This document shows, piece after piece, positions 1 to 64,000 of a stretch of DNA of 64,000 bases. The notes below the pieces were generated by a model. That model saw only the letters and a program-made list of their open reading frames with translations, searched no databases and was not told the DNA's origin. The position numbers and the translations under genes were made by a program. Within the stretch, counting starts at the first letter, position 1; each line of letters opens with the position of its first letter. The stretch lies in NCBI GenBank assembly GCA_973895155.1, contig OZ316892.1, positions 18,032,357 to 18,096,356 on the forward strand, written 5' to 3'. This DNA is from Marsupella aquatica. Lineage: Eukaryota; Plantae; Marchantiophyta.

Positions 1-1
1 C

Positions 2-505
2 GGATATCTCTCCGACACTGATACCGCAAAATCCCAAACTGGATATGTTTTTACCATAGGGGGTACCGCTTTTTCTTGGAAAAGCGTGAAATAGACCCTA
101 ACAGCAACCTCATCGAATCACTCAGAAATCTTAGCTCTACATGAGGTTAGTCGTGAAGCCGTTTGGTTACGATCCTTTATAAACCATATCAACACCAAAT
201 GCGGCCTACCACCACTAACGAAGCCTACTAACATTTTTGAGGATAACGTAGCATGTATACAGCAGATCACAAAAGGATTCATCAAAGGCGATCGCGTGAA
301 GCATATAGCTCCGAAGTTTTTCTACACCCACGAACTACATGGAAAAGAGATCAACATTTTGCAGATTTCAAGTGCAGACAACTGTGCGGATCTCTTCACC
401 AAATCCCTATCGCCATCAGTTCATCACCGATACTGCCAGACGATTGGACTACGGAGCATGCGACGCATGATGACCATGGAGGCTACTACTCCACATGATA
501 CCTGA
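2..505 (+). mobile_element. Ty1/Copia RNase H C-terminus (Bianca-like lineage), decayed
   Basis: Frame 2 reads SQTGYVFTIGGTAFSWKSVK*...SEILALHE...FEDNVACI...KHIAPKFFYTHEL...NCADLFTKSL, the Copia RNase H motifs, with one in-frame stop. The KHIxPKFFYTHE signature is Bianca-like. The element runs off the window start. Confidence 0.9.
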
Positions 506-832
506 TGATGCTGACGACATGATGCTTATGATATGCTGCTGACGACCGACTGATGAAACAGATGTTAAAGCTAGATTTACTATAGCATCTAACTTTATAC
601 ACTATATGTACACTATTGACATTCATTACGACGAGGACTTTTAGGCTGCACTCTTTTTCCTTTAGCACTCATATTTTTCTCTGCTACACTGGTAGAGTTT
701 TTACTAAGCTAGAGTTGATAAAGGTTTTTTAACGAGGCAGTCTACCTCGCTTGTACTTATATCATGTATTTTCTATGAACATGATATAATAGGTATAGTC
801 TATGTTGTCTACATAGTTGTCACTATATATCC

Positions 833-1140
833 AAAGGGGAGTGTTAGACTCTACCTGGTGACCGGACGACTGGATCAGCCAGTCACCGGACCGGCACCAC
901 TATATGTACCAACCACCACAAACTATACATGATTCATTCCATTCATACTCTCACAATATAGTCTATGTTGTCTATATATATCCAAAGGGGAGTGTTAGAC
1001 TCTACCTCCTATTGACCGGACCAACCAATCATCCGACACTACTACATGTACACATCTTTCCAGACTATACGACCATTATTGACATTTACATTATCATAGC
1101 TTGCACTATCCGTGATAATACAATCAAAGGAGAGTGTTAT
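833..1140 (+). repeat. Three polypurine tracts each followed by TGTTA; short LTR-like unit at 842-955
   Basis: AAAGGGGAG|TGTTAGACTCTACC starts an LTR-like unit at 842 and at 993, and AAAGGAGAG|TGTTAT at 1135. The 842-955 unit (TG...CA) resembles the minus-strand LTR at 42284-42388. Confidence 0.65.
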
Positions 1141-1849
1141 GAGATATTAATATACCAAGGTTACTATACCCATAGTTAACTTAACACAAGTTAAATAAAT
1201 TCACACAAACATATATATATAAATAAATAAAGGAGAAAGAAAGAAAAGTTGTTATTCATTCATACAATGGTTATAATTTAACAAAGGTTCATTAATTTTC
1301 ATGTTCTACTCTAAAGAAAAGAATAAAATAAAATAATCATGAAACGCGGGACAAGTTGAGTAGTACTCTGGCCCTCTTCCGTACGGTCCCACTCATACTC
1401 AGTTACTCACACTAGTACACTACCCGGTAGCGACTGGAGGCAAAGGAAGCCTTTATGAGAATGAGGCCGCACCTGTAATATAATAATGATAAATAACTAA
1501 TAAATAGGGTCGTAGGCAACTTTTCGCTCCAATTCATTAAAGCGGCGCCATGGGACTGTACTATCACATCCATCGAAGCCCGAACATAAACGAAACGCAA
1601 TTATTCGATTTCGTGCCACGGCAGCATGCACGCAAACTCCCAAGTCCGGTCGCAGGCTATCTCTTACCGCTGAGAAATGACTCGGACCAATGTGGAACGG
1701 ACGCGCGACTCGCGCGGAATAAATCTGACTGGCGAGGTATGCCTCAGACCAATGTGGAACGGACGCGCGACTCGAGTGTAGTAATATACGGTATTCCTTA
1801 CGCGGTGCGAAATGAAAATGAGTAATGAAGACGCAGAGAACGATCGTAT

Positions 1850-1925
1850 AGTAGTACTGTAGTGTAGAATGTTGTAGAGTATTGTAGAGTATAGTAGAGT
1901 ATAGTATAGTATAGTAGAGTACTGC
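1850..1925. repeat. Degenerate (GTAGA/GTATA)n pentanucleotide microsatellite
   Basis: Directly visible run gtagagtattgtagagtatagtagagtatagtatagtatagtagagt. Confidence 0.85.
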
Positions 1926-3765
1926 TACAGTTGTTGACATGCAATTCGTTTTGCTTGATTGTTAGAGTTCTCGTTCTTTCTCGTTGTTGCTCGTCTTCGG
2001 TCTTTGACGCTTTCTTCTGATCTGCTCCGGCGGAGGAGGTGGCGGAGGCCGAGGAGCCTGCCAGTACAGTAGTGTAGTACTGCTACGGCAGGAGTATCGC
2101 TCCGAGTTGACAACAGCGCCGGAAGATAGAGAGAGAAAGATTCATCGGAGACACTCGGAAAGTTGCGAGGGAGTGGAGACGAGAAGGGGTGAAGGTGCGA
2201 GCGGCGTCGACGTGCCAGGGGATTTTTTTTTTTTATCGTGAGACGCACGCACGCACGGAGGTAGGCGGGTTTACGAAGGTGCGTTTCTTCGGCCGAGGGC
2301 GAATCGTCCATCGTCGAGTGTGAGAGAATTCGTGTGACATTGTGTAGCAGTCACTGTAGTTTCGGGTTCTGTTTCGAGTGTTCGTAATTTGCCGCGCGTG
2401 GTGTCTGTTCGAAAGAAGGACGAGGACGGCGCTGCTTTCACGTCTGGGTGTGTTTTCTTCGTCTTCTCGTCGGCTAAAGAAAAACGCTAGGTGAGCAGCT
2501 TGTTATGCCTGTCTACTGCCCTTTCTGCCGGTGTTCGAGGGACGAATGTTTGTCCTCTCTCTGGGACTCGCTTGCACCTGCAGTTAGCGCACGCATTGAT
2601 TTCGTGAGGTCCTGCTCTGTTTCGACACATGGTAACAAGCTGGCAACATAAGGGGGACGGCGTTTAGGCTAGACGATCTTTGCATGCGGACTTTTGATAC
2701 TTTGGTTCGGTTAACAGTGTTTTTTGGCGCAATATGGTAACCCTAGTCAGCTCACATCGTCAGATGTGTGTTGCTTTTTGTTACGAAAAAAGTCACAGGT
2801 AATCGAAGTGCACAGAATCACATGTACTCATTAAAGCTTGTGGTATGCGGCTCTCATATGCCTAGCCGACCTTCCAAATCACGTCTTCTTAGTAGCAGGC
2901 TGTCACTTCAAGAGACAAGGCACTCTTTACATCTTCATGCATCGCGCGATCGGCTGAAGTGAGGAACTATTCTATGAAGAAATCTAGTTCACACCTTTAA
3001 AAGCCTGTACGTGAGTTATGTTGCTTGGCCCTGATCTTTGACCTTCGTGAACGGGTCATTTCACTCGAACGACTTTCTACGTCTGATGGACTTTCACTTT
3101 GCCGGAACAACTCATCCTATAAAGCGGAGGCTCCTCGATATGCCCAGGCAGGGGCCCGCCGGATCACTCAGATGGCACAATTCTAATTGTGGTGCTCTTG
3201 AATCATCACCATGAGAAGTGAAATTGCGAACTCCTGGATACTATTGGCCACGTAGGGTCCATCAAAGATTCCTTTGAACCCGCAGAAGATTAGAAAGTTT
3301 TATCCTTACTTTGTTCTTTGAAGTAGCAGTTGTTTCTCTCTCTCTTGCAAGTAGGTGTGCAATGCTGCATATCAGCTGTGGCTAGGTAGCTGCTGCAGTC
3401 AAGGGGGAGAAGGCCGTCATGTATTGCAGCCACGTCGGGCGGGAAAATCGTCGTCTAGTGCCAGCTGTTTCTGCCTGGCACAGGTTGGTTTGGTCGTTAG
3501 GCTTGGCCTGAGTTTTGATTGTTCAGCTGTTTCTGCCTGGCACAGGTTGGTTTGGTCGTTAGGCTTGGCCTGAGTTTTGATTGTTCGCTGAGCTTGGCTT
3601 CTGGCATTGCTCCGGTGTTGTGTCTGATGTTAGTTCAGACATAACACCGGAGGAGCTTGGGCACAGAGGTAATGCTGATGAGCATTGGTGTTTCGTCTCT
3701 TAGCTGACGGTTCGTGTTAATGAAATGTAATGTTTGCAGGGTATTGACTTTTCCCCCTTCTGAAG

Positions 3766-5420
3766 ATGAATCGGAAACCCGGCGATTGGAACTGTCCATC
3801 GTGTCAACATTTGAACTTCAGTAGGCGCGATACTTGTCAGCGATGCAGTGATGCTAGGCCTGGAGGAGGAGTAGGGGGAGGCGGGGCCCGCGTTGGGGAG
3901 GATTATGGGTACGGTGGTAGGAGCGGAGGTGGGTCCTATGGTTTTGGATCAGGTGGGTATTCGAGCGGAGGAGGCGGAGGTGGGGGCGATTTCGGAAGAA
4001 GCTATGGAGGCAATTTTGGCTTCGGGGGAAGCTCGGACACGGGTGTGAGGCCAGGGGATTGGTATTGCTCAGCTGGGGGATGCGGAGCTCACAATTTTGC
4101 AAGTAGGAGCAATTGCTTTAGGTGTGGAGCGTACAAGGAAGAAGGCGCAGTAGGGGGTGGTGCTGGTGGTGGGGGTGCTGGTGGATTACCGCCTCAGGGA
4201 GGATACGAGGGGGTCAGTAGAGGATCTAGGGGCAGTTTTGGATTCTGCGCTGGAGGCGCAGGTGGAGGCGGAGGTGGAGGTGGTCGACAGGGCTGGAAAT
4301 CGGGTGATTGGATCTGCGGAAGGTAGCCTGGTTGATCCTTTTGCGGCCATTCATGCTTCCTTCTCGATTGGGGACTATGATTCTTCGTTAAAATTTTGTG
4401 CCTTCTGTGACTCTGGAGCAAGAGGATTTTGTGTGAGATGATTTCCAGTAAGACTGCTGTACGAATCATGTCGAAGTGTTTCTTAATATTGTTCTGGACA
4501 AGCCAAGTCGGTGCCGTCTACGAGTAACGTCGGTCTACGGCGTCACGGCAGCTTTCCGTTCGGTTCCATGAGTCCTTGCCAAGTGGATTGAACAATTGTT
4601 CGTCAGACAGGGGCCCGCCGGACTTTTTTGCTGACAATATGAAACCAGAAGTACTTTCTGACGATGGCCGCCCGGTACTTTGCACGCGAGGGGAAAAACT
4701 CGCACAACTGAAGAATGGAACTGTCCGCTATGTGATTCTTGAGACTCTGCAGGTTCACGCGTGTATAGTCATCGTAGAACATCTGGGTTTGCTGAGGGTG
4801 TGTCTGATCTTTACTTATATTTGCTACCCAATTTCCCTGCCTGAAGAGGAGTTGTCATTAGTTTCCATGTCGTTATGCAGGTCAGGGTGTAACGAACACA
4901 ATTTTGCCAGCCGAATGGAGTGCTATCGTTGCAGTGCTCCTCGGGAGTCGGGTTCGCTTTCAACCTTTTCTTTCCAGTTTGATTAAACGATATGCAAAAC
5001 CTTCACTGTGACTCTTGTCAGGTGTTCATGCTTTGGAACCTTGCAGCTAGTTTGTTTCCAACCTCTAGGAAAGGCTTGTACCAAAAGAAAGTCGTGGGCA
5101 GAAGTGGCCACAAAGTTAATTCCATTTGCTACCCACCTGGCAATATCGCTTGTCGATATTACAGGCTGTTTTGCTTGATTTGGCGTTGTAGGCAATTATA
5201 AACTACGTAGGCCATTTTCAGACAGGTTGTTAATGTCAGGAAGATATTGTTTGTGCGTGGAGTTCGTTGTTCACTTGAAGCACTTGTTATGCGATCTTTT
5301 AGTGGTTCATTTGTTAATAGTGTCCGGCCGACATAACAATTCCTGCCAACGTACAGAATGGGTGTCTGATATCAGATTGGCTTATGCCAAAATTTGTGAT
5401 GTTCAGGTACAGCTATGTGA
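3766..5420 (+). CDS. Glycine-rich RNA-binding protein with three RanBP2-type zinc fingers; CDS exons 3766-4322, 4881-4951, 5407-5420 (213 aa)
   Basis: Three RanBP2-type fingers (GDWNCPSCQHLNFSRRDTCQRC; GDWYCSAGGCGAHNFASRSNCFRC; GDWICGRSGCNEHNFASRMECYRC) separated by Gly-rich linkers. GT-AG introns are in compatible phase and the protein ends ...RESGTAM*. Probable 5' UTR intron at 2491-3739. Confidence 0.92.
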
Positions 5421-7043
5421 TCTTCCTTCTGGAGGAGGAACGGATGTGGACTGAAGAAAGGGAAGTCCTTAGTGGTGGTGGTAAACTGGACTGCTTGATC
5501 AGTGTGTACACTTCAGAATGTGTTGATGGTTTTAGAGTATAGGTGTTTGAAGACGTTTTTGGTGATTATCTCAGGCGGCAGCTCTACGTTGTTGAATCGT
5601 ATAGAGGCAGTGTAGTTTATGTAGAATAGATAGTCGGTCACTGACAATTGGTGGCAGGCATCTCGCCTGGTTAGTTTTGAGTTAATTTTGTACAATTTTC
5701 AACTCACTGATATCCTGTAATCTTCAGTAGCGAAGAGCCTTAGCTGCGTGCATGCTTCCAGGGCTTTGTACAACTTTTGCGGTGAGTTATGATATAATGT
5801 CCATTTTATCGACGATCGTGACTCCAATTTCACAACACCGAACTGGTCCAGGATTGGGAGGTCACGGCTGTGGGCGGATCACCGTTTATACTGGGGTCGT
5901 TTAGGGAACCGCTAGGGGTCGTGGTTAAAAGGCTATTGTGGGTAGACCTTGACAAGTAAAAAGTTTCATGTACTTCATTTTGAAGTAGTTTTGAATGAAA
6001 TGCATATTGAAATGTATTTGCAGAACCAAGTTGTATTTCAGGTCTTTTCACTCTTATTAGTGGCACCATTTGTGTTGTGTCTATCTTAGTCGAACGGACT
6101 GGACGAATCTGTTCCTACAGAGTGGATTGGTTTAACTAATCTGAATTCACTGATCCTGTCCCACCCCACCCTTTCCCCAGAATGAATCTTGGGAACGAGG
6201 ATCATCGTTGCTAATTTGGTGGGTTTTCAAGCTGAGCCATCCTCTGATGCGTGTGGTCAGATGTATATCATAGACAGTCGAGAATTTGAATGGGCTTCAC
6301 CTTCCACGCCGTCCAAAGTATGAGTCTAAGGCTCTCCATTCTCACCTGATGGATTGGTTGGTGAGCTCTAGCTCGTATGGGCCTCAAAGGATTAGTTATT
6401 GAGAGCTTGTAAGCTAGCTTTTCATCCTTTGCATCCTCACCTCCGAGCTATGAATAGGAAGTTTGCAAGCCACCATTCGTCTTTCATTCTCTCTAAGACA
6501 GGAGAGCAAACAGGCTTAAGATGCTGAGAACACTATGCAATTGAAATGTTAGCAGTAGGTTCCTGGTCAAAAACTGGTGCGCATTTGGTGAAAAAGGTTC
6601 TTGAGCAAGTCATTGTTGAGTTCTCCAACAAGTGCACTTCCCATGACATTCAAAAGTGTTGTGGACTATAAAGGATCCATATGATATGCCCGAATGTGTG
6701 CACTCTCTCCCAAGTTCTACGAGCTCTTTCCATCAGCTTCCTCCCCATGCGAAGGGGTTTTCATTGTCATCGACAAGGATAAGGGGAAGGGCTTTTTCCG
6801 TCATCCAAAAGAACAGATGGGTAGAGTTGGAAAACTGCTAGGCACCTCCATCCAGGCTGGATGATAGAACTCGGACATTTGTAAGTCCTGAGGCCTACCA
6901 TTGTGGTTCATCTGAGCACCAACTTCATGAGTAACTTCTGTTCAAAATGAAGGAAACAAAACACTTTCTTATAAACTTAACTAACCTGCCTGACCAAGCT
7001 CGATGCAATTAATCACACCGAGATCCTGCATTTGCCTGAAGGA

Positions 7044-7292
7044 GTCATTTTGTCTTTATTTTGAAGTTGCACCAAGAAGAGACTTGTTGGGATCTCAGGC
7101 AAACATGGAGGAACACCAGACAAAATGACACAGTTTACTTCCCAACATACTGGATGATCTAGTCATTTTGTCTATATGTTAAAGTTGCACCAAGAAGAGA
7201 CTGGTCGGGATCTCAGTCAAACAATGAGGAATACCAGACAAAATGACTTATAGTTTACTTCTGAGTTTACTTCCCAACATACTGGATGATCT
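7044..7292. repeat. Tandem pair of ~118-bp units, each containing 12-bp inverted repeats
   Basis: GTCATTTTGTCT...AGACAAAATGAC at 7044-7129 and 7162-7247; both are followed by agtttacttcccaacatactggatgatcta. Confidence 0.8.
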
Positions 7293-7967
7293 AACCGAGG
7301 AGCACATTTGACCTTGACTTGAAAGTATGAGGGAATGTGTGAAGAGTGGAAATGCCCTTATGTTCATACAGTCTCCACGTTCATGCATTATCATTAGTGT
7401 GCAGCTATCACTAAGTACTTAAGGAGAAGCATGAGCAGCCTTCAAAGTGCTCAAGGGATCTGTATGAGGGGTTCTTTGATGGGGATGGGATTGGAAAGCT
7501 TTAAGCCTGTTGAGAGAGGTTTAAGATACAAGAGCTGGATATGGACAAAGAGGATTTCAAGGACTTTAAAGTTGAGATATCTTAGAGACTTTCAATAACT
7601 CAAATGGAAAAAACAATCACAGTATCTAAGTAATATCAACTTGAGAAAAAATGGCTTTGAACAAGAAACTGCAACAGGCATGTCAACCATCTAGCTAGAG
7701 GAGGCCTTATTTACATCTTATGAGCAACAGATGTTACTCATGTCTCCCATCTCATTTGAGTTGTTGGGAAAGATGTTACTACTTATTTGCATGTCAACAC
7801 GGTATTTAGGATGTCTGTTTTCCATTGCTGAAAGTTTTAGTATTCTTGACTTCCACTACTGGCTTATACCTAGACTACCACACAGCTATAACATAGTCAC
7901 TCCCTCTTGATAAAACGAGAAGTTGTATCTGTCACCTACAACCCTCCATTAAGTTAAGGTTGATCCA

Positions 7968-8102
7968 TTTTTTTATAAATAAATTTTAAATGACAAATTT
8001 TTGAAACCCCATAGAATGGGAACAGTCAGTCACAAAATTTGAACCCTAGACCTATGAGTCTTAACTCAAGTGAGCTACCCACACACCCATGCCTATTGGG
8101 CC
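7968..8102 (-). mobile_element. Possible tRNA-derived SINE remnant
   Basis: The minus strand has A-box-like TAGCTCACTTGAG and B-box-like GGTTCAAAT at roughly tRNA-like spacing, followed by an A-rich tail. No TSD was found. Confidence 0.3.
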
Positions 8103-8134
8103 GGTTAGCAGAATCTTTAATATGTAACTATCTC

Positions 8135-8223
8135 ACCTTCATGTATGATATCAATCCACATGTATCCCATCTTCATGTATGATATTAATCTTCATGTATC
8201 CCACCTTCATGAATGATATCAAT
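8135..8223. repeat. ~33-bp tandem repeat, about 2.7 copies
   Basis: cttcatgtatgatat(c/t)aatc..catgtatccca repeated. Confidence 0.8.
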
Positions 8224-9162
8224 ACTTCTTCCATAGACCCTAAGAACCCATGATAAAAGCCCTTTCCATCTTCTATTTCAAGGGAGAGATATTCTACATA
8301 ATTTGAGTTATCTTATTCTTGCTCTACCATGGTACGACCCCAAAATCCTTAAATTCTAGAGTTATGCTTGGTAATGGTCTCTCCCTCAAGCTATCCTTGT
8401 TCTTCTTGTGATTTGGAAACACAGTCAAAATCTGTATTGCTTGTTCACTTGGCATATCACAAACCATCATCAATTATCTTTGTCTCCATCTGTAGTCTTG
8501 ATGTGTGGCATTCCAAGTATAATTGGATAATTAGCCAAGTCTTGTCCGACAAAATAATTGTCTCTCCTTGATATCTCCTCTACTACGATATTCACATTAA
8601 GGCAAGCTCCACATAAGTTTCCTTTGGAGTTGTTTGACACCCTTATCAACCACCCATGCTCCTTGTCAACATGTCAATCTCCTGTGTTATGCAACTCCTT
8701 GAACATGAGGTTAATTATTGACCTTCAATCAACACAACAACAGTTCTTTCAAGTTTTCAATGTGCACCAAGGTTTCCGTAGTGGTTCTAGCCCGATGGTT
8801 GCACAAATAGTGTTTTTTCAAAGTACTTTCTTCTCTTCATCAGCAAATTGCGCCTTTGATGACTGGTAGCATTGAGCAATATTCTCCTCTTCTTCTCGTC
8901 TAATCTTTGTACACTTATTATTTCTGGTTGGCCAAACTTTTACATTTTTTCTTGATGATATCAATGACGACTACATAAAACTCCCATTTTACAATACCCC
9001 ATACTTCCCCCAAATGAATGTGAACACCACTTTGCCATAATTGAGAATCTTTCCTCCAAACTATTCTTCAGGTCTTTAGCTAGCTGAATGTTGCATTGTT
9101 CTTCCCCTTCATGGAAGATTCACCCAACCTTATTCCTGCGAGTAATATATCTGCAGTAATAT

Positions 9163-9623
9163 ACTTAACTTGGTGTCGCATCCTTCGTAGCAAAACCCTA
9201 ATCCGGTATTACTCCATATGGCCAAATCGTCGCACTTTCTACTGTTAATCCCCTAGCCATCTTACTAAAGTCATTCCCACCTACTACTGATCCCTTTAAA
9301 TACTTGATCTGTTGTCTTCTACTTGAGTAATATATCTGCAGTAATATGCACCGCTATTTCCTCGCTTGCTGGTCCTTTTTATGGTTCTTCATTGGCGTTG
9401 ATTCTCCTTTGCTTGTTGTAAACAGAGAAAATAATTAAATAGAATTAGTAGAGAAATGTCAAGTAGAAGACAACAGGTCAAGTATTTAAAGGGATCAGTA
9501 GTAGGTGGGAATGACTTTAGTAAGATGGCTGGGGGATTAACAGTAGACAGCGCGACTATTTTGGCCTTATGGAGTAATACCGGATTAGGGTTTTGCTACA
9601 AAGGATGCGACACCAAGTTAAGT
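9163..9623. repeat. Inverted repeat with ~165-bp arms (9163-9326 and 9459-9623)
   Basis: The arms are reverse complements with a few mismatches. The left arm is flanked by the direct repeat GAGTAATATATCTGCAGTAATAT at 9140-9162 and 9325-9347. Confidence 0.9.
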
Positions 9624-12600
9624 GATGGCAGAGATTGCGCTTTGGGCGTAAAAGCGAGGCAACGAAGGCAGATGGAAGAAGGACGATTGAATGTTTTCAG
9701 TAGAGATCGACTTACTCATATTTGCAAGCCTGTAGGAGAAGGGAAACCCATGTTTAGGTTTATGATCCGCATTAGGGAAGGAGACTGCACCGTGTCTGGA
9801 ACGAAGCGGGGCAGCAGCTCTTTTGCATGGATGGCAAATATTTCCAATGACAGTTGACGACCCAGAAGGCTGTTGAAAAATTTTGCAGGGGAATCATGTC
9901 ATCAAAATGGAACCTGATGTTGGGATGAGAACTCGATCAACAACAACGTAACTACTGGAGGCTAATCGCCGCTGAACGAATAATCATTTTCCGGAACCTT
10001 GCGGAACCAGAAGATACATCAAATGTCCGTAACTTGACCTCAGTAATGAGAGACTTAACCATTAGCAATTTGGAAACAACGGTTTCGACCACAAATTGCT
10101 TACAGAGATGTTCAGTGTGGTAATTCCAGTCAACAGCGGATAACGATCGGGAACAACGGATAGCGGTTTAGTAACCGCAAATAGTAATTTAATAACCGTT
10201 ATGCGGTTGTGTTCGATCAGTAAGTTAGATAACCATTTTTGATTGAGTAGTCGGACAGTTGGAAACCAATAGACCTTGAAGGAAGATAGTATTTAAAGTT
10301 GGCAATGGCGTATGGCAGGGGGTCACTTTTGCAATAGGAAATCTGATTGAGAGGCGAAGCCAGACTTCCCTTAAGATGATCAGTAGTTTTGTTTAAGTGT
10401 TCCCTACTCAGATGTGAGTAGAATTTTGATGTTGAGAAGTAAAGAAATCATTATGCATGGCACAACCTAGAGATTTGTTCTTGAATGAGCACATTTGTTG
10501 AGGAAGCTTATAGGAAGAGATTGTGATTGAATGCGAGAGTAATAATTGAGAGTGAATGGATTCAGAGACTGAGAAGTATGTTAAGACAGTCATATTTCGA
10601 CCGCAGGAATGAATGAGGATCAACTCGCTCAGAGTGAGGACGTTGAGGTGTAATACATTATGGAATCGAGTTAATAGACAACTTGTAAGCAGTAGAGTCT
10701 GGCTGGAGTTTGTGTGTGAGGACAACCATCTAATTGTTATACACCTCCAGCATAACGGAGTAGTCGTTGAATTGATATTCTACTTACGAATAGCTTTTCT
10801 TGATCTACTTCATTACACACGCAATTGATCCACTCCCTGGTGGGTGAATCGATGAGACGATTGGATCTAACCAGATCATAATCCCGAAAGCATGAGTCCT
10901 AACGACAAAGTTACGAAGAACTACCCACTAATTAGACTCAGACCAATTGAACTGTGGATCTGTTCAATTGGTTCGCACCTAATTACTCGTCGACTGAGAG
11001 AGGAAAGTATTCCTATTTGCATTTTTACTTATCATGAATGGTGCGGGTTTATAGAAATTGTATACAGGGAAGGATTAGTGTTAATTGAGTCGATCGTACC
11101 CAAGAAGTGGAAAGAAGAAGTAGACATTGAAGAACATTCAGAGGAAATTACAGGTTCAGAGTATGAAAATGATTTACTAGATTATCCTGTTGTTGGACGA
11201 TTAATCGGTTAATGCAAAAGCGAACGGGTAGATAAGGGTTATGTTGCGTAATCGTAGGGAAGAATTAGTGTTTAACACTTGTCTTCTACCAATACCTTCT
11301 GTTGACTTTGGGCAATACATGCATGCAGTGACAAAGAGCCAGTTGGACGGTCACTCCAACTTGATCTGCCAAATGGTTTGGCCAGTCTGAGATAGAGGTT
11401 AGGGAACATTTTCCTCTTAATACCCATAGATCTATTAGCAATAGACCATAAGTTGTACTTGCTTCTTCAATTTTGGCACATTGTTGTACATCATTTGCGT
11501 TTTCCTTTTGCATCATAGCTTGTTCCTTGAACTAATGCAGTTGCATTTGCTATCGCCATCTCATGCGGAACTTTCTTCTTCCCTACTTTTAAACCAAAGT
11601 TGGTCTTAATCAATAGATCAGCTTCCTTTGAGCATATTTTCCTTTCTTTGAAGAATACCATAGTATTTTTCAGTGCATCTTTAAACTCCTCACAAGTGCC
11701 CCAAAATGGTCTATGGTATCACACCACATGCATTGTGGGACAAATCCTTCAAGATGCTGAGGTTTGGCCTTCAATGGCTGGCCTTTTTTCTCCAATGTTG
11801 TCAATTTGATGCGTAACTCCCTCATTTCCGTCCTCAATTCCTTTATGCTTAACTTTGTCAGACTGTTTGGGTGGTAGTATACCTAGTGTTTCATATTATC
11901 TTAAGTTTGAGTCTTTCATATATGTGTTATATATGAGTGTTTAAGGGTTAGTGTATGTTTTGACGATAGTTATCCATTTGTGGTGGCTTGAGGCCGGGCT
12001 TGAGGCCTCATCTTTCCATGTTTAGCCTTTGAGCATGAACTTTGGCACACGACAACTTTTTCACTTGACCTTGTTAAACTATGACGTTCTTATCGACGAT
12101 AAGATCAAGAATCATACCCCATGCATTCAAAGTTGACACAATCAATATATGTGGTTCACCTCTTCGCCAAGGCTACATCCACACGAACACAAAAGATTTA
12201 CTTAAGAGTAGACACATCAATAGTACGGAGTCTCAACAAATCAAGAGCTATCTCTCTCTTTCAAGTGACTTTGTTACAATGAGCAAACATCATTTACCAG
12301 TGGCTTACACTAGCCCTGGTATATGCAAGGTCACACACAACTAACCTAATCTCAGTTAAGTCCCTAATTGTGGTTAGCTTAGTTGTTGTAATCTATGAAT
12401 CCTTGCTCTTATGATTGTGTTGCATGTCCAACAATGACATGAACATCTTCTTGCAGTGAGGCATCTACATCTTGGAGAAATAAATTAGTTTTCTCCGCCT
12501 TCAAATTTTATTATTTGGTCCTTAAAAAATTGAAAATTTGTTTATCATTGAACTCTTGAAGTAGTTTGTTTGTAGGAAATCCTTTCTTTGGGAAAAGTGA

Positions 12601-14164
12601 TCAATTCTAGAAACATTTGATCATTTATGACTTGTTGTGGATCCTTGATGAAATATCAGTCCTTTAAGGCTGGCAAGAATACCTCCCAGGTTTCTTCATG
12701 CCTCTTAGCTCCTTAATACTCTTACAAAGCTCGATAACAATATTACAAGCTCAAAGCTAGCAATCATCTCCTTCTCAGACCTGTACCTTGTTTATCTTCA
12801 TCTTCCGTATGCAAAAATGGAGATAATTTTAAACATTTTTATTGTTAAATTGATCATTTTTGTTATTAATAGCTTGGAGCACTTTGGTTGTCAAGATCTC
12901 TATTTTCTCCAATACTTGTTGTCATTGTTTCATGTATAGATTGAATGCTTTAAATATTTGAATAATTGATGCATCAAATATCATCATTGGTCCTCCTTCT
13001 CTTCTTGGATAGATATTTTACTGTAATGTGTAGGTTTTTCTACTTTTAATCTTTCAAGTTAAATTTATCAAATATATTGTGAAATTTGTGGACAATGTTG
13101 GGAAAGCTTGGGCTTATATCTATCAAAAGAACAATGACCTGAAGCAATGCTGCAGCTCCCCTCCTTGGCCTACCTTTAGTAACTCTGTCGGTGTCAACCT
13201 GCTTCTCCTTGGTCATGACTTTCAACTTCCCTGCACAATGTAACTCTCACTCAACTTGGGGCAATCCAATGATCACTTGGAGTATCAATCGACACAAAAA
13301 CACCACTCCCTTACATCCCCGACGGCAACTCTGGCAGCTTAGCTTAGCTCAACTCAACGCAGCTTGGCCCTGTTCCACCTCTTTTCACTCCTCACCGACT
13401 CCAACCTGAAAAAGCAACACAGACAACAATTCCATTCTTGCAACCTTCCTCCAATGATGCAAACCAAAGCAATTTCCAACTTGGACTACAATAAACCGAT
13501 CCCTTCTACACAGAAACTAAATTTGCAATCGTGTGCCATTAGGTCAATTCAATTTGGAAACCAAGAGAGAATATGGACACATGATTACCAGACATATTCC
13601 AAGGTGCAATGCGCTCCAACAATCACGACAACTAGGCTTGGATACAAAAACGCAATTAGACAAGTCCAACCTTGTCAATTTCTAATTAAACCTGAAGAGA
13701 ATATGGACACAATTTGGCTCGGATGGAGTTCTCAATCAATGGAAATTCAGTTGCCGCTACATTACACAAGTAATTGGATGACGGAGAGAAGGATGTCTTG
13801 TGAAGCGAAGCTGCGATGCAATGTACAAACGAATGGAGCACAACTCTACAACGTGACCAGCAAACATCAATCACGTCAATCAAACAGCATGAAGGAAGAG
13901 TGTTGAGAGGAATGAACGAATGAAAGAAATTCCAAAGTAGTTATTATGAAATAGTTATGCAACTTGTTACTTTTTCACTAGGTAGACACTGACATATCTA
14001 TTTTTGGTGAAATGAATTATTTGTTCCAATCAAAATTCAGAATGAATTTTTATTTGGGCCAAAATTAAAATTGTAACTAAAGCGGTTACAAGTGTAAATA
14101 AATATAATTTCTTTCTGTGTATTTTTTTTCTGTTATGTCTTCTTTTGACGGCATGGCGACCCTA

Positions 14165-14940
14165 TTTTTATGCACAAAGTGTTGCAAACAGGATCCGGGC
14201 GGTTATTTTCTTTTGCAAAACCATCCTCCCCTATTTGTGACCAATCTTGCTGATGTGGCACTTTGTGGTGCAGGGGATTTTGTTGGGGACCTCTCACGGG
14301 GTCCGTAATGAGCTAACAATGTACTAATAGAATATTCCAATTATCATTCAACATATCCAATTGTCATGACAATAACAAATAGAATTAGTGAGAAAATGAT
14401 CATGATACTGACTACCCAAGTTACTAATAATGAACATTCAAAACTCCACTTTTGGACAGTATATCATTTAAAACATTAGAATCTATGCTAAGAGTTGGTG
14501 TAGAAATATCATTACAATCTTTTTTTATTGACAATTTAAATGACCAAGACATAGAAAATTCACTTATGGTTGTCAACTTTTCTTTTCTAGAAAACCAAAT
14601 TAAGCACTCACTATCCTAATATCCTAATTAAATGTCAATGTAGTAAGGTGATAAAGAAGAAAATAACAATTTATTCTTTAACAACTAGTTTTTGTTCTTG
14701 CTAAAAGTGAATAAAATCTGAAATCTGAAAATTGTATACAATTTGAATTGTTTAAAATCAACATTCCTTAGGTTGAGGAAATTTTCTAATGATTTCTTTA
14801 CGGACCCCACTGAGGAGTCCATAACAAAATCCCTGGCACAAGGATGCGTCATATCAGCGAGGGCGGCAACAAACAGGACATGATGGTTTTGCAAAGAAAA
14901 TAACCGTCCAGATCTTTTTTGCGGCAATTTGTGTGTAAAA
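14165..14940. repeat. Diverged inverted repeats (about 14165-14308 and 14798-14940), probable DNA-transposon termini
   Basis: ...GGTTATTTTCTTTTGCAAAACCATC...GGGGTCCGTAA is the reverse complement of TTACGGACCCC...GATGGTTTTGCAAAGAAAATAACC, with sharp inner ends at TAA/TTA. Confidence 0.65.
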
Positions 14941-15021
14941 TTTTGGCTATAAATTCTAGGAGGAGATTAACTTTTTTGTATAACAACCATTTTATTTACT
15001 TTCTGATTTTTTTGTAAATTC

Positions 15022-15870
15022 CTTGGAAATGTTTTTTCTTAATTTATTAGTGACCACGAAAACCCTGTGGCAAGGAAAACAGGAAAGTGACCCGCAACAC
15101 ACAATCAACCACCCCGCCTGAAGAGCGGAAACAACAACATGCGATGAAAGCCCAAAGACCAGGCTGTCCACCACAAAAATAGTGATCCACGCCAGGTGAA
15201 AGCAGAGCTCAAGTACTTCATTCCCCATTGGCCAGCATATTTCCTATCTAGATGTAATCCAAGTCTGTCGGCTGTTCCACCACACTAATCTTTCCTGGAT
15301 AAGGATCTCCTTCACTCGTAACAGTCGTGTGTGTCGTCTGCTCGGGGGTAAACACAGGCCCACCGCCGATGCATGGTCAACAGCCTCTGAGAGAGTAAAG
15401 TGAAGATCAAATGTCCTAAAGCCATTGGCCTGAAACATGTGTACATTCCTACTCTACCATAAAGACCAAAGGATCTGATAGAGAATAAATAGTTTGGCTA
15501 CTGTGTTAGGGTCCTTCGCTGCTGTGAGAATCAGTAGATCTAGTAGTCTATCCGAGTAATCCGTAAAGGTCCCTGAAAAACAAGTGGCAGCAAGTGACCA
15601 ACATCTCTTGGCATGAGCGCACTGTGCAAAAAGATGGGGGATAGTTTCTATTTCTCCACTACACAGTTTACAGTGCCCTTCTCCTTTATCATTGCGTCTT
15701 GCTCAAACACCGGTAAAGAGACCTGAAGCCAATATCCTCCAAAGAAAAGTCTTAGCACGGGAGGAAAGGTCAGAGCGCCACAGTCCACTCCACCCAGCAT
15801 TCCATTCACCTTCCGTTTTCAAGCTACCCCAAGTATGATTCAGGCTGTCGTAGTCTCTGATGGGGGGGCG
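15022..15870 (-). mobile_element. 5'-truncated L1-clade LINE 3' end (zf-RVT region)
   Basis: The minus strand reads WSGLWRSDLSSRAKTFLWRIL...CKLCSGEIETIPHLFAQCAHAKRCW...ILWSLW*SRN (CCHC zf-RVT). AATAAA and an A-rich tail lie near 15030-15050, and the fragment is flanked by a 151-bp direct duplication. Confidence 0.88.
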
Positions 15871-16949
15871 AAACAGGACATGATGGTTTTGCAAAGAAAA
15901 TAACCGTCCAGATCTTTTTTGCGGCAATTTGTGTGTAAAATTTTGGCTATAAATTCTAGGAGGAGATTAACTTGTTTGTATAACAACCATTTTATTTACT
16001 TTCTGATTTTTTTGTAAATTCAATGTATTCATAGAAATAATATATTTTTCATATTAAATTTGGATAAGTAACCAGATAAATCAATGTTTGATTGCAAGCT
16101 GTAGTTAAGTAACTACCCTTGAAACAGGTAATCGCCTAAACAAGTAGCCTTTGGTTTGTGCTTTCGACCATCGAGATCCCATTGCACCATCGGAAAATTG
16201 AAGCTTACTCATCATAGGCAGAAAACAAAGTGGGGCCACAACATCTCCATGTCAACAAGATATTGTCGCATGTGGAGCATTGCTCTCAAAGAAAGAACCA
16301 GCTTCACAATGAGTGAACTGTTTCCATGTCTGTGATTTTTTATTCATGTTGTTGACAATGTTTTGGTTAATAAGGTTACAGAATAATGTGTCAATTCATG
16401 GAGCTGGCAGCAAAGAGAGTTGGCAATATCGATAGAAATTGAGAGTAAGAATGAGATTTGAACTGCAGGTTTTATGTGTGAGAAGATGTTGATAGCTATG
16501 TGTGTTTACTCCAGAGCCGATTGTGCTCGATCACATTTTGTTGCAAATTGAATCAGGCACACATGAAACTTTCCGACTCTTATAGAGAAGTGCCTAAATT
16601 TGACTTGGAATGGTCTAGGGAGCACAGAGTTTGCCTATCAACTTTGTAAGATAGGGATCAATTCTCTTGAGAATTGGAGCTCGTGATGCAAGGCAATTTT
16701 GTAAGACTAGAGTTTGCCTAACAGCGCTATAAGATTAGGAGCGATTGCTGTCATTCAATTTTGCAACTAAACAAAAAGATGAATTTTGTATTGTGACAAA
16801 GCAATTACTTGATCATAGAGCAACTTTATGTTTTGTCAGTTTTGTGAGCTTTTCATATTAGAAAATGGTTTGGAATGCTTAATAAAGTCCCCACAGATGT
16901 TTTCCGTTTTGCATCCTCTCGTCTTTTCCTTGCCCTTCGTGCCTTCTTC

Positions 16950-17107
16950 TTCACCTTCTCAAAAAGTTCAATTGCGTCGTCAATTCTACCACATTGGCAG
17001 AGAATACCCACATCAATGCTAGCTGTCCCAACATCAGACTCACAACCTCTTGTTTGCGTATCATCAAAGACATTGCAAGCCAGCTCTACTTCGCTCCTAC
17101 AAGCCAT
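16950..17107 (-). pseudogene. PPR-repeat gene fragment
   Basis: ACRSEVELACNVFDDTQTRGCESDVGTASIDVGILCQCGRIDDAIELFEKVKKK matches the P-type PPR consensus (A..LF.EM...G..PD..TY..LI...C..G..D.A..LF..M). Confidence 0.7.
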
Positions 17108-17449
17108 GGAGACTTTATGTCTTCAGAAACTATTTAGAGGATTGCCTTTTCCTCACGATTCTCTATCAGATTGCCAAATTCCTTGTGGTACCTTGTAAAC
17201 CTTAAGGATATCAGAATTTGACTCAAACATCTCTCAAATTCCTGTGCAACGGTAATTTTGACAAACTGAAGTCACTGAGAACTCTTAGACTAAGTTGGAG
17301 AAAAAACAACAGGGTTCCCATTGTTGGCTCCATGCCTTCAAAAACAGGTTACCAAAAAGAATTACAAATTCCCATTGACCTTCAATGGTGCGGATGGAAT
17401 ACTTCGACCAGATCGTGGGACTCCTAGCAATTCTCAACACTTCCACACT

Positions 17450-17630
17450 GAATGTTTTGGGATTGATGAGGTTTTGTCGCAAGCTGAAAGCAAAATTGAG
17501 TCTAGAGGTAGTCTGGGCCTCGTTGGCATGGCAGGGATAAGAAAGATTACCCTCGCCACATTGGCATTATTCAATAAGCTAGCACCCGACTATAAATACA
17601 CCAGTTGCATTAGGGGCATAAAAGATATGA
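17450..17630 (+). pseudogene. NB-ARC (NLR) P-loop fragment
   Basis: FGIDEVLSQAESKIESRGSLGLVGMAGIRKITLATLALFNKLAPDYKYTSCIRGIKD is a degenerate GMxGIGKTTLA P-loop plus an RNBS-A-like segment, truncated by TE sequence. Confidence 0.7.
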
Positions 17631-17639
17631 AGCATTTTT

Positions 17640-18800
17640 TCAAATATGCTCTATGTCTTCTTCTTATCCATGGCATCACTCATAGTAGAGATCTTCTCAA
17701 GGATTTGTCCTGGTTTCACTCCAAGCTTTTGGGCAATATCAGTAATGACCTTCTCCATCACAGAGGTCTTCCTCTTCACCATCTAAAATGTCTCCAAAAT
17801 GATCTGAAAGTCATCCAGGGTGTCTTGGGAGGCATGGCCGGGTGCATCCGGAAAAAGGGCCGGGTCAAAAAAGGCCGGGTCTAGATTCTGGGCAGAAGAC
17901 CAAGTCTTCCGAAGATTCAATTCTGTTTCCTCATCCTCACTGTCATCAGAAGTGGTCTGGGTGATGTTTGGATCTACTTCTCCATACTTTACAAGTTAAA
18001 ACTTGGCCACTAATATCTTCTTCTCTTCTCTGAACATAACTCCTTCAAAACTATACAAATGTACCAGATAGCAGGAGAGAGGAGTAGGGCCCTTTTTGGA
18101 AAGATTCTGTACTAACTTCCTCATTAGATCAAAGATGAGCTTAGCCCAATTGACCTTCCGTTCCCCCTTATAAGCAGCAACAATGCATGGTAGAGCTAAC
18201 TCCAATAGTCACTCTTCTTAGTTTCTCAGGATACAACAAGGGTAGTAGGAAGCCAAAAACTTGTCTCAAATCAGGGTCCATACACTTGGAAACATTAAAT
18301 CCGTCCTTACTGCTAATGGCTCCTTTGAAATAAGGGAGAATCAGATTAACGGCCTTTCCTAATGGACCTTCTCCTTCACCATCCAAGACAAAGGCTCCTA
18401 CAATCATCATTTGTGTCCATCATTTAGGTTGGCCTCTGGAGGTATCTTGAAACTCAGTCGACACTCCTTGGATCGAATCTCTCTGATCATATCCTCACTC
18501 TGATAACTCAGGGAAACTCCATTAGAGACTCACAACCCATTCTGAGCAAAGACTCTCTTAGTTTGACCTTCTCGACTTCACTTTCCGGAATAGATAGCCT
18601 CAGGATCTTCATGGCAACGGGGACCTCCTTCTTCTTTGATTGTCTCACAGGGGCTTTAACCGGAGTGGATGCAGGGGATGTTGAGGTTGAATGTCCCTTG
18701 GGGACTCGAGAAGTAGATATTCTAGCTCGACCCGTCCCTTGTTCCAAAGAGTTGATGGAAGCTATGAATTGGTTTTCTCTAAATGGAATTGACTCCTCTG
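17640..18800 (-). mobile_element. Frameshifted repeat-associated ORF, probably an LTR-retrotransposon accessory ORF
   Basis: ORF pieces (18508-18747, 18168-18410, 17996-18205) join into DGFNVSKCMDPDLRQVFGFLLPLLYPEKLRRVTIG...ERKVNWAKLIFDLMRKLV...PTPLSCYLVHLY plus an acidic tail. From recall, it resembles multicopy hypothetical TE proteins of bryophytes. Confidence 0.5.
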
Positions 18801-19639
18801 CGTTAAGCTCTACAGTTGTGTGACATTAAACAATTTAATATCTTTGTTTTTGTAAGATGGCGGAGATGTCCGGGTTGACCTGGCAACAACTTTTATGATT
18901 AGATGAAAGCCTTATTTTCACGGATAAATCAAGATTCCTCTAGTCACGGTGCATGCCTATCGAACATTGTCAAAACTCGGACTCAAACCAGCCTATAGTA
19001 GAGACATCCGGGGAGATCTGGCAACGCTTACCACAGCCAAAGTGTCTAGAATTAGGATCTCAAACTTCTTGCCTTCACTCCCAGCGTAGGAGTAGGCATT
19101 CGCCTTACAACGGTTTAGTCAGTACCCTCATATCCAGGCTCTCATCGTGCAATGGAAGATTGGTCCTATAATCTGGACCCAAGATCCTCAACCATAAAGG
19201 TAGAGCCTCCTCGCTCTACTGCTTATAAAGCCTAATGCACTTGAGAACTCAAAACCTACTTAGTTCAGCTTTGAGAGGTGGGAGAAGCCGGGACGCCTCT
19301 CCTTCCTTTTAACCATATTATGCTGTAGTTGAGTCTGTGATCTACTTATGGTTTTAAAACTTTTGCAGGAGACAACTGATGTACGGTAGAGTATAGTTCA
19401 AGGTTTGTTTATCTCGATTACTGGCTCCCGTGCAAAGTTTTGGGTCAACCTCCAACTCTTATATCAGTCCGGGTTGACCTCAAATGTTCTTGAGAGCTGT
19501 ATAGCACTTCATAGTAGTCTTCAGGTACCTTTTCAGCCTCATTTGATGTCTTAAACTTGAAAAGTTTAAAATTTATAATTAGTTAACCCTTCTCTCGTAA
19601 ATATCCACATCTCACATGGTTCCAATTGCTCCAATGCTT

Positions 19640-22600
19640 CAGCACGTTCAGTAGCGACTAGAAGAATTTCCACTGAAGGAGGTTGGTAAGGACAATGAGC
19701 ATACTCCTGTTCAATCTCCCCCTCAACCTGATCACTCACCGGTGATTTTTCCTTTCCCTCAACATTGTCAGCAGGTGCTTTCCCCCCCCATTCAATGTTG
19801 GTGCTTCATTGAAGTACACATGCCTGCTGATGACCAGCTTGTGCTTCATTGGATCCCACAATATGTAACCTTTGACTCCAATCTGGTAGCCAAGGAAGAT
19901 GCATCGCGTAGATTTCTCATCTAGCTTACTACGCTCATGCTCAGGCAACAAAGCATAGGCCTCACATCCAAACATGTGCAATCTAGTATAATTAGCTGAT
20001 CTCTTATGCCACATCTCAAATGGTGTCTTGAATTAAATGTTGCTAACTGGATAGAGATTGAACAAGAATACCGTTGTGTTTACAGCCTCTGCCTAAAACT
20101 CCTTGGGTAATCCAACCTGATTCATCATGCTCCTTGCTCTATCCAACAACATTCTGTTCAAATGTTCGGATACACCATTATGCTTTGGGGTGTAGACATT
20201 AGTGAAATGCCTTGTGATTCCTTCACTCACAAAAAATGGTGATCTCCTTTGAGATATACTCACCTCCATTATCCGAATGAAGATACTTCACCCTTTTATC
20301 TGTCTGGTTCTCCACCTGAGCCTTCTAGCACTTGAAGGTATCAAAAACTTCAGACTTCGCTTGCAAGTACCCACACATACTTAGAGTAGTCATCACTGAA
20401 TGAGACATAGTACCTCTTACTAGATATTGAGAGGTTTGCGGACTCCCACACATTAGAGTGTACATACTCTAGAATGCCCTTGGAGTTATGAACTCCATCT
20501 CCAAAACTTTGTTTGGTCTGCTTGCCAAGTACAAAATGCTTATAGAACTCAAGCTTGCTGACTTAGCACTGGTTAAGAGATTTTGCTTACAAAGGATGGC
20601 CAAGCCTTTCTCACTCATATGGCCCAGTCGTGCATGCCATAATGCTAGCAATTAGCTCCAGAAGAAAACATGTTAGCTGTCTCCACAAGGGTAGTACCTT
20701 CCAACACATGTTAATCTCCTTCTCACCATGCATGACTATGAGATCATCTTTGAAAACATTCAACACTCCGTCTGTGGTAGCCCATGGGTAGCCCTTGGTG
20801 TCCACTGTGCCAATGCCAATGATCTCACAAGGGTGATCATTCCCCATGAAAACACTGCCAGTGCGCTTCTCATACGTTGAGAATAATTCCCTAGAAGGCC
20901 ACATATGATACGAGCAAGCAAAATCTAATATCCTGTGCATATCAGTGCCATGTGTGGATGTGCACAATGCATAACCTACATCATCACCTGTAGTTACATT
21001 TGCTTGATGTGAGGACTCTCCTATCTTTTCCTTTGCTCTTGCAGTTTGCTCTAATGTGGCCCATCTTCCCACAATTCCAACATTCCCACGTTCTTTGAAT
21101 CTCTAGGCCTAGAGTCTCTTGACTTTGATTTTGACAGTGACCTGAACCTTGTTCTGCTGGACGATCTCTCCCTAGATCTCTTGGTCACTGTCAACGTTGA
21201 TGATGAAGATGGCGATGACAATGGTTCACCAATCGTCTTCCTCACTTCATCAGACAAAAGAGTGCTGACAGTTCCTTCATGCGTCAAAGAGGTTCTCCCA
21301 TACAATATGGTCTAAACCAGATGCTGATACGACTTGGGCAGTGAGACTAAGAGAAACAATGCCTTGTTCTTGTCTTCAACCTTATGGTCAAGTCTGACAA
21401 GCTCTGCTATGATCAAATTGAAAGCATCAATATGATCATGCATTCTTGTACCTTCTGACATCTTATATGTCATCAGCTTCACGGTAGCGTATAATTGTGT
21501 GGACAACAATGTCTTCTTGTACATAATTCCAGCCAACTCCAAAGCTCCATTGGAGACTTCTCGGTGTACACTTGTAACAACACACCTGTGCTAAGTGCAA
21601 CCGGATCATGCTTGTCTCTCAAGCACACAGATCTTCCCACTTTGCATTGTCAAAATCATGTCCCTTCTCCTTCAATGCCGTTGATAGTCCTTGAGACACA
21701 AGGACATCCTTCATCTGAACTTGCCACAAAGTGAAGTTGTTGTGGCCCGTGAACTTCTCAACATAGTATCGTGCACTTGTTGCCTTCTTAGAAGCCATAG
21801 CTCCCAAAAATTGAGTGAAAAATGAAAGTTCACCAAATGAAAATCCGATGACACCAGTGCAAACTCTCCTCAACTAGCTTGTCACTACACAAGTTAGAAC
21901 TTTTATCCGAATCTTGAGTCAAAAGTTATGAACAAATTTGACAAGGGGGTTAAAACCTTGTCACTTCTCCAAAACTCCCCCATTTTGACCCCCGTGGAGA
22001 ATCACTGAAATGTAGTTGGGCACCCAATGTTGGAACCATAATTCAATCGGTGCACCTCGTTACTACCTTCAACAGCTACGAACTCGCCAAAAATGAACGG
22101 AAAAAAGGTTGCGTTTGACAGTCGACAACGGCGATGGACGGTCAAAAAGCAGATCTCTATTTTTCAAGAATATTTTCTCATAGAGCCGCAAGGCTCACAA
22201 GGGGCTGTTCCCCTTGTCAAAGCGGTTAAAATGGAGGGCAACAGGTCCTTGCCCTTGCCGCTTCACACGAGAAAAGTGAACACCGCTGACGAGAAAAGTT
22301 GTTGAATTGCACCGGCATCGTCTGCAAGCTCAGACTATAGAGAAAAAACTTTTTGTCACAACTTCTCCTCTCCGCGCCAAGTGCTGATCCCGGACTCAAA
22401 ATGATTGCTTCACCGCGTTCTCTCCGTTGAGCCTCAACACAACGCGTTTCTCCCACCGAGCTGATTGTGACAACACAAGACCTAACTCAGTAAGACCTAA
22501 ATCAGTCAAGACTTAACTCCATAGCTCATCAAGAAAAATCTGAGTCCCTCTTTCGCTCAGCACGATGCACTTAGGAATCAATCGGCCGTAACTCAGCAAT

Positions 22601-22760
22601 CGAAATGACCAGCTCGTTCTAAGCAACAAGTAGAGCTATCACTTGCGACGCCTCATGCACCGCTGCGCTCACACTGTTCAGGAAACAAACGCGGGTCCCC
22701 TCCACTCGAAAACCGTCAAACACGAATACAACGTCAAAAATTCTAAAACTCTACCCATGG
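19640..22760 (-). mobile_element. Truncated Ty1/Copia element (Tork/Tnt1-like): leader, gag, protease, GAG-pre-integrase, integrase; RT and LTRs missing
   Basis: Motifs in order: MASKKATSARYYVEKFTGHNNFTLWQVQMKDVLVSQGL (gag), MSEGTRMHDHIDAFN...LLVSLPKSY (UBN2), ILDFACSYHM (protease), LWHARLGHMSEKGL, LHSDNGGEY, FGCEAY...RSKLDEKSTRCIFLGY. Many frameshifts. Confidence 0.9.
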
Positions 22761-24426
22761 AAAGTACCTCGAACATGGTAACACCTTCTAGTGTCCAATT
22801 AGTTTTGAGTACCACCAGGCAGAGGGCCGTTACACTGCACGACAGTACTTACTCAGTGCTCTACCAAGTACCACCTATCCTTGGTATTGGGAACCATTGA
22901 ACGAAGCCCAAAAGCATAATTATGAGGTGCCGTGACGCAACCCTCGCGAGCGGGACCGTGCCGTGACAGCAGTCATTGCCGGGAACGAAGCAGGAGCCCC
23001 GAACATTTCGCTTTTCCGGAAAAAGTTTGCTTCTATTGCAGGGCAAAGAAGGCGGTGATGTTTATTATATCGGGCAGGGTGATTTCCGGCAGGTCAAGTA
23101 AAGAAAAAACGCACGATTGAATGAGAGCCATGTCGATCGCCACTTCCGTGCTCCGTCTTTCCATTTGGGCTATTTATCAGTAAATATCACCGCTGAAAAA
23201 TACGCCTGTCGATTTCACGAAAAGCAAAAAGGAAAATTCTTTCTGGCTCTTCAAATTTATCAAATAAATAGCCAAAAATTTGTGGGACAAAAACGGGGTA
23301 GCTGCTATCTGAGTCATGGAAAGGTTTTGTTCTGTTGTCCGTTTTGATTATCGGAGTCCATCCGGGAAATTTGCCAAACGTTGAGGTCCATGGGGGCTTG
23401 GCTTCAGTTTCGTATCCCCGTGCACAAAGGAAAAGACGGAAAGGTTCTTTTGCAGTTTGCTATTGTTGTGTCGGGTTTTGCCTTGTGCAGATTCATCGTT
23501 CATTCAGACAGGCAGCAGCTCGAGACGTCTGCCCAAAGCGATCCAAATCCAAGGCACTACAGTGCTCCTCTTTTTGAGCCGAAGGAGGGCGAATGGTCGT
23601 CGTTGATTCTTCAAAACAGGGCAGGACTGTTGCGTACCGGCCACCGATCTTCTTAGTTTGCATTCTATTCCTGTCCTTCGGGTGTGGGGTTTCAAGTTGG
23701 TGAGAAATCGGGTGCCGAGAGCGCAGCGCTGCGCCGGAGCAGCATCATTCGCAGCGATCTTTCCCGTGATCGAGGTATGCTGATCTCTCGTTCGATTCTC
23801 AGATTTCGGACGGACTCTTTTGTAGTGTAGTTTCGCTTCGTGTGTGTGTGGATTCAGGTGTGTCCTGCGCGGACAGATCTTTCCGGCCGATCGAGGTGTG
23901 CTGATTTCATGTTCGGTTTCTGGTTACGGACCTTTTGCTACTGTCGACTGTTGTGACATCGTTTTTTTCACTGCTTTGTGTCGGATGCGGTCCAGGGAAC
24001 TGTGTATGTGTCGTGGTTCTAGGGGTTCTTCATCCTTTTGCTAGCGTTCAGATTTTCGGCTTTTCTGGTCGATGAGATGGGATGCATGGTTGTTGTGGGG
24101 GTGGCGAATTGGGATTGGGGACGGATCGGATCCGTTTGAGTTGGTTAGTTACGGTGTGAGTTGCGGTTCAGTGTGACGTTGTGCTTTGTGGTCGGAGAGC
24201 GTTCCTCGTGGTAAGAAAATGGAGGATACAGCGTGGCAAAGGGTTTTTGAGGGCTGGATTTGGTTTGGTTGATGGACTTCCTTAGCTGGTCGGATGATTT
24301 CTCTTGTCGTTGACGTGGTTCTCGCTGGTTTTGGTGGTTCTGACATTCTGAATTGCCGGAGGTTGGCAGGACTGTTCGTCTTCGTGCGGAGGTGTTTACT
24401 GCTTCAGCATGACTTGTTCGCTCGGT

Positions 24427-26912
24427 ATGGCGGGAGGGAATCGACTGTACCTCGCACTCGGGCTATTGGCCCTGATGTGTAGTGCTGTTCAAGCGCGCCA
24501 TGTTGATCTTGGTATGGTTGCCACTACCGTCTTTCCATTTTAGACGTATCTCTCGGACTTCTTGCGACAGACTCGGAAATTAAGCCTGTGTCTGACAATT
24601 GGGTTGTTCGTCGGTCGTTATTGAGGTGCATCAGAGGACAATAATTTCGATACATGTATGAAATTCTTAAAGTCAAACCTTTGGTAATGCTGTCGCTTTG
24701 GTCGTGGGCATGGTTATCGGGTACTTCTGAGTTATGGAAGGGACCTTTCGTCACGACGCTCTTGTTGAATTTTCAAAAGATCTTTGATCGATATGTTCGT
24801 TCGGAATCGTCAGGTCCGGGCTTTCTTATGTGGTCCTGATTGGTACACTAAATGAAAGAATACGATGTGTTGGGGAATGGAAACCAAGTCTCTTTAGAAC
24901 AGAATCTCTGTTGACTGGAGCCTTTGAAGGTCGGAATAGGTAATTTTTACTTTGCTGCCTATGGTCAGGTGAAACGCAAGCCGTGCCGAACATGGTCTGT
25001 GATGCGTGCCTACAGTTTTCCACCGAAGCTCAGATGATACTCGCTGATCCTGCGACTCAAAGGGAGGCCGTTCAATTAGTATCCCAGATGGCTTGCCAGT
25101 CGCTCCCACCCAAGCTGCAATCCAAGGTTAGAAATGCGTACTTGGCCGAGGTTTTGCTCTTCTTCTATTTGGCTCTTTGATTGAGATGGTGACGCTCTCC
25201 GGATAGGCATGGCGTCGCAATGTGATTTGTTCGTCATCCTTTACATGTGTGATCGCGGCAATGGTACACAAGTCATTTTTTGGTTAGGGCACACTTAAGG
25301 TCCCTCGTTTCTCTTGTGAGTGGATCACTGATTCTCGTAAAAAAATGTGATAGTCGTCTTGGAGTTTTAGTTTGTGACTGTTCCATGGAGTGCATCAACA
25401 CGTTGGGACCTCGTCGCAAATGCAGAGTTCTGTCATGGGTTTATGTTCTGGGTCAGTTTGTGCTTTGCAGCCGTGTGTAATGTTGTTTTTTCTTCTGCAG
25501 TGTTTGGAGCTGGTGGACGTCTACGTGACGGATGCTTTCATAGCTCTAGAAGCATATCTGGGGCCTGAAATCTGTACCGAAGCCGGCCTCTGCATTCCTG
25601 AGTCAACCAGATTCAGCCGTAAACGAGTAAAGCTATCTCATCGGAAACTAGTTGCCAATGCCAAGACCTGTGCACTCTGTCAAGATTTTGCGACCGATGC
25701 TCTTTCCTACTTGGATAGGAACACCACGAAGGAGAAAATCATTGGTGCCCTTCATCTTGCATGTTCTAGACTGGAGGAAATCAGCAAGCAGGTTGGTAAT
25801 GGTTTTCGCTGTCACGCAGGATTCCTATACCTCGATATGTCCAATTTTTGTGGGATTTTTTGTTCAGTGTCTATTAAATTCTGGGTGGCAGATGAGGTTT
25901 GGCTTCCTACTCTTTGGAGCGTGCTGTGCAGATCGATCATTACAATATATGTTCGCTCAGAAGCATTTAGGTCGGCTAACAAATGACTTCGTTGCTTTCA
26001 GTGTGATCTTCTTGTGGATGTATATGCTCCTGACTTGATGGAGCACTTGGACGACTTGACTCCTGAGGAGTTGTGTGAGATAACCCATCTATGCCAGCCT
26101 ACCAGCAAAACTATTCGTGTTGGATCTAGTAATGATTGTGCTATCTGCCAATTCGTGGTCCTCGAGGTGAAGTTAAAGCTCAGAGATCCTCTAACGCAGG
26201 TACGCTTTACTTCCAGTCATTCGAAGTTATCCATGCAGCATGCGGGGGCTGTTCTCTCTGCAACTGTTCTGTTTATTTAATTAAAACCGCCATGAGCTTT
26301 TGGATTATAGGAACAATGCCTGCTGGGGTTTTTTGCGGGATGGTAGACTAAATTTTTATTCTAATCTCCTGTCTTGCATAGCTATTCCCGAGTTGAGTTC
26401 GCATTGCTTGTAAATACCTATTAAACACGTAGCACCATGCTATGAATACGGAGTACGAGTCGACGTTTTGTTCCTGGGGCAAATTTTCACGGGCAAGTTG
26501 GTATGGATACGTGAGTGGGATTATTTTGCGTGGATGTGCAGGAAAGGATCCTGGACGTGCTTTTGAACGGTTGTAGCAGGGTGCAAAACCATGTCGATGA
26601 GGTCAGTGCAGCCTATAGTTTTCCAGCTTGTATGTTCTTTGCTAATGATGGTCAAAAATAGGTTTGAGAACAATCCTCGGCTACTACTTGTTTGGATTAT
26701 TTGTCCTCACCTTCGTCTGTTGGTTGAAACAGTGCAAGATGATTGTTACACAATATGCGCCGTTTATTTTGGCGAACTTGGACAATATCCTTGATGCAGA
26801 TGCTTTGTGCTCAAAGATAAAGGCCTGCCAATCTGCCAAGTTTAATTCTGTTGACTCAATTATTACCCTGTACTCTGAAGGGCAAGCTCATCGTCATGTC
26901 TTTGACTTTTAA
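24427..26912 (+). CDS. Prosaposin-like protein with signal peptide and three saposin-B domains; exons 24427-24511, 24969-25126, 25501-25791, 26002-26199, 26542-26601, 26733-26912 (323 aa)
   Basis: Signal peptide MAGGNRLYLALGLLALMCSAVQARH, then three six-Cys SapB units (CDAC...C...C...C...C; CALC...; CAIC...). All introns are GT-AG and phase-compatible. An in-frame alternative ATG lies at 24409. Confidence 0.9.
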
Positions 26913-27862
26913 GGATGCAGTCTGAGTTGAAGTAGTATCCTTTAGCAAGATTTTGGGTGGTTCCCTTTCCTAAATGTAACGTGCTTATTTCGAACCCCCC
27001 CAATCAATTTGATGATTTGGTACTGTTTTGTGTTACGGTTTACCGCCACCGAAAGTGAAGACTTCAGTAGAGAATGTTCTGGACTGTATCATACTGTAAA
27101 TTATGTGATCTACTTGCCTGTAGTGTATTTTGCAATCTTGTGACAGGCAAACTGAGAGAAGCATAGATGAGAATATTGGAGCTTTGTTCTTCCATTTATG
27201 GACTATGAGCTGACATAAAATTGGAAATTGATACCTTACTTGATTTTACTCGGGGCGACTCGTAGGCGGTTTGGATGCTTATCGCATGCTACTCATACGT
27301 ATGTCTGCCCAGTTAGGCCACAATACTCCACTAAATTTTCAAACGACCATGCAAGAGACTCCTGCTACCTTCTTCTTGGCCTTGACGTTGTTCTCTTTCA
27401 GTTTCGTAAAGCATTTCGCCCTCTCATGTGCCTAGTGCGGAAATGTCTGCTTGCATGTTATTAGTTCAAGATAACGATATGCTTTTACAGTCACTATTTT
27501 GATGTTCTCTTCTTCATTCGACCGCTGCATGTCACTATGGATGATGTTCTCCTCTCCTGATGTGGCACAGCAACATGACCAGATTACAAGATGCTAGTTC
27601 TTTAAAGTGAAAATGCTGTGGCAATGACTCCGAAGTGCGGCCTACTGTAGTCATTCAAATTCTTGCAAAGTTTGGAAAGTTATGGTATGACAGCAACGCA
27701 CCAGTGGTTGACGCTGGAGCATGAAAACTCTCTTTTTGGTGTGAGTATCTGAGAGGGAGTTGTGAATAGGTGTAGTGAGTACCTGAGAGGGAGTTGTGAA
27801 TCATATACAATTGTTAGCTTCTATACTTCGCACCTCAAGTATATCAAACTACCAAAAAACAG

Positions 27863-27950
27863 AAGGCTCGAAACCAGGAGACACTACTACGCAAGGCTTC
27901 AAAACCAGGAGACACTACTACGCAAGGCTTCAAAACCAGGAGACACTATT
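27863..27950. repeat. ~31-bp tandem repeat, 3 copies
   Basis: aaggct(c/t)..aaaccaggagacacta(c/t)ta repeated at the 3' side of the LINE fragment. Confidence 0.85.
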
Positions 27951-27986
27951 ATACAGGTGAAAGACCCACCAACAAAACCAACCACC

Positions 27987-28400
27987 TCACCCTAAAACCA
28001 CCACCTCACCCCTATGAAAAATAGTGAGTGCCTGAGTTCTCTTGAATGCAACAGAGACCTTCTGTCTAAAGAGGCTGTGATTATACACCCGAGGGTAAGG
28101 CCTCCACTGTACATAATTGATTGCGCACAATTGAAAGAATCTGTCAAAGGTCGGGTGAAGAGCCCCACAGACCTCCATAACAAATGGGTAGAGTAGGTCT
28201 CCGGTGTAAGTCTCCTCTTTGAACCATGCAGTTCTTGCAAGGGCTTGGCCCAGTATATGGGTGACTGTTGCAACATCCCCTCTAGTAGGGTCCGCCATGA
28301 CCACATCCCCTAAATATGATTTGCCAGATTTCACAGAATGCCACAAGATGTCTAAGTGGCTTGACATCTTGATTACTGGGATGGAATCAAGAGTGCTGCA
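27987..28400 (-). mobile_element. C-terminal restriction-like endonuclease fragment of an RLE-type (CRE/R2-group) non-LTR retrotransposon
   Basis: LDIL...DVVMADP...KEETY...YPFVMEVCGALHPTFDRFF...FRQKVSVAFKRTQA matches the D-x-D...K..Y...P...E..G...QRxSxxxQRxxA RLE pattern. Confidence 0.7.
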
Positions 28401-31400
28401 AAAGTCTTCTCCAGGAAGTGTATAATCTAATTTGGAGCGTAAGTACGAAGCCTCAACAGCAGAACCTGATTTATAATGGGATGGAAGTAAGTGCAGTTGT
28501 GTAAAGCAACTGTTGTTACCCTGAAGGCAAAGCTGTTGTTACCAACAGAATCCTGGCTTTCCTTCAGGGTATTCTGTGTAACACAAAAAGTTGTGTACAG
28601 TACTGCATAATCTGGCTTCAAATGAAAGCTTTGCTCACCAATCATGACCCCTTCGCTTCTTAGAACCCTAAGCAAAAAAATTGTAAATTTGCCTAACTCG
28701 ACAGGATGGTGATTGCGATGCTAACGTAATTAAAATGGAAAAAATCTCACAGTACAGTTCTACGTCCTAAGTGTGAAGAGTGGCACGGCTCAGCCTGATT
28801 TGGCTAGGGTCAATCTCGCCATGACAGACCAAGCACCAGATAGTAAAGTAGGGTACTGACTTTCAGGTTGATTCAGTGTAACAAATTATTATTAGAAGTT
28901 TAGCTCCAGTGACTAAATTCTGCAAAAAAAATCCAGACACCAAGGTTGGTGCTGGAAAAGAGAACTAAGGGCACAAAAGCATAGTGGAACAAACAGAAGC
29001 AAAGTACACTCATGTGAAAAGAAGTTAACGTTTAGTTTTTGTTAATCCTGTGTGATTGAGTCCATCTGAGCACCGTGTCAAAATTTAGTGTCTATTCAGG
29101 CCTATTCTTTCCTAGATTTTAATAAATAAATCTCAGTACATGTTTAAAAAATATTCCAAGTATGTTAACTTATATAGTGACTTATCAGTGTTTACATTAT
29201 TCTTAAAGATAAAAATGGAATTGGGAGAAACTTTTCAAGCCTCACCCTCCTTAGAAAACCAGGAATTCTTGTTTTACACAGCAACAACTGTGCCAACCTG
29301 AAAGTCAGTGTACACTTGGTATGCCTGTACCATAATCTGCCCCAAGTTTGCTCCATCAGGGTTTCAACTCTACTACTGTAGCTATTGTAAAGCATTGAGA
29401 AATATGCATTAAATAATTATTGTTGGCTTTTGAATAAATTGCACCAATATTCTAAGGCACCAAATTCAATTAATGGTAACAAGGGGAAATTTTACCGTAA
29501 AATGCGTTGATTGAAATTGATAGCACTATAAGGAGACATCTTTATCATATAAGTTGCTCTATTGACAACTCTGCCCAAATCTTGAGCCCGTCATTACACA
29601 TATAATAGTGGATGTGGCTGAAGTATTACAAGTAATTGATTCTCTTTCACTGTTCATGCATGGGTCCTAGGCACATTCTTCAACTTTCTGAAGCAGTCTG
29701 AACCAATAGGTACCACACATGCCTCCTTTGTGGCTCCAACATGCATTATGGTAGTCCATCCAATATGTGGTCAGCTGGTCCATCAAATATGCCATCAATT
29801 GGGCTTGTCCACAGGGCTCGATAGGAGGGGCTTCTTTGTAGACTATTGAGCAAATGTATGCAACATCCAATAAACACACAATTGAGTAGTTGACACAAGA
29901 GACACGTCATCCACCTTTCCAGAGGTTACGTCCATAGGAGAACACAAGAGAAATACACTAAACTCTAAGTCAATCGACTATACCCAATTTCCACAGATTA
30001 AGATCGACCTATATCCTACTATAGATGGCTGGGTAACAATGAGCTTGAGTAACACTCACTAATTAAGTACTTCTCGTGAATAAAGAGTGACACATGTAAC
30101 CTTATCCAAGTATCTGACTAGTATGATTATACTAATTGTGGTGGTATGATAACTCTACACTACAACGAAGAACAAATGCCTAACATAGACAACTCACAGG
30201 CAGAAGTAAACTAAAGCAAAGCAAAGAAAACCAAGAGGGACATTGACTTTCTTTCTCTTTGTTGCCCGCTTGGCGTGGGCTATGAAATGAGTTCCAACTC
30301 TGTCCAGTAAACACCGTAAGAATTGAATGGGGACTGAACCAGTTTGGCTGGATTACAAGGAAAGGAATGAGAAGTGAGAGTAGAATACTGTACATGCGTG
30401 ATGAGCAGCCGAAGCCTATAGGACAGTATAGGACAGTATAGGACAGTATTGATTGTTGTATTGAACAGTACTCATTACAGAGGATTTGATTGAGAAAGCT
30501 CATTGCAATGAGATCAGTCCTCTCCTCCGGAGAATATAGAGAGAGGGAGAGGGGGATAGAATTTTAGAATTAGGGTTTTCTCAAGAGGACGGATTGCTTT
30601 CGCTGGGATTCGGATGGGCTGATTTGTTGAAAGTGGGTTGATTGAGATTTAGATGCTGGAGGACGCATTGGGAGGGTGGCCTGGCCTGGCGTGGCGTGGT
30701 CCGGTCTGGTCTGGTCTGCCTTGGCCAGGCCTGGCCTCTCAGATTGGAGGCAGAGCGAGCGTCCAGAGAGAGTGGTGGAGGAGTTGATTTGATTGAGGAT
30801 TAGCAGATCGGAAGAAATAGCAGGGGTGGATAATGATGATGGCCGATTTTCCTTGTTGGATCGAGATTAGGTGGGATCTTCTCTCGAGAGGAGGGTAGAG
30901 TGAGATGTGTGGGTAGCGGAAGGAGAGGAGCTTTCCTGCCTGCCTGCCTGCCTGTGATGATGCTGTTCGAAACTGAATTGATTGATTCCAACAAGTGACG
31001 AGCAGTGGTCATGGAGGAGAGGTAATTTCAACGATTCTGCTCTGCTTTTCTCTGCTCTGTGGTCGCTCGTTTGGTTGACGTGTGCATGCAAATTGCTGCA
31101 TTCGGGAGATATCTTAATGTCTGTAGCCGGCCTTGCCTTGGTGCTCCCAAAGGTTGCTTTTATTGTGTCCGCGGTTGCTTGAGATCGCTAGATGTAAAAC
31201 AAGGCCGGCCGGCCGACTACTAGTCTGTAGCCGGCCTGGGCAGGGCAATCTCTCTTGAAGTGGCCTTGAATTCTATGTTCACAATATGTTGGAAATTGTT
31301 GTAATTTTTGATCGAATTTGGGACTGTCGGCCTGGGAGGTGGGCATGCTGCTTTTCCATCCTCTATTGGCCATTATATGAGGATTACATGTCCAGCACGG

Positions 31401-31807
31401 CCAGTTGTCGTATCACATGGAAGCATCATAATTCTGGATCGTTTGATGCTGATCCTCTTGTCCTACTGAGGGCTTTTTTGGGGGGACACACATCATGGAA
31501 TGGCAGCCTCGTTCTGTTTACGAATAGCGTTGCGGCTCTTTGCTCTGCAGTTTAATTTGTCTTCGTAGATACGTGAGTCTGAACGAGCTTCTTGTTTCCC
31601 AGAATCTTTTTGCTCTCTCAAATCTAGCAGAGTGTGCTCATGTGGCCGTACTCGCAGCAGCGTCAATTCCAGAGGCAGAAGGTGCCTCAGATAACCAGCG
31701 TTCGCGGAATCGTTGATAAGGTGCAAGCGTCTGGTGGGCAGAAATAGGCATACGAGAGGTGGCTGGTGAGCTACTATTGAAAAACTTTGTTAGCGGATGA
31801 GATTCGT

Positions 31808-34800
31808 ATGGACAGGGGCTCTGAGACCAGGTCCAGCCATGTTGAAGGTTTCAATTCAATTGAACACGACGTTACATTGTCTTCTGAGTATACGAGGAGT
31901 TCGGTTGAATTACTTTGGAAACGAGCTACTAGAACAGGACGATTTGGCAGCAATGGAGTCTCCAAGACCAAGGAAGCAGAGTTGATAGGAATAGAAACAA
32001 ATTCATACGTTCCCTCAAAACGAATTGTAGAAAGGTGGCGGCGGTGATTTCCTCTCTGATAAAGTGGATTGCAAAGACACCACGAGGAGTCTAGAAACAC
32101 GACAGACAGAGTATTCCGAATCTAATTAAGAGAATGAAATTCTCTCATTCAAATTCGTATCTTAAATGACGGTTTCATGAAAATTGTTTTGTAAGCGAGT
32201 ATTAGAAGTGAATCTTTGTAATCGAGTATTAGAACAGGATGTGAAGAGGGCTGGAGTTTCGAAGAGAAGGGAAGTAGGTATCAAGACACCGAAAGCAATC
32301 CAACAGTTCCCTCAGAAAACAAGTTAGGAGCTGGTGGTGGTAACCTCTCCACCACGGCGCACATCTTATGGAATATTCAAGGGAACCAGAAGTATTGGAA
32401 CCCAAGATCGTTGAACCCAAATCTGGGAACGACAGTCTCTACTCTGAATAGTCATTGTCTTGGGTTTCATGAAACTTTCTATGATGTGCCGGTTAGATTC
32501 CCCTGTTATTTAGAAAATCACTGCATGAATCGCATTGCTTCCACCTTTAGCAGTTGCAGCTCTCGGTTGTTGAAGATTGCGGCGATGCTTTTCTTTCAGA
32601 TGATACACAACAAATCTTGCTACACACTTGGAGTTGCAGGAGCCTTTGTCACAGTCGAAGCAAGCCTTGAGATTTTAGAGGACAGGTTGATAGCAAGGTT
32701 GCGCAACTTTGAAGGCAAATGTAGCTTTTGCTGTTAGAGCAGATTCTTTGACCATGACACAACTCTGATTTAACTCTTATCATCGTTTTCCTTCAGAAGG
32801 CTCTGATGTATCGTCTGGAATACTCCAATGTTCTCAGGTTTCCGTTTCATTCTCATAGAAGGGATAGAGGAGGTTGACACGGTGTGTATCTTTCAGCCAT
32901 GAGATATCAAGGAAAATCTTTCTTCATCTGTAGCTTCATTTTCTTGATTGTGTGTCGTTATGGTGACAGACGGGGTGATTGTCTAAAGCCATAATTTCCC
33001 TCAATTGTTTTTAATATTTGGAGTAAATATGACTGGGGGTTTTGAACTGCCTTTAGTTTGATCCCGGCTTTGTGGAGGTTGGGGTCTTCTCTTCTCTCCT
33101 TTCCTCTTTACAGATGCTTCGTTCCTTCAGTCCTGTTTGGATGTTGGTGAGGGAAGGATGTGAATGGACCTGCTACTGGTGTACCTTTCCAAAAGATTGA
33201 TTCCAGTCCGTTTGATACTGACTGGATGCCACCTTGTTGACTTCTTGACAGATTTATGTTTGTAGTACTTTCTGAAATGTTATCGTATTTTGTCCGTCCT
33301 GGTGTGTTTTACTTTTTAGGCCTAGTACTGTGATCAGTGTTTCTATCTCAACCATCTGAGCCAGATACTTTTGAGGTTGAACCTTTTCTCAAATTCGTTT
33401 TACTTCACCGAATTTGAGTAAGACCTTGTCTGCTACGGACTAATGTCTGTCCTTGCAGCTTCCCATCATGATCAAAAGTAATAGTGATGGTCTTTGCTGT
33501 ATGATTGCAGTCAGGGAAGTGTTGGCCTTCACCTGAAATCAACTGCAGTTAAGAACAGGCGCCAGTGAGTTTAATCCAGAACCTTAACTTTAGTAAGACG
33601 AATTGACAATGCTTTTGCCACTGGAGCAATTGTCAATAATTTCAAAACTTTAAAGCCAGGACTTTGTGATATTTCAAATGCCCTAATTAGATAAGACCTG
33701 CTGCTCTTGTGGTGACAACGTGAAAATCTTTGTCCGGTATAAGCTGCTTCTCTCGTGTTGTGACGAAATTTTATGCATTAGGTGATCTTGGATTCTCGGG
33801 AATCTTTTTGCAAGGTTTGTTCTGTCTGTTCTCTGCGAAGGGATCTGTGTGTTATATGGATTTTATTGTATTCATAACTGATGGCAAATGTACGATGCCT
33901 TTGTACATCATGTGTCCAAATTTGGTCCTTTGGTTTGAGTTCAAAATCGCGGCTCCCATTGATGTCGGAAAGTATCACTGATGTCTTCCTTACCTAGTGG
34001 TTTTATCCAGTCTCGTAAAGGTAAGTCATGGAGTTTCAATTTGTCGGTGGTATTTGTTGCTCCTCATTTTCAAAATCGAAGCAGAGCTGGCTCTGCCATA
34101 TGAACTGCAGTTACTTTTGGCACTTTACTGGAAATCGTGGCTGAATCTGGAGACACACTTGGTTGGCATGCCACCCATCGGAGTCAGTTTGTTGTCTTGT
34201 ATTGATGCAATGGCACAAGTTGTTCCAAGAGAGGACATGGAATACAGTTATTCAATAACGGGCTCGTGTTGTGTGTGCAGAGAGGGACGAGCATATAAGA
34301 AGACAAATTGGTCCGTAAATGAATGTCTAGTTCTCCAAGCAGCCAAACGGGAGGAGAATGATAGACACGACAAGCATAGGGGAGCTAAAGAGAAGTGGCT
34401 GCTTATCGAGGACTACTGTTGGGACCATGATGTGCATCGGAGCGGACAGCAATGCAAGGATCGCTGGTACAGAATGGCCTTAGAATTCAAGAAGGTGTAT
34501 GAATATCAAAGAGCCATACCTTTTGGCAAATCATCTTACTGGCAACTCACTGGAGGTGATAGAAAGGACGCAAGACTTCCAATAGTCTTCCACCAAGAAA
34601 TTTATGAGGCAATGGTGGATTGGTACTTGAATTGCAAGCCTGGCAATGTGGTCATCGATACTTCGGTACAATCACCTGCAGATGAAGGTCTGTCGTCGAT
34701 CCCATTAGATCTTCTGAATATCTCAAATTAATGCCTTCAGTCTCCTTTCCTTCCCTTGTTTCTCCTTGCACCCTGTGAAAGAGAGGCGAAAGTAATCAAA

Positions 34801-35264
34801 TTGCGCTTAATGAGGAAAACTCAGGTGAATACGTTTGACAGTTGTCATACCGACTGGTCTCGTTCGCAGGAAATCAGGGAGCAAGTAATGGTGACTGCTC
34901 AGGGACAGATGAAGGTGACAGTGATAATCGCAGTGGCCACAGCATGGGAAAGAGCAAGAAAAGAAAGATAGTGGCAAGAGCCGCGGAGGGCTTAGGAGTC
35001 ATGGTGGAGCGCAGTGGAGTAGCGACACAAAAAGCATTGCTGGAATGTGAAGATCGGAAGGATCGGAGACTAGAGAAGCAACTAGAGGCCAATGAGCGCT
35101 TAATGCTGAGACAGCTGGAGGCAAATGAGCGATTAGCCGCAAAGCAGATGGAAGTGAAGGAACGAATTGCATCACGTTACATCACGGCTATCATAACTCT
35201 AGCTGACGCGCTGCGCGCTTTTTCAGTTCCCAGAAATGGTGAGGCTCGGCTGGGCGATCAATAG
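31808..35264 (+). CDS. Trihelix (Myb/SANT-like) transcription factor; confident exons 34281-34687 and 34870-35264, tentative first exon 31808-32034
   Basis: YKKTNWSVNECLVLQAAKREE...KWLLIEDYCWDHDVHRSGQQCKDRWYRMALEFKKVYEYQ...SYWQLTGGDRKDARLP (trihelix), a KSKKRK NLS and a C-terminal coiled coil. The first exon was chosen only because its phase-2 donor at 32035 matches the acceptor at 34280. Confidence 0.82.
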
Positions 35265-38200
35265 GTTGTGTCAGTCAGGAATTTCGTGAAAGTTACCCAA
35301 TGGTAATCTGATCCAAATTTAGCCAATTCAGTTTGCTGTTCCAAGTGTTACTGAAAGGAGGCCCTGGTATGGAGGACCTAAGTTCTCTATGAATCGCTTC
35401 AGGGTGTTCTAATTTGCAATATGCTTTTTACGGAAGGCCATATGGAAACAGTAGACTTTTAGGCATATAGTCATTCAAAAGACTATGCAAGCATGGTCCG
35501 CAATTTCTCAGCCCATCATTCTTGTACCACAGGCATGCACGCAGCTTTTGCTGAGATGTAAAGTCTCTTTTCTCGACATAAGTTGAGCTTTCAATGTTTG
35601 ATGTGCCTAACTTTTGGATGATTTTGATGGTCTTTCTCTCGTAAGTATCTCACAGTAATGCTTAGCATTTTACTGGTCGTGTTCTTCCGAGTAAGACCTG
35701 TCCCAGTAAGGTAAGGCAGGGTCGTCCTTTGCAGTAAGAAGTTGTTCAAAATTCCTCATAAACAAGTGTTCAATCTATGTGGCTGGCTTTTCTTGGTCGA
35801 GATGTAACTAGGAGGGCAAGTCGACAGGAATGATGATTTCCATCAAAAGATCAGTCTCCAAATGTCCACTGCTTTGGTTACCTTCTCGAGACTTGGATCC
35901 CAGCAGGTCATGTACCGCCTCCAGGACTAGTGTGGAATTACTCCGGACTGATCCCAGCCTTAAGAGGACAGGGTGGTACCGCAATGCAATTGCATGATGA
36001 CAGTGGTGATGTACGTAATCAGCATACTAACGTGGGATTATTGAGAAGGTATTTGCTGTAAACTTTCCCCGTTTCACAGAGAAGGCTGGAGCCAAAGGTC
36101 AAAAGTGCAGAGACCTCACTGCAAGAGCAGTCCTGCTTAAGACCACATGTCATACCGGATCTTCCAGTCCCATCACTGAAACAGCTGCATGTTGGAGACA
36201 GACGAAAATTAAACCAGGGATATCTTACACGAATCAACAGTGTTTATTCCAAGCACGCAATGCAACGTGACTATCCATTCATTAAAAGAAGGGTACCAAA
36301 TCTAACGGGATATTTCTGTACCAAATACGAATGACACTTCAAAGAAGGGTATCAAATCTAACGGGATATTTTTGTACCAAATATGAATGACACTTCAGAA
36401 GTGATCGCCTCACATCAGCACTTTTTGAGGTCCATGGAGCACTTAATACTTAGTTCGAGGACTTAACCTTTTATCACTTTTCCCCGTATGTGCTTCTCTT
36501 CCTCCCATGGGTTCCACTGAAGAGTTGTCTGAAGCGACCTTCGCAGACTGGTGCCAAAAGTGGACTTTGGCGGAGCTAAGTCCATCGCTGCGGCTATTCC
36601 TGCAACTCCGAAGGCATAACGACGTGTTCACTGGGACCACTGTATCTTCGACCTTCCTCCACTTTCCAGGTTTACCTCCACCTCCGAAGGCAAGAAACAC
36701 ATTCATCTGCATGAACTCTCTAACTTCATCCACTATGCATGGCTACACCTGCAACTCTGGAGGCATGAGATGCAAAGAATTTGCGAATGAAAATGTGACC
36801 ATCAGCATCGGTTCCATCGCCCTAGCTACACCTGCAACTGTAAGGCACGAGATCCAAAGACTTTTCATACGAATTCGTGTTCATTGGAAAGAACTCTACC
36901 GTAGATGCCATGACTCAGCTCTGAAGGCTCATGATTACCAATCACAAGAATTTGCAGGGAGATGATGAACGATAATGATACCTTTTCCAAATTTCCGCGG
37001 AGACATTTATTAATAGGAATCCCCAATCATGTGGCTATGATTATGGTAGCGTCCACCTTAAAGATTGCTGGCTACCTCGTCAGCTGCAATTTATTGAACT
37101 GTTTGTTCGTTTGCTTTGTTGTGGGGAGGAAGAGATTCGATCACCTCGAACTGCGTGAAATAGTAGACCCTCACTAGTTCCTATTAGAAAGTAATTTCTA
37201 GAGATTTTTTGATCTCAATTTTGTGGCTTACTTTTGTCAATAATACTTCAATTTTGTGGGCTTCCTTTTGTGCTGCATACTCCCATGCATACTCTGCCAC
37301 TGTGACAACACCAGGGTCTTTGTGTCTTTGATGGCAATGAGAGAGAAGGACTCCTTCTCAGCGCCATACAGGCAAACAAGTGCCCTCTTTTTTGTTATCT
37401 TTGTTGTGCGATACTTTACATTCAGATTCCAAATTGCTTTGTGCAGTGTCCCTCAAGGAACATGCTTGAGTCTGTCTATTATTTATGAGGATGTCAAAGA
37501 TCAAAGTAGCTAAGAAAGCTAAAGAATTGTGCATCCGTCTAGTGTAATAGTTTGCAACACAACATCTGTGGTGATCATTCAAGCGTGAGATGGTAATAGT
37601 TTCATTTTTTGAGCTCATTATGACTCTAATTGACCATAGACATTTTTGGGCAGGGTTTTCACGCCACCACATTTGCATAATGCGTCCTCAATTGCATAAT
37701 GAGTGAATTGAGTGAATAACAGCACTGTGACAATACTATTGAAATTTATATTGGAGTTCCACACATACAATCAACGCATTTGGAATGTGCTCTCTTGGGA
37801 TGCATGACTGGGAGATGCTAGCTTTCATATATGAATTACACATATACCTTTGCACGGTAGCAGTTGATACCTGTCCAAGAGAAATGTCTGCAGCAAGAGT
37901 GAACAGCTTGGGCAAGATGTTTGCATGCTCCCCTTTGGATATGCAGCAATGATTTGAACCTTGAGATGTCGAACATTTCATTGTCAAAGGTGCGAAGTTT
38001 GTTTTTCAAAGGGCAATGTACTAAACAATGGGCTTCCAGGGGACATTTGCATCCCGATTTGCATAGTCCTCCCGCGTATAAAGAGGGGCTCCAATTCAAA
38101 ATTTGCATCCACGTGAATATCCATCAAAATTCCCCATGACAAAAATCTAAACCCAACATAGACAAGATATAGAATCGGACTTCTAATCCAAATGTGACAT

Positions 38201-38699
38201 GTGGATGACAAGTAACTGACAATATTAACCATAGACAAAACCATGGTTGTTTTACGTTGGGTTGACACCCTTGACGTTGAAGACATCCAGGGCCTGTCGT
38301 CCTTAGTTGTGCAAAGGTCTTTGGGTCATCCAGTCGTAAAAATACTTGGGTGAGGTGATGTCCTTGACGTTTCTACAAAGAGGACAGTCATCAATTTTGC
38401 CAGTTTACTCACAGAAAGGCCGTCTTGAATCATCAACTTATTAGACGCCTTCCTTACTCAAAGAACTTGTTGTCCTTATAAAGCTTGTGGTTCTCTTAAA
38501 CCCAATTGATCTTAGGAGACTATTAAAGACTCTCATAAGATCCCAAAAAGTTTTAAAATTCCAAATTTAAATTTATGCCTTTAAACAACCCTCTTAGGAA
38601 TAACCAGTATACCACATAGGTATCCTTGCAAACTGTATTGTATCTATTTCACCAAACTTTAATAACCTCGTAGGAACATATCCAATGGGTATGGAGTTT

Positions 38700-41600
38700 A
38701 CCAAGGAATAGTTGCATGTACCAAGCATCATAGATTAGTGTCAATCATCATCCTTATACTTGATAGGCTTAATTTGTTATTATCATGATAGGCCTTGTTC
38801 CTCTTCATTTGTTGGCGTAATGTGTTTTGCAATTTAGCAAGTAGTCTATCTTCCTCCAATGTCTCCAATAATCTGCTTTGCAAGCTACCTAGTTCTTCAT
38901 GCATGCTCTCAGAAATGATTGGATTTTCAGTTCTAAAGCAACTACATCTCAATAAAAAATTAGTGCACCTAATCTGTAACTTGTGAGGTAGAAGGGAATT
39001 TTTGTGGGACTCATAGTTATCTCACCCGTCCAATATGCCCACCTGTATGCCCATAATACAGAGGACAAGTTAATATCCTAATCTACTTAGTTTATGTGTA
39101 GAAACAATTTTGTTCAAAATCTTGCCCATTAATCCATCAACTCGTTTGGTTAGTCCATTTGCCTTGAGATTATAAGATGTAATCTTGCGATGTTTGATTA
39201 AATAATTTTCAGTAATTCATTCAATTGTGGCATTGAAAAGGTGTAATCCATGGTCACTTGCAAGTTCAGGTGGGCATCCAACCTTTGTAATAATGTTTTC
39301 AAAAAGAAATTAATATTGCAGTATTAGTTGCATCATTCTTCCTGTTTGCCTTGGCTGGCTTCAACCAATTTGGTTACATAATCCATGGCAAGGATTATAT
39401 AATGATTTCTTCAATATTGAACAGGAGGTGAGATAGGACCAATAAAATCAATACCCCATATTTCAAACGGTGAGAGAGGGAGTATGAAAACAAGTGGTCA
39501 CCTGGAGGTTGCTATTGGTTTCCTAACACATGGACAAGGGTCACATCTTTTGATAAAATCAAGGGTGTCTCTATGCATAGTTGGTCACTACCAGGCAACA
39601 TATCAAATCTTCTTAAGTGTTGTGTTCACTGCATAATGACCTCTTGAATCTTCAGCACAAAGGGCTGCTATATAAACTCATACTCTAAGGAGATTGAAGA
39701 CATTGCTTCTGATTGGGGGTTAGCCTAAACACGATACCCTTAATCAGAGTACAAGGTCCAACGTTATATAAAAATACAATTTTCTTCTCCGCATATAAAC
39801 CTTCTAGCATTTAACTCCATGGGTCAACATCTTCATGATATTATAATAAATAGAAATTTCACCTTCTATATGCCAGATTTTTCATCAGGAAATAAATCTT
39901 CTAAATTAGTAACCTTGGGAAAAAAATAGCATTTTCATGGTGTTTGGGCACCTGGTCTTTCATGAACCTCATAGTCCAATGCCTGAAGATGTAGAACCCA
40001 TCTTGCCACGTACTCTTCCCTGATAAATCTGTTTGGTTTACTAAATACATCAAGAATTTATGATTAGTGTGTAAAATAATTTTATAACCAAGTAAATAGT
40101 GTCAAAATTTTATTGCAACCAAATTAAAATGATATATATAATGCATCTTGTTCAATTACCAAATAGTTTTTCTCAGGAACACTTAGCTATATACTTGCAT
40201 AGTAGATTGGGTGATCTCAACCTTGCTCATCCTTTTGACTTAAAGTTGGCTCCCATGAAAAATGCTGAAAAATCAATGAAAACATGGAATGTTTTGGTCC
40301 AAGTACGTTGGGGGTTAAAATATTGGTGTAATTTGGTAAGTTTTGATTTTAACTCATGACAAGTAGGTTCCCTCTCCTCGGTCCAAACATACTCAACATT
40401 ATGTTTGAGAAGTATTATAAGGCACATGACAATATATATCAACATATTTATGAATAATTTAACTCATACAATAACCAACATTCAGACCAAAAAAGACTCA
40501 CATTTCTTTTAGGTCCTTTGGAAGTAGTAATTCCATAATAATGTTGACTTTGTCTTAGTCTACCTCAATATCTTGTTGAGAGATAACATGGCCTAAAAGG
40601 AGTCATTCTTTTATCTTATGTAACATCCTTTTGGATGTGGAGATGCATGTATTGTCTCTGCAGGAACCTATAGATATGGCGTCTAAGAAATACTAGGGCC
40701 TTTGATTCATTGGCCTTGGTTAGCGGATCTGGTTAAGGTTCGTTTGCTAGTATGGGTTGAGCTATCCCTATAGCTGGGAGTAGGGTTAAAGAGGTCAGGT
40801 TCTCCTTGAGGTTCATGGACCACTCGAGGTAATTGTTACCATCAATTTCTAAGGCTGGGAAAGTTAATTTCTCCAGATTGGTCATCTAGGGATGCTATGT
40901 CTCTAGCTTTCTAAGTTCCTTTTAATGGTAATTTGGGCTTATGTACTAGTACGTATAGTAAAAGTCAACAAAGCATATTTATGCAGCATGCAGGGTGGGT
41001 CTGGGTGAAGAGGTCATGCAAATCTGGAATTCAATTTTAGGTTTTGCACTTAGGATTTAGGTTTTCCTTGTTATTTGGTTAACTACAACATTTCCTCTGT
41101 ATTTGCTCTTTCCTTTGTTAAATTATGCACTTATGAAGGTTTTGCGGTTATGTGCGCTTATGTGGTTAAGTGCATGGGTTTCTTGGTATGCAAAAGTTGC
41201 TTTGTAAATTTTTTCACTTAGAGAGGGTTTTCTGCACTTATTAATTTGTCGATCATGTTTTGTCGTTCGTTTATGCTCGTTTTCTCCTCCCACGGTCGGC
41301 TGCCCTTGTTCGTTGCTTTGTTCTCCTAGTGCACTTGGGCCTTCAATTCCGCTTCAGGTCTCTTGTCTCCCCGATTCTCCTCCCTGCTGCGACGTTTTCT
41401 CTTGGGGTTCCTCTTATTCAATCTCGGTGCTTCGTACTTGGGTTCCAGGCTCTTCTAGAATTTCTAGAATCGTGGGCTCCAGGCTCGTGCTTCTTCAATT
41501 TCTGAGATTGCCTTGTGTTTCGGCCTAGCTATTCTTTTATTGCTGATTGTTGCCTCCTTCTATTGTCCTTATGGTTGCTCTCGAGGCCTCACAATTTCCT

Positions 41601-42900
41601 GTGGGCGCTGTTACTCATTCTTCGTGTCCTTTCAAATCTCCTCTTGCTGCCTGGGTTTCGTGGCTGCGATTGCTTGCTATCCAATTATCAATTTTGCTTC
41701 CACTATTTCTCGATCCTCCATTGAAGGCTAGGTGAAGGATTACTGTTGCCCAGATCCTGCTGCATTTCAATCAGGGGCTGTCACTAGATCCCGGGACCAA
41801 GGCAGATTTCGGTTTCTTCTCAGGTTCTGTGTTATGGGAATCGGGGCTGATTCTTTTATCAATTTGCTATTTCTAGATCTCCTTGTCAATGTTTTGTGTC
41901 TCTCTCGCCCCTGTCCTTTCTCTATGAGGTTTCCTCTTCTTAATCCTTGGAACTTTTAATTCTTTCAGTTTCTTCAATTGCTCTCACTGCTGCATTCTTC
42001 AATCTCTCTCGGACTTTTCAATTGGCATTGGGCGCCTGCAGGGTCCTTCTGGGTTTCTCTTCGAATCCTACTCTGTTTAATCCTTAGTTTTTGATGCTCT
42101 CCTTAGCAATTTATTTCTCAGCATGCGGCTCCTCATTGTGTTCTCGATCCGTTTTGATCCAAATAAGTTGAATGTTCCTTATGGTCTCTTTTTCTATTCA
42201 ATGCTTTCTTTCAATCTCCATAGCCCTTCGAAAAGAATTCATGGCCTCCTTGCTCAGCCACGAAGAGGCTCGTGCTGATAACGTGCGATAGGATAATGAA
42301 TAGTAACAGTGTATAGAATGAGTAGGGTCATGGTACATATAGGTGTGTCGGGTGACCAGTTGGTCCGGTCAATGGGTAGAGTCTAACAGTATAAAATTTT
42401 TAAGAAAATGTCGCAAATTTTCTTGGAAAATCACCATCATGATCCGTTGGAATGTTCTTGGTGCATTTCATAATCCAAAAGACATGATATATAAAAGGCA
42501 AAAGTACCTCAATGGATGATGAAAGTGGTTTTGTCTCGATCTCCTTTCAAAATAGAAACTTGATTATAACCCAAGTAACCATAATTTTTTTTATAAAAGT
42601 AATGTATTACAACTATATATGTCAAGCACCAAACCCATAACAATCTGAAGTGGATAATAATTTTTGCAAGTTGTTGTATTCAACTGTCTAAAGTCTTCAG
42701 TTGATACTCTTATCTTGGATTACCCATCAAATCCAATTTGCTTTAAAGGTACTATGACAATGAAAATATCTATTTACTACTTAACATAGGGTATATAAAT
42801 CCTATCATGTCCAATAATTTATCTAGCTCATTTTTCACCATCAAGAAATACTTCAAATTTAAACAATATTATTTTTGTCTTACCAAAATAGCTCCTTCAT
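38700..42900 (-). mobile_element. Old, heavily decayed Ty3/Gypsy pol (RT-RNase H-integrase) interrupted by a Copia insertion
   Basis: The minus strand reads GYLGYNQVSILKGDRDKTTF and MSFGL*NAPRTFQRIMM (about 42420-42590), and LLGHVISQQDIEVD*DKVN (about 40540-40610). Integrase-like IDFIGPISPP lies at about 39420-39450. Confidence 0.8.
40620..42388 (-). mobile_element. Bianca-like Copia 5' fragment: short LTR 42284-42388, PBS 42269-42283, long leader
   Basis: Minus strand TGTTAGACTCTACC...CA is immediately followed by CGTTATCAGCACGAG (Bianca-type PBS). The LTR is homologous to the unit at 842-955. The left boundary is approximate. Confidence 0.65.
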
Positions 42901-42929
42901 TAAGATCAATACGATGCTCTCCACGCCAA

Positions 42930-43220
42930 GGGTGAATATCCTTATGGTCTTGGTGTGGTCGAATCTTTCCTTTAGTTGTTCCCAAAGGCTTTTGGGGTTT
43001 TCTTCATTAAGGTATTGTAGTTTTAGGGGTTCTACGAGGTGGTGTCATGATATAAACACCAAGGCTCTCGCTTTTTGCTGAGTTGTAGTGCATTGATCAG
43101 TAATGATCATTTCATGTATGTCTTTGGCTATGAGGTTGACTTTGATGTCTAGTGATCATGATAGGTATTTCTCCCCCTTGACGGTTAAGGGGAGAAAGTT
43201 TAATTTCTCTATGGATACCA
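42930..43220 (-). mobile_element. Bianca-like Copia gag N-terminus remnant
   Basis: SIEKLNFLPLTVKGEKYLS*SLDIKVNLIAKD...KARALVFI...LKLQYLNEENPKSLWEQLKERFDHTKT resembles Bianca-type gag (KLEFxALDIxGxNYLSW). Confidence 0.7.
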
Positions 43221-45324
43221 GGTTTTGGTTTTAGGGTTGGGTCGAGGGTTGGTTCTTGAGTTTAGGTTTAGGGCTAGAGCTAGGTTTAGTTCTTGTATTG
43301 GTTATAATGTATGCAAGAGTATAAGATAATTTTGTTTAATGTCTGGTGAGTTTTGTGCGCTTCATTGAGTAATGGTTATAAGTTCTGTGCATTTTGGAAA
43401 ATCAAAAAATTTGAATTTTCCTTTTTGTGTTTGATTTTAGGGTTTTCCTTATTAATATAAGGTTCTTTTTTGTTAACCCTAAATGTGGTCTAGGTTTAGT
43501 GCCGCATGCATGGTAAGTATAAAGGAGGAGAAAATATGTTTTAGGGTTTGCACTTAGGTTTAAGTATTTACAAAGGAAAGATGGGTTTTATGTCTTCTAA
43601 ATGTGCGGATCTTTGTAATGTGCAAGGTTTTGTTTGTAAATGAGATCTTTCTTGGTTACAGGTTGTGGTTATAAAGTAGGTTCTATTGTTTGCGGTTTCC
43701 CTATTTAAGTGCGCTTTTCTCTTTTGTATGCAGAAATTGGTTTGGAAAGGTTTTTCGCTTAAGGAGGCTTGTGTACTTAGCGTGTTATCTCGTATTTTCT
43801 TTATGGTTTTTGTTTCCTATTCTGCATTTTTGCATTTTGCTCCTTGCGCCTTCTCTCTCTCGACATCCTCCTTCAATGCATCTTGGATCTTCTTCTTTGC
43901 TTCTGTGTTTTTATTTCTCCTTTTCTCTCGATGGACGTAGTGGGATGTTTGATGGGTCCTCGTAGCGGTTTTTGCATCTACTTGGCTACTTCACAGTTTT
44001 GAAATATCGTCATAGGTTCTAGATTTGCCGAGGAACTCTCTTTCTTTGATCGATCAATTCATTTCTGCCCTTATGGATTGAGGCTGTGTCTGCCCCTTCT
44101 CGTATCTCCTTATGAATGTTGATCCTGTCCTTAAGTGGATTCTTCCCGAGAATGTACTCAAGATCCTGATTCTGGTGTTCTCTCAATATTTTTGTCAGGA
44201 TTCCAGATTCAATGCCCGATAGCCTTGTGCTCAGTAGGTGAGCCGGGTGCTGATAACATGTTGTATAATGAATTCCAACCGTCACCCCAACTTCTCCCTG
44301 GGGTATTATATAGACAACATTTGGTAAAGGGGTACAATGCGAGTACCTAACCATGGTTAGGACTTAATTATAGTATCTTAACAATAATCTGAATGTATAT
44401 TTGTAGTGTATTTCTCCTTGGTATGGTTCCAAACCTCAATTCATCTTGACACGAGGTTCCCAAAAGAAAATTTTCTTTTGTTGTTAGTTTGCTTGAATCA
44501 CCTTGGCTTTATAAAGCCATGATCATTCCAACAAATTAAATTGGAAAACTTGATGGTATTTCTGGATCTATTACAACATAATCAAGATTAAAAGTTGAGT
44601 CCTACTATGTTAGGTACAATGTTTTTGAATTTTTCTACTATAATTACTCTAGATTAATCTCATATTCTTAAAGTACTCAAACTTAATAAATTTGAGGTCA
44701 AAAGTCACAAACCTTGATCACAAGATTTATGCTAGAGCTTCCAAGTTGTTAAGTCAAGATTCACTAGCCAATTTAAGATTAACTGATGACTTTGGAGACA
44801 CAAAATTCTAAATCATAGTATTAAGTACCGTTGGTTTGTTATGGAATATTTAAACATTAGTGTTTGACTTAAATTGCATATTGCTAATAGTTGAACCATG
44901 TTGACGACATTATAACCTGGTTTATTCTTACATTTGTAACTCAAAATGTATTTTGGTTTGGTGAGCAATTAATTCTTCATTAACATACTTTCATGATGTT
45001 AAGGAAAGAAGAATTGGATACATATCAATTTTAAATCCTTAACATTGTAAGACCATAATCCTTGTTGAATGAATGACATTAATGATTTAAATTTGATAAG
45101 GTTCCACTTTGAACTTTACTTTAAATCAGGATTTTAGAAAGTTATTTTTCCTTGTGTTTTGTTAATTCAGTTTTTATTTTGTCTTTGAGAAGAGAATTTA
45201 CGAACAAGTTTGCTCTAAATCACTTGATCAAAATACTAAAATCATTCAATCTATTTCTATTTATTCTTTAAGGGATCAAATTTTGAGTTTATAAGGGAAT
45301 AAGTATATCGTTTGAATCTCAAGT

Positions 45325-45475
45325 ATTCCTGGATACTTGTGAAGGAAGAGTTGGACAAGCTCACCGCTGTTGGATTCCTGGATACTTGTGAAGGAAGAGT
45401 TGGACAAGCTCACCACTGTTGGATTCCTGGATACTTGTGAAGGAAGAGTTGGACAAGCTCACCGCTGTTGGATTC
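45325..45475. repeat. 49-bp tandem triplication inside the old RT remnant
   Basis: attcctggatacttgtgaaggaagagttggacaagctcacc(g/a)ctgttgg at 45325, 45374 and 45423. Confidence 0.92.
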
Positions 45476-47415
45476 ACATACTCAGTATTAAGAAGCGAAT
45501 GAGTATCACTTATTGTAATAGTACCAAAGAAAGCAACTCCTGATGGCAAGACCAAAATCCAAGTGTGCCAAGATTTTTAAAAGTTGAATGCTGCAAACAG
45601 GAATGATCATTACCTTTACCCTTCATTGATATAGTACTAGATTTAATTGCTTTGCATGAGTTGTACAACTTTTTGGACGACTATTTAAGTTACAACCAAG
45701 TGTTAATAAGTAAAGATGTCACTTGTCTACCCAACCATTTATACGTAAAATACTACTCTCCTGTGCATAAACTGTTGGTATCATGTTACGGGGTCATGGA
45801 GGGACGCTATTTGGAGGATTTCCACACCTAAGGATGAGTATATTTAATTCCGCTCCCGGAAATGTAATTTTTGATCAAGTCTACCGACTAGCCATTCTCT
45901 GCTTTTGATCAAGTCCCATGGACTACACCACACACACACACACACACACACACTTCTACTGGTCGTTGTGGAGTGCTGTCACCACCCCCCTTTCCTTACT
46001 TGGTTGACCAACCCAAGCAAGGATTCCTTAGACACTTCCTGGGAAAGAACACAATCGTGAACCGGAAAACATAACGCAACACCAAACTTGAGAAATCAAA
46101 TCAAATCCATATCATTTGGTAAAAAGGATAACACATTGCAAGGACAACCTAGCCTCCTGCCGTCTGTCCAACTCCTGCCTCAATGGGGCAAGCGCTACCC
46201 TCTACCTCACTACTCTGACTCGGTTCCTCCTTCTGGTCCTCCGCTAACTTCCCGTAAGCAAACACTATACTGAGTTCCCCCCTAACTACTACAGGGCTCT
46301 CCCCCTAAATACCAAAAAACACACCAAAGCACCCCTCACGGGGCCACAACGATGGTGGCTTACCCTAGCGGCGCCGCTAAACCCTTCACTAAGAAACCCC
46401 TAAACTAAAAGCATGCGGCACACACATACTTCTAAAACCCTAAACCCTAAACTAACAATGGGGCCGATGGTGCTTTTGACGGCGCCCCAACATTACCCCG
46501 TGAACCCTGAAATTGCAAGGAACCCCACAATGGCCGAAACTAGGTGCCCTTCCACTTGCACTTCTGAGTTCACCCCTGGATAGCCCTCCTCCTCCTGATC
46601 ATGAATCACTCAATCGCTCATGAAACGGACATTGGACGACCAAGTTATGGCCGTTTCAGTATCCCATAAACCCAACTTCGCCAGGCCCTAACTTGCTCAT
46701 CCTGGCTCCGTTTGAGTAGCACCGCCTCTTGTTGGAATCAGCTCCGCGAGCTCTTTCCAACAAGCCCGTGAGTGACCCCTCACAAAAAAGTTGGAAAGTC
46801 AAGGGGCCGTACAACTACGTCCGTACGACCACTCTAATCCTCATCCTCTTCACTCACGGTGCCCTGGCTTGAGCCCCGTGAGTGGGCCTCCTCATCACTC
46901 TCCACTGGATCCACTGGAGTGAGTGCCACTTCAATCCTCTTCTTCTTCACCGGGGTACTCCTTGTGCTAGTGCTCCCCTGCTTCCTCAATTTGTCCAAGG
47001 CCTGTCACGCCTTGATGTACCCCTCACCAATGGTGTCCTTCCATAAGGCCGCCTCTTCACCAGACTGCAACTCCAACGGTAAAACCTGCTTGGTGGCCAT
47101 GGGAGTCCCAGGGGTGACAGATCGGGGTGGCATCCCCGTGTTGACCTAAGCCTCTCGTAACGATTTGCGTACCTCCCTGAGCTTCTTCTCTAAGCTCTTA
47201 CTCTTCTCTTGACTCTTCTTGGCTGCATCCAACAGGGGTCCATACTTCCCACTGACTTCCTTCACCACCATCTCAATGGCCCTGGAGATCAAATCCGGGG
47301 AAAGGGTGGAGCTAGGTGTGCAGGGGCTCTTCCGTTTCCCTAGACCCAAGGCCTCACTCCTCTTAGCCCTTGTCTCAAAGATCACCATTTGACTCCGTAG
47401 TGCTCCCACCTGGGC

Positions 47416-47745
47416 TGTCACACCATTCTAGGTAGTGTTAGAGTGTATCGTACTATCTAGATCCATATGTTTGGTATGTGTGCTATATGAGCCAATAAGG
47501 TTCCGTCAGGTTTGTGTGAGAGGGTACTTCTCACTTGTGAGGCATTGAAAGGTCATCTTTCAATGTTGAGCCTTGGAGAGAGAGGAGCTTGAGTGGCTAT
47601 GGTGGCTGTGAGCTCCGCTTGTGTAACGTGGATTCCTTGAGTAGTGCAAGGTGCATTGGCTTGACATACGTGTGTGATCGGATCGGTGCGGGATCGATGG
47701 GGTATTGTTGACCGGGATCGTTGTGCCGATTGTATGGAGATTACA
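47416..47745 (+). repeat. Repeat A1 (3' part of the LTR)
   Basis: Matches 55563-55886 with 5 substitutions and one 4-bp indel. It starts TGTCAC and ends ...GGAGATTACA. Confidence 0.92.
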
Positions 47746-47754
47746 TTGAAAGAT
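47746..47754 (+). promoter_or_regulatory. Putative self-priming primer-binding site
   Basis: ACATTGAAAGAT (47743-47754) is the exact reverse complement of ATCTTTCAATGT (47555-47566) inside the LTR. There is no TGG-type tRNA PBS. Confidence 0.6.
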
Positions 47755-48891
47755 CATGAGCTTCAAACTCTGTTGTGCGGACAGAAGCTCAGTCTGAGTT
47801 TATCGTTGACGGTGACGGTTCGTGGTAGCTCAAATCAATTGGATTTGTGTTTGACGCGGATCCATGTTTCTTGAATCGTTGGTTCTATTGTTTGAGTACT
47901 CTGTTGCTATTCGATCTGGTTCTGGCCAAGCTTGAACGTTGTTGGATCTGGATCTGGTCTAGATCTGGATTGAGTCGGAGTCTAGATCTGGATCTGGAAA
48001 GAGATGGCCGAAGGTTGCTGCTTGTATCGCACTATTGTTTTGTGGACAGATCTGTTGGAATTTTGAGTGCTCGCAGTGTTTTATTGTCAAGGGATGCTTG
48101 CGAAATGTCCCAAAACCGTGCGCGACAGGTTTGCAGAGGTCGAGAGCCATCGACGTTGCCGTTTTTGCGAAGGAAATCGTTGCTTTTGAGTGGCAAATAT
48201 TGCCATTTTTGAGCCCAACGACTTCTATTTTGTGTACACACACAACTGTGCGCGCATAAGGTGACGCGTGAGGTCATCCATCCCGAAAGTGCTCCCAACC
48301 GCGAGCGCAAGCAAGCGCGAGGTCGAGGTCACCCATCCCAGGGCTATTCCGGGTCGTGAGCGCGAGGGGAGGCACGAGGTCGACCACGAGGAGGTCACCC
48401 ATCCCGGGGCTATTCCCAGCCGCAAGCGCTTAACTAGCAACTCATCCCACCTTGTGTACACACAAGTTTTCACAACTTGTTGTTTAGATTCAAGCGCCAG
48501 GGGGCTTTATACACTTTCCGGTTTGCTTAGAGCCTTGTTTCGGGCCAAATCATAGGCTCTTTAGAGGTTTTTGATAGTTTTAAGTTCATCTAAATACACA
48601 AATTGAACCAATTGTGCATGGTTTTTCATCTATAACATTGGGACATCATGAAGCCTATTATGAAGGCCTTTCATTGAACATTATGAATATTGGTTTGATC
48701 AATGTGTGATCACTCTTGGTGTGGAGAGTTAGTGTTTGACTATTCTTGTTGATTGGATCCTCTCCACACTTGTTTCCTGTTTATGCGTCATGTTGGTTCA
48801 GTGTGTGCGCTTGATTCCATAGGAGTGATCCGGGTTTGCAACTGGACATTCTAGTGTGCTGTGTATTTCTCTCCTGGTGATGTTGGAGTGA

Positions 48892-49520
48892 TTCTTTGAG
48901 GTACTGAAGCAGAACTATCAGGGTGTAAGAACTGATAAGTTGAAGGGTCTTTAGGAGTTCCAGCGCAAGACTGGAGAGAGTCTATATGAGGCATACACTC
49001 GTATGCGTAGATTAATCACTGTCACCAAGGGAGTGACAGAGGCTCAGGCAGTCCAGTTTTGGTATGCAATTCTGGACAGAGAATTGCGACGCAGAGTGAG
49101 AGATGTCACTTTGCTTAGGGATGCAGATCCCACATTAGCAGTTGTTTTTACACTTTCTGAGCGCATTGAGCTCAATATGGTGAATGAGAAGGTGGTGACT
49201 TCCGGATTTGCCAAGGAAGCACCAAAGGCTGCATCCACATCCACACCATAGCCTACTGCACGGAAGAGCCAGAGGGAGAAGCCTACTGCACGAGAGTCTA
49301 CCAGCCAGAGACCTGTGCCCTCTTATGTTGGACAGCAGTCAGGATGTTGGACCTGTGGTGAGGATCATGCACAGAGATATTGCCCAGATCATAGAGGATC
49401 AGGGGGAGCATTAGCGCCTGATCAACGATAGTGTGATCACTGTGGAGCTCCTGGACACACCAAGGATAGGTGTTTCTCACTCCATCCTGAGTTACGGAGA
49501 GGAGGATCCCATACACATGA
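48892..49520 (+). pseudogene. Gag remnant with two zinc knuckles
   Basis: EFQRKTGESLYEAYTRMRRL (retrotransposon gag major-homology-like), CWTCGEDHAQRYC (from 49345) and CDHCGAPGHTKDRC (from 49432). In-frame stops are present and the N-terminus was not found. Confidence 0.82.
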
Positions 49521-50254
49521 TCAGGGAACAGCTAGCTGCCATGGCTAGTTCCCAGGTGAGACCTACTTCTGGTGATGGGGCATCAACATCCTATGGACCT
49601 TCCACATCCCATGGTCCTTCCACATCTTATGGAGCTGATAGAGACCTTGCCACCATGGGATTCATGTGTGGCACTGCACACATTGATGCATCAACAGCTT
49701 TGACAGGTGGGGCAGCCAAAGCTCTTGAGCCCCGAGGAGTAGTAGTGGAGTTAGATCCACAAAGGGGGGGTGCACGTCGGCAGACAAAGCTTCCTCAGTC
49801 TTTTACATTGTCAGAGACAGTTCAGACTGCCTCTATGAACCCGGTTTGGACAAACCCTGATGTGGGTAAGTTGGCAAAATCAGGTAGTGATGCAGCAGGG
49901 ATGACAGGTACCTTGTTGGGGGCGGCTACTGCCATGGTATGCGCCCCATTATTTTCAGCGACAGACATGCTGAACTTGGAAGTTGGTCCTACAGAAGTGT
50001 TCAGATTGGCAGCTACACTCTGTGAGGACACTCCAGTGGTTGCTTCCCATGCAAAAGCAACTTGCAGTGTTGATATAGTGAAGACCATGCCACCTACTGT
50101 TACTAGTGAGACATGGCATGCAACAGCAGCGAGGTTGGTGGATTTACCAGCACGCCCTGCATTTGAGAGGACTAGGTTTAAACCTAGTGTTGTATCATTG
50201 GATAATCGGAGTGGTATCTTCCGATTAGTTGGGCCTTCTGGAGCAGTATACTAG

Positions 50255-50600
50255 CCAGAGAGGGTGTTACTGGATACTGGTGCTCATCCCTTGATGTTGG
50301 GAAAGTCTGCCATATGTGGATTGGGATTGCGTCCAGAGGATTTGGAGGATTGTCCCTTTCCCATTCAGACTTCATTGGGGGGACCTACACCTACACAGCA
50401 CATTACCAGGAGACCTCTTGATTTGAGGATTCAGGAAGGTCATACCACAGATAGCTCACAGATACAGGCGCGAGCTATTCTAACTAAGGCATAGTCATAT
50501 GATGTGTTGGTGGGATGTACAGTGCTCTACCCCATGGGATTTATTCTTGATTTTTGGGAGGAATCAGTGTCATATAGACCTGATTGGCAGTCAGGAGATG
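50255..50600 (+). pseudogene. Retropepsin aspartic protease
   Basis: RVLLDTGA (Asp at 50273) and downstream SYDVLVG, in the same frame as the MTase and RT. Confidence 0.85.
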
Positions 50601-50980
50601 CTTGATTGAGAAAATTGCCAGTGAGATTTAGTGGACCTATGGGAGGCCCTAAATCCACACCATTGTCTTTGGCAGCATTCAGTGGTCTAATTGCTGGACC
50701 TGATGATTTGATTGAGGGTAATGCGCATGCAGCAGATGTTCCACCATTGGAGGAGTCTCATAAGGAGCACATCATGCGAGGATTACCTATTGGCAGTGTT
50801 GTGCCACCAGTGTGGGGCACTGCACAGGCCTTGCCACAGACAGCAGCACAATTGGTACATGATGCATGGCGTCATGCTTTTACACCACAATCAGGAGCAC
50901 GACAGCCTCTTGCAGATGGACCTGTGACTCTTTCACCATTGGATACCACTCCTATTGCTTGGCAGTATCCACCGGAGGGT

Positions 50981-51930
50981 ATTTGTTTGTTGGATCTTTT
51001 TGGTGGGATTAGCATTGGATTGGCTGCTGTTCTTCAGGTAGGAATTCCTGTGCGTCGTTATTTGTATGTGGAGTCAGATGAGACAGCACGGAGGGTCTCA
51101 TTGCGACATGTGGCTATGTTGGTGGATAGATATCCACAGTTGCTGCCAGTGGATGCTGTTCGTGGTTATCAGCATGCACTACCTGCTGATATTTCATTGC
51201 TGGGGGCAGATCATCTACATCGTGTTGGCCCCATTGATTTGGTGATTGCTGGTTGGCCATGTCAGGGCCAATCTAGAGCTGGCGTTGGGCATGGACTTCA
51301 TGATCCACGCTCTGCATTGTTTTGGGAGATGTTATGGGTGCTGCGTCATCTCCAGCTACATCAGACACAGTCTCCAACATACATTTTGGAGAATGTGCCA
51401 TTGTTAGGTGATGATCGTAGTCGGATTGTTGCCAGTGTTCACCAGGTGAGGTCTTGGATTGGACCTGCTGTGTTATTGGATGCTGCACGTGTGGGTTCTC
51501 ATGCACTTCGTCCACGCTTGTGGTGGACTAATTTGATCCCATGTGAGGTGCTGAAGCGCGCATTTGACAGCATTCCATGCTCACCAGCCTTAGTGGTGGA
51601 TGATATTTTGGATCCAGGGTGTCGTGCACAGGGTGTGACCCAACCTGATAGACCTCCATTGGCAATGGTCAATGCAGTTGGGTGCCCACGTTGTGCATTA
51701 CCCACTCTTGTAAGCCACTCTACTTCATATGCATTCAAAGCAGGTGGCCCTGGACTTGTGTGGGACACAGCTCTCCAGCAGTTAGTGGAACCTACTGCTG
51801 ATGAGAGAGAGCGTGCTATGGGATTTTTGACTGGCACCACTGCAGTTGCCTCTGTGTCAGAGGGTTTGCGGCGCCAGGTTCTTGGTCAAGCAATGGACCT
51901 AAATTGTTTGACTTGGATTATCAGCTTGGG
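50981..51930 (+). CDS. DNMT3-like C5 cytosine DNA methyltransferase domain within the pol frame (ORF 50606-52117)
   Basis: Motifs in linear order: I LLDLFGGIS, II YVESD, III ADI, IV DLVIAGWPCQGQS (catalytic Cys codon at 51260), V SALF, VI YILENV, VII-VIII LLDAARVGSHALRPRLWWTNL, IX ERERAMGF, X RRQVLGQAM. Confidence 0.92.
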
Positions 51931-52267
51931 AGTAGCTGAACAGTTGCGGATGCGCTCTGCTGGAATTACTGATTGTCCCTTGGTGAGCTTGCGGTCCACT
52001 GAGACAGTACTGACCATAGCTGGGGGTGAGCAGACAGTCCATGGACCTATGGCAGGATTGGCCAAGGCTGGACAGATTGTTGAGCAGGAAGGGACTGCTC
52101 AATCTACTGCTAAATAGCAATCATCGGCTATCTCTTCTACCCTACAAAGAGATATTAGGGATTTGGTGGAGAGTTGGGAACCACAGCTTGGCCCTAAGTT
52201 GATAGGGGAGGAGAGACGTCGCATGCATCGATTCCTGAAGAGTTACTGAAATTGTTTTGCATTTAGC

Positions 52268-53616
52268 ATGAAAGATTTGGGGACATTAAATGGTCCTGGT
52301 ATTCAGATTGAATTGGCTAGTGATGCGCCAATCTTTCGTAGGCCATACCGTTATAGTGACATGGAGAGAGCTCTGATTCAAAGCAGAACTCAAGATTTGT
52401 TGGAGACTGGATTGGTGGAGATTTCATATGGGGAGTATGCATCTGCCACAGTGATGCCAGCCAAGAAGGATGTGCATGGTAATTACACAGATAGGCGCAT
52501 GTGTGGTGATTACAGACCCATTAATCGCCAGACAAAATCTGATAGATATGCCATGCCCACACCTGAGGAGATCTTTGATGTTGTGGGGCATGCAAAGGTT
52601 TTCAGTTCATTGGATTTGAGGGCAGGGTACCATCAGCTTCCAATTAGGCATGCTGACAGGTCCAAGACAGCATTCTGGGGGATTGATTCTTATGGCAAAG
52701 ATCGTTTGTATCAGTGGTTATTCTTACCATTTGGGTTGAAGAATGCACCAGCTAAGTTCCAGAGAGTCATGGATCGAATCCTTGCAGGTTTGGATTTTGT
52801 CAGATGTTATATTGATGATATTTTGGTCTATTTTTCTACTGTGGAAGAACATCACAGCACTTGCAGACTATGTTGGAGAGATTGAGAGCACATGGGTTGA
52901 AGCTCCATCCTAGCAAGTGTAAGTTCTTCCAAGACCAGATTGAGTATTTGGGCCACACTATATACCTAGGGGGATTGGGTGTACATCAGACTAAAGTGGA
53001 GGCCATTACACAGATTCCTTGTCCTACTGATGTGAGTAGAGTTTGTGCATTCTTGGGATTGGTGAGCTACTACAGGAGGTATGTTAAAGGATTTAGCCAG
53101 CTTGCTAAACCTTTGACCATACTCACTAAGTTGGATCAGGAATGGATTTGGGGTGATGACCAGGAGCATGCCTTTCAGGAGTTGAAGCAAAGGTTGGCAT
53201 CATCCCCTATTTTGAGAAGACCCATTTCAGGCAGACCATTTCAGCTACACACTGATTGGAGTGGAGTAGGACTTGGAGTAGTGCTGACTCAGAAGGATGA
53301 TGAGGGGAATGAGTTTGTTGTGGCTTATGCCAGTAGATCAAACAATTCAGCAGAGGCTAAGTATAGCTCTTATGAGGGAGAGTATTTGGCAGCAGTGTGG
53401 GCTGTTGCACACTTTCGTTGCTACTTGTTTGGTAACCCCTTCACCTTGATCACTGATCATCAGCCTCTTAAGTGGTTAATGGAGTCTGACAAGCTTACAG
53501 GGAAGCTTGCACGATGGGCATTGTTGTTACAGGAGTATGATTTCCAGATGGTGCATAGGCCTGGAAAAGTGAACTTGGATGCAGATGGATTAAGCCGCAA
53601 TCCATGTACCAGTTAG
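52268..53616 (+). pseudogene. Ty3/Gypsy reverse transcriptase and RNase H (one frameshift near 52860)
   Basis: RMCGDYRPIN, SSLDLRAGYHQ, LPFGLKNAPAKFQR, YIDD (52808-52819), YLGH, FQLHTDWSGVGLG, YSSYEGEYLA, TDHQPL, RWALLLQEYDF, NLDADGLSR. Confidence 0.96.
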
Positions 53617-53989
53617 CAGGATGAGACTGGAGCCAGATGACATGATGAGTCAGATAAGGAGATGGTGCCAGGATGACATGCATCTGCCTTTCTTTGTTGG
53701 GTGTCAGCATACAGTGGATCTGTGGACTCTACCTCATTGGATGGAGTGGATGATGAGTCTTCAGATGTGGATGTTGGTGAGGTAACTTTTGGACAGCAAG
53801 ATATTCACAATGATGTGAGAGTGTTGGAATATCTGCGCACTGGTTCTATTGTTGGCAGTGTTGATGCCAAAGAAAGTGACAGGGTTCTACAAAGAGCCAA
53901 GAGGTTTCGATGGGAGGGAAACCATCTTTTGAGAGTACTGCATGATGGTAGGGTGTTGGTGGTACCAAAACCATCACAACGAGTACATT

Positions 53990-55100
53990 TGGTGCGACAT
54001 GCACACGAGGAGTTGGGTCACTTTGGTGTGAAGCGCACTTATAGCTTGCTGCAGACACAGTATTGATGGCGTGGTATGCACACTCATGTCTAGCAGTTGA
54101 TAGCTAAGTGTGTGGTATGCGATAGAGTGAGAGCATCATTTAATACTCCCACTCCCCAGTTGTACCCGTTATCGATCATGGGTTTGGGATATCGTTGGAG
54201 TTTGGATTTTGCTGGTCCATTACCTCTTACCCAATGCCATAATTGGTATGTTTTGGTCATGGTGGAGCACTTCTCCAAGTGGATTGAGCTAGTGGCGTTG
54301 CCAGATAAAGCCAGTGGAGGAGTTGCTGCTACATTTTTGGATCGCGTACTCAGTCATTTTGGAGCACCAGCTGAGGTGTTGACTGATCAGGGAACTGAGT
54401 TCCGTGGAGAGTTTGAGAGTTTGAGAGTTTGTGTGAACAAGCTTTGATTGATCATCGTACTACCTCTCGTGATCATCCTGAGGCAGATGGATTAGCTGAG
54501 AGAGTTGTGCAAACTGTGAAGAGAGGATTGCGTAAATATGGCTTGCAGGTTGGTCATCTGGGAGATTGGGATCTCCAGCTACCTTGGTTAGCTATGGGCT
54601 ACTGTTTCAGTCGGCAAGCATCACTTGCATCCTTCTCACCTTACTTTTTGCTCTATGGTAGAGAGCCAGATTTGCCAATAGCTATTCGTCGTGATGCTGC
54701 ACCAGTTGTGAACTTGGATGATCCTGATGTTTGGGTCAAGGTGTGTTCAAAGAGAGCATGGGTATTTCAGAGAGTGATGCCCATGGCTTTTGACAACCTT
54801 GCCATTGCCCAACATCGTGATACTTTGAGGTATGCCACTATTCGTGGAGGAGGTTACCGTGCAAGCATTCGATAATTTCATCTTGATGATTATGTTTATT
54901 TGCAGCAGACAGCACTCACAACACTTGATGTGACCGCAGGCCGGACAATCTTACGTGTGCGTGAAGTGTTACCTTCTAGTGTCCTGATGTTGGAGGGACG
55001 CGATGGTATGGTTTGGAAGGATCATGTTTGCAACTGTGCACCATGTCACCTTCCCAACATTGATGGTACAGTAGATCCAAGCTTGGCACATGTTCGTGCT
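53990..55100 (+). pseudogene. DDE integrase
   Basis: HEELGHFG...CVVC (HHCC), WSLDFAGP, LTDQGTEF, HPEADGLAER. An 8-bp duplication near 54420 causes a frameshift, and a few stops are present. Confidence 0.93.
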
Positions 55101-55109
55101 GGCTTGAAA

Positions 55110-55250
55110 TGTATGTTGTGTGGATCTGCTCAGGGAGCAGCTACTATGTTGATTTGTGATAAGTGTTCTAGAGGATGGCACATGTCATGTTTGACACCAC
55201 CATTGTAGGTGATTCCTAGTGGATCATGGTTGTGTCCTCAGTGTCGGTGA
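55110..55250 (+). pseudogene. PHD finger (C4HC3) at the integrase C-terminus
   Basis: CMLCGSAQGAATMLICDKCSRGWHMSCLTPPL*VIPSGSWLCPQCR* has all eight Zn ligands and one internal stop. Confidence 0.9.
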
Positions 55251-55410
55251 AGCCGACTAGTTATCATTTGTGTTCTCTTGGCAAATATGGATTGCAGGTA
55301 GGTGATCGATGGGGCTCACTTGCACCCGGCCTCCTGATCTTCACACCTAAAAAGGTGTATATCAACCTTGTAGAACTCATGGCTAGCTAGAGTTAGGGGA
55401 CCTTACTCCC

Positions 55411-55424
55411 AGCTAGGGGGCGAT
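55411..55424 (+). promoter_or_regulatory. Polypurine tract
   Basis: AGCTAGGGGGCGAT immediately precedes TGTGGG, the LTR start. Confidence 0.7.
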
Positions 55425-56023
55425 TGTGGGTTTTGGACATGTGTGGACATGAGTTCCACTTGTATTCCATTCTCTTGTGTTTGTGATGTGGCAGTGTGAC
55501 TATGTTTGGATGTATGTGACAAGCGATGTATGTTGTGTAGCGATGTGTATGCGCACGACAGCTATCACACCATTCTAGGTAGTGTTAGAGTGTATCGTAC
55601 TATCTAGATCCGTATGTTTGGTATGTGTGCTATATGAGCCAATAAGGTTCCGTCAGGTTTGAGAGGGTACTTCTCACTTGTGAGGCATTGAAAGGTCATC
55701 TTTCAATGTTGAGCCTTGGAGAGAGAGGAGCTTGAGTGGCTATGGTGGCTGTGAGCTCCGCTTGTGTAACGTGGATTCCTTGAGTAGTGCAAGGTGCGTT
55801 GGCTTGACATACGTGTGTGATCGGATCGGTGCGGGATCGTTGGGGTATTGTTGACCAGGATCGTTGTGCCGATTGTATGGAGATTATTGTGGGTTTTGGA
55901 CATGTGTGGACATGAGTTCCACTTGTATTCCATTCTCTTGTGTTTGTGATGTGGCAGTGTGACTATGTTTGGATGTATGTGACAAACGATGTATGTTGTG
56001 TAGCGATGTGTATGCGCACGATA
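55425..56023 (+). repeat. B1-A2-B2 terminal repeat block (LTR B+A followed by a second B)
   Basis: B1 55425-55560 and B2 55888-56023 are both 136 bp and differ at 2 positions. A2 55563-55886 matches A1. Confidence 0.93.
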
Positions 56024-56312
56024 GGGCTCTTAACTCCACCACTTCTCCAGAATTCTGCTTCTCTTTGGCCAATGCCTATTTCAATACTCCAACCTCTTCC
56101 GCTTCCTTGGCCTTGGTGGACAAGGCTCCCTTCAAGTTGGAGATCTCTACGTGAGCTGCTTGGAGAAGCTTAACCTTCTCATGAATGGCCTCCTCCTTGG
56201 CCTTGATCACCTCCTTCATAGACAGGGCACTCTGCTCCAAAGTCTCTACTCTGGCGATGGTCTGCTTGAGAGAATCTCTCAATGCGTGGACTAGCTTGAG
56301 TCCCTCATGGAC

Positions 56313-56612
56313 CCCCTCGCTTACACCCCGGCAGCCCCTTTCGGGGCTTCACCTACTCGTAGGGCGGCCCTTCGTCTCGCGCCCCACGGCTCGCGAGCTC
56401 TTCCTCCTCGCGGCTGCCCCTCGCTTACGCCCCGGCAGCCCCATTCGGGGCTCCGCCTACTCGCGGGGCAGCCCTCCGTCTAGCGCCCCACGGCTCACGG
56501 GCTCCTCCTCCTCACGGTTGCCCCTCGCTTACGCCCTGGCAGCCCCATTCGGGGCTCCACCTACTCGCGGGGCAGCCCTCCGTCTGGCGCCCCACGGCTC
56601 GCGGGCTCCTCC
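56313..56612. repeat. 104-bp GC-rich tandem repeat, about 3 copies
   Basis: cccctcgcttac(a/g)ccc.ggcagcccc.ttcggggct... starts at 56313, 56417 and 56521. Confidence 0.92.
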
Positions 56613-59334
56613 GCCATATTACACCGGGGCCAAGAAAAACTGTCGGGGTCTCCAAATATTAATGGGTGGTATCCCCTTAAGATGCCTAATTTTCTTCTCC
56701 CACAACGACAAGACCCAAGAGAGCAAAGGGTCAATTAAAAAAATAGTTCCTCCCTGGTTCAAATAGCCCCGGCCCTCCAGAGAAACATGAACACACACCG
56801 GGATGATTAACTTTTAAGAAATTAAAAAAAATTGAAAAACTCTTGTGTATATTGGCTTATTTATTTACATGCACCTTGCCAATAACACCTAATGGTGACC
56901 TTTCGAGATGGGGACCCCGTCACAAAAGAAGATAGGGATATTAAAATCACGTTCACCACCGACTGAGAATCTATACCTTTATCATGATACCATTCAGATT
57001 ACGTAATGTTCTAGAAACTTTTCAGAGGATCATGATGATCATTTTCTATGAATACTTGAAATATATTATGGAGATCTTCATTGATGATTTTGCGTTATTG
57101 GGTCAACTATTGATCACTTAATGTATTTGGAAAGAATTATTCAAAAATATAGAGAAGCTCAATTGTGCTTGCACCCAGAAAAATATTTTATTGGAATGAG
57201 ATAAGGCATCATACTCGGACTTGTTATTTTACAATGCGAGATTAAAATTGACAGAGAGAAAGTTTGTGTCATTGTAGAGCTTCAACCACCTCCTAATTTG
57301 AAACAACTTTGAGCCTTTCTAGGACATGTTGGGTATTAATGTCGTTTAATTTATAAGTATGTTGACCTTGCTTAAACAACTCTAACTCAATTACTGAAAC
57401 CATATAAATAATAAGTTTGGATTGAAGAGAGACAAAAAAATATTTCAAAATCTTAAGGATAAACTTATTACAGCCCCTATTCTTTCACTTTCGGAATGGA
57501 AATAAAAATTTTATATTTTTATAGATTCATAAACGTTTTTCATGAGAGAAAATCTCAGTTAGAAAGATAAAAATAATAAGGATCATTTGATTTACTATGT
57601 TTGTAGATAGATGAGAACGACGGAGAAAAATACATAATAACGGAACGAGAAACCTTAGCCATACTTTTTGCTTGCAAGAAATTTTGTCATTATCTTTTGG
57701 GTTACCAGATTATTTTTTATACAAATTATAACTCTCTAAAATATATGAGGGATCTATACATCCGGAAGACTTGCATGTTGAGTACTCTTGGTTCAGGAAT
57801 TTGATTTTGAGATACAAGTTTGTCCTAGCAAGCACCATGAGAATGTTAATTTTTTGTCCAGACTTTTAGGTGGAGAAAATAAGAATAACATTTTTGATGA
57901 TCTCCCAGATGAAAATATCTGGCACATTGAATTAGAAGCTTCAAAGTACTTTAACATTGTTGAGATATTGATTCATGATGTGTTTCTAGAAGGTCTTAAT
58001 GCAAAAAAGAGAACAAATTTTCCGCACAAAGTATGACCCTATACTTTTTAAAATTATTTTATTATATTAATTGATGATTATAGGATGTTGAGTGAGAATT
58101 TACAACTATTCATTACTGAAGAGTAATCATCAAAATATCTAAGAAATAATTTTATAAAACTAATAAATCTTGGAGCACATGCAAAGGTTTTATTGTTGTT
58201 TAAGTTATCAAATCAATTTCATCTATTTTTTAAGGAAATAAAATTTTGGTAAAAAAAATAAGATTAAATTTTTAATTTTTATAAAATATTAAATAAGATT
58301 TTTTGCATTATTATCCTGGAAAAAATCAAGATTGATTTAAAATACAAGCAATGAATGTCAAACAAAATATTGATTTAAATAAAACTTTGATGAAACAAAT
58401 AAACAATCTCTTGCAATCTAATACATTATCAACACGTATGACTCTACCGAATCAAGAAGGAAAAAACTATGGCGAATTGACAACGGATGCTACAATTAGA
58501 TGAAGAACCTAAGCTACTAGGCCCGAAGAAGAAATTCAAGCAGAAGAAGGAAAGCCAAGGTGAAATAGTGAAGGAAACACTCAGGTTGAAGGGAGAATTA
58601 CTATAGAGCCCAACCCCAGAAATCTGATTGAACTCTTACTTGGAAAAGAGTAGTCAACAATTCAAGGGAGAATCGGAAACAAGAGAGAATCCAGCCTAAC
58701 ACACAGAAGAAATATGATTGTTGAATGCAACACTCAATTGACTTCATCCTAGGACATTGCAAAAAGAACAAGAAACACTTGAGCAAAAATCACAAGGACC
58801 TCGCAGAGAGAATCAAACTCAGAACCACCCGAACCAACAAAAAAAGGTCTGGAACAAACACTAAAACAAGGAAAGGAAAAGCAGAAAGCTATGGAGACGA
58901 CAAAAGACCTGAAGAACAAATTCAAGGGGAAAGCAATTGAAGGATCAAGAAGAAACAGAATTGAGAAGTGAGAATTGAGAAAGTGACATTTCTCATAAGG
59001 AATGGAATGACCTAAGCACTCAGGACTACCCTGGGCATTGCCGTTGCACTCCACATTGCCCTGCTGCACGACGTTTCTTGGTAGAAATGGAGTAGACCAA
59101 GGTTGGCTCATTCTGTGTCCTCCCCGTAGCTTTGTTAATACAAGTAACAGAATGCAAGCATACTCCCATTCACATGTGATAGTCCTCCCACAATGCAGGG
59201 CGTCATCTCAGTCGTTGGCATTTGTGTAGGTGCCAACAAGAAGGTTAAGGACCAATGTTATTTAAAAAATGACGCCCATGATATAAAAGGTCCTTTTGAA
59301 CCAAGGGAAAACCTCACCCCGTGGAGATGTAACC

Positions 59335-59575
59335 CCCCCCATCCTTGACATATAAGCCCCCCTAAACCCCATTTAGTGACCCCCCACACCCTTCACATAT
59401 AATCGACACACCTTTGAGACATAAATCCCTTTTATTGACCCCCACCCCCTTTAGACCTAACCGGCCCACCCTTGACATATAAACCCCCCTAAACCCGCTT
59501 TAGTAGTGACCCCCCACACCCTTCACATATAACCGGCCCACCCTTGAGACGTAAACCCCCCCTAAACCCACTATG
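59335..59575. repeat. C-rich compound tandem repeats
   Basis: ccttgacatataa..ccccctaaaccc / gtgaccccccacacccttcacatataa blocks repeated about twice with sub-repeats. Confidence 0.75.
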
Positions 59576-60499
59576 GAGTATATGAGACATTAGGGCATTT
59601 AGATATTTACTGAGTTTGTATGTGTTCAATATAGTGGGACATAAAGCCCTCATATGCCCATTATCAAATTAAAGCCCACAACTAAACCCTACAACCCATC
59701 ATGTGCGAGAATGTTCACCCTTTCACAAAGTAGGGTGGAAACTTTTGATAGTCTTATCCTAAACCAAAAAGCACTCCCAGTCTTTTGTAGTGTTCATGTG
59801 AACCGGTGCGATGATTCAGAGTCATTTGAAGTTGCAAAAAAGGACTTAGTGGCCTTAGTCTTATAAGGTTTGGTCTAAATTGCCCCGGTTTCTACTAGTG
59901 TGGTCGGGTCATAGGAAGGGGTCGCGCTCAAGGTGAACCGTTCGGACCCCTAGATGAACTTTGAGTTATGAGAGCTTGGGTGAGAGCTCCTCTTGGGCCC
60001 AAGACTAACAAATTTTATTTCATGCGCAACGAAAGCTTGGCGCATGAGTTACAATGTAGCCCAAGTGTGGCCTCATGGGACACCCAAGTGACAATAGGTT
60101 TTGAGGGTCTAGACATGAGCATTAGGTTGCCCCGATCACAACGGACTAAGGCACTTTGCTTGCAAACACCTAGCTAGAAAGTTATGGGGATAGCAACTTA
60201 GTTACATGCCCATGCGTGCGGGTTGGGGTCTAGGTCATTTGGGCTGTCTCAAGTTTTATAGTTCAGGGGAAGCTCACCTTGCCCTCACTCATCAGAGTCG
60301 TATTCAAAATAACATGAATCAACTGAAAATTAGAACACAATTTACAACACAGACATCACCTTACCCATCATTCATCATGTTAAGGCATTTGATTTCTCTC
60401 ACTATGATACAGGATTCTTTCCTGAAGGAGGTACTACAAAAGAAAGCAATGAATGCTTAGAAAATTTCTAAATTGAAAGAAACTATTGTATAATATGTT

Positions 60500-61490
60500 T
60501 ATCTGAATAAAAGCTTAAATGTACTTACCATCACAATCACTTGAGAAAGTAAGAGAATAATTTGTGCTACTACCTTTAGGTTCAACGACCACCTTAGTAC
60601 CAATTCCATTTGATAATTACATATTAAACTAATTCTACTAATTCTGTGCAATGAAAGAAGTCACCATAGATGTTAAATTGTCCACAAATTGTTCAAGCTT
60701 CAAGAATTACAACCGAGTTGGTTCTTGAAATTTTGTAGTATCCCTGGACAATGGGGTGACCTACTGTATACACTGTAAACACACCATACAATTCTAATCA
60801 TCAATGATAATTTAAACATCATGGATGCCTGATAATCAAAATTAAATGTACACAAGTTTTCATTTACGTACCACTGATCCATGTGCAGATCTAGTTCCAA
60901 CAAAACTATTGCCTTGATGTTCTCCACTGCCCAAGGATGGAGTGCTTTGCATTGGGGGATTGAATTACTAGGAACAAGTTTTGATATAACAAGACTTGTC
61001 ATTCTTCTTGTTTTCTGAAAACATATTATCACATTGAAAGCAATTGGAGTGTTGATGAGAACTTATCATGTCATTGATCATTCCTATACTAAATGAAAAC
61101 TTGAAATCAAAAGGTAAACAATCTAGGCAGTGAGATGGACAATCTGAAGGTTCTTGTACAACCAATCTTTTATGCTCCAACAACCCCTCCTCTCCCAAAA
61201 TGTTTTTTGTTCACCACTTTTGCCCTCCTTGCTTCATCGGGGCACTCCTTGCAAGCAAAGCAAGACTATCAAAATGATCCATCAGTCGAGCCCATTTCAA
61301 TGGGTCAACATATTTAGGTCCTGGTTTGGAGCGGTCACGTTTACATACATCCTTCCAATAAGTATTTAGTTTTTGACGTTCTCTCTTCAATAACGCCCGA
61401 TAGTGACTAATAAATTTCTTCAAAGACATTGACTGGTTATCTAACTACTCCCAATTTGCCTCCATCAATTTTTGCACATCATTAATTATA
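60500..61490 (-). mobile_element. Possible decayed CACTA transposase-region remnant
   Basis: Fragmented minus-strand ORFs with a KVVVEPKG segment loosely resembling DUF4216; the match is weak. Confidence 0.3.
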
Positions 61491-62174
61491 TTTGTGTTAA
61501 GATATGCAACTAGTTACCTAACCTAACCATGGTTAGGACTATAACTTGTTCCTAACACCTGTATACATAAAGACAAGAGAACAGACACCAAATAGTTGAA
61601 GATTCGACAAATGTTGCATCCTCTCAATTCTCATAGTTATGGATTCCACACATTTTGAACATGTTATCAACACGAGTAGAGACCATGAGCTTGAAATCAA
61701 AATCAAAATGTCAAATACAAAGAGGATGGCCTAGAAAGTAAGTGAAAACATTTTTTTTCAAAAACAATTCACGAATTGAGCAAGGAAGGAAAGTGTGATT
61801 TCACAACAGTGGACTTAATGCGATTCTTGTGGACGAAGGCTTCACACAACAGAATCACAAATTAGCAAGGAGAGCTGAACAGAGCCGGACTAAGGCGCAA
61901 CTTGGAAAGTTTTCCATTCAAGAGAAGTCAAAGATCTGATTCGATCGCAAGAACATGGTAGAAGGAGTTGGGGAAACAAAAACTAAAAGGAAACAAGAAC
62001 ATAAAAAGATTTTCTAGGGATTGAGAAGAAAAATGAGATAGATCAATGAATTACCTAGACTTTGGGTCCAGCAAAAGAAAGACTAAGGAAGGAATGGAGC
62101 CACTTATGTGAAAAGTTGGTAGACAAGAAACCAAATAATCATAATTCACTTAAAATTCCACAAACTGGCCATTG

Positions 62175-64000
62175 TGTTAGGATTTACTCTTAGGTCTAGA
62201 GTTACGACTGTACCGTAGTTAAGGCTAACCTTAGTTGTAGACTTGGTTAGGTTAGTCATGTTGTGCACACTCTATAACCAAGCGGTGTTTGCTTGGTGAG
62301 GGGGAACTCAGGCTCATTGTTACGGAGCTAGTTGAGAGATTGAGAGAGCTTGCGTTGTGGATGCTTGGTATGGTCGGTCGTCCTAGAGTGCAGTAAAGCT
62401 CATGTGTGTTCCCGTGGATGTAGCCTCATGTGGAGGTGAATCACGTATCTCTCTGTGTCGACTCTTGTGCGTTGGAAGGTTCATGGGCTTGCCGTTCTGA
62501 TTGTCGTCTATGCTCAACAATTGGTATCAGAGCATGCCTGGGAGGTGACAAGGTTTTTTCGTGACGGTTTTCTAGCGTTCATTGTTGGTGTTGCATTCGG
62601 GGTTTCATCGCATGAAACTCAAATATGTGTGGCTGAGCGAATAGGTTAGTGAGAGGGCTTTCTAACGGTGGTTAGAACTCGTTGATCGGTATCCATGGTG
62701 CGGAGGAATTGAAGTTTGCATCGTTCAGGGTTTTTTTTTATGTTCGACGGGATTTCGGGGGAGAGACCAGAGATTTCTTTTTCAACGGTGTGAGTTGTGC
62801 GGTGCGGGAGGCATTGCATGTTATAGCTCAAGTTGAAGGTTGAAGCGAGCTGGTCGTTTTGGTACCTGGTTTGCTGGCGTTTGTGGATCGAGTGCGTCGT
62901 GACGAGTGAAAGTTGAGTTCTGGTTTTTTGACAAGCTATGGTGCTTGTTTTTCCCTGAACCGGATTACTCGTTGTGACGCTTGACTCGGAGGAAGAAACG
63001 CGAAGTGCTGAGACTCAACGGAGAGATCGTGGTGAGGCGATCATTTTGAGTCCAGGATTGGCCCTTGACGTGGAGAGAGTAAGACACGGCGGAGGTTTTC
63101 TCTTCTCTGGTGGAGCTGCAGACGTGCCGGTGCAATTCGGCAACATTTCATGTCGGCGGTCATCTCTTTTCTCATTGGAAACCGAAGCGGAGGTAGCTGA
63201 GGTTTGTAACATGGCATTTGTGTCATTTTTTGGCACATTTTAAGGTTAGTTTAGGGCATTTTTTTGCCCCATACGGCCTGTATACCTTCAATTCCCGACA
63301 AACCTACTTTGCCATATGCCCCGGCGCGCGCCTCGGCCTCCCACACCCCTTTAAGCGCGAAAATCTGCTTTTTCTGGTGAAAATACGACCCAAAACGCCC
63401 TTATATGACCCAAATATGCAAAAATATGCGCGTTTTAACCCCTTTAAACCCATTTTTCATGTTTTTTTGTTGTTTATACGCGATTCTCATCGTGAATATG
63501 CGCGCATGGCCGCGAATACGTGCGCCTTTTCCAGGGGCTTTAAGACCCCTTTAAAGTGATTTTTTCTGATTTTTTTATCTCCTCCTCCTCATTGGTTGTG
63601 CCGCATCCCGGGCCCTGTGACCCTCCATTTTAACCTCTTAGACAGGGGGAACAGCCCCCTATGAGACCTGTCGGACTGTGCGGGAATATTCCCGAAAAAC
63701 ATAGAGCTATTTTTTGGCCGTCCGACAAAGATTCCATCCGCCGAACGGTAACTTTTTTGGTGTTTTTTTGGCGAGGTCGTAGCCATTGAAGTTGGCAACG
63801 AGGCGCACCGATCACATCGCGATTCGGACAACGGGTTGTACTTGGTGTTTCGGTTATTCCCTGAGGTGATCAAAACGGGGGAGTTTCCCAAGGTTTTACC
63901 CACCCCGACCAAAATTTGAATAACTTTTTCATCAAATTTTGATTTCGATTTTGGTTTTCAGTATTGGACTCCTAGCTTCGTGGGCTACGCGGCGGTGTTG
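62175..64000 (+). mobile_element. Ty1/Copia 5' LTR (62175-62519), tRNA-iMet PBS (62522-62533) and long leader running off the window
   Basis: TGTTAG...TCAACA is followed by TGGTATCAGAGC. The leader is homologous to that of the minus-strand Copia at 21800-22760 (shared ...QRR(D/E)RGEAIILSPG... segment). Confidence 0.85.

Follow-up and report, generated by a model that had tools for sequence, protein, structure and literature searches.

Among the described systems closest to the element studied here, KnitGypsy-Dnmt3 of Klebsormidium nitens was recorded as having DIRS-type repeats together with Gypsy domains, including a Gypsy-type pol with a Dnmt3-like DNA methyltransferase (DNMT) (de Mendoza et al. 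2018, PMC5890265, Fig. 4c legend). What is known in print is the odd repeat layout without a mechanism; the parts of that paper and of its supplement text covered here give no termini, duplications, palindrome or primer site. Split direct repeats (A1-int-B1A2B2), equivalent to a 2-LTR circle opened at one B/A joint and found in one orientation only, are also the layout of PAT-like, Ngaro and DIRS retroelements. Tf1/sushi elements and the plant element Tcn1 are self-priming chromoviruses (PMC6317226). In retroviruses, integrase cleaves the palindromic LTR-LTR junctions of 2-LTR circles in PFV (PMC1180852) and HIV-1 (PMC1905944, PMC4372172), and Panganiban and Temin engineered an internal circle junction into SNV (PMC11054761). 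In these accounts, as far as covered here, the junctions are twofold-symmetric (CA..TG) and can be opened by integrase to integration-ready ends; the palindrome forms where the natural ends meet, and such integration is a minor or contested pathway.

A 64-kb stretch of Marsupella aquatica DNA, hereafter the window, contains a degenerate Ty3/Gypsy copy that shares with KnitGypsy-Dnmt3, as published, both a C5-DNMT within a Gypsy pol and DIRS-type repeats. A preliminary description of this DNA had raised the prospect of an undescribed integration route; the layout itself was already on record. Repeat search, blastn and the sequence itself confirmed the order A1...B1-A2-B2 (Table 1). A1 and A2 were 97.3% identical (47414/47416-47743 against 55561/55563-55886) and B1 and B2 were 98.6% identical (aligned extents 55423-55561 and 55886-56024). 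Global alignment gave five substitutions for A, plus a single indel of 4 bp (TGTG, 47513-47516), and two substitutions for B, in agreement with the seven substitutions and one indel counted earlier. No further A or B copies were found elsewhere in the window.

Table 1 Features of the Marsupella aquatica element and its insertion site (window coordinates).
Feature	Position	Strand	Evidence
Target-site duplication, left copy, GGGC (4 bp)	47412..47415	+	Sequence and empty-site joint
A1, 3' part of functional LTR (end of U3, R, U5); starts TGTCAC, left attachment half-site	47416..47743	+	Repeat search, blastn, alignment
Hairpin within A: primer-site-like arm (47543-47553) and 11-nt predicted self-primer ATCTTTCAATG (47555-47565)	47543..47565	+	Inverted repeat, complement, folds
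Predicted self-priming primer binding site CATTGAAAGAT, immediately after A1	47744..47754	+	Complementarity and folds
gag-like region, open frames 48955-49251 and 49415-50254	48955..50254	+	Position only, no family match
Aspartic protease remnant, weak match	50255..50491	+	Asp_protease_2, E 0.0021, below curated cut-off
C5 cytosine DNA methyltransferase domain inside pol	50606..52117	+	PF00145, E 2.2e-9; homologues found
Reverse transcriptase and RNase H, two overlapping frames (frameshift)	52250..53616	+	RVT_1, RT_RNaseH, RT_RNaseH_2
DDE integrase (H2C2 zinc domain, rve core, C-terminal part), three frames	53677..54875	+	PF17921 and PF00665
PHD finger at pol end, closed by stop	54876..55208	+	PF00628, E 6.3e-7
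Polypurine tract AGCTAGGGGGCGA	55411..55423	+	Sequence
B1, 5' part of functional LTR (U3 start); ends CGACA	55424..55560	+	Repeat search, blastn, alignment
Putative attachment palindrome at B1/A2, GACAGCTATC in window copy, GACAGCTGTC in family	55557..55566	.	Sequence and contig depth
A2	55563..55886	+	Repeat search, blastn, alignment
A2/B2 joint, U5 end (..GAGATTA) directly on U3 start (TTGTGGG..), head-to-tail cDNA end joint	55880..55893	.	Sequence
B2, extra B copy giving right attachment half-site, CGATA (CGACA in B1)	55887..56023	+	Repeat search, blastn, alignment
Target-site duplication, right copy, GGGC	56024..56027	+	Sequence and empty-site joint

The insertion in the window is real. 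On the left, the flank ...CCTGGGC is followed by TGTCACACC..., and on the right the element ends ...GCACGATA and is followed by GGGCTCTT... Logan contigs from two runs (one each from X2 and X11) join the flanks without the element (47411 to 56024), and the host repeat has further copies that show this empty site. Five letters at the joint fit either side, which makes the duplication GGGC, or GGGCT when the T that opens the element is included. The flank sequence and the empty-site contigs thus bear out the clean duplication claimed before, and support a copy that begins and ends within the LTR, has TG..CA termini and is flanked by a target duplication.

The coding region has the Ty3/Gypsy pol order protease-RT-RNase H-integrase, with the DNMT between protease and RT. 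Profile searches matched RT_RNaseH at 52819-53616 and Integrase_H2C2 and rve at 53677-54447 (rve E 9.6e-12), and the DDE integrase, the TGTCAC...CGA(C/T)A ends and the GGGC duplication are those of a Ty3/Gypsy element. Complete identical LTRs at both ends are lacking: the left end is A only and the right end is B-A-B or B. Two relatives (P0030 and P0105) likewise carry protease ahead of the DNMT, and a third (P0103) has the same integrase-PHD fusion. Although the split repeats are those of DIRS/PAT/Ngaro elements, no match to a tyrosine recombinase (PF00589, Phage_integrase) was found at E up to 0.1 in six-frame segments of 45 aa or more (n = 90; 6 + 84), which supports the earlier remark that no recombinase is visible.

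The functional LTR is B+A, as previously proposed: the polypurine tract AGCTAGGGGGCGA (kept as AGCTAGGGGGGCGA in related loci) adjoins U3, being followed by TTGTGGG at B1, and the primer site adjoins U5, with GAGATTA at the end of A1 followed by CATTGAAAGAT. At A2/B2, where GAGATTA is followed by TTGTGGG, precisely these two cDNA ends are joined. This joint is equally precise in four of five distinct long relatives; in the fifth, L051, it holds a 20-bp insert. As in Tf1/sushi and Tcn1, there is no tRNA-type primer site, and an 11-nt 5' stretch, the predicted self-primer, is complementary to the site beside U5. In those elements the transcript starts at the primer stretch, which is released by an RNase H cut. 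In the window, positions 47555-47565 are an exact 11/11 complement of 47744-47754, and the L063 family has an 11/11 complement of different sequence in the equivalent place (AGTTCTTTGAG/CTCAAAGAACT vs ATCTTTCAATG/CATTGAAAGAT in the window). Self-primer and primer site pair in the MFE and centroid folds of both, with z-scores (-1.19 and -0.93) that are non-significant for the whole RNAs. The window element departs from Tf1/sushi and Tcn1 in that it has a PHD finger where they have a chromodomain, its pol includes a DNMT, and its integrated ends differ from its LTR ends.

The integrated ends instead correspond to a site inside the LTR. The B/A junction of the family is a 10-bp palindrome, GACA-GC-TGTC, whose halves are the termini of all integrated copies examined. 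The window copy reads CGACA-GC-TATCAC, and G is the majority state of the family at 55564, with 97% or more of contig depth in runs X1 (80500/81468), X2 (111827/114922) and X3 (5723/5914) and 87% in X5 (123/142). The same palindromic junction occurs in the related loci L001 and L014. By sequence comparison, the natural cDNA ends share nothing with each other; TGTC is common to the A start and the reverse-complemented B end. In contrast to the retroviral case, the palindrome here is internal to the LTR, joining of the natural ends gives no palindrome, and all integrated copies seen use the internal site.

The preliminary description had proposed tabulating the termini of other copies, and a census of 80 related metagenome loci yielded 15 distinct left and 15 distinct right ends. 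All 15 left ends lie at the A half-site, flank then T(G/A/C)TCATG, with 13 starting TG, L051 TA and L030 TC; all 15 right ends lie at the B half-site (...ACA, or ATA in L026), and none of the 30 is a conventional LTR end. Matching 4-bp duplications flank 6/6 two-ended copies, the window copy included. Right ends are B-A-B in 5/15 and B only in 10/15 (A-int-B, without A2B2), and the more distant lineages L054/L056 and L080 likewise have B-A-B right ends. In the window's own family, contigs with varied flanks stop at the B end (six in X1, six in X3, 13 in X5) or begin at the A start (11 in X1, seven in X3); these terminus classes are absent among the six loose ends listed for X2, from a table with 141 further rows. 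The window holds a single copy, as would suit a one-off aberrant integration, a conventional copy rearranged after insertion or a misassembly. However, the layout recurs in five distinct related loci, in L001 and in a further two lineages, and has been published for K. nitens; no sampled end is conventional, the duplication directly flanks A1 and B2, and the A and B half-sites are also where contigs of other runs start or stop. We rejected these origins on this recurrence, which leaves them next to no probability. The uniform ends uphold the suggestion that a layout common to other copies would mean a programmed route. The mirror form A-B-A-int-B, also predicted, was not found among the 15 distinct left ends.

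On balance, we regard it as probable that the element's own integrase inserted it from cDNA joined head to tail and predicted to be opened at GACA-GC-TGTC inside the LTR, in a layout that is family-wide. Reverse transcription would be self-primed in the manner of Tf1 and yield linear BA-int-BA. Its natural ends would be non-substrates for integrase; they lack a terminal inverted repeat and, in the window element's family, a U5-terminal CA. The U5 end would be joined to the U3 end, either in a putative 2-LTR circle or by end joining after palindrome capture. Within the palindrome beside the primer site, integrase would then nick each strand at CA|GC, giving CA-3'OH ends with 2-nt overhangs, which it would insert. 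At least some A-int-B copies may result from a subsequent B1xB2 deletion, and A-int-BAB, which alone would have R at both transcript ends, would be the sole form able to found new copies. It should be noted that random opening at either palindrome of a circle would make the mirror form about as common as the long form, and the observed 0/15 left against 5/15 right ends count against the joined-end reading. The related loci are all old, broken copies, whose decay may have reshaped the end counts.

The main product could instead be A-int-B, if integrase cuts both internal palindromes of linear BA-int-BA and inserts the middle, with no circle needed and with A-int-BAB as a rarer joined-end by-product and sole replicating form. 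Linear cDNA is the usual major species, the ten B-only right ends each stop at the half-site, and all short copies with both ends (L007, L030 and L063) are flanked by 4-bp duplications. We nevertheless consider this rather unlikely: the short L030 and the long L050 have a common right flank (95-99% identity) and show a single insertion in its two states, from which it follows that a short copy can be secondary, and a family making mostly dead copies should presumably be selected against. In the window's own family, depth at 55564, the B/A joint base, is about 0.25-0.53 of that in neighbouring bins and would also fit many long copies, although depth does not equal copy number.

The A2/B2 joint could be inherited instead of remade each cycle. 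In replication of the DIRS/PAT kind, an A1-to-B2 transcript would be copied, B1A2 would bridge circle closure, and A2/B2 would be passed on; only the final step would differ, with integrase in place of tyrosine recombinase. PAT/Ngaro elements have exactly this split direct repeat layout (compared in PMC5890265), and in them the mirror form is missing, as it is among the 15 left ends here. But the polypurine tract and self-primer site exactly flank the A2/B2 joint in two families, as ordinary LTR-type synthesis would produce and as a DIRS model does not need, and the insert in the L051 joint is absent from the other four long copies; we judge such replication improbable. Integration of a circle by a tyrosine recombinase, acting in trans or lost from the window copy, as in true DIRS/PAT/Ngaro elements, would explain the split repeats, but seems barely credible given the profile-search result, relatives with rve integrase and PHD, and 4-bp duplications with TG..CA ends, the mark of a DDE integrase, in all six two-ended copies. 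Tyrosine-recombinase retroelements are not known to duplicate their target on insertion, and the window element further differs from them in its polypurine tract and primer site at the A/B joint.

If integration from joined-end cDNA holds, the regular substrate of a DDE integrase would be an internal palindrome, and joined-end cDNA would be an obligatory intermediate and not a dead end, which bears on the substrates that integrases accept and on the origin of split-repeat (DIRS-like) elements. LTR finders would pair A1 with A2, label B1 internal and B2 flank and overlook the target duplication, and would overlook A-int-B copies entirely.

More tentatively, and with somewhat less than even confidence, we suggest that a streptophyte-wide DNMT and PHD Gypsy clade moved its attachment sites from the cDNA termini to an intra-LTR palindrome, and so must integrate via a joined-end, 2-LTR-circle-like intermediate. 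Such a clade would represent in nature the circle-junction model of retroviral integration, long since abandoned, and would be a living link from LTR elements to DIRS/PAT/Ngaro in which the split-repeat layout preceded the swap of integrase for tyrosine recombinase. The best K. nitens protein match to the window DNMT was P0107 (37% identity, E 3e-26), a single match and itself without a Pfam match. The DNMT-Gypsy clade has been described as a Klebsormidium lineage event, and close relatives also occur in liverworts and mosses: the strongest full-length matches to the DNMT were from Calypogeia (60-66% identity), and its nearest named relatives were from liverworts and Sphagnum mosses, with up to 71% identity.

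The element is a genuine insertion. Repeat search and blastn located the four repeat blocks where the preliminary description had placed them, with no additional A or B copy inside the 64-kb window. By global alignment, A1 and A2 differ by five substitutions and one 4-bp indel and B1 and B2 by two substitutions, reproducing the previous count of seven substitutions and one indel. GGGC closes the left flank and opens the right flank, and in one Logan contig each of the sequencing runs X2 and X11, 47411 is joined to 56024 without the element, with five letters fitting either side; therefore, the empty site is present in other copies of the flanking repeat. The clean 4-bp target duplication (possibly 5 bp, with the first T of the element included) is thus also genuine. 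The flanks belong to a high-copy repeat with a minus-strand coiled-coil frame, which shows weak coiled-coil matches and otherwise no Pfam family, and its contig depth is of a height with that of the element. Immediately right of the insertion, a 104-bp unit occurs three times in tandem (56313-56624, 81-87% alike). Two further repeat pairs in the window are unrelated to the element: a 151-bp direct pair 1 kb apart (14871-15021 and 15871-16021, 99% identity) and a 165-bp inverted pair (9163-9326 and 9459-9623, 95% identity).

Features of the element and of the repeat that hosts it (window positions)
Feature	Position	Detail
Host repeat	46900-47415 and 56024-56350	coiled-coil frame 47146-47427 and 56076-56348, minus strand
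A1	47416-47743	matches A2, 55563-55886 (repeat search, blastn)
Predicted primer site, 11 nt	47744-47754	CATTGAAAGAT, directly 3' of A1
Aspartic protease	50255-50491	Pfam, weak match, broken frames
C5 DNA methylase (DNMT)	50606-52117	Pfam, broken frames
RVT_1 and RNase H	52250-53616	Pfam, broken frames
Integrase_H2C2 and rve	53677-54447	Pfam, broken frames
PHD finger	54876-55208	Pfam, broken frames
Polypurine tract	55411-55423	AGCTAGGGGGCGA, adjoins B1
B1	55424-55560	matches B2, 55887-56023 (repeat search, blastn)

The coding modules are common to relatives of the element, with protease-DNMT in protein P0030 and DNMT...integrase-PHD in protein P0103. Six-frame translation gave 90 segments of at least 45 aa, and a tyrosine recombinase match was absent from all of them (threshold E 0.1), bearing out the recombinase absence noted from the sequence. 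Upstream of gag, the leader that follows the primer site contains a 39-nt unit three times, spaced 55-66 nt (48270-48429), and contigs of other element copies show gains and losses at these units.

The functional LTR is B+A, as the preliminary description had proposed, because the polypurine tract adjoins B and the predicted primer site adjoins A; the linear cDNA should therefore be BA-int-BA (int, internal region). The polypurine tract is kept as AGCTAGGGGGGCGA in a related family of otherwise different LTR sequence. The primer site CATTGAAAGAT is the exact complement of ATCTTTCAATG (47555-47565) inside A, which makes up the 3' arm of a hairpin; the opposite arm is a repeat of the primer-site sequence. 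At the equivalent position in L063, a locus of the related family, AGTTCTTTGAG pairs with CTCAAAGAACT at 11/11 positions in a different sequence. In both families, the minimum free energy and centroid folds pair the first 11 nt with the primer site; whole-RNA fold z-scores were not significant in either family, and the specific 11-nt pairing alone was used. Among 14 related A1 copies scanned, all decayed, most keep the primer-site complement with one or two mismatches and three have no match. This covariation of self-primer and primer site across two families points to self-priming of the kind used by Tf1. Self-priming has also been predicted for the moss Tcn1 clade (PMC6317226).

The A2/B2 junction reads GAGATTA/TTGTGGG, so that the base immediately 5' of the primer site lies directly on the base immediately 3' of the polypurine tract. 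An equally exact abutment (...TTTTCA/GTTGTGG) occurs in four of five distinct long copies of the related family; the other, L051, has an aberrant joint (10838-10858), where a 20-bp insert is in part a repeat of the A end and has a polypurine-tract-like ending, a variant of the kind expected if the joint is remade in each cycle. At 55881, one class of contigs (7 in X1, 15 in X2, 5 in X3) fits the window from AGATTA-TTGTGGG onward and is preceded by ...CATTGA and partly conserved sequence; it is probably the A/B joint of a diverged subfamily.

The B1/A2 junction of the window copy reads CGACA-GC-TATCAC. By contig depth, G is the family majority at 55564 (80500/81468 depth units in X1, 111827/114922 in X2, 5723/5914 in X3 and 123/142 in X5), and the family junction is therefore a perfect palindrome, GACAGCTGTC. 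Depth at this single base was 0.25-0.53 of that in neighbouring 13-nt bins, which are too coarse for junction copy number; since contig depth is no copy number, the ratio was not used as evidence. The palindrome also occurs in loci L001 and L014, and other related copies carry the GC spacer with transition variants. Each integrated terminus is one half of this palindrome, minus GC. The A start has TGTC in common with the B end read as its reverse complement; the natural cDNA ends, when compared, have nothing in common.

A DNMT-based scan of metagenome contigs yielded 80 related loci (35-64% protein identity), and ends were counted in the family with recognisable A and B. All 15 distinct left ends (18 seen) read unrelated flank followed by T(G/A/C)TCATGACC, with 13 TG, one TA (L051) and one TC (L030). 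Seventeen right ends were seen, 15 of them distinct: five are B-A-B followed by flank (L014, L016, L050, L051, L052=L055) and ten B followed by flank (L007, L023, L026, L030, L034=L041, L042, L045, L046, L048, L063). L001 shows B-A and then the contig end, and the L005 contig breaks off at the B end. Matching 4-bp duplications (TACA, TGTG, TCTC, CATA, TGTT) border all five two-ended related copies, making 6/6 with the window copy. The recurrent half-site ends that the preliminary description had named as support for a programmed route were thus found, with target duplications in every two-ended copy. TG..CA ends go together here with a DDE integrase. B-A-B right ends also occur in two more distant lineages, L054/L056 and L080, in which A1 was not found, the contigs being too short or the 5' end diverged or lost. 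Within the family of the window copy, contigs whose flanks vary terminate at the B end (at least 6 in X1, 6 in X3 and 13 in X5) and others begin at the A start (at least 11 in X1 and 7 in X3); neither terminus class appears among the six X2 loose ends listed. No solo A-B unit was seen in the 80 loci, which says little because these were chosen by their DNMT. The 470-bp tandem repeats in L065 and L057 were set aside, that in L065 being unrelated to the LTR and that in L057 lying ~2 kb beyond the expected 3' end of the element.

According to the preliminary description, the integration route would be undescribed if other copies shared the layout; a DNMT-bearing Gypsy element with a DIRS-type repeat layout is already in print. 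The Fig. 4c legend of de Mendoza et al. 2018 (PMC5890265) gives KnitGypsy-Dnmt3 the repeat structure of DIRS elements with Gypsy domains. The same ends in related loci, distant lineages and own-family contigs, together with KnitGypsy-Dnmt3, therefore make the A1...B1A2B2 layout a family trait, neither a one-off nor an artefact. In the literature searched, which covered few subscription journals, that paper alone described a Gypsy or integrase element with split repeats or a mechanism for it, and no published account of the termini, duplications, internal palindrome, self-primer or integration route was found; the supplement text of PMC5890265 mentions neither termini nor duplications.

A plausible and testable, albeit unproven, route is integration of joined ends. 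Self-primed synthesis would yield linear BA-int-BA, whose U5 and U3 ends would be joined either in a 2-LTR circle or by end joining once integrase holds both halves of the cut palindrome. Integrase would nick CA/GC on both strands, leaving CA-3'OH ends with 2-nt overhangs, and insert the molecule. In the transcript, B1-GC-A2 would pass on the GC spacer and the whole U3, while the sole role of B2 and the first 139 nt of A1 would be to supply attachment half-sites; R at both RNA ends would be kept in A-int-BAB only. Cleavage of palindromic LTR-LTR junctions by integrase has been described (PMC1180852, PMC1905944, PMC4372172), as has an internally placed circle junction in SNV (PMC11054761); the same paper records that retroviruses turned out to use linear DNA as their normal substrate.

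A main route in which linear cDNA is cut twice could account for the ten B-only right ends of 15, but we consider it unlikely given two loci, L030 (A-int-B) and L050 (int-B-A-B). Their right flanks are common over 5 kb at 95-99% identity with the same first flank bases, so that one insertion exists both long and short. Deletion between B1 and B2 most simply accounts for the L030 short form. A three-way alignment of the L030 B block with both B blocks of L050 gave no readable crossover point, because its informative sites form a mosaic and most of them are transitions. L030 5780-13490 and L050 5-7726 share 91% identity within the element and 99% in 4.3 kb of flank, and differences among family contigs are mostly transitions, which fits faster C-to-T decay of a possibly methylated element. 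A DIRS-like cycle with a bridging template appears more doubtful still. A tyrosine recombinase acting in trans is barely credible against the 4-bp duplications in every two-ended copy, and a one-off event or artefact is equally improbable given the recurrence across related loci and distant lineages.

A randomly opened circle should also give the mirror form A-B-A-int-B envisaged in the preliminary description, but none of the 15 distinct left ends had A-B-A or B in front, against five long right ends of 15. Possibly, the primer-site-proximal LTR palindrome becomes double-stranded first and is captured first; the mirror form may also decay more quickly via its two 340-bp A repeats, which lie only 455 bp from each other. 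Every one of the related loci is an old, broken copy.

Among full-length named relatives, the DNMT matches proteins of the liverwort Calypogeia fissa most strongly (60-66%), with 36-71% over shorter parts to Marchantia, Riccia and Sphagnum proteins, 34-41% to Closterium and just 37% to Klebsormidium nitens; the nearest cluster in the protein atlas lies in Streptophyta. These matches make a bryophyte the probable host. Named DNMT-bearing Gypsy relatives occur in Calypogeia, Marchantia, Riccia, several Sphagnum species, Closterium and Klebsormidium. With relatives in liverworts, Sphagnum and Closterium, the clade extends beyond the K. nitens lineage event reported in 2018. Another DNMT protein match, labelled as a cyanobacterial MAG protein, is probably a mis-binned contig.

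Follow-up and report, generated by a model that had tools for sequence, protein, structure and literature searches.

Since 2018, the question has stood of why a retrotransposon should keep an enzyme that normally silences it, and the known hosts of such elements are hard to handle. The window analysed here, a stretch of 64,000 nucleotides from Marsupella aquatica, raises this question in a land plant. It contains a decayed copy of a Ty3/Gypsy retrotransposon carrying its own DNMT3-type methyltransferase (Table 1). The element spans 8.6 kb (47416-56023), with the same 4-bp target duplication, GGGC, on both sides. Its regions follow the order Gag-like, protease, DNMT, RT, RNase H, integrase and PHD finger, within which the domain scan recovered the Gag-PR-RT-RNase H-integrase order of Ty3/Gypsy elements; the TG..CA ends, short target duplication and polypurine tract (PPT) of that group are likewise all present, and the Gag-like family profile matches copia VLP and retroviral nucleocapsid. 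The window copy is dead, with 15 premature stops besides that at 52115, plus several frameshifts. Two contigs of sequencing run X2 join the flanks 47411 and 56024, as an empty target site, and contigs cover the element in all 30 bins for three of the four runs. The decay of the copy, the PHD finger, and the split repeats, self-primer and palindromic internal att site described below are additions to the initial annotation of this locus.

Table 1. Features of the retrotransposon copy, in positions of the window
Feature	Position	Strand	Basis
Left target-site duplication GGGC	47412..47415	.	Sequence; empty site in run X2
Repeat A1, 5' terminal repeat; starts TGTC, the left integrase end	47416..47743	+	Repeat comparison
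Predicted self-primer (predicted RNA 5' end), complementary to the PBS	47555..47566	+	12 nt; paired in predicted fold
Predicted primer-binding site (PBS) right behind A1, without tRNA-type TGG start	47743..47754	+	Complementarity
Gag-like region with CCHC knuckles; stops inside, frameshift after (48838 is not a mapped Gag start)	48838..49545	+	66% identical to Marchantia P0003
Aspartic protease with LLDTG motif (50267-50281), interrupted by in-frame stops (50252, 50492)	50180..50602	+	PF13650 E 0.002, below the curated cut-off
DNMT3-like C5 cytosine methyltransferase domain, stop-free	50939..51955	+	PF00145, PDB matches, AlphaFold, Foldseek, motifs
Conserved amber stop closing ORF1, then CAATCA (UAG-CARYYA, predicted readthrough site)	52115..52123	+	Clade comparison
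Reverse transcriptase, with YIDD at 52808, plus RNase H; one stop, frameshift near 52850	52118..53613	+	PF00078, PF17917, PF17919
DDE integrase, zinc-binding and core; several stops, frameshift near 54410	53800..55070	+	PF17921, PF00665
C-terminal PHD finger, one stop	55101..55250	+	PF00628 E 6e-7
Polypurine tract immediately 5' of B1	55412..55422	+	Sequence
Repeat B1, ends GACA	55423..55560	+	Repeat comparison
Internal B1/A2 junction: right integrase end set head to head with the left one, 2 nt between	55557..55566	+	Sequence and relatives
Repeat A2	55563..55886	+	Repeat comparison
Repeat B2, 3' terminal repeat, the right integrase end	55886..56023	+	Repeat comparison
Right target-site duplication GGGC	56024..56027	.	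Sequence

The sequence that received the insertion (46838-47411 and 56024-56330, minus strand) is itself repeated, and had a coiled-coil-like frame that the element interrupted; the empty target site is present at high summed depth in run X2. The terminal repeats of the window copy differ by ~1.5% (7 substitutions in ~460 bases), against the 15 premature stops of its coding region. Hence the copy may already have been partly broken before insertion, and have been mobilised in trans.

The frame at 50606-52114 comprises 503 codons, stop-free and intronless in the ORF scan of the window, and matches PF00145 (E 2.2e-9). Motifs I, IV, VI, VIII, IX and X stand in the canonical, non-permuted order, with the catalytic Cys present (DLFGG at 50993, GWPCQG at 51251, ILENV at 51383, RPRLWWTNL at 51509, ERERAMGF at 51803 and RRQVLG at 51869), bearing out the initial annotation, which had described a full C5-methyltransferase with SAM-binding, PCQ, ENV and RxR motifs. 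Its assignment to DNMT3, rather than to MET1/CMT or DRM, is also favoured, as a matter of similarity only. The single protein matched DNMT3A/B/C best among PDB sequences, with DNMT3A first (E 7e-9). The family profile matched DNMT3A/B/C at E 1e-16 to 7e-14, HaeIII at 3e-7 and chain 4onj, which we take to be a DRM, at 4e-6, with no DNMT1-type chain among the PDB matches listed at E 0.01. An AlphaFold model (pLDDT 88.5, pTM 0.90) retrieved only DNMT3 structures among the matches listed by Foldseek. By these similarities, DNMT3 appears to be the nearest type to the window enzyme, ahead of DRM, DNMT1/MET1/CMT and bacterial enzymes. Cys108, Glu151, Asn152 and Arg193 are invariant in 24 aligned DNMT sequences, and the catalytic Cys, ENV glutamate and RxR motif are retained between clades that are only 35-40% alike, with conservation of the Cys motif in the metagenome loci being biased by their selection using patterns that include it. 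In the sister clade (loci L062-L101), the catalytic loop reads Glu-Cys-Gln in place of Pro-Cys-Gln. That the DNMT frame is open although the copy is dead might suggest domestication. This reading was rejected: chance alone would give a stop-free run of 503 codons in ~28% of trials (P ~0.28), hence this frame is nothing special for the window copy.

The death of the window copy, and a dN/dS of 0.76 between the close decayed copies L033 and L034, as expected after insertion, might be taken to mean that the DNMT is a fragment captured from the host, or a chimera of the assembly, without a role in the element. This extremely improbable explanation is refuted by four observations. Firstly, in a survey of the best 80 of 311 metagenome loci, RT begins <=500 nt after the DNMT in 58. 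Secondly, Nei-Gojobori dN/dS of the DNMT was 0.09-0.16 in eight of nine between-family or diverged pairs, including the unsaturated pairs L041-L042 (0.14) and L067-L062 (0.09), with one saturated pair at 0.25; for protease and RT, the values were 0.06-0.19 in the same pairs where dS was estimable (eleven of twelve pairs were computed, one pair being nearly identical). Thirdly, the trees of the DNMT and of RT-RNase H are congruent. Fourthly, there is the contig cover of the element already described. The substitution ratios indicate that the DNMT domain is under purifying selection between families, as a selected part of the element. The initial annotation had regarded it as a component rather than a passenger, and had proposed dN/dS across copies as a check; both the linkage to RT and the departure from neutrality uphold it.

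The named relatives of the window DNMT come from Calypogeia (71%), many Marchantia polymorpha loci (59-76%) and Sphagnum (49-58%). Profile searching also found distant relatives, including proteins of Chlamydomonas, Monoraphidium and Tetrabaena, whose DNMT follows RNase H and precedes integrase. These proteins (P0044-P0144; named members from Chlamydomonas reinhardtii, Monoraphidium neglectum and Tetrabaena socialis) have the order RT-RNase H-DNMT-integrase-PHD, in full in 69 cases, and the chlorophyte-type elements are known here from proteins alone. The polyprotein ends in a PHD finger in both architectures. The protein and profile searches returned no named Klebsormidium protein among the DNMT relatives. 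The methyltransferases recovered from viral contigs were all distant (21 loci at 22-40% identity), and a single RT-RNase H fragment came up there. One complete-looking plant element, L181, sits in a cyanobacterial genome bin, and is probably a plant contaminant there. Elements with the DNMT before RT form a clade of 33 rows in the DNMT tree (60 rows, quick search; SH-aLRT 98), and the two architecture groups are likewise separated in the RT-RNase H tree (42 rows; SH-aLRT 100). The DNMT tree contains element domains only. Both trees are unrooted, and fit a single acquisition with relocation as well as two separate captures.

The position of the enzyme within the coding sequence determines how it would be expressed. 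The DNMT shares its frame with the upstream protease and the beginning of the downstream RT, and in the window is bounded by stops on either side, at 50603 and 52115-52117. The first of these is decay, the same place being open in relatives. The second is not peculiar to this copy. With the window included, the survey yielded 59 DNMT-RT linkers, of which 43 were in frame and 16, being shifted, were excluded before stops were counted. In the window clade, a stop occurs at the matching place in 23 of 23 in-frame linkers (17 TAG, 6 TAA), and is followed by CAR in 22 of these copies, as against 22 of 650 other in-frame stops; many of the loci are near-duplicates, such that the 23 copies amount to about three independent families plus the window. 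The stop-bearing elements form a clade in both the DNMT and the RT-RNase H trees (SH-aLRT 98 and 99, respectively). In the sister clade, by contrast, 14 of 20 in-frame linkers are stop-free and six have scattered stops, DNMT and RT being in one ORF there, as in P0100. Among database proteins, 30 of 36 end 11-181 residues after the DNMT, before RT or RNase H, in a search whose length limit favours proteins ending soon after the DNMT. As the stop at 52115-52117 is kept across the clade, the DNMT closes ORF1 (Gag-PR-DNMT) rather than being embedded in an uninterrupted pol. The initial annotation was thus right that the domain is intronless and in the same frame as protease and RT, but its continuous polyprotein, with the enzyme embedded in pol between these two domains, is broken by the conserved stop.

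Two loci show what this stop separates. At TAG-CAGTTA in L041 and TAG-CAATCA in L181, a long open frame for (Gag)-PR-DNMT meets, in frame, a second long one for RT-RNase H-integrase-PHD. The full CARYYA motif stands behind the stop in these two loci, in L042, in L049 and in the window, where the context AAA-TAG-CAA-TCA fits UAG-CARYYA, including the adenosines ahead of the stop. The available text of PMC3542737 describes UAG-CARYYA as the readthrough signal of tobamoviruses (TMV-type, or type I). Most ribosomes would be expected to halt at the amber codon, with a few percent reading through into RT-RNase H-integrase-PHD, a step that we consider likely. Translation of ORF2 through reinitiation, or from a spliced or subgenomic RNA, is quite unlikely, and would still leave the DNMT at the level of Gag. 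It would suit the large Sphagnum-like family (18 of the 23 copies), which has CAACCY instead of CARYYA and an ATG two codons past the stop, as well as L049 and the window, which have a Met at codons 14 and 36, respectively; some Marchantia and Sphagnum gene models also continue from the DNMT into RT. However, it is difficult to apply to L041 and L181, in which the first Met falls at codon 117, inside RT, and it does not explain why the frame is preserved across the stop and CAR conserved behind it. A Gag-Pol fusion is, moreover, the simplest way of packaging and processing Pol, and the protease lies within ORF1. Under readthrough, the DNMT would be produced at the level of Gag, and Pol at the lower level set by the stop, which predicts a large excess of DNMT over RT. 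Fusion to Gag also makes it more plausible that the DNMT is packaged in the particle.

Rather than two identical LTRs at the ends of the element, with the 3' LTR running from the PPT to the end of the element, the repeats are arranged as A-coding-B-A-B in the window and seven loci; the last B of L083 is truncated, and the layout in L037 and L047 is A-coding-B. Target duplications of exactly 4 bp flank nine of the 11 copies with both ends, with three of four bases matching in L047 and no duplication in L066. Contigs leaving the element at 55560 into unlike sequence numbered 21, 43 and 32 in three runs. The B1/A2 junction is a perfect palindrome in L033, L049, L071, L072 and L181, and one base off in the window.

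The sequence after A1 has no tRNA-type PBS, and instead complements a stretch 140-177 nt into A. This complement is 11-17 nt in seven of ten copies, each with 0 of 300 controls doing as well (12 nt in the window, against 0 of 300 control windows). It is weak in L033 (9 nt), no better than controls in L068 and L098, and falls on a second site in L075; L049 is too short for the comparison. In L041 and L181 it is 16 and 13 nt, equalled in 0 and 1 of 100 shuffles, respectively. The pairing of primer and PBS is maintained in four unrelated primer sequences, and TATA-like words occur upstream of the primer in three families, although the window has no clear TATA box. The window family is predicted to self-prime like Tf1: it is highly likely that the RNA would begin inside A1, and that its 5' end would pair with the PBS to prime reverse transcription.

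How the copied DNA would be inserted is a harder question. As the PPT lies directly before B1, reverse transcription should set B, not A, at the left end. Of 30 loci in which a 5' A repeat is present, none has B ahead of it. The siting of the integrase ends in a palindrome within the LTR suggests a circle-like intermediate, and cuts after CA on each strand of the junction would give two 3'-processed ends with 2-nt overhangs. In the reading that we find reasonably probable, ordinary LTR copying would yield B-A-coding-B-A, the ends of which would be joined A to B; integrase would then cut the upstream B/A palindrome with a 2-nt stagger, leaving two processed ends and an A-coding-B-A-B insert. 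A 2-LTR circle would have two equal palindromes, however, and does not account for the asymmetry between them in the 30 loci; the absence of a duplication at L066 also sits poorly with this reading. B2 is nearest its own B1 in only three of five copies, and A2 its own A1 in four of five, by row, a kinship hinting that the repeats are renewed in each cycle.

A closed circle would be unneeded if A and B were joined by an end-to-end RT template jump, giving a linear B-A-coding-B-A-B-A-like concatemer from which integrase trims the outermost palindromes. This is a doubtful alternative, which accounts for B never preceding the 5' A. Also in its favour, the A2/B2 joins show an overlap of 1-2 nt, with 1-3 nt of variation within one clade, and B2 is truncated in L083. 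Against it, no frequent length variant of the A2/B2 join is present among the matches listed for the host-like runs, and the A-coding-B copies with duplications (L037, L047) fit one-LTR circles, although recombination between B1 and B2 after insertion also explains them.

Three further candidates for informative junctions were set aside. The A/B join of L043, with PBS-like letters, is ambiguous, the copy being rearranged; none of 78 matches to a 14-base junction pattern encodes element domains, and they were taken as chance; and the 127-base end overlap of L181, a candidate proof of a circle, was read as an assembler artefact of repeats.

It is with this expression and replication cycle in mind that the role of the enzyme must be considered. 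Our favoured account, held with moderate confidence, is that a first frame encodes Gag-PR-DNMT3, and that the enzyme is made and packaged at the level of Gag, likely methylating the element's own new cDNA. Its last step, in which the DNMT would act on unintegrated DNA, probably at CG, for protection or a preset chromatin state, is finely balanced. In the available text of PMC5890265, the Symbiodinium DIRS DNMT3 enzymes methylate CG in yeast, and the Klebsormidium Gypsy-DNMT3, the only one of its kind assayed in print, gave no methylation in the same assay, which those authors deem inconclusive. That result, and the Glu-Cys replacement in the sister clade, count against this account, as do the possibility of reinitiation in the Sphagnum-like family, the failure of the primer comparison in L068 and L098, its weak outcome in L033 and the match at a second site in L075.

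CG composition offers the account no help either. The observed/expected CG ratio is 0.29 in the coding region of the window element, versus 0.61 for the rest, and depletion was considered as a sign of self-methylation; this was rejected, as host methylation explains it and intact relatives are less depleted. Relatives with open frames have ratios of 0.55-0.78, a mild depletion, and CG counts in the window and these relatives bear no footprint of heavy self-methylation.

The same yeast result, Glu-Cys loop and weak CG depletion, together with the PHD finger that ends the polyprotein in both architectures, would fit a DNMT3 fold that works chiefly by binding DNA or chromatin, or that methylates host or target DNA, such as the insertion site in concert with the PHD finger, rather than cDNA. 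We consider this unlikely, as the catalytic Cys, ENV Glu and RxR are kept across 35-40% distance, allowing for the selection bias on the Cys among metagenome loci. Returning to methylation of the cDNA, a broader and tentative proposal is that of an old, green-plant-wide Gypsy lineage, in which the integrase sites moved to the middle of the LTR and circle-like cDNA is integrated, and in the bryophyte branch of which a leaky stop loads DNMT3 at capsid stoichiometry to methylate the cDNA, possibly steering which palindrome is cut; a CG is placed 4-5 bp from the right end in seven of nine copies.

This combination of features overlaps with several known systems. The closest is KnitGypsy-Dnmt3 of Klebsormidium nitens, a Gypsy element with DIRS-like repeats described from a charophyte only (de Mendoza et al. 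2018, PMC5890265, as far as its available text extends). The initial annotation's view that the window element is related in kind to the charophyte Gypsy-DNMT3 elements is sustained by their shared features: according to that text and the legend of its Fig. 4c, both have Gypsy domains, an intronless, non-permuted DNMT3 under purifying selection, and DIRS-like repeats. By comparison with this published description alone, the window element differs in having a land-plant host, and in having its DNMT at the close of a Gag-PR-DNMT frame with a conserved stop, the DNMT of KnitGypsy-Dnmt3 being placed in the Pol ORF with RT; the available text does not describe a target duplication, self-primer, internal att palindrome or PHD finger (PMC5890265).

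The A-coding-B-A-B layout and DNMT3 domain are similarly found in SymbioDIRS-Dnmt3 and the layout in DIRS/Ngaro elements, on the available description (PMC5890265). Unlike in DIRS/Ngaro, the integrase of the window element is of the DDE type, its ends are TG..CA-type and its target duplications 4 bp long, and no tyrosine recombinase was detected in the translated segments scanned from the window and its relatives. Use of the RNA 5' end as a primer, with the PBS after the 5' repeat, is shared with Tf1/sushi and moss Tcn1, and some fission-yeast Tf1-type members set Gag:Pol by an in-frame stop (both from the available texts of PMC6317226 and 10.1101/2022.12.06.519325). The window element departs from Tf1/Tcn1, as described there, in placing the stop after PR-DNMT rather than after Gag, in its split repeats, and in having a PHD finger, with no chromodomain match in the segments scanned. 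Foamy virus integrase is reported to cleave the palindromic junction of 2-LTR circles (PMC1180852, available text), and a palindrome of two att ends is likewise the substrate proposed here; unlike that described for foamy virus, it lies inside the LTR rather than at the cDNA ends, and is copied inside every full insert. The resemblance of AAA-TAG-CAA-TCA to the TMV-type signal is qualified by the one large family with CAACCY, in terms of the motif given in the available text of PMC3542737.

The initial annotation knew of no characterised land-plant example, and the Calypogeia, Marchantia and Sphagnum relatives now place the family in land plants beyond Marsupella, with no prior land-plant description found. 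In the portions available, the commentary PMC6338049 states that DNMT-bearing elements are absent from land plants 'such as tracheophytes'; PMC12344493 and bioRxiv 10.64898/2026.05.21.726589 refer to KnitGypsy-Dnmt3 as from 'streptophytes', and their supplementary trees may include bryophyte sequences; and PMC6317226, PMC6453930 and 10.1101/363937 do not mention DNMT-carrying elements. A full-text literature search, with most subscription papers and repeat databases outside its scope, found no land-plant description, and none of the stop, primer or palindrome. This kind of element is published from a charophyte alga, and within the scope of that search the bryophyte form with the conserved stop is new as a land-plant variant.

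Elsewhere in the window, a trihelix gene (Myb/SANT-like, PF13837) at 33982-35264 shows 96% identity, across 61% of the query, with a protein of Calypogeia fissa, and 87% with one of Marchantia paleacea; this one gene points to a leafy liverwort as the likely host. A near-perfect inverted repeat at 9163-9623, with arms of ~165 nt and a spacer of 132 nt, is MITE-like. We also take 3748-4986 to be a gene with RanBP2-type zinc-finger-like motifs and glycine-rich spacers, and 25378-25986 to have a saposin-like cysteine pattern; 95-505, 20611-21102 (minus strand) and 56900-57900 are presumably decayed copia-like and gypsy-like fragments, with no DNMT detected in them.

These elements matter beyond the single dead copy. 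Their end structure predicts a circle-like intermediate for integration, which is unusual among LTR elements, and pipelines requiring two equal LTRs would be expected to overlook them; conversely, their DNMT domains could be miscounted as host methyltransferase genes. The Marchantia polymorpha copies are annotated as hypothetical genes, leaving the lineage open to study there. With the family present in Marchantia, Calypogeia and Sphagnum, the question set out at the start, of why a retrotransposon should retain an enzyme by which it is normally silenced, enters a genetic model that already has met1 mutants.
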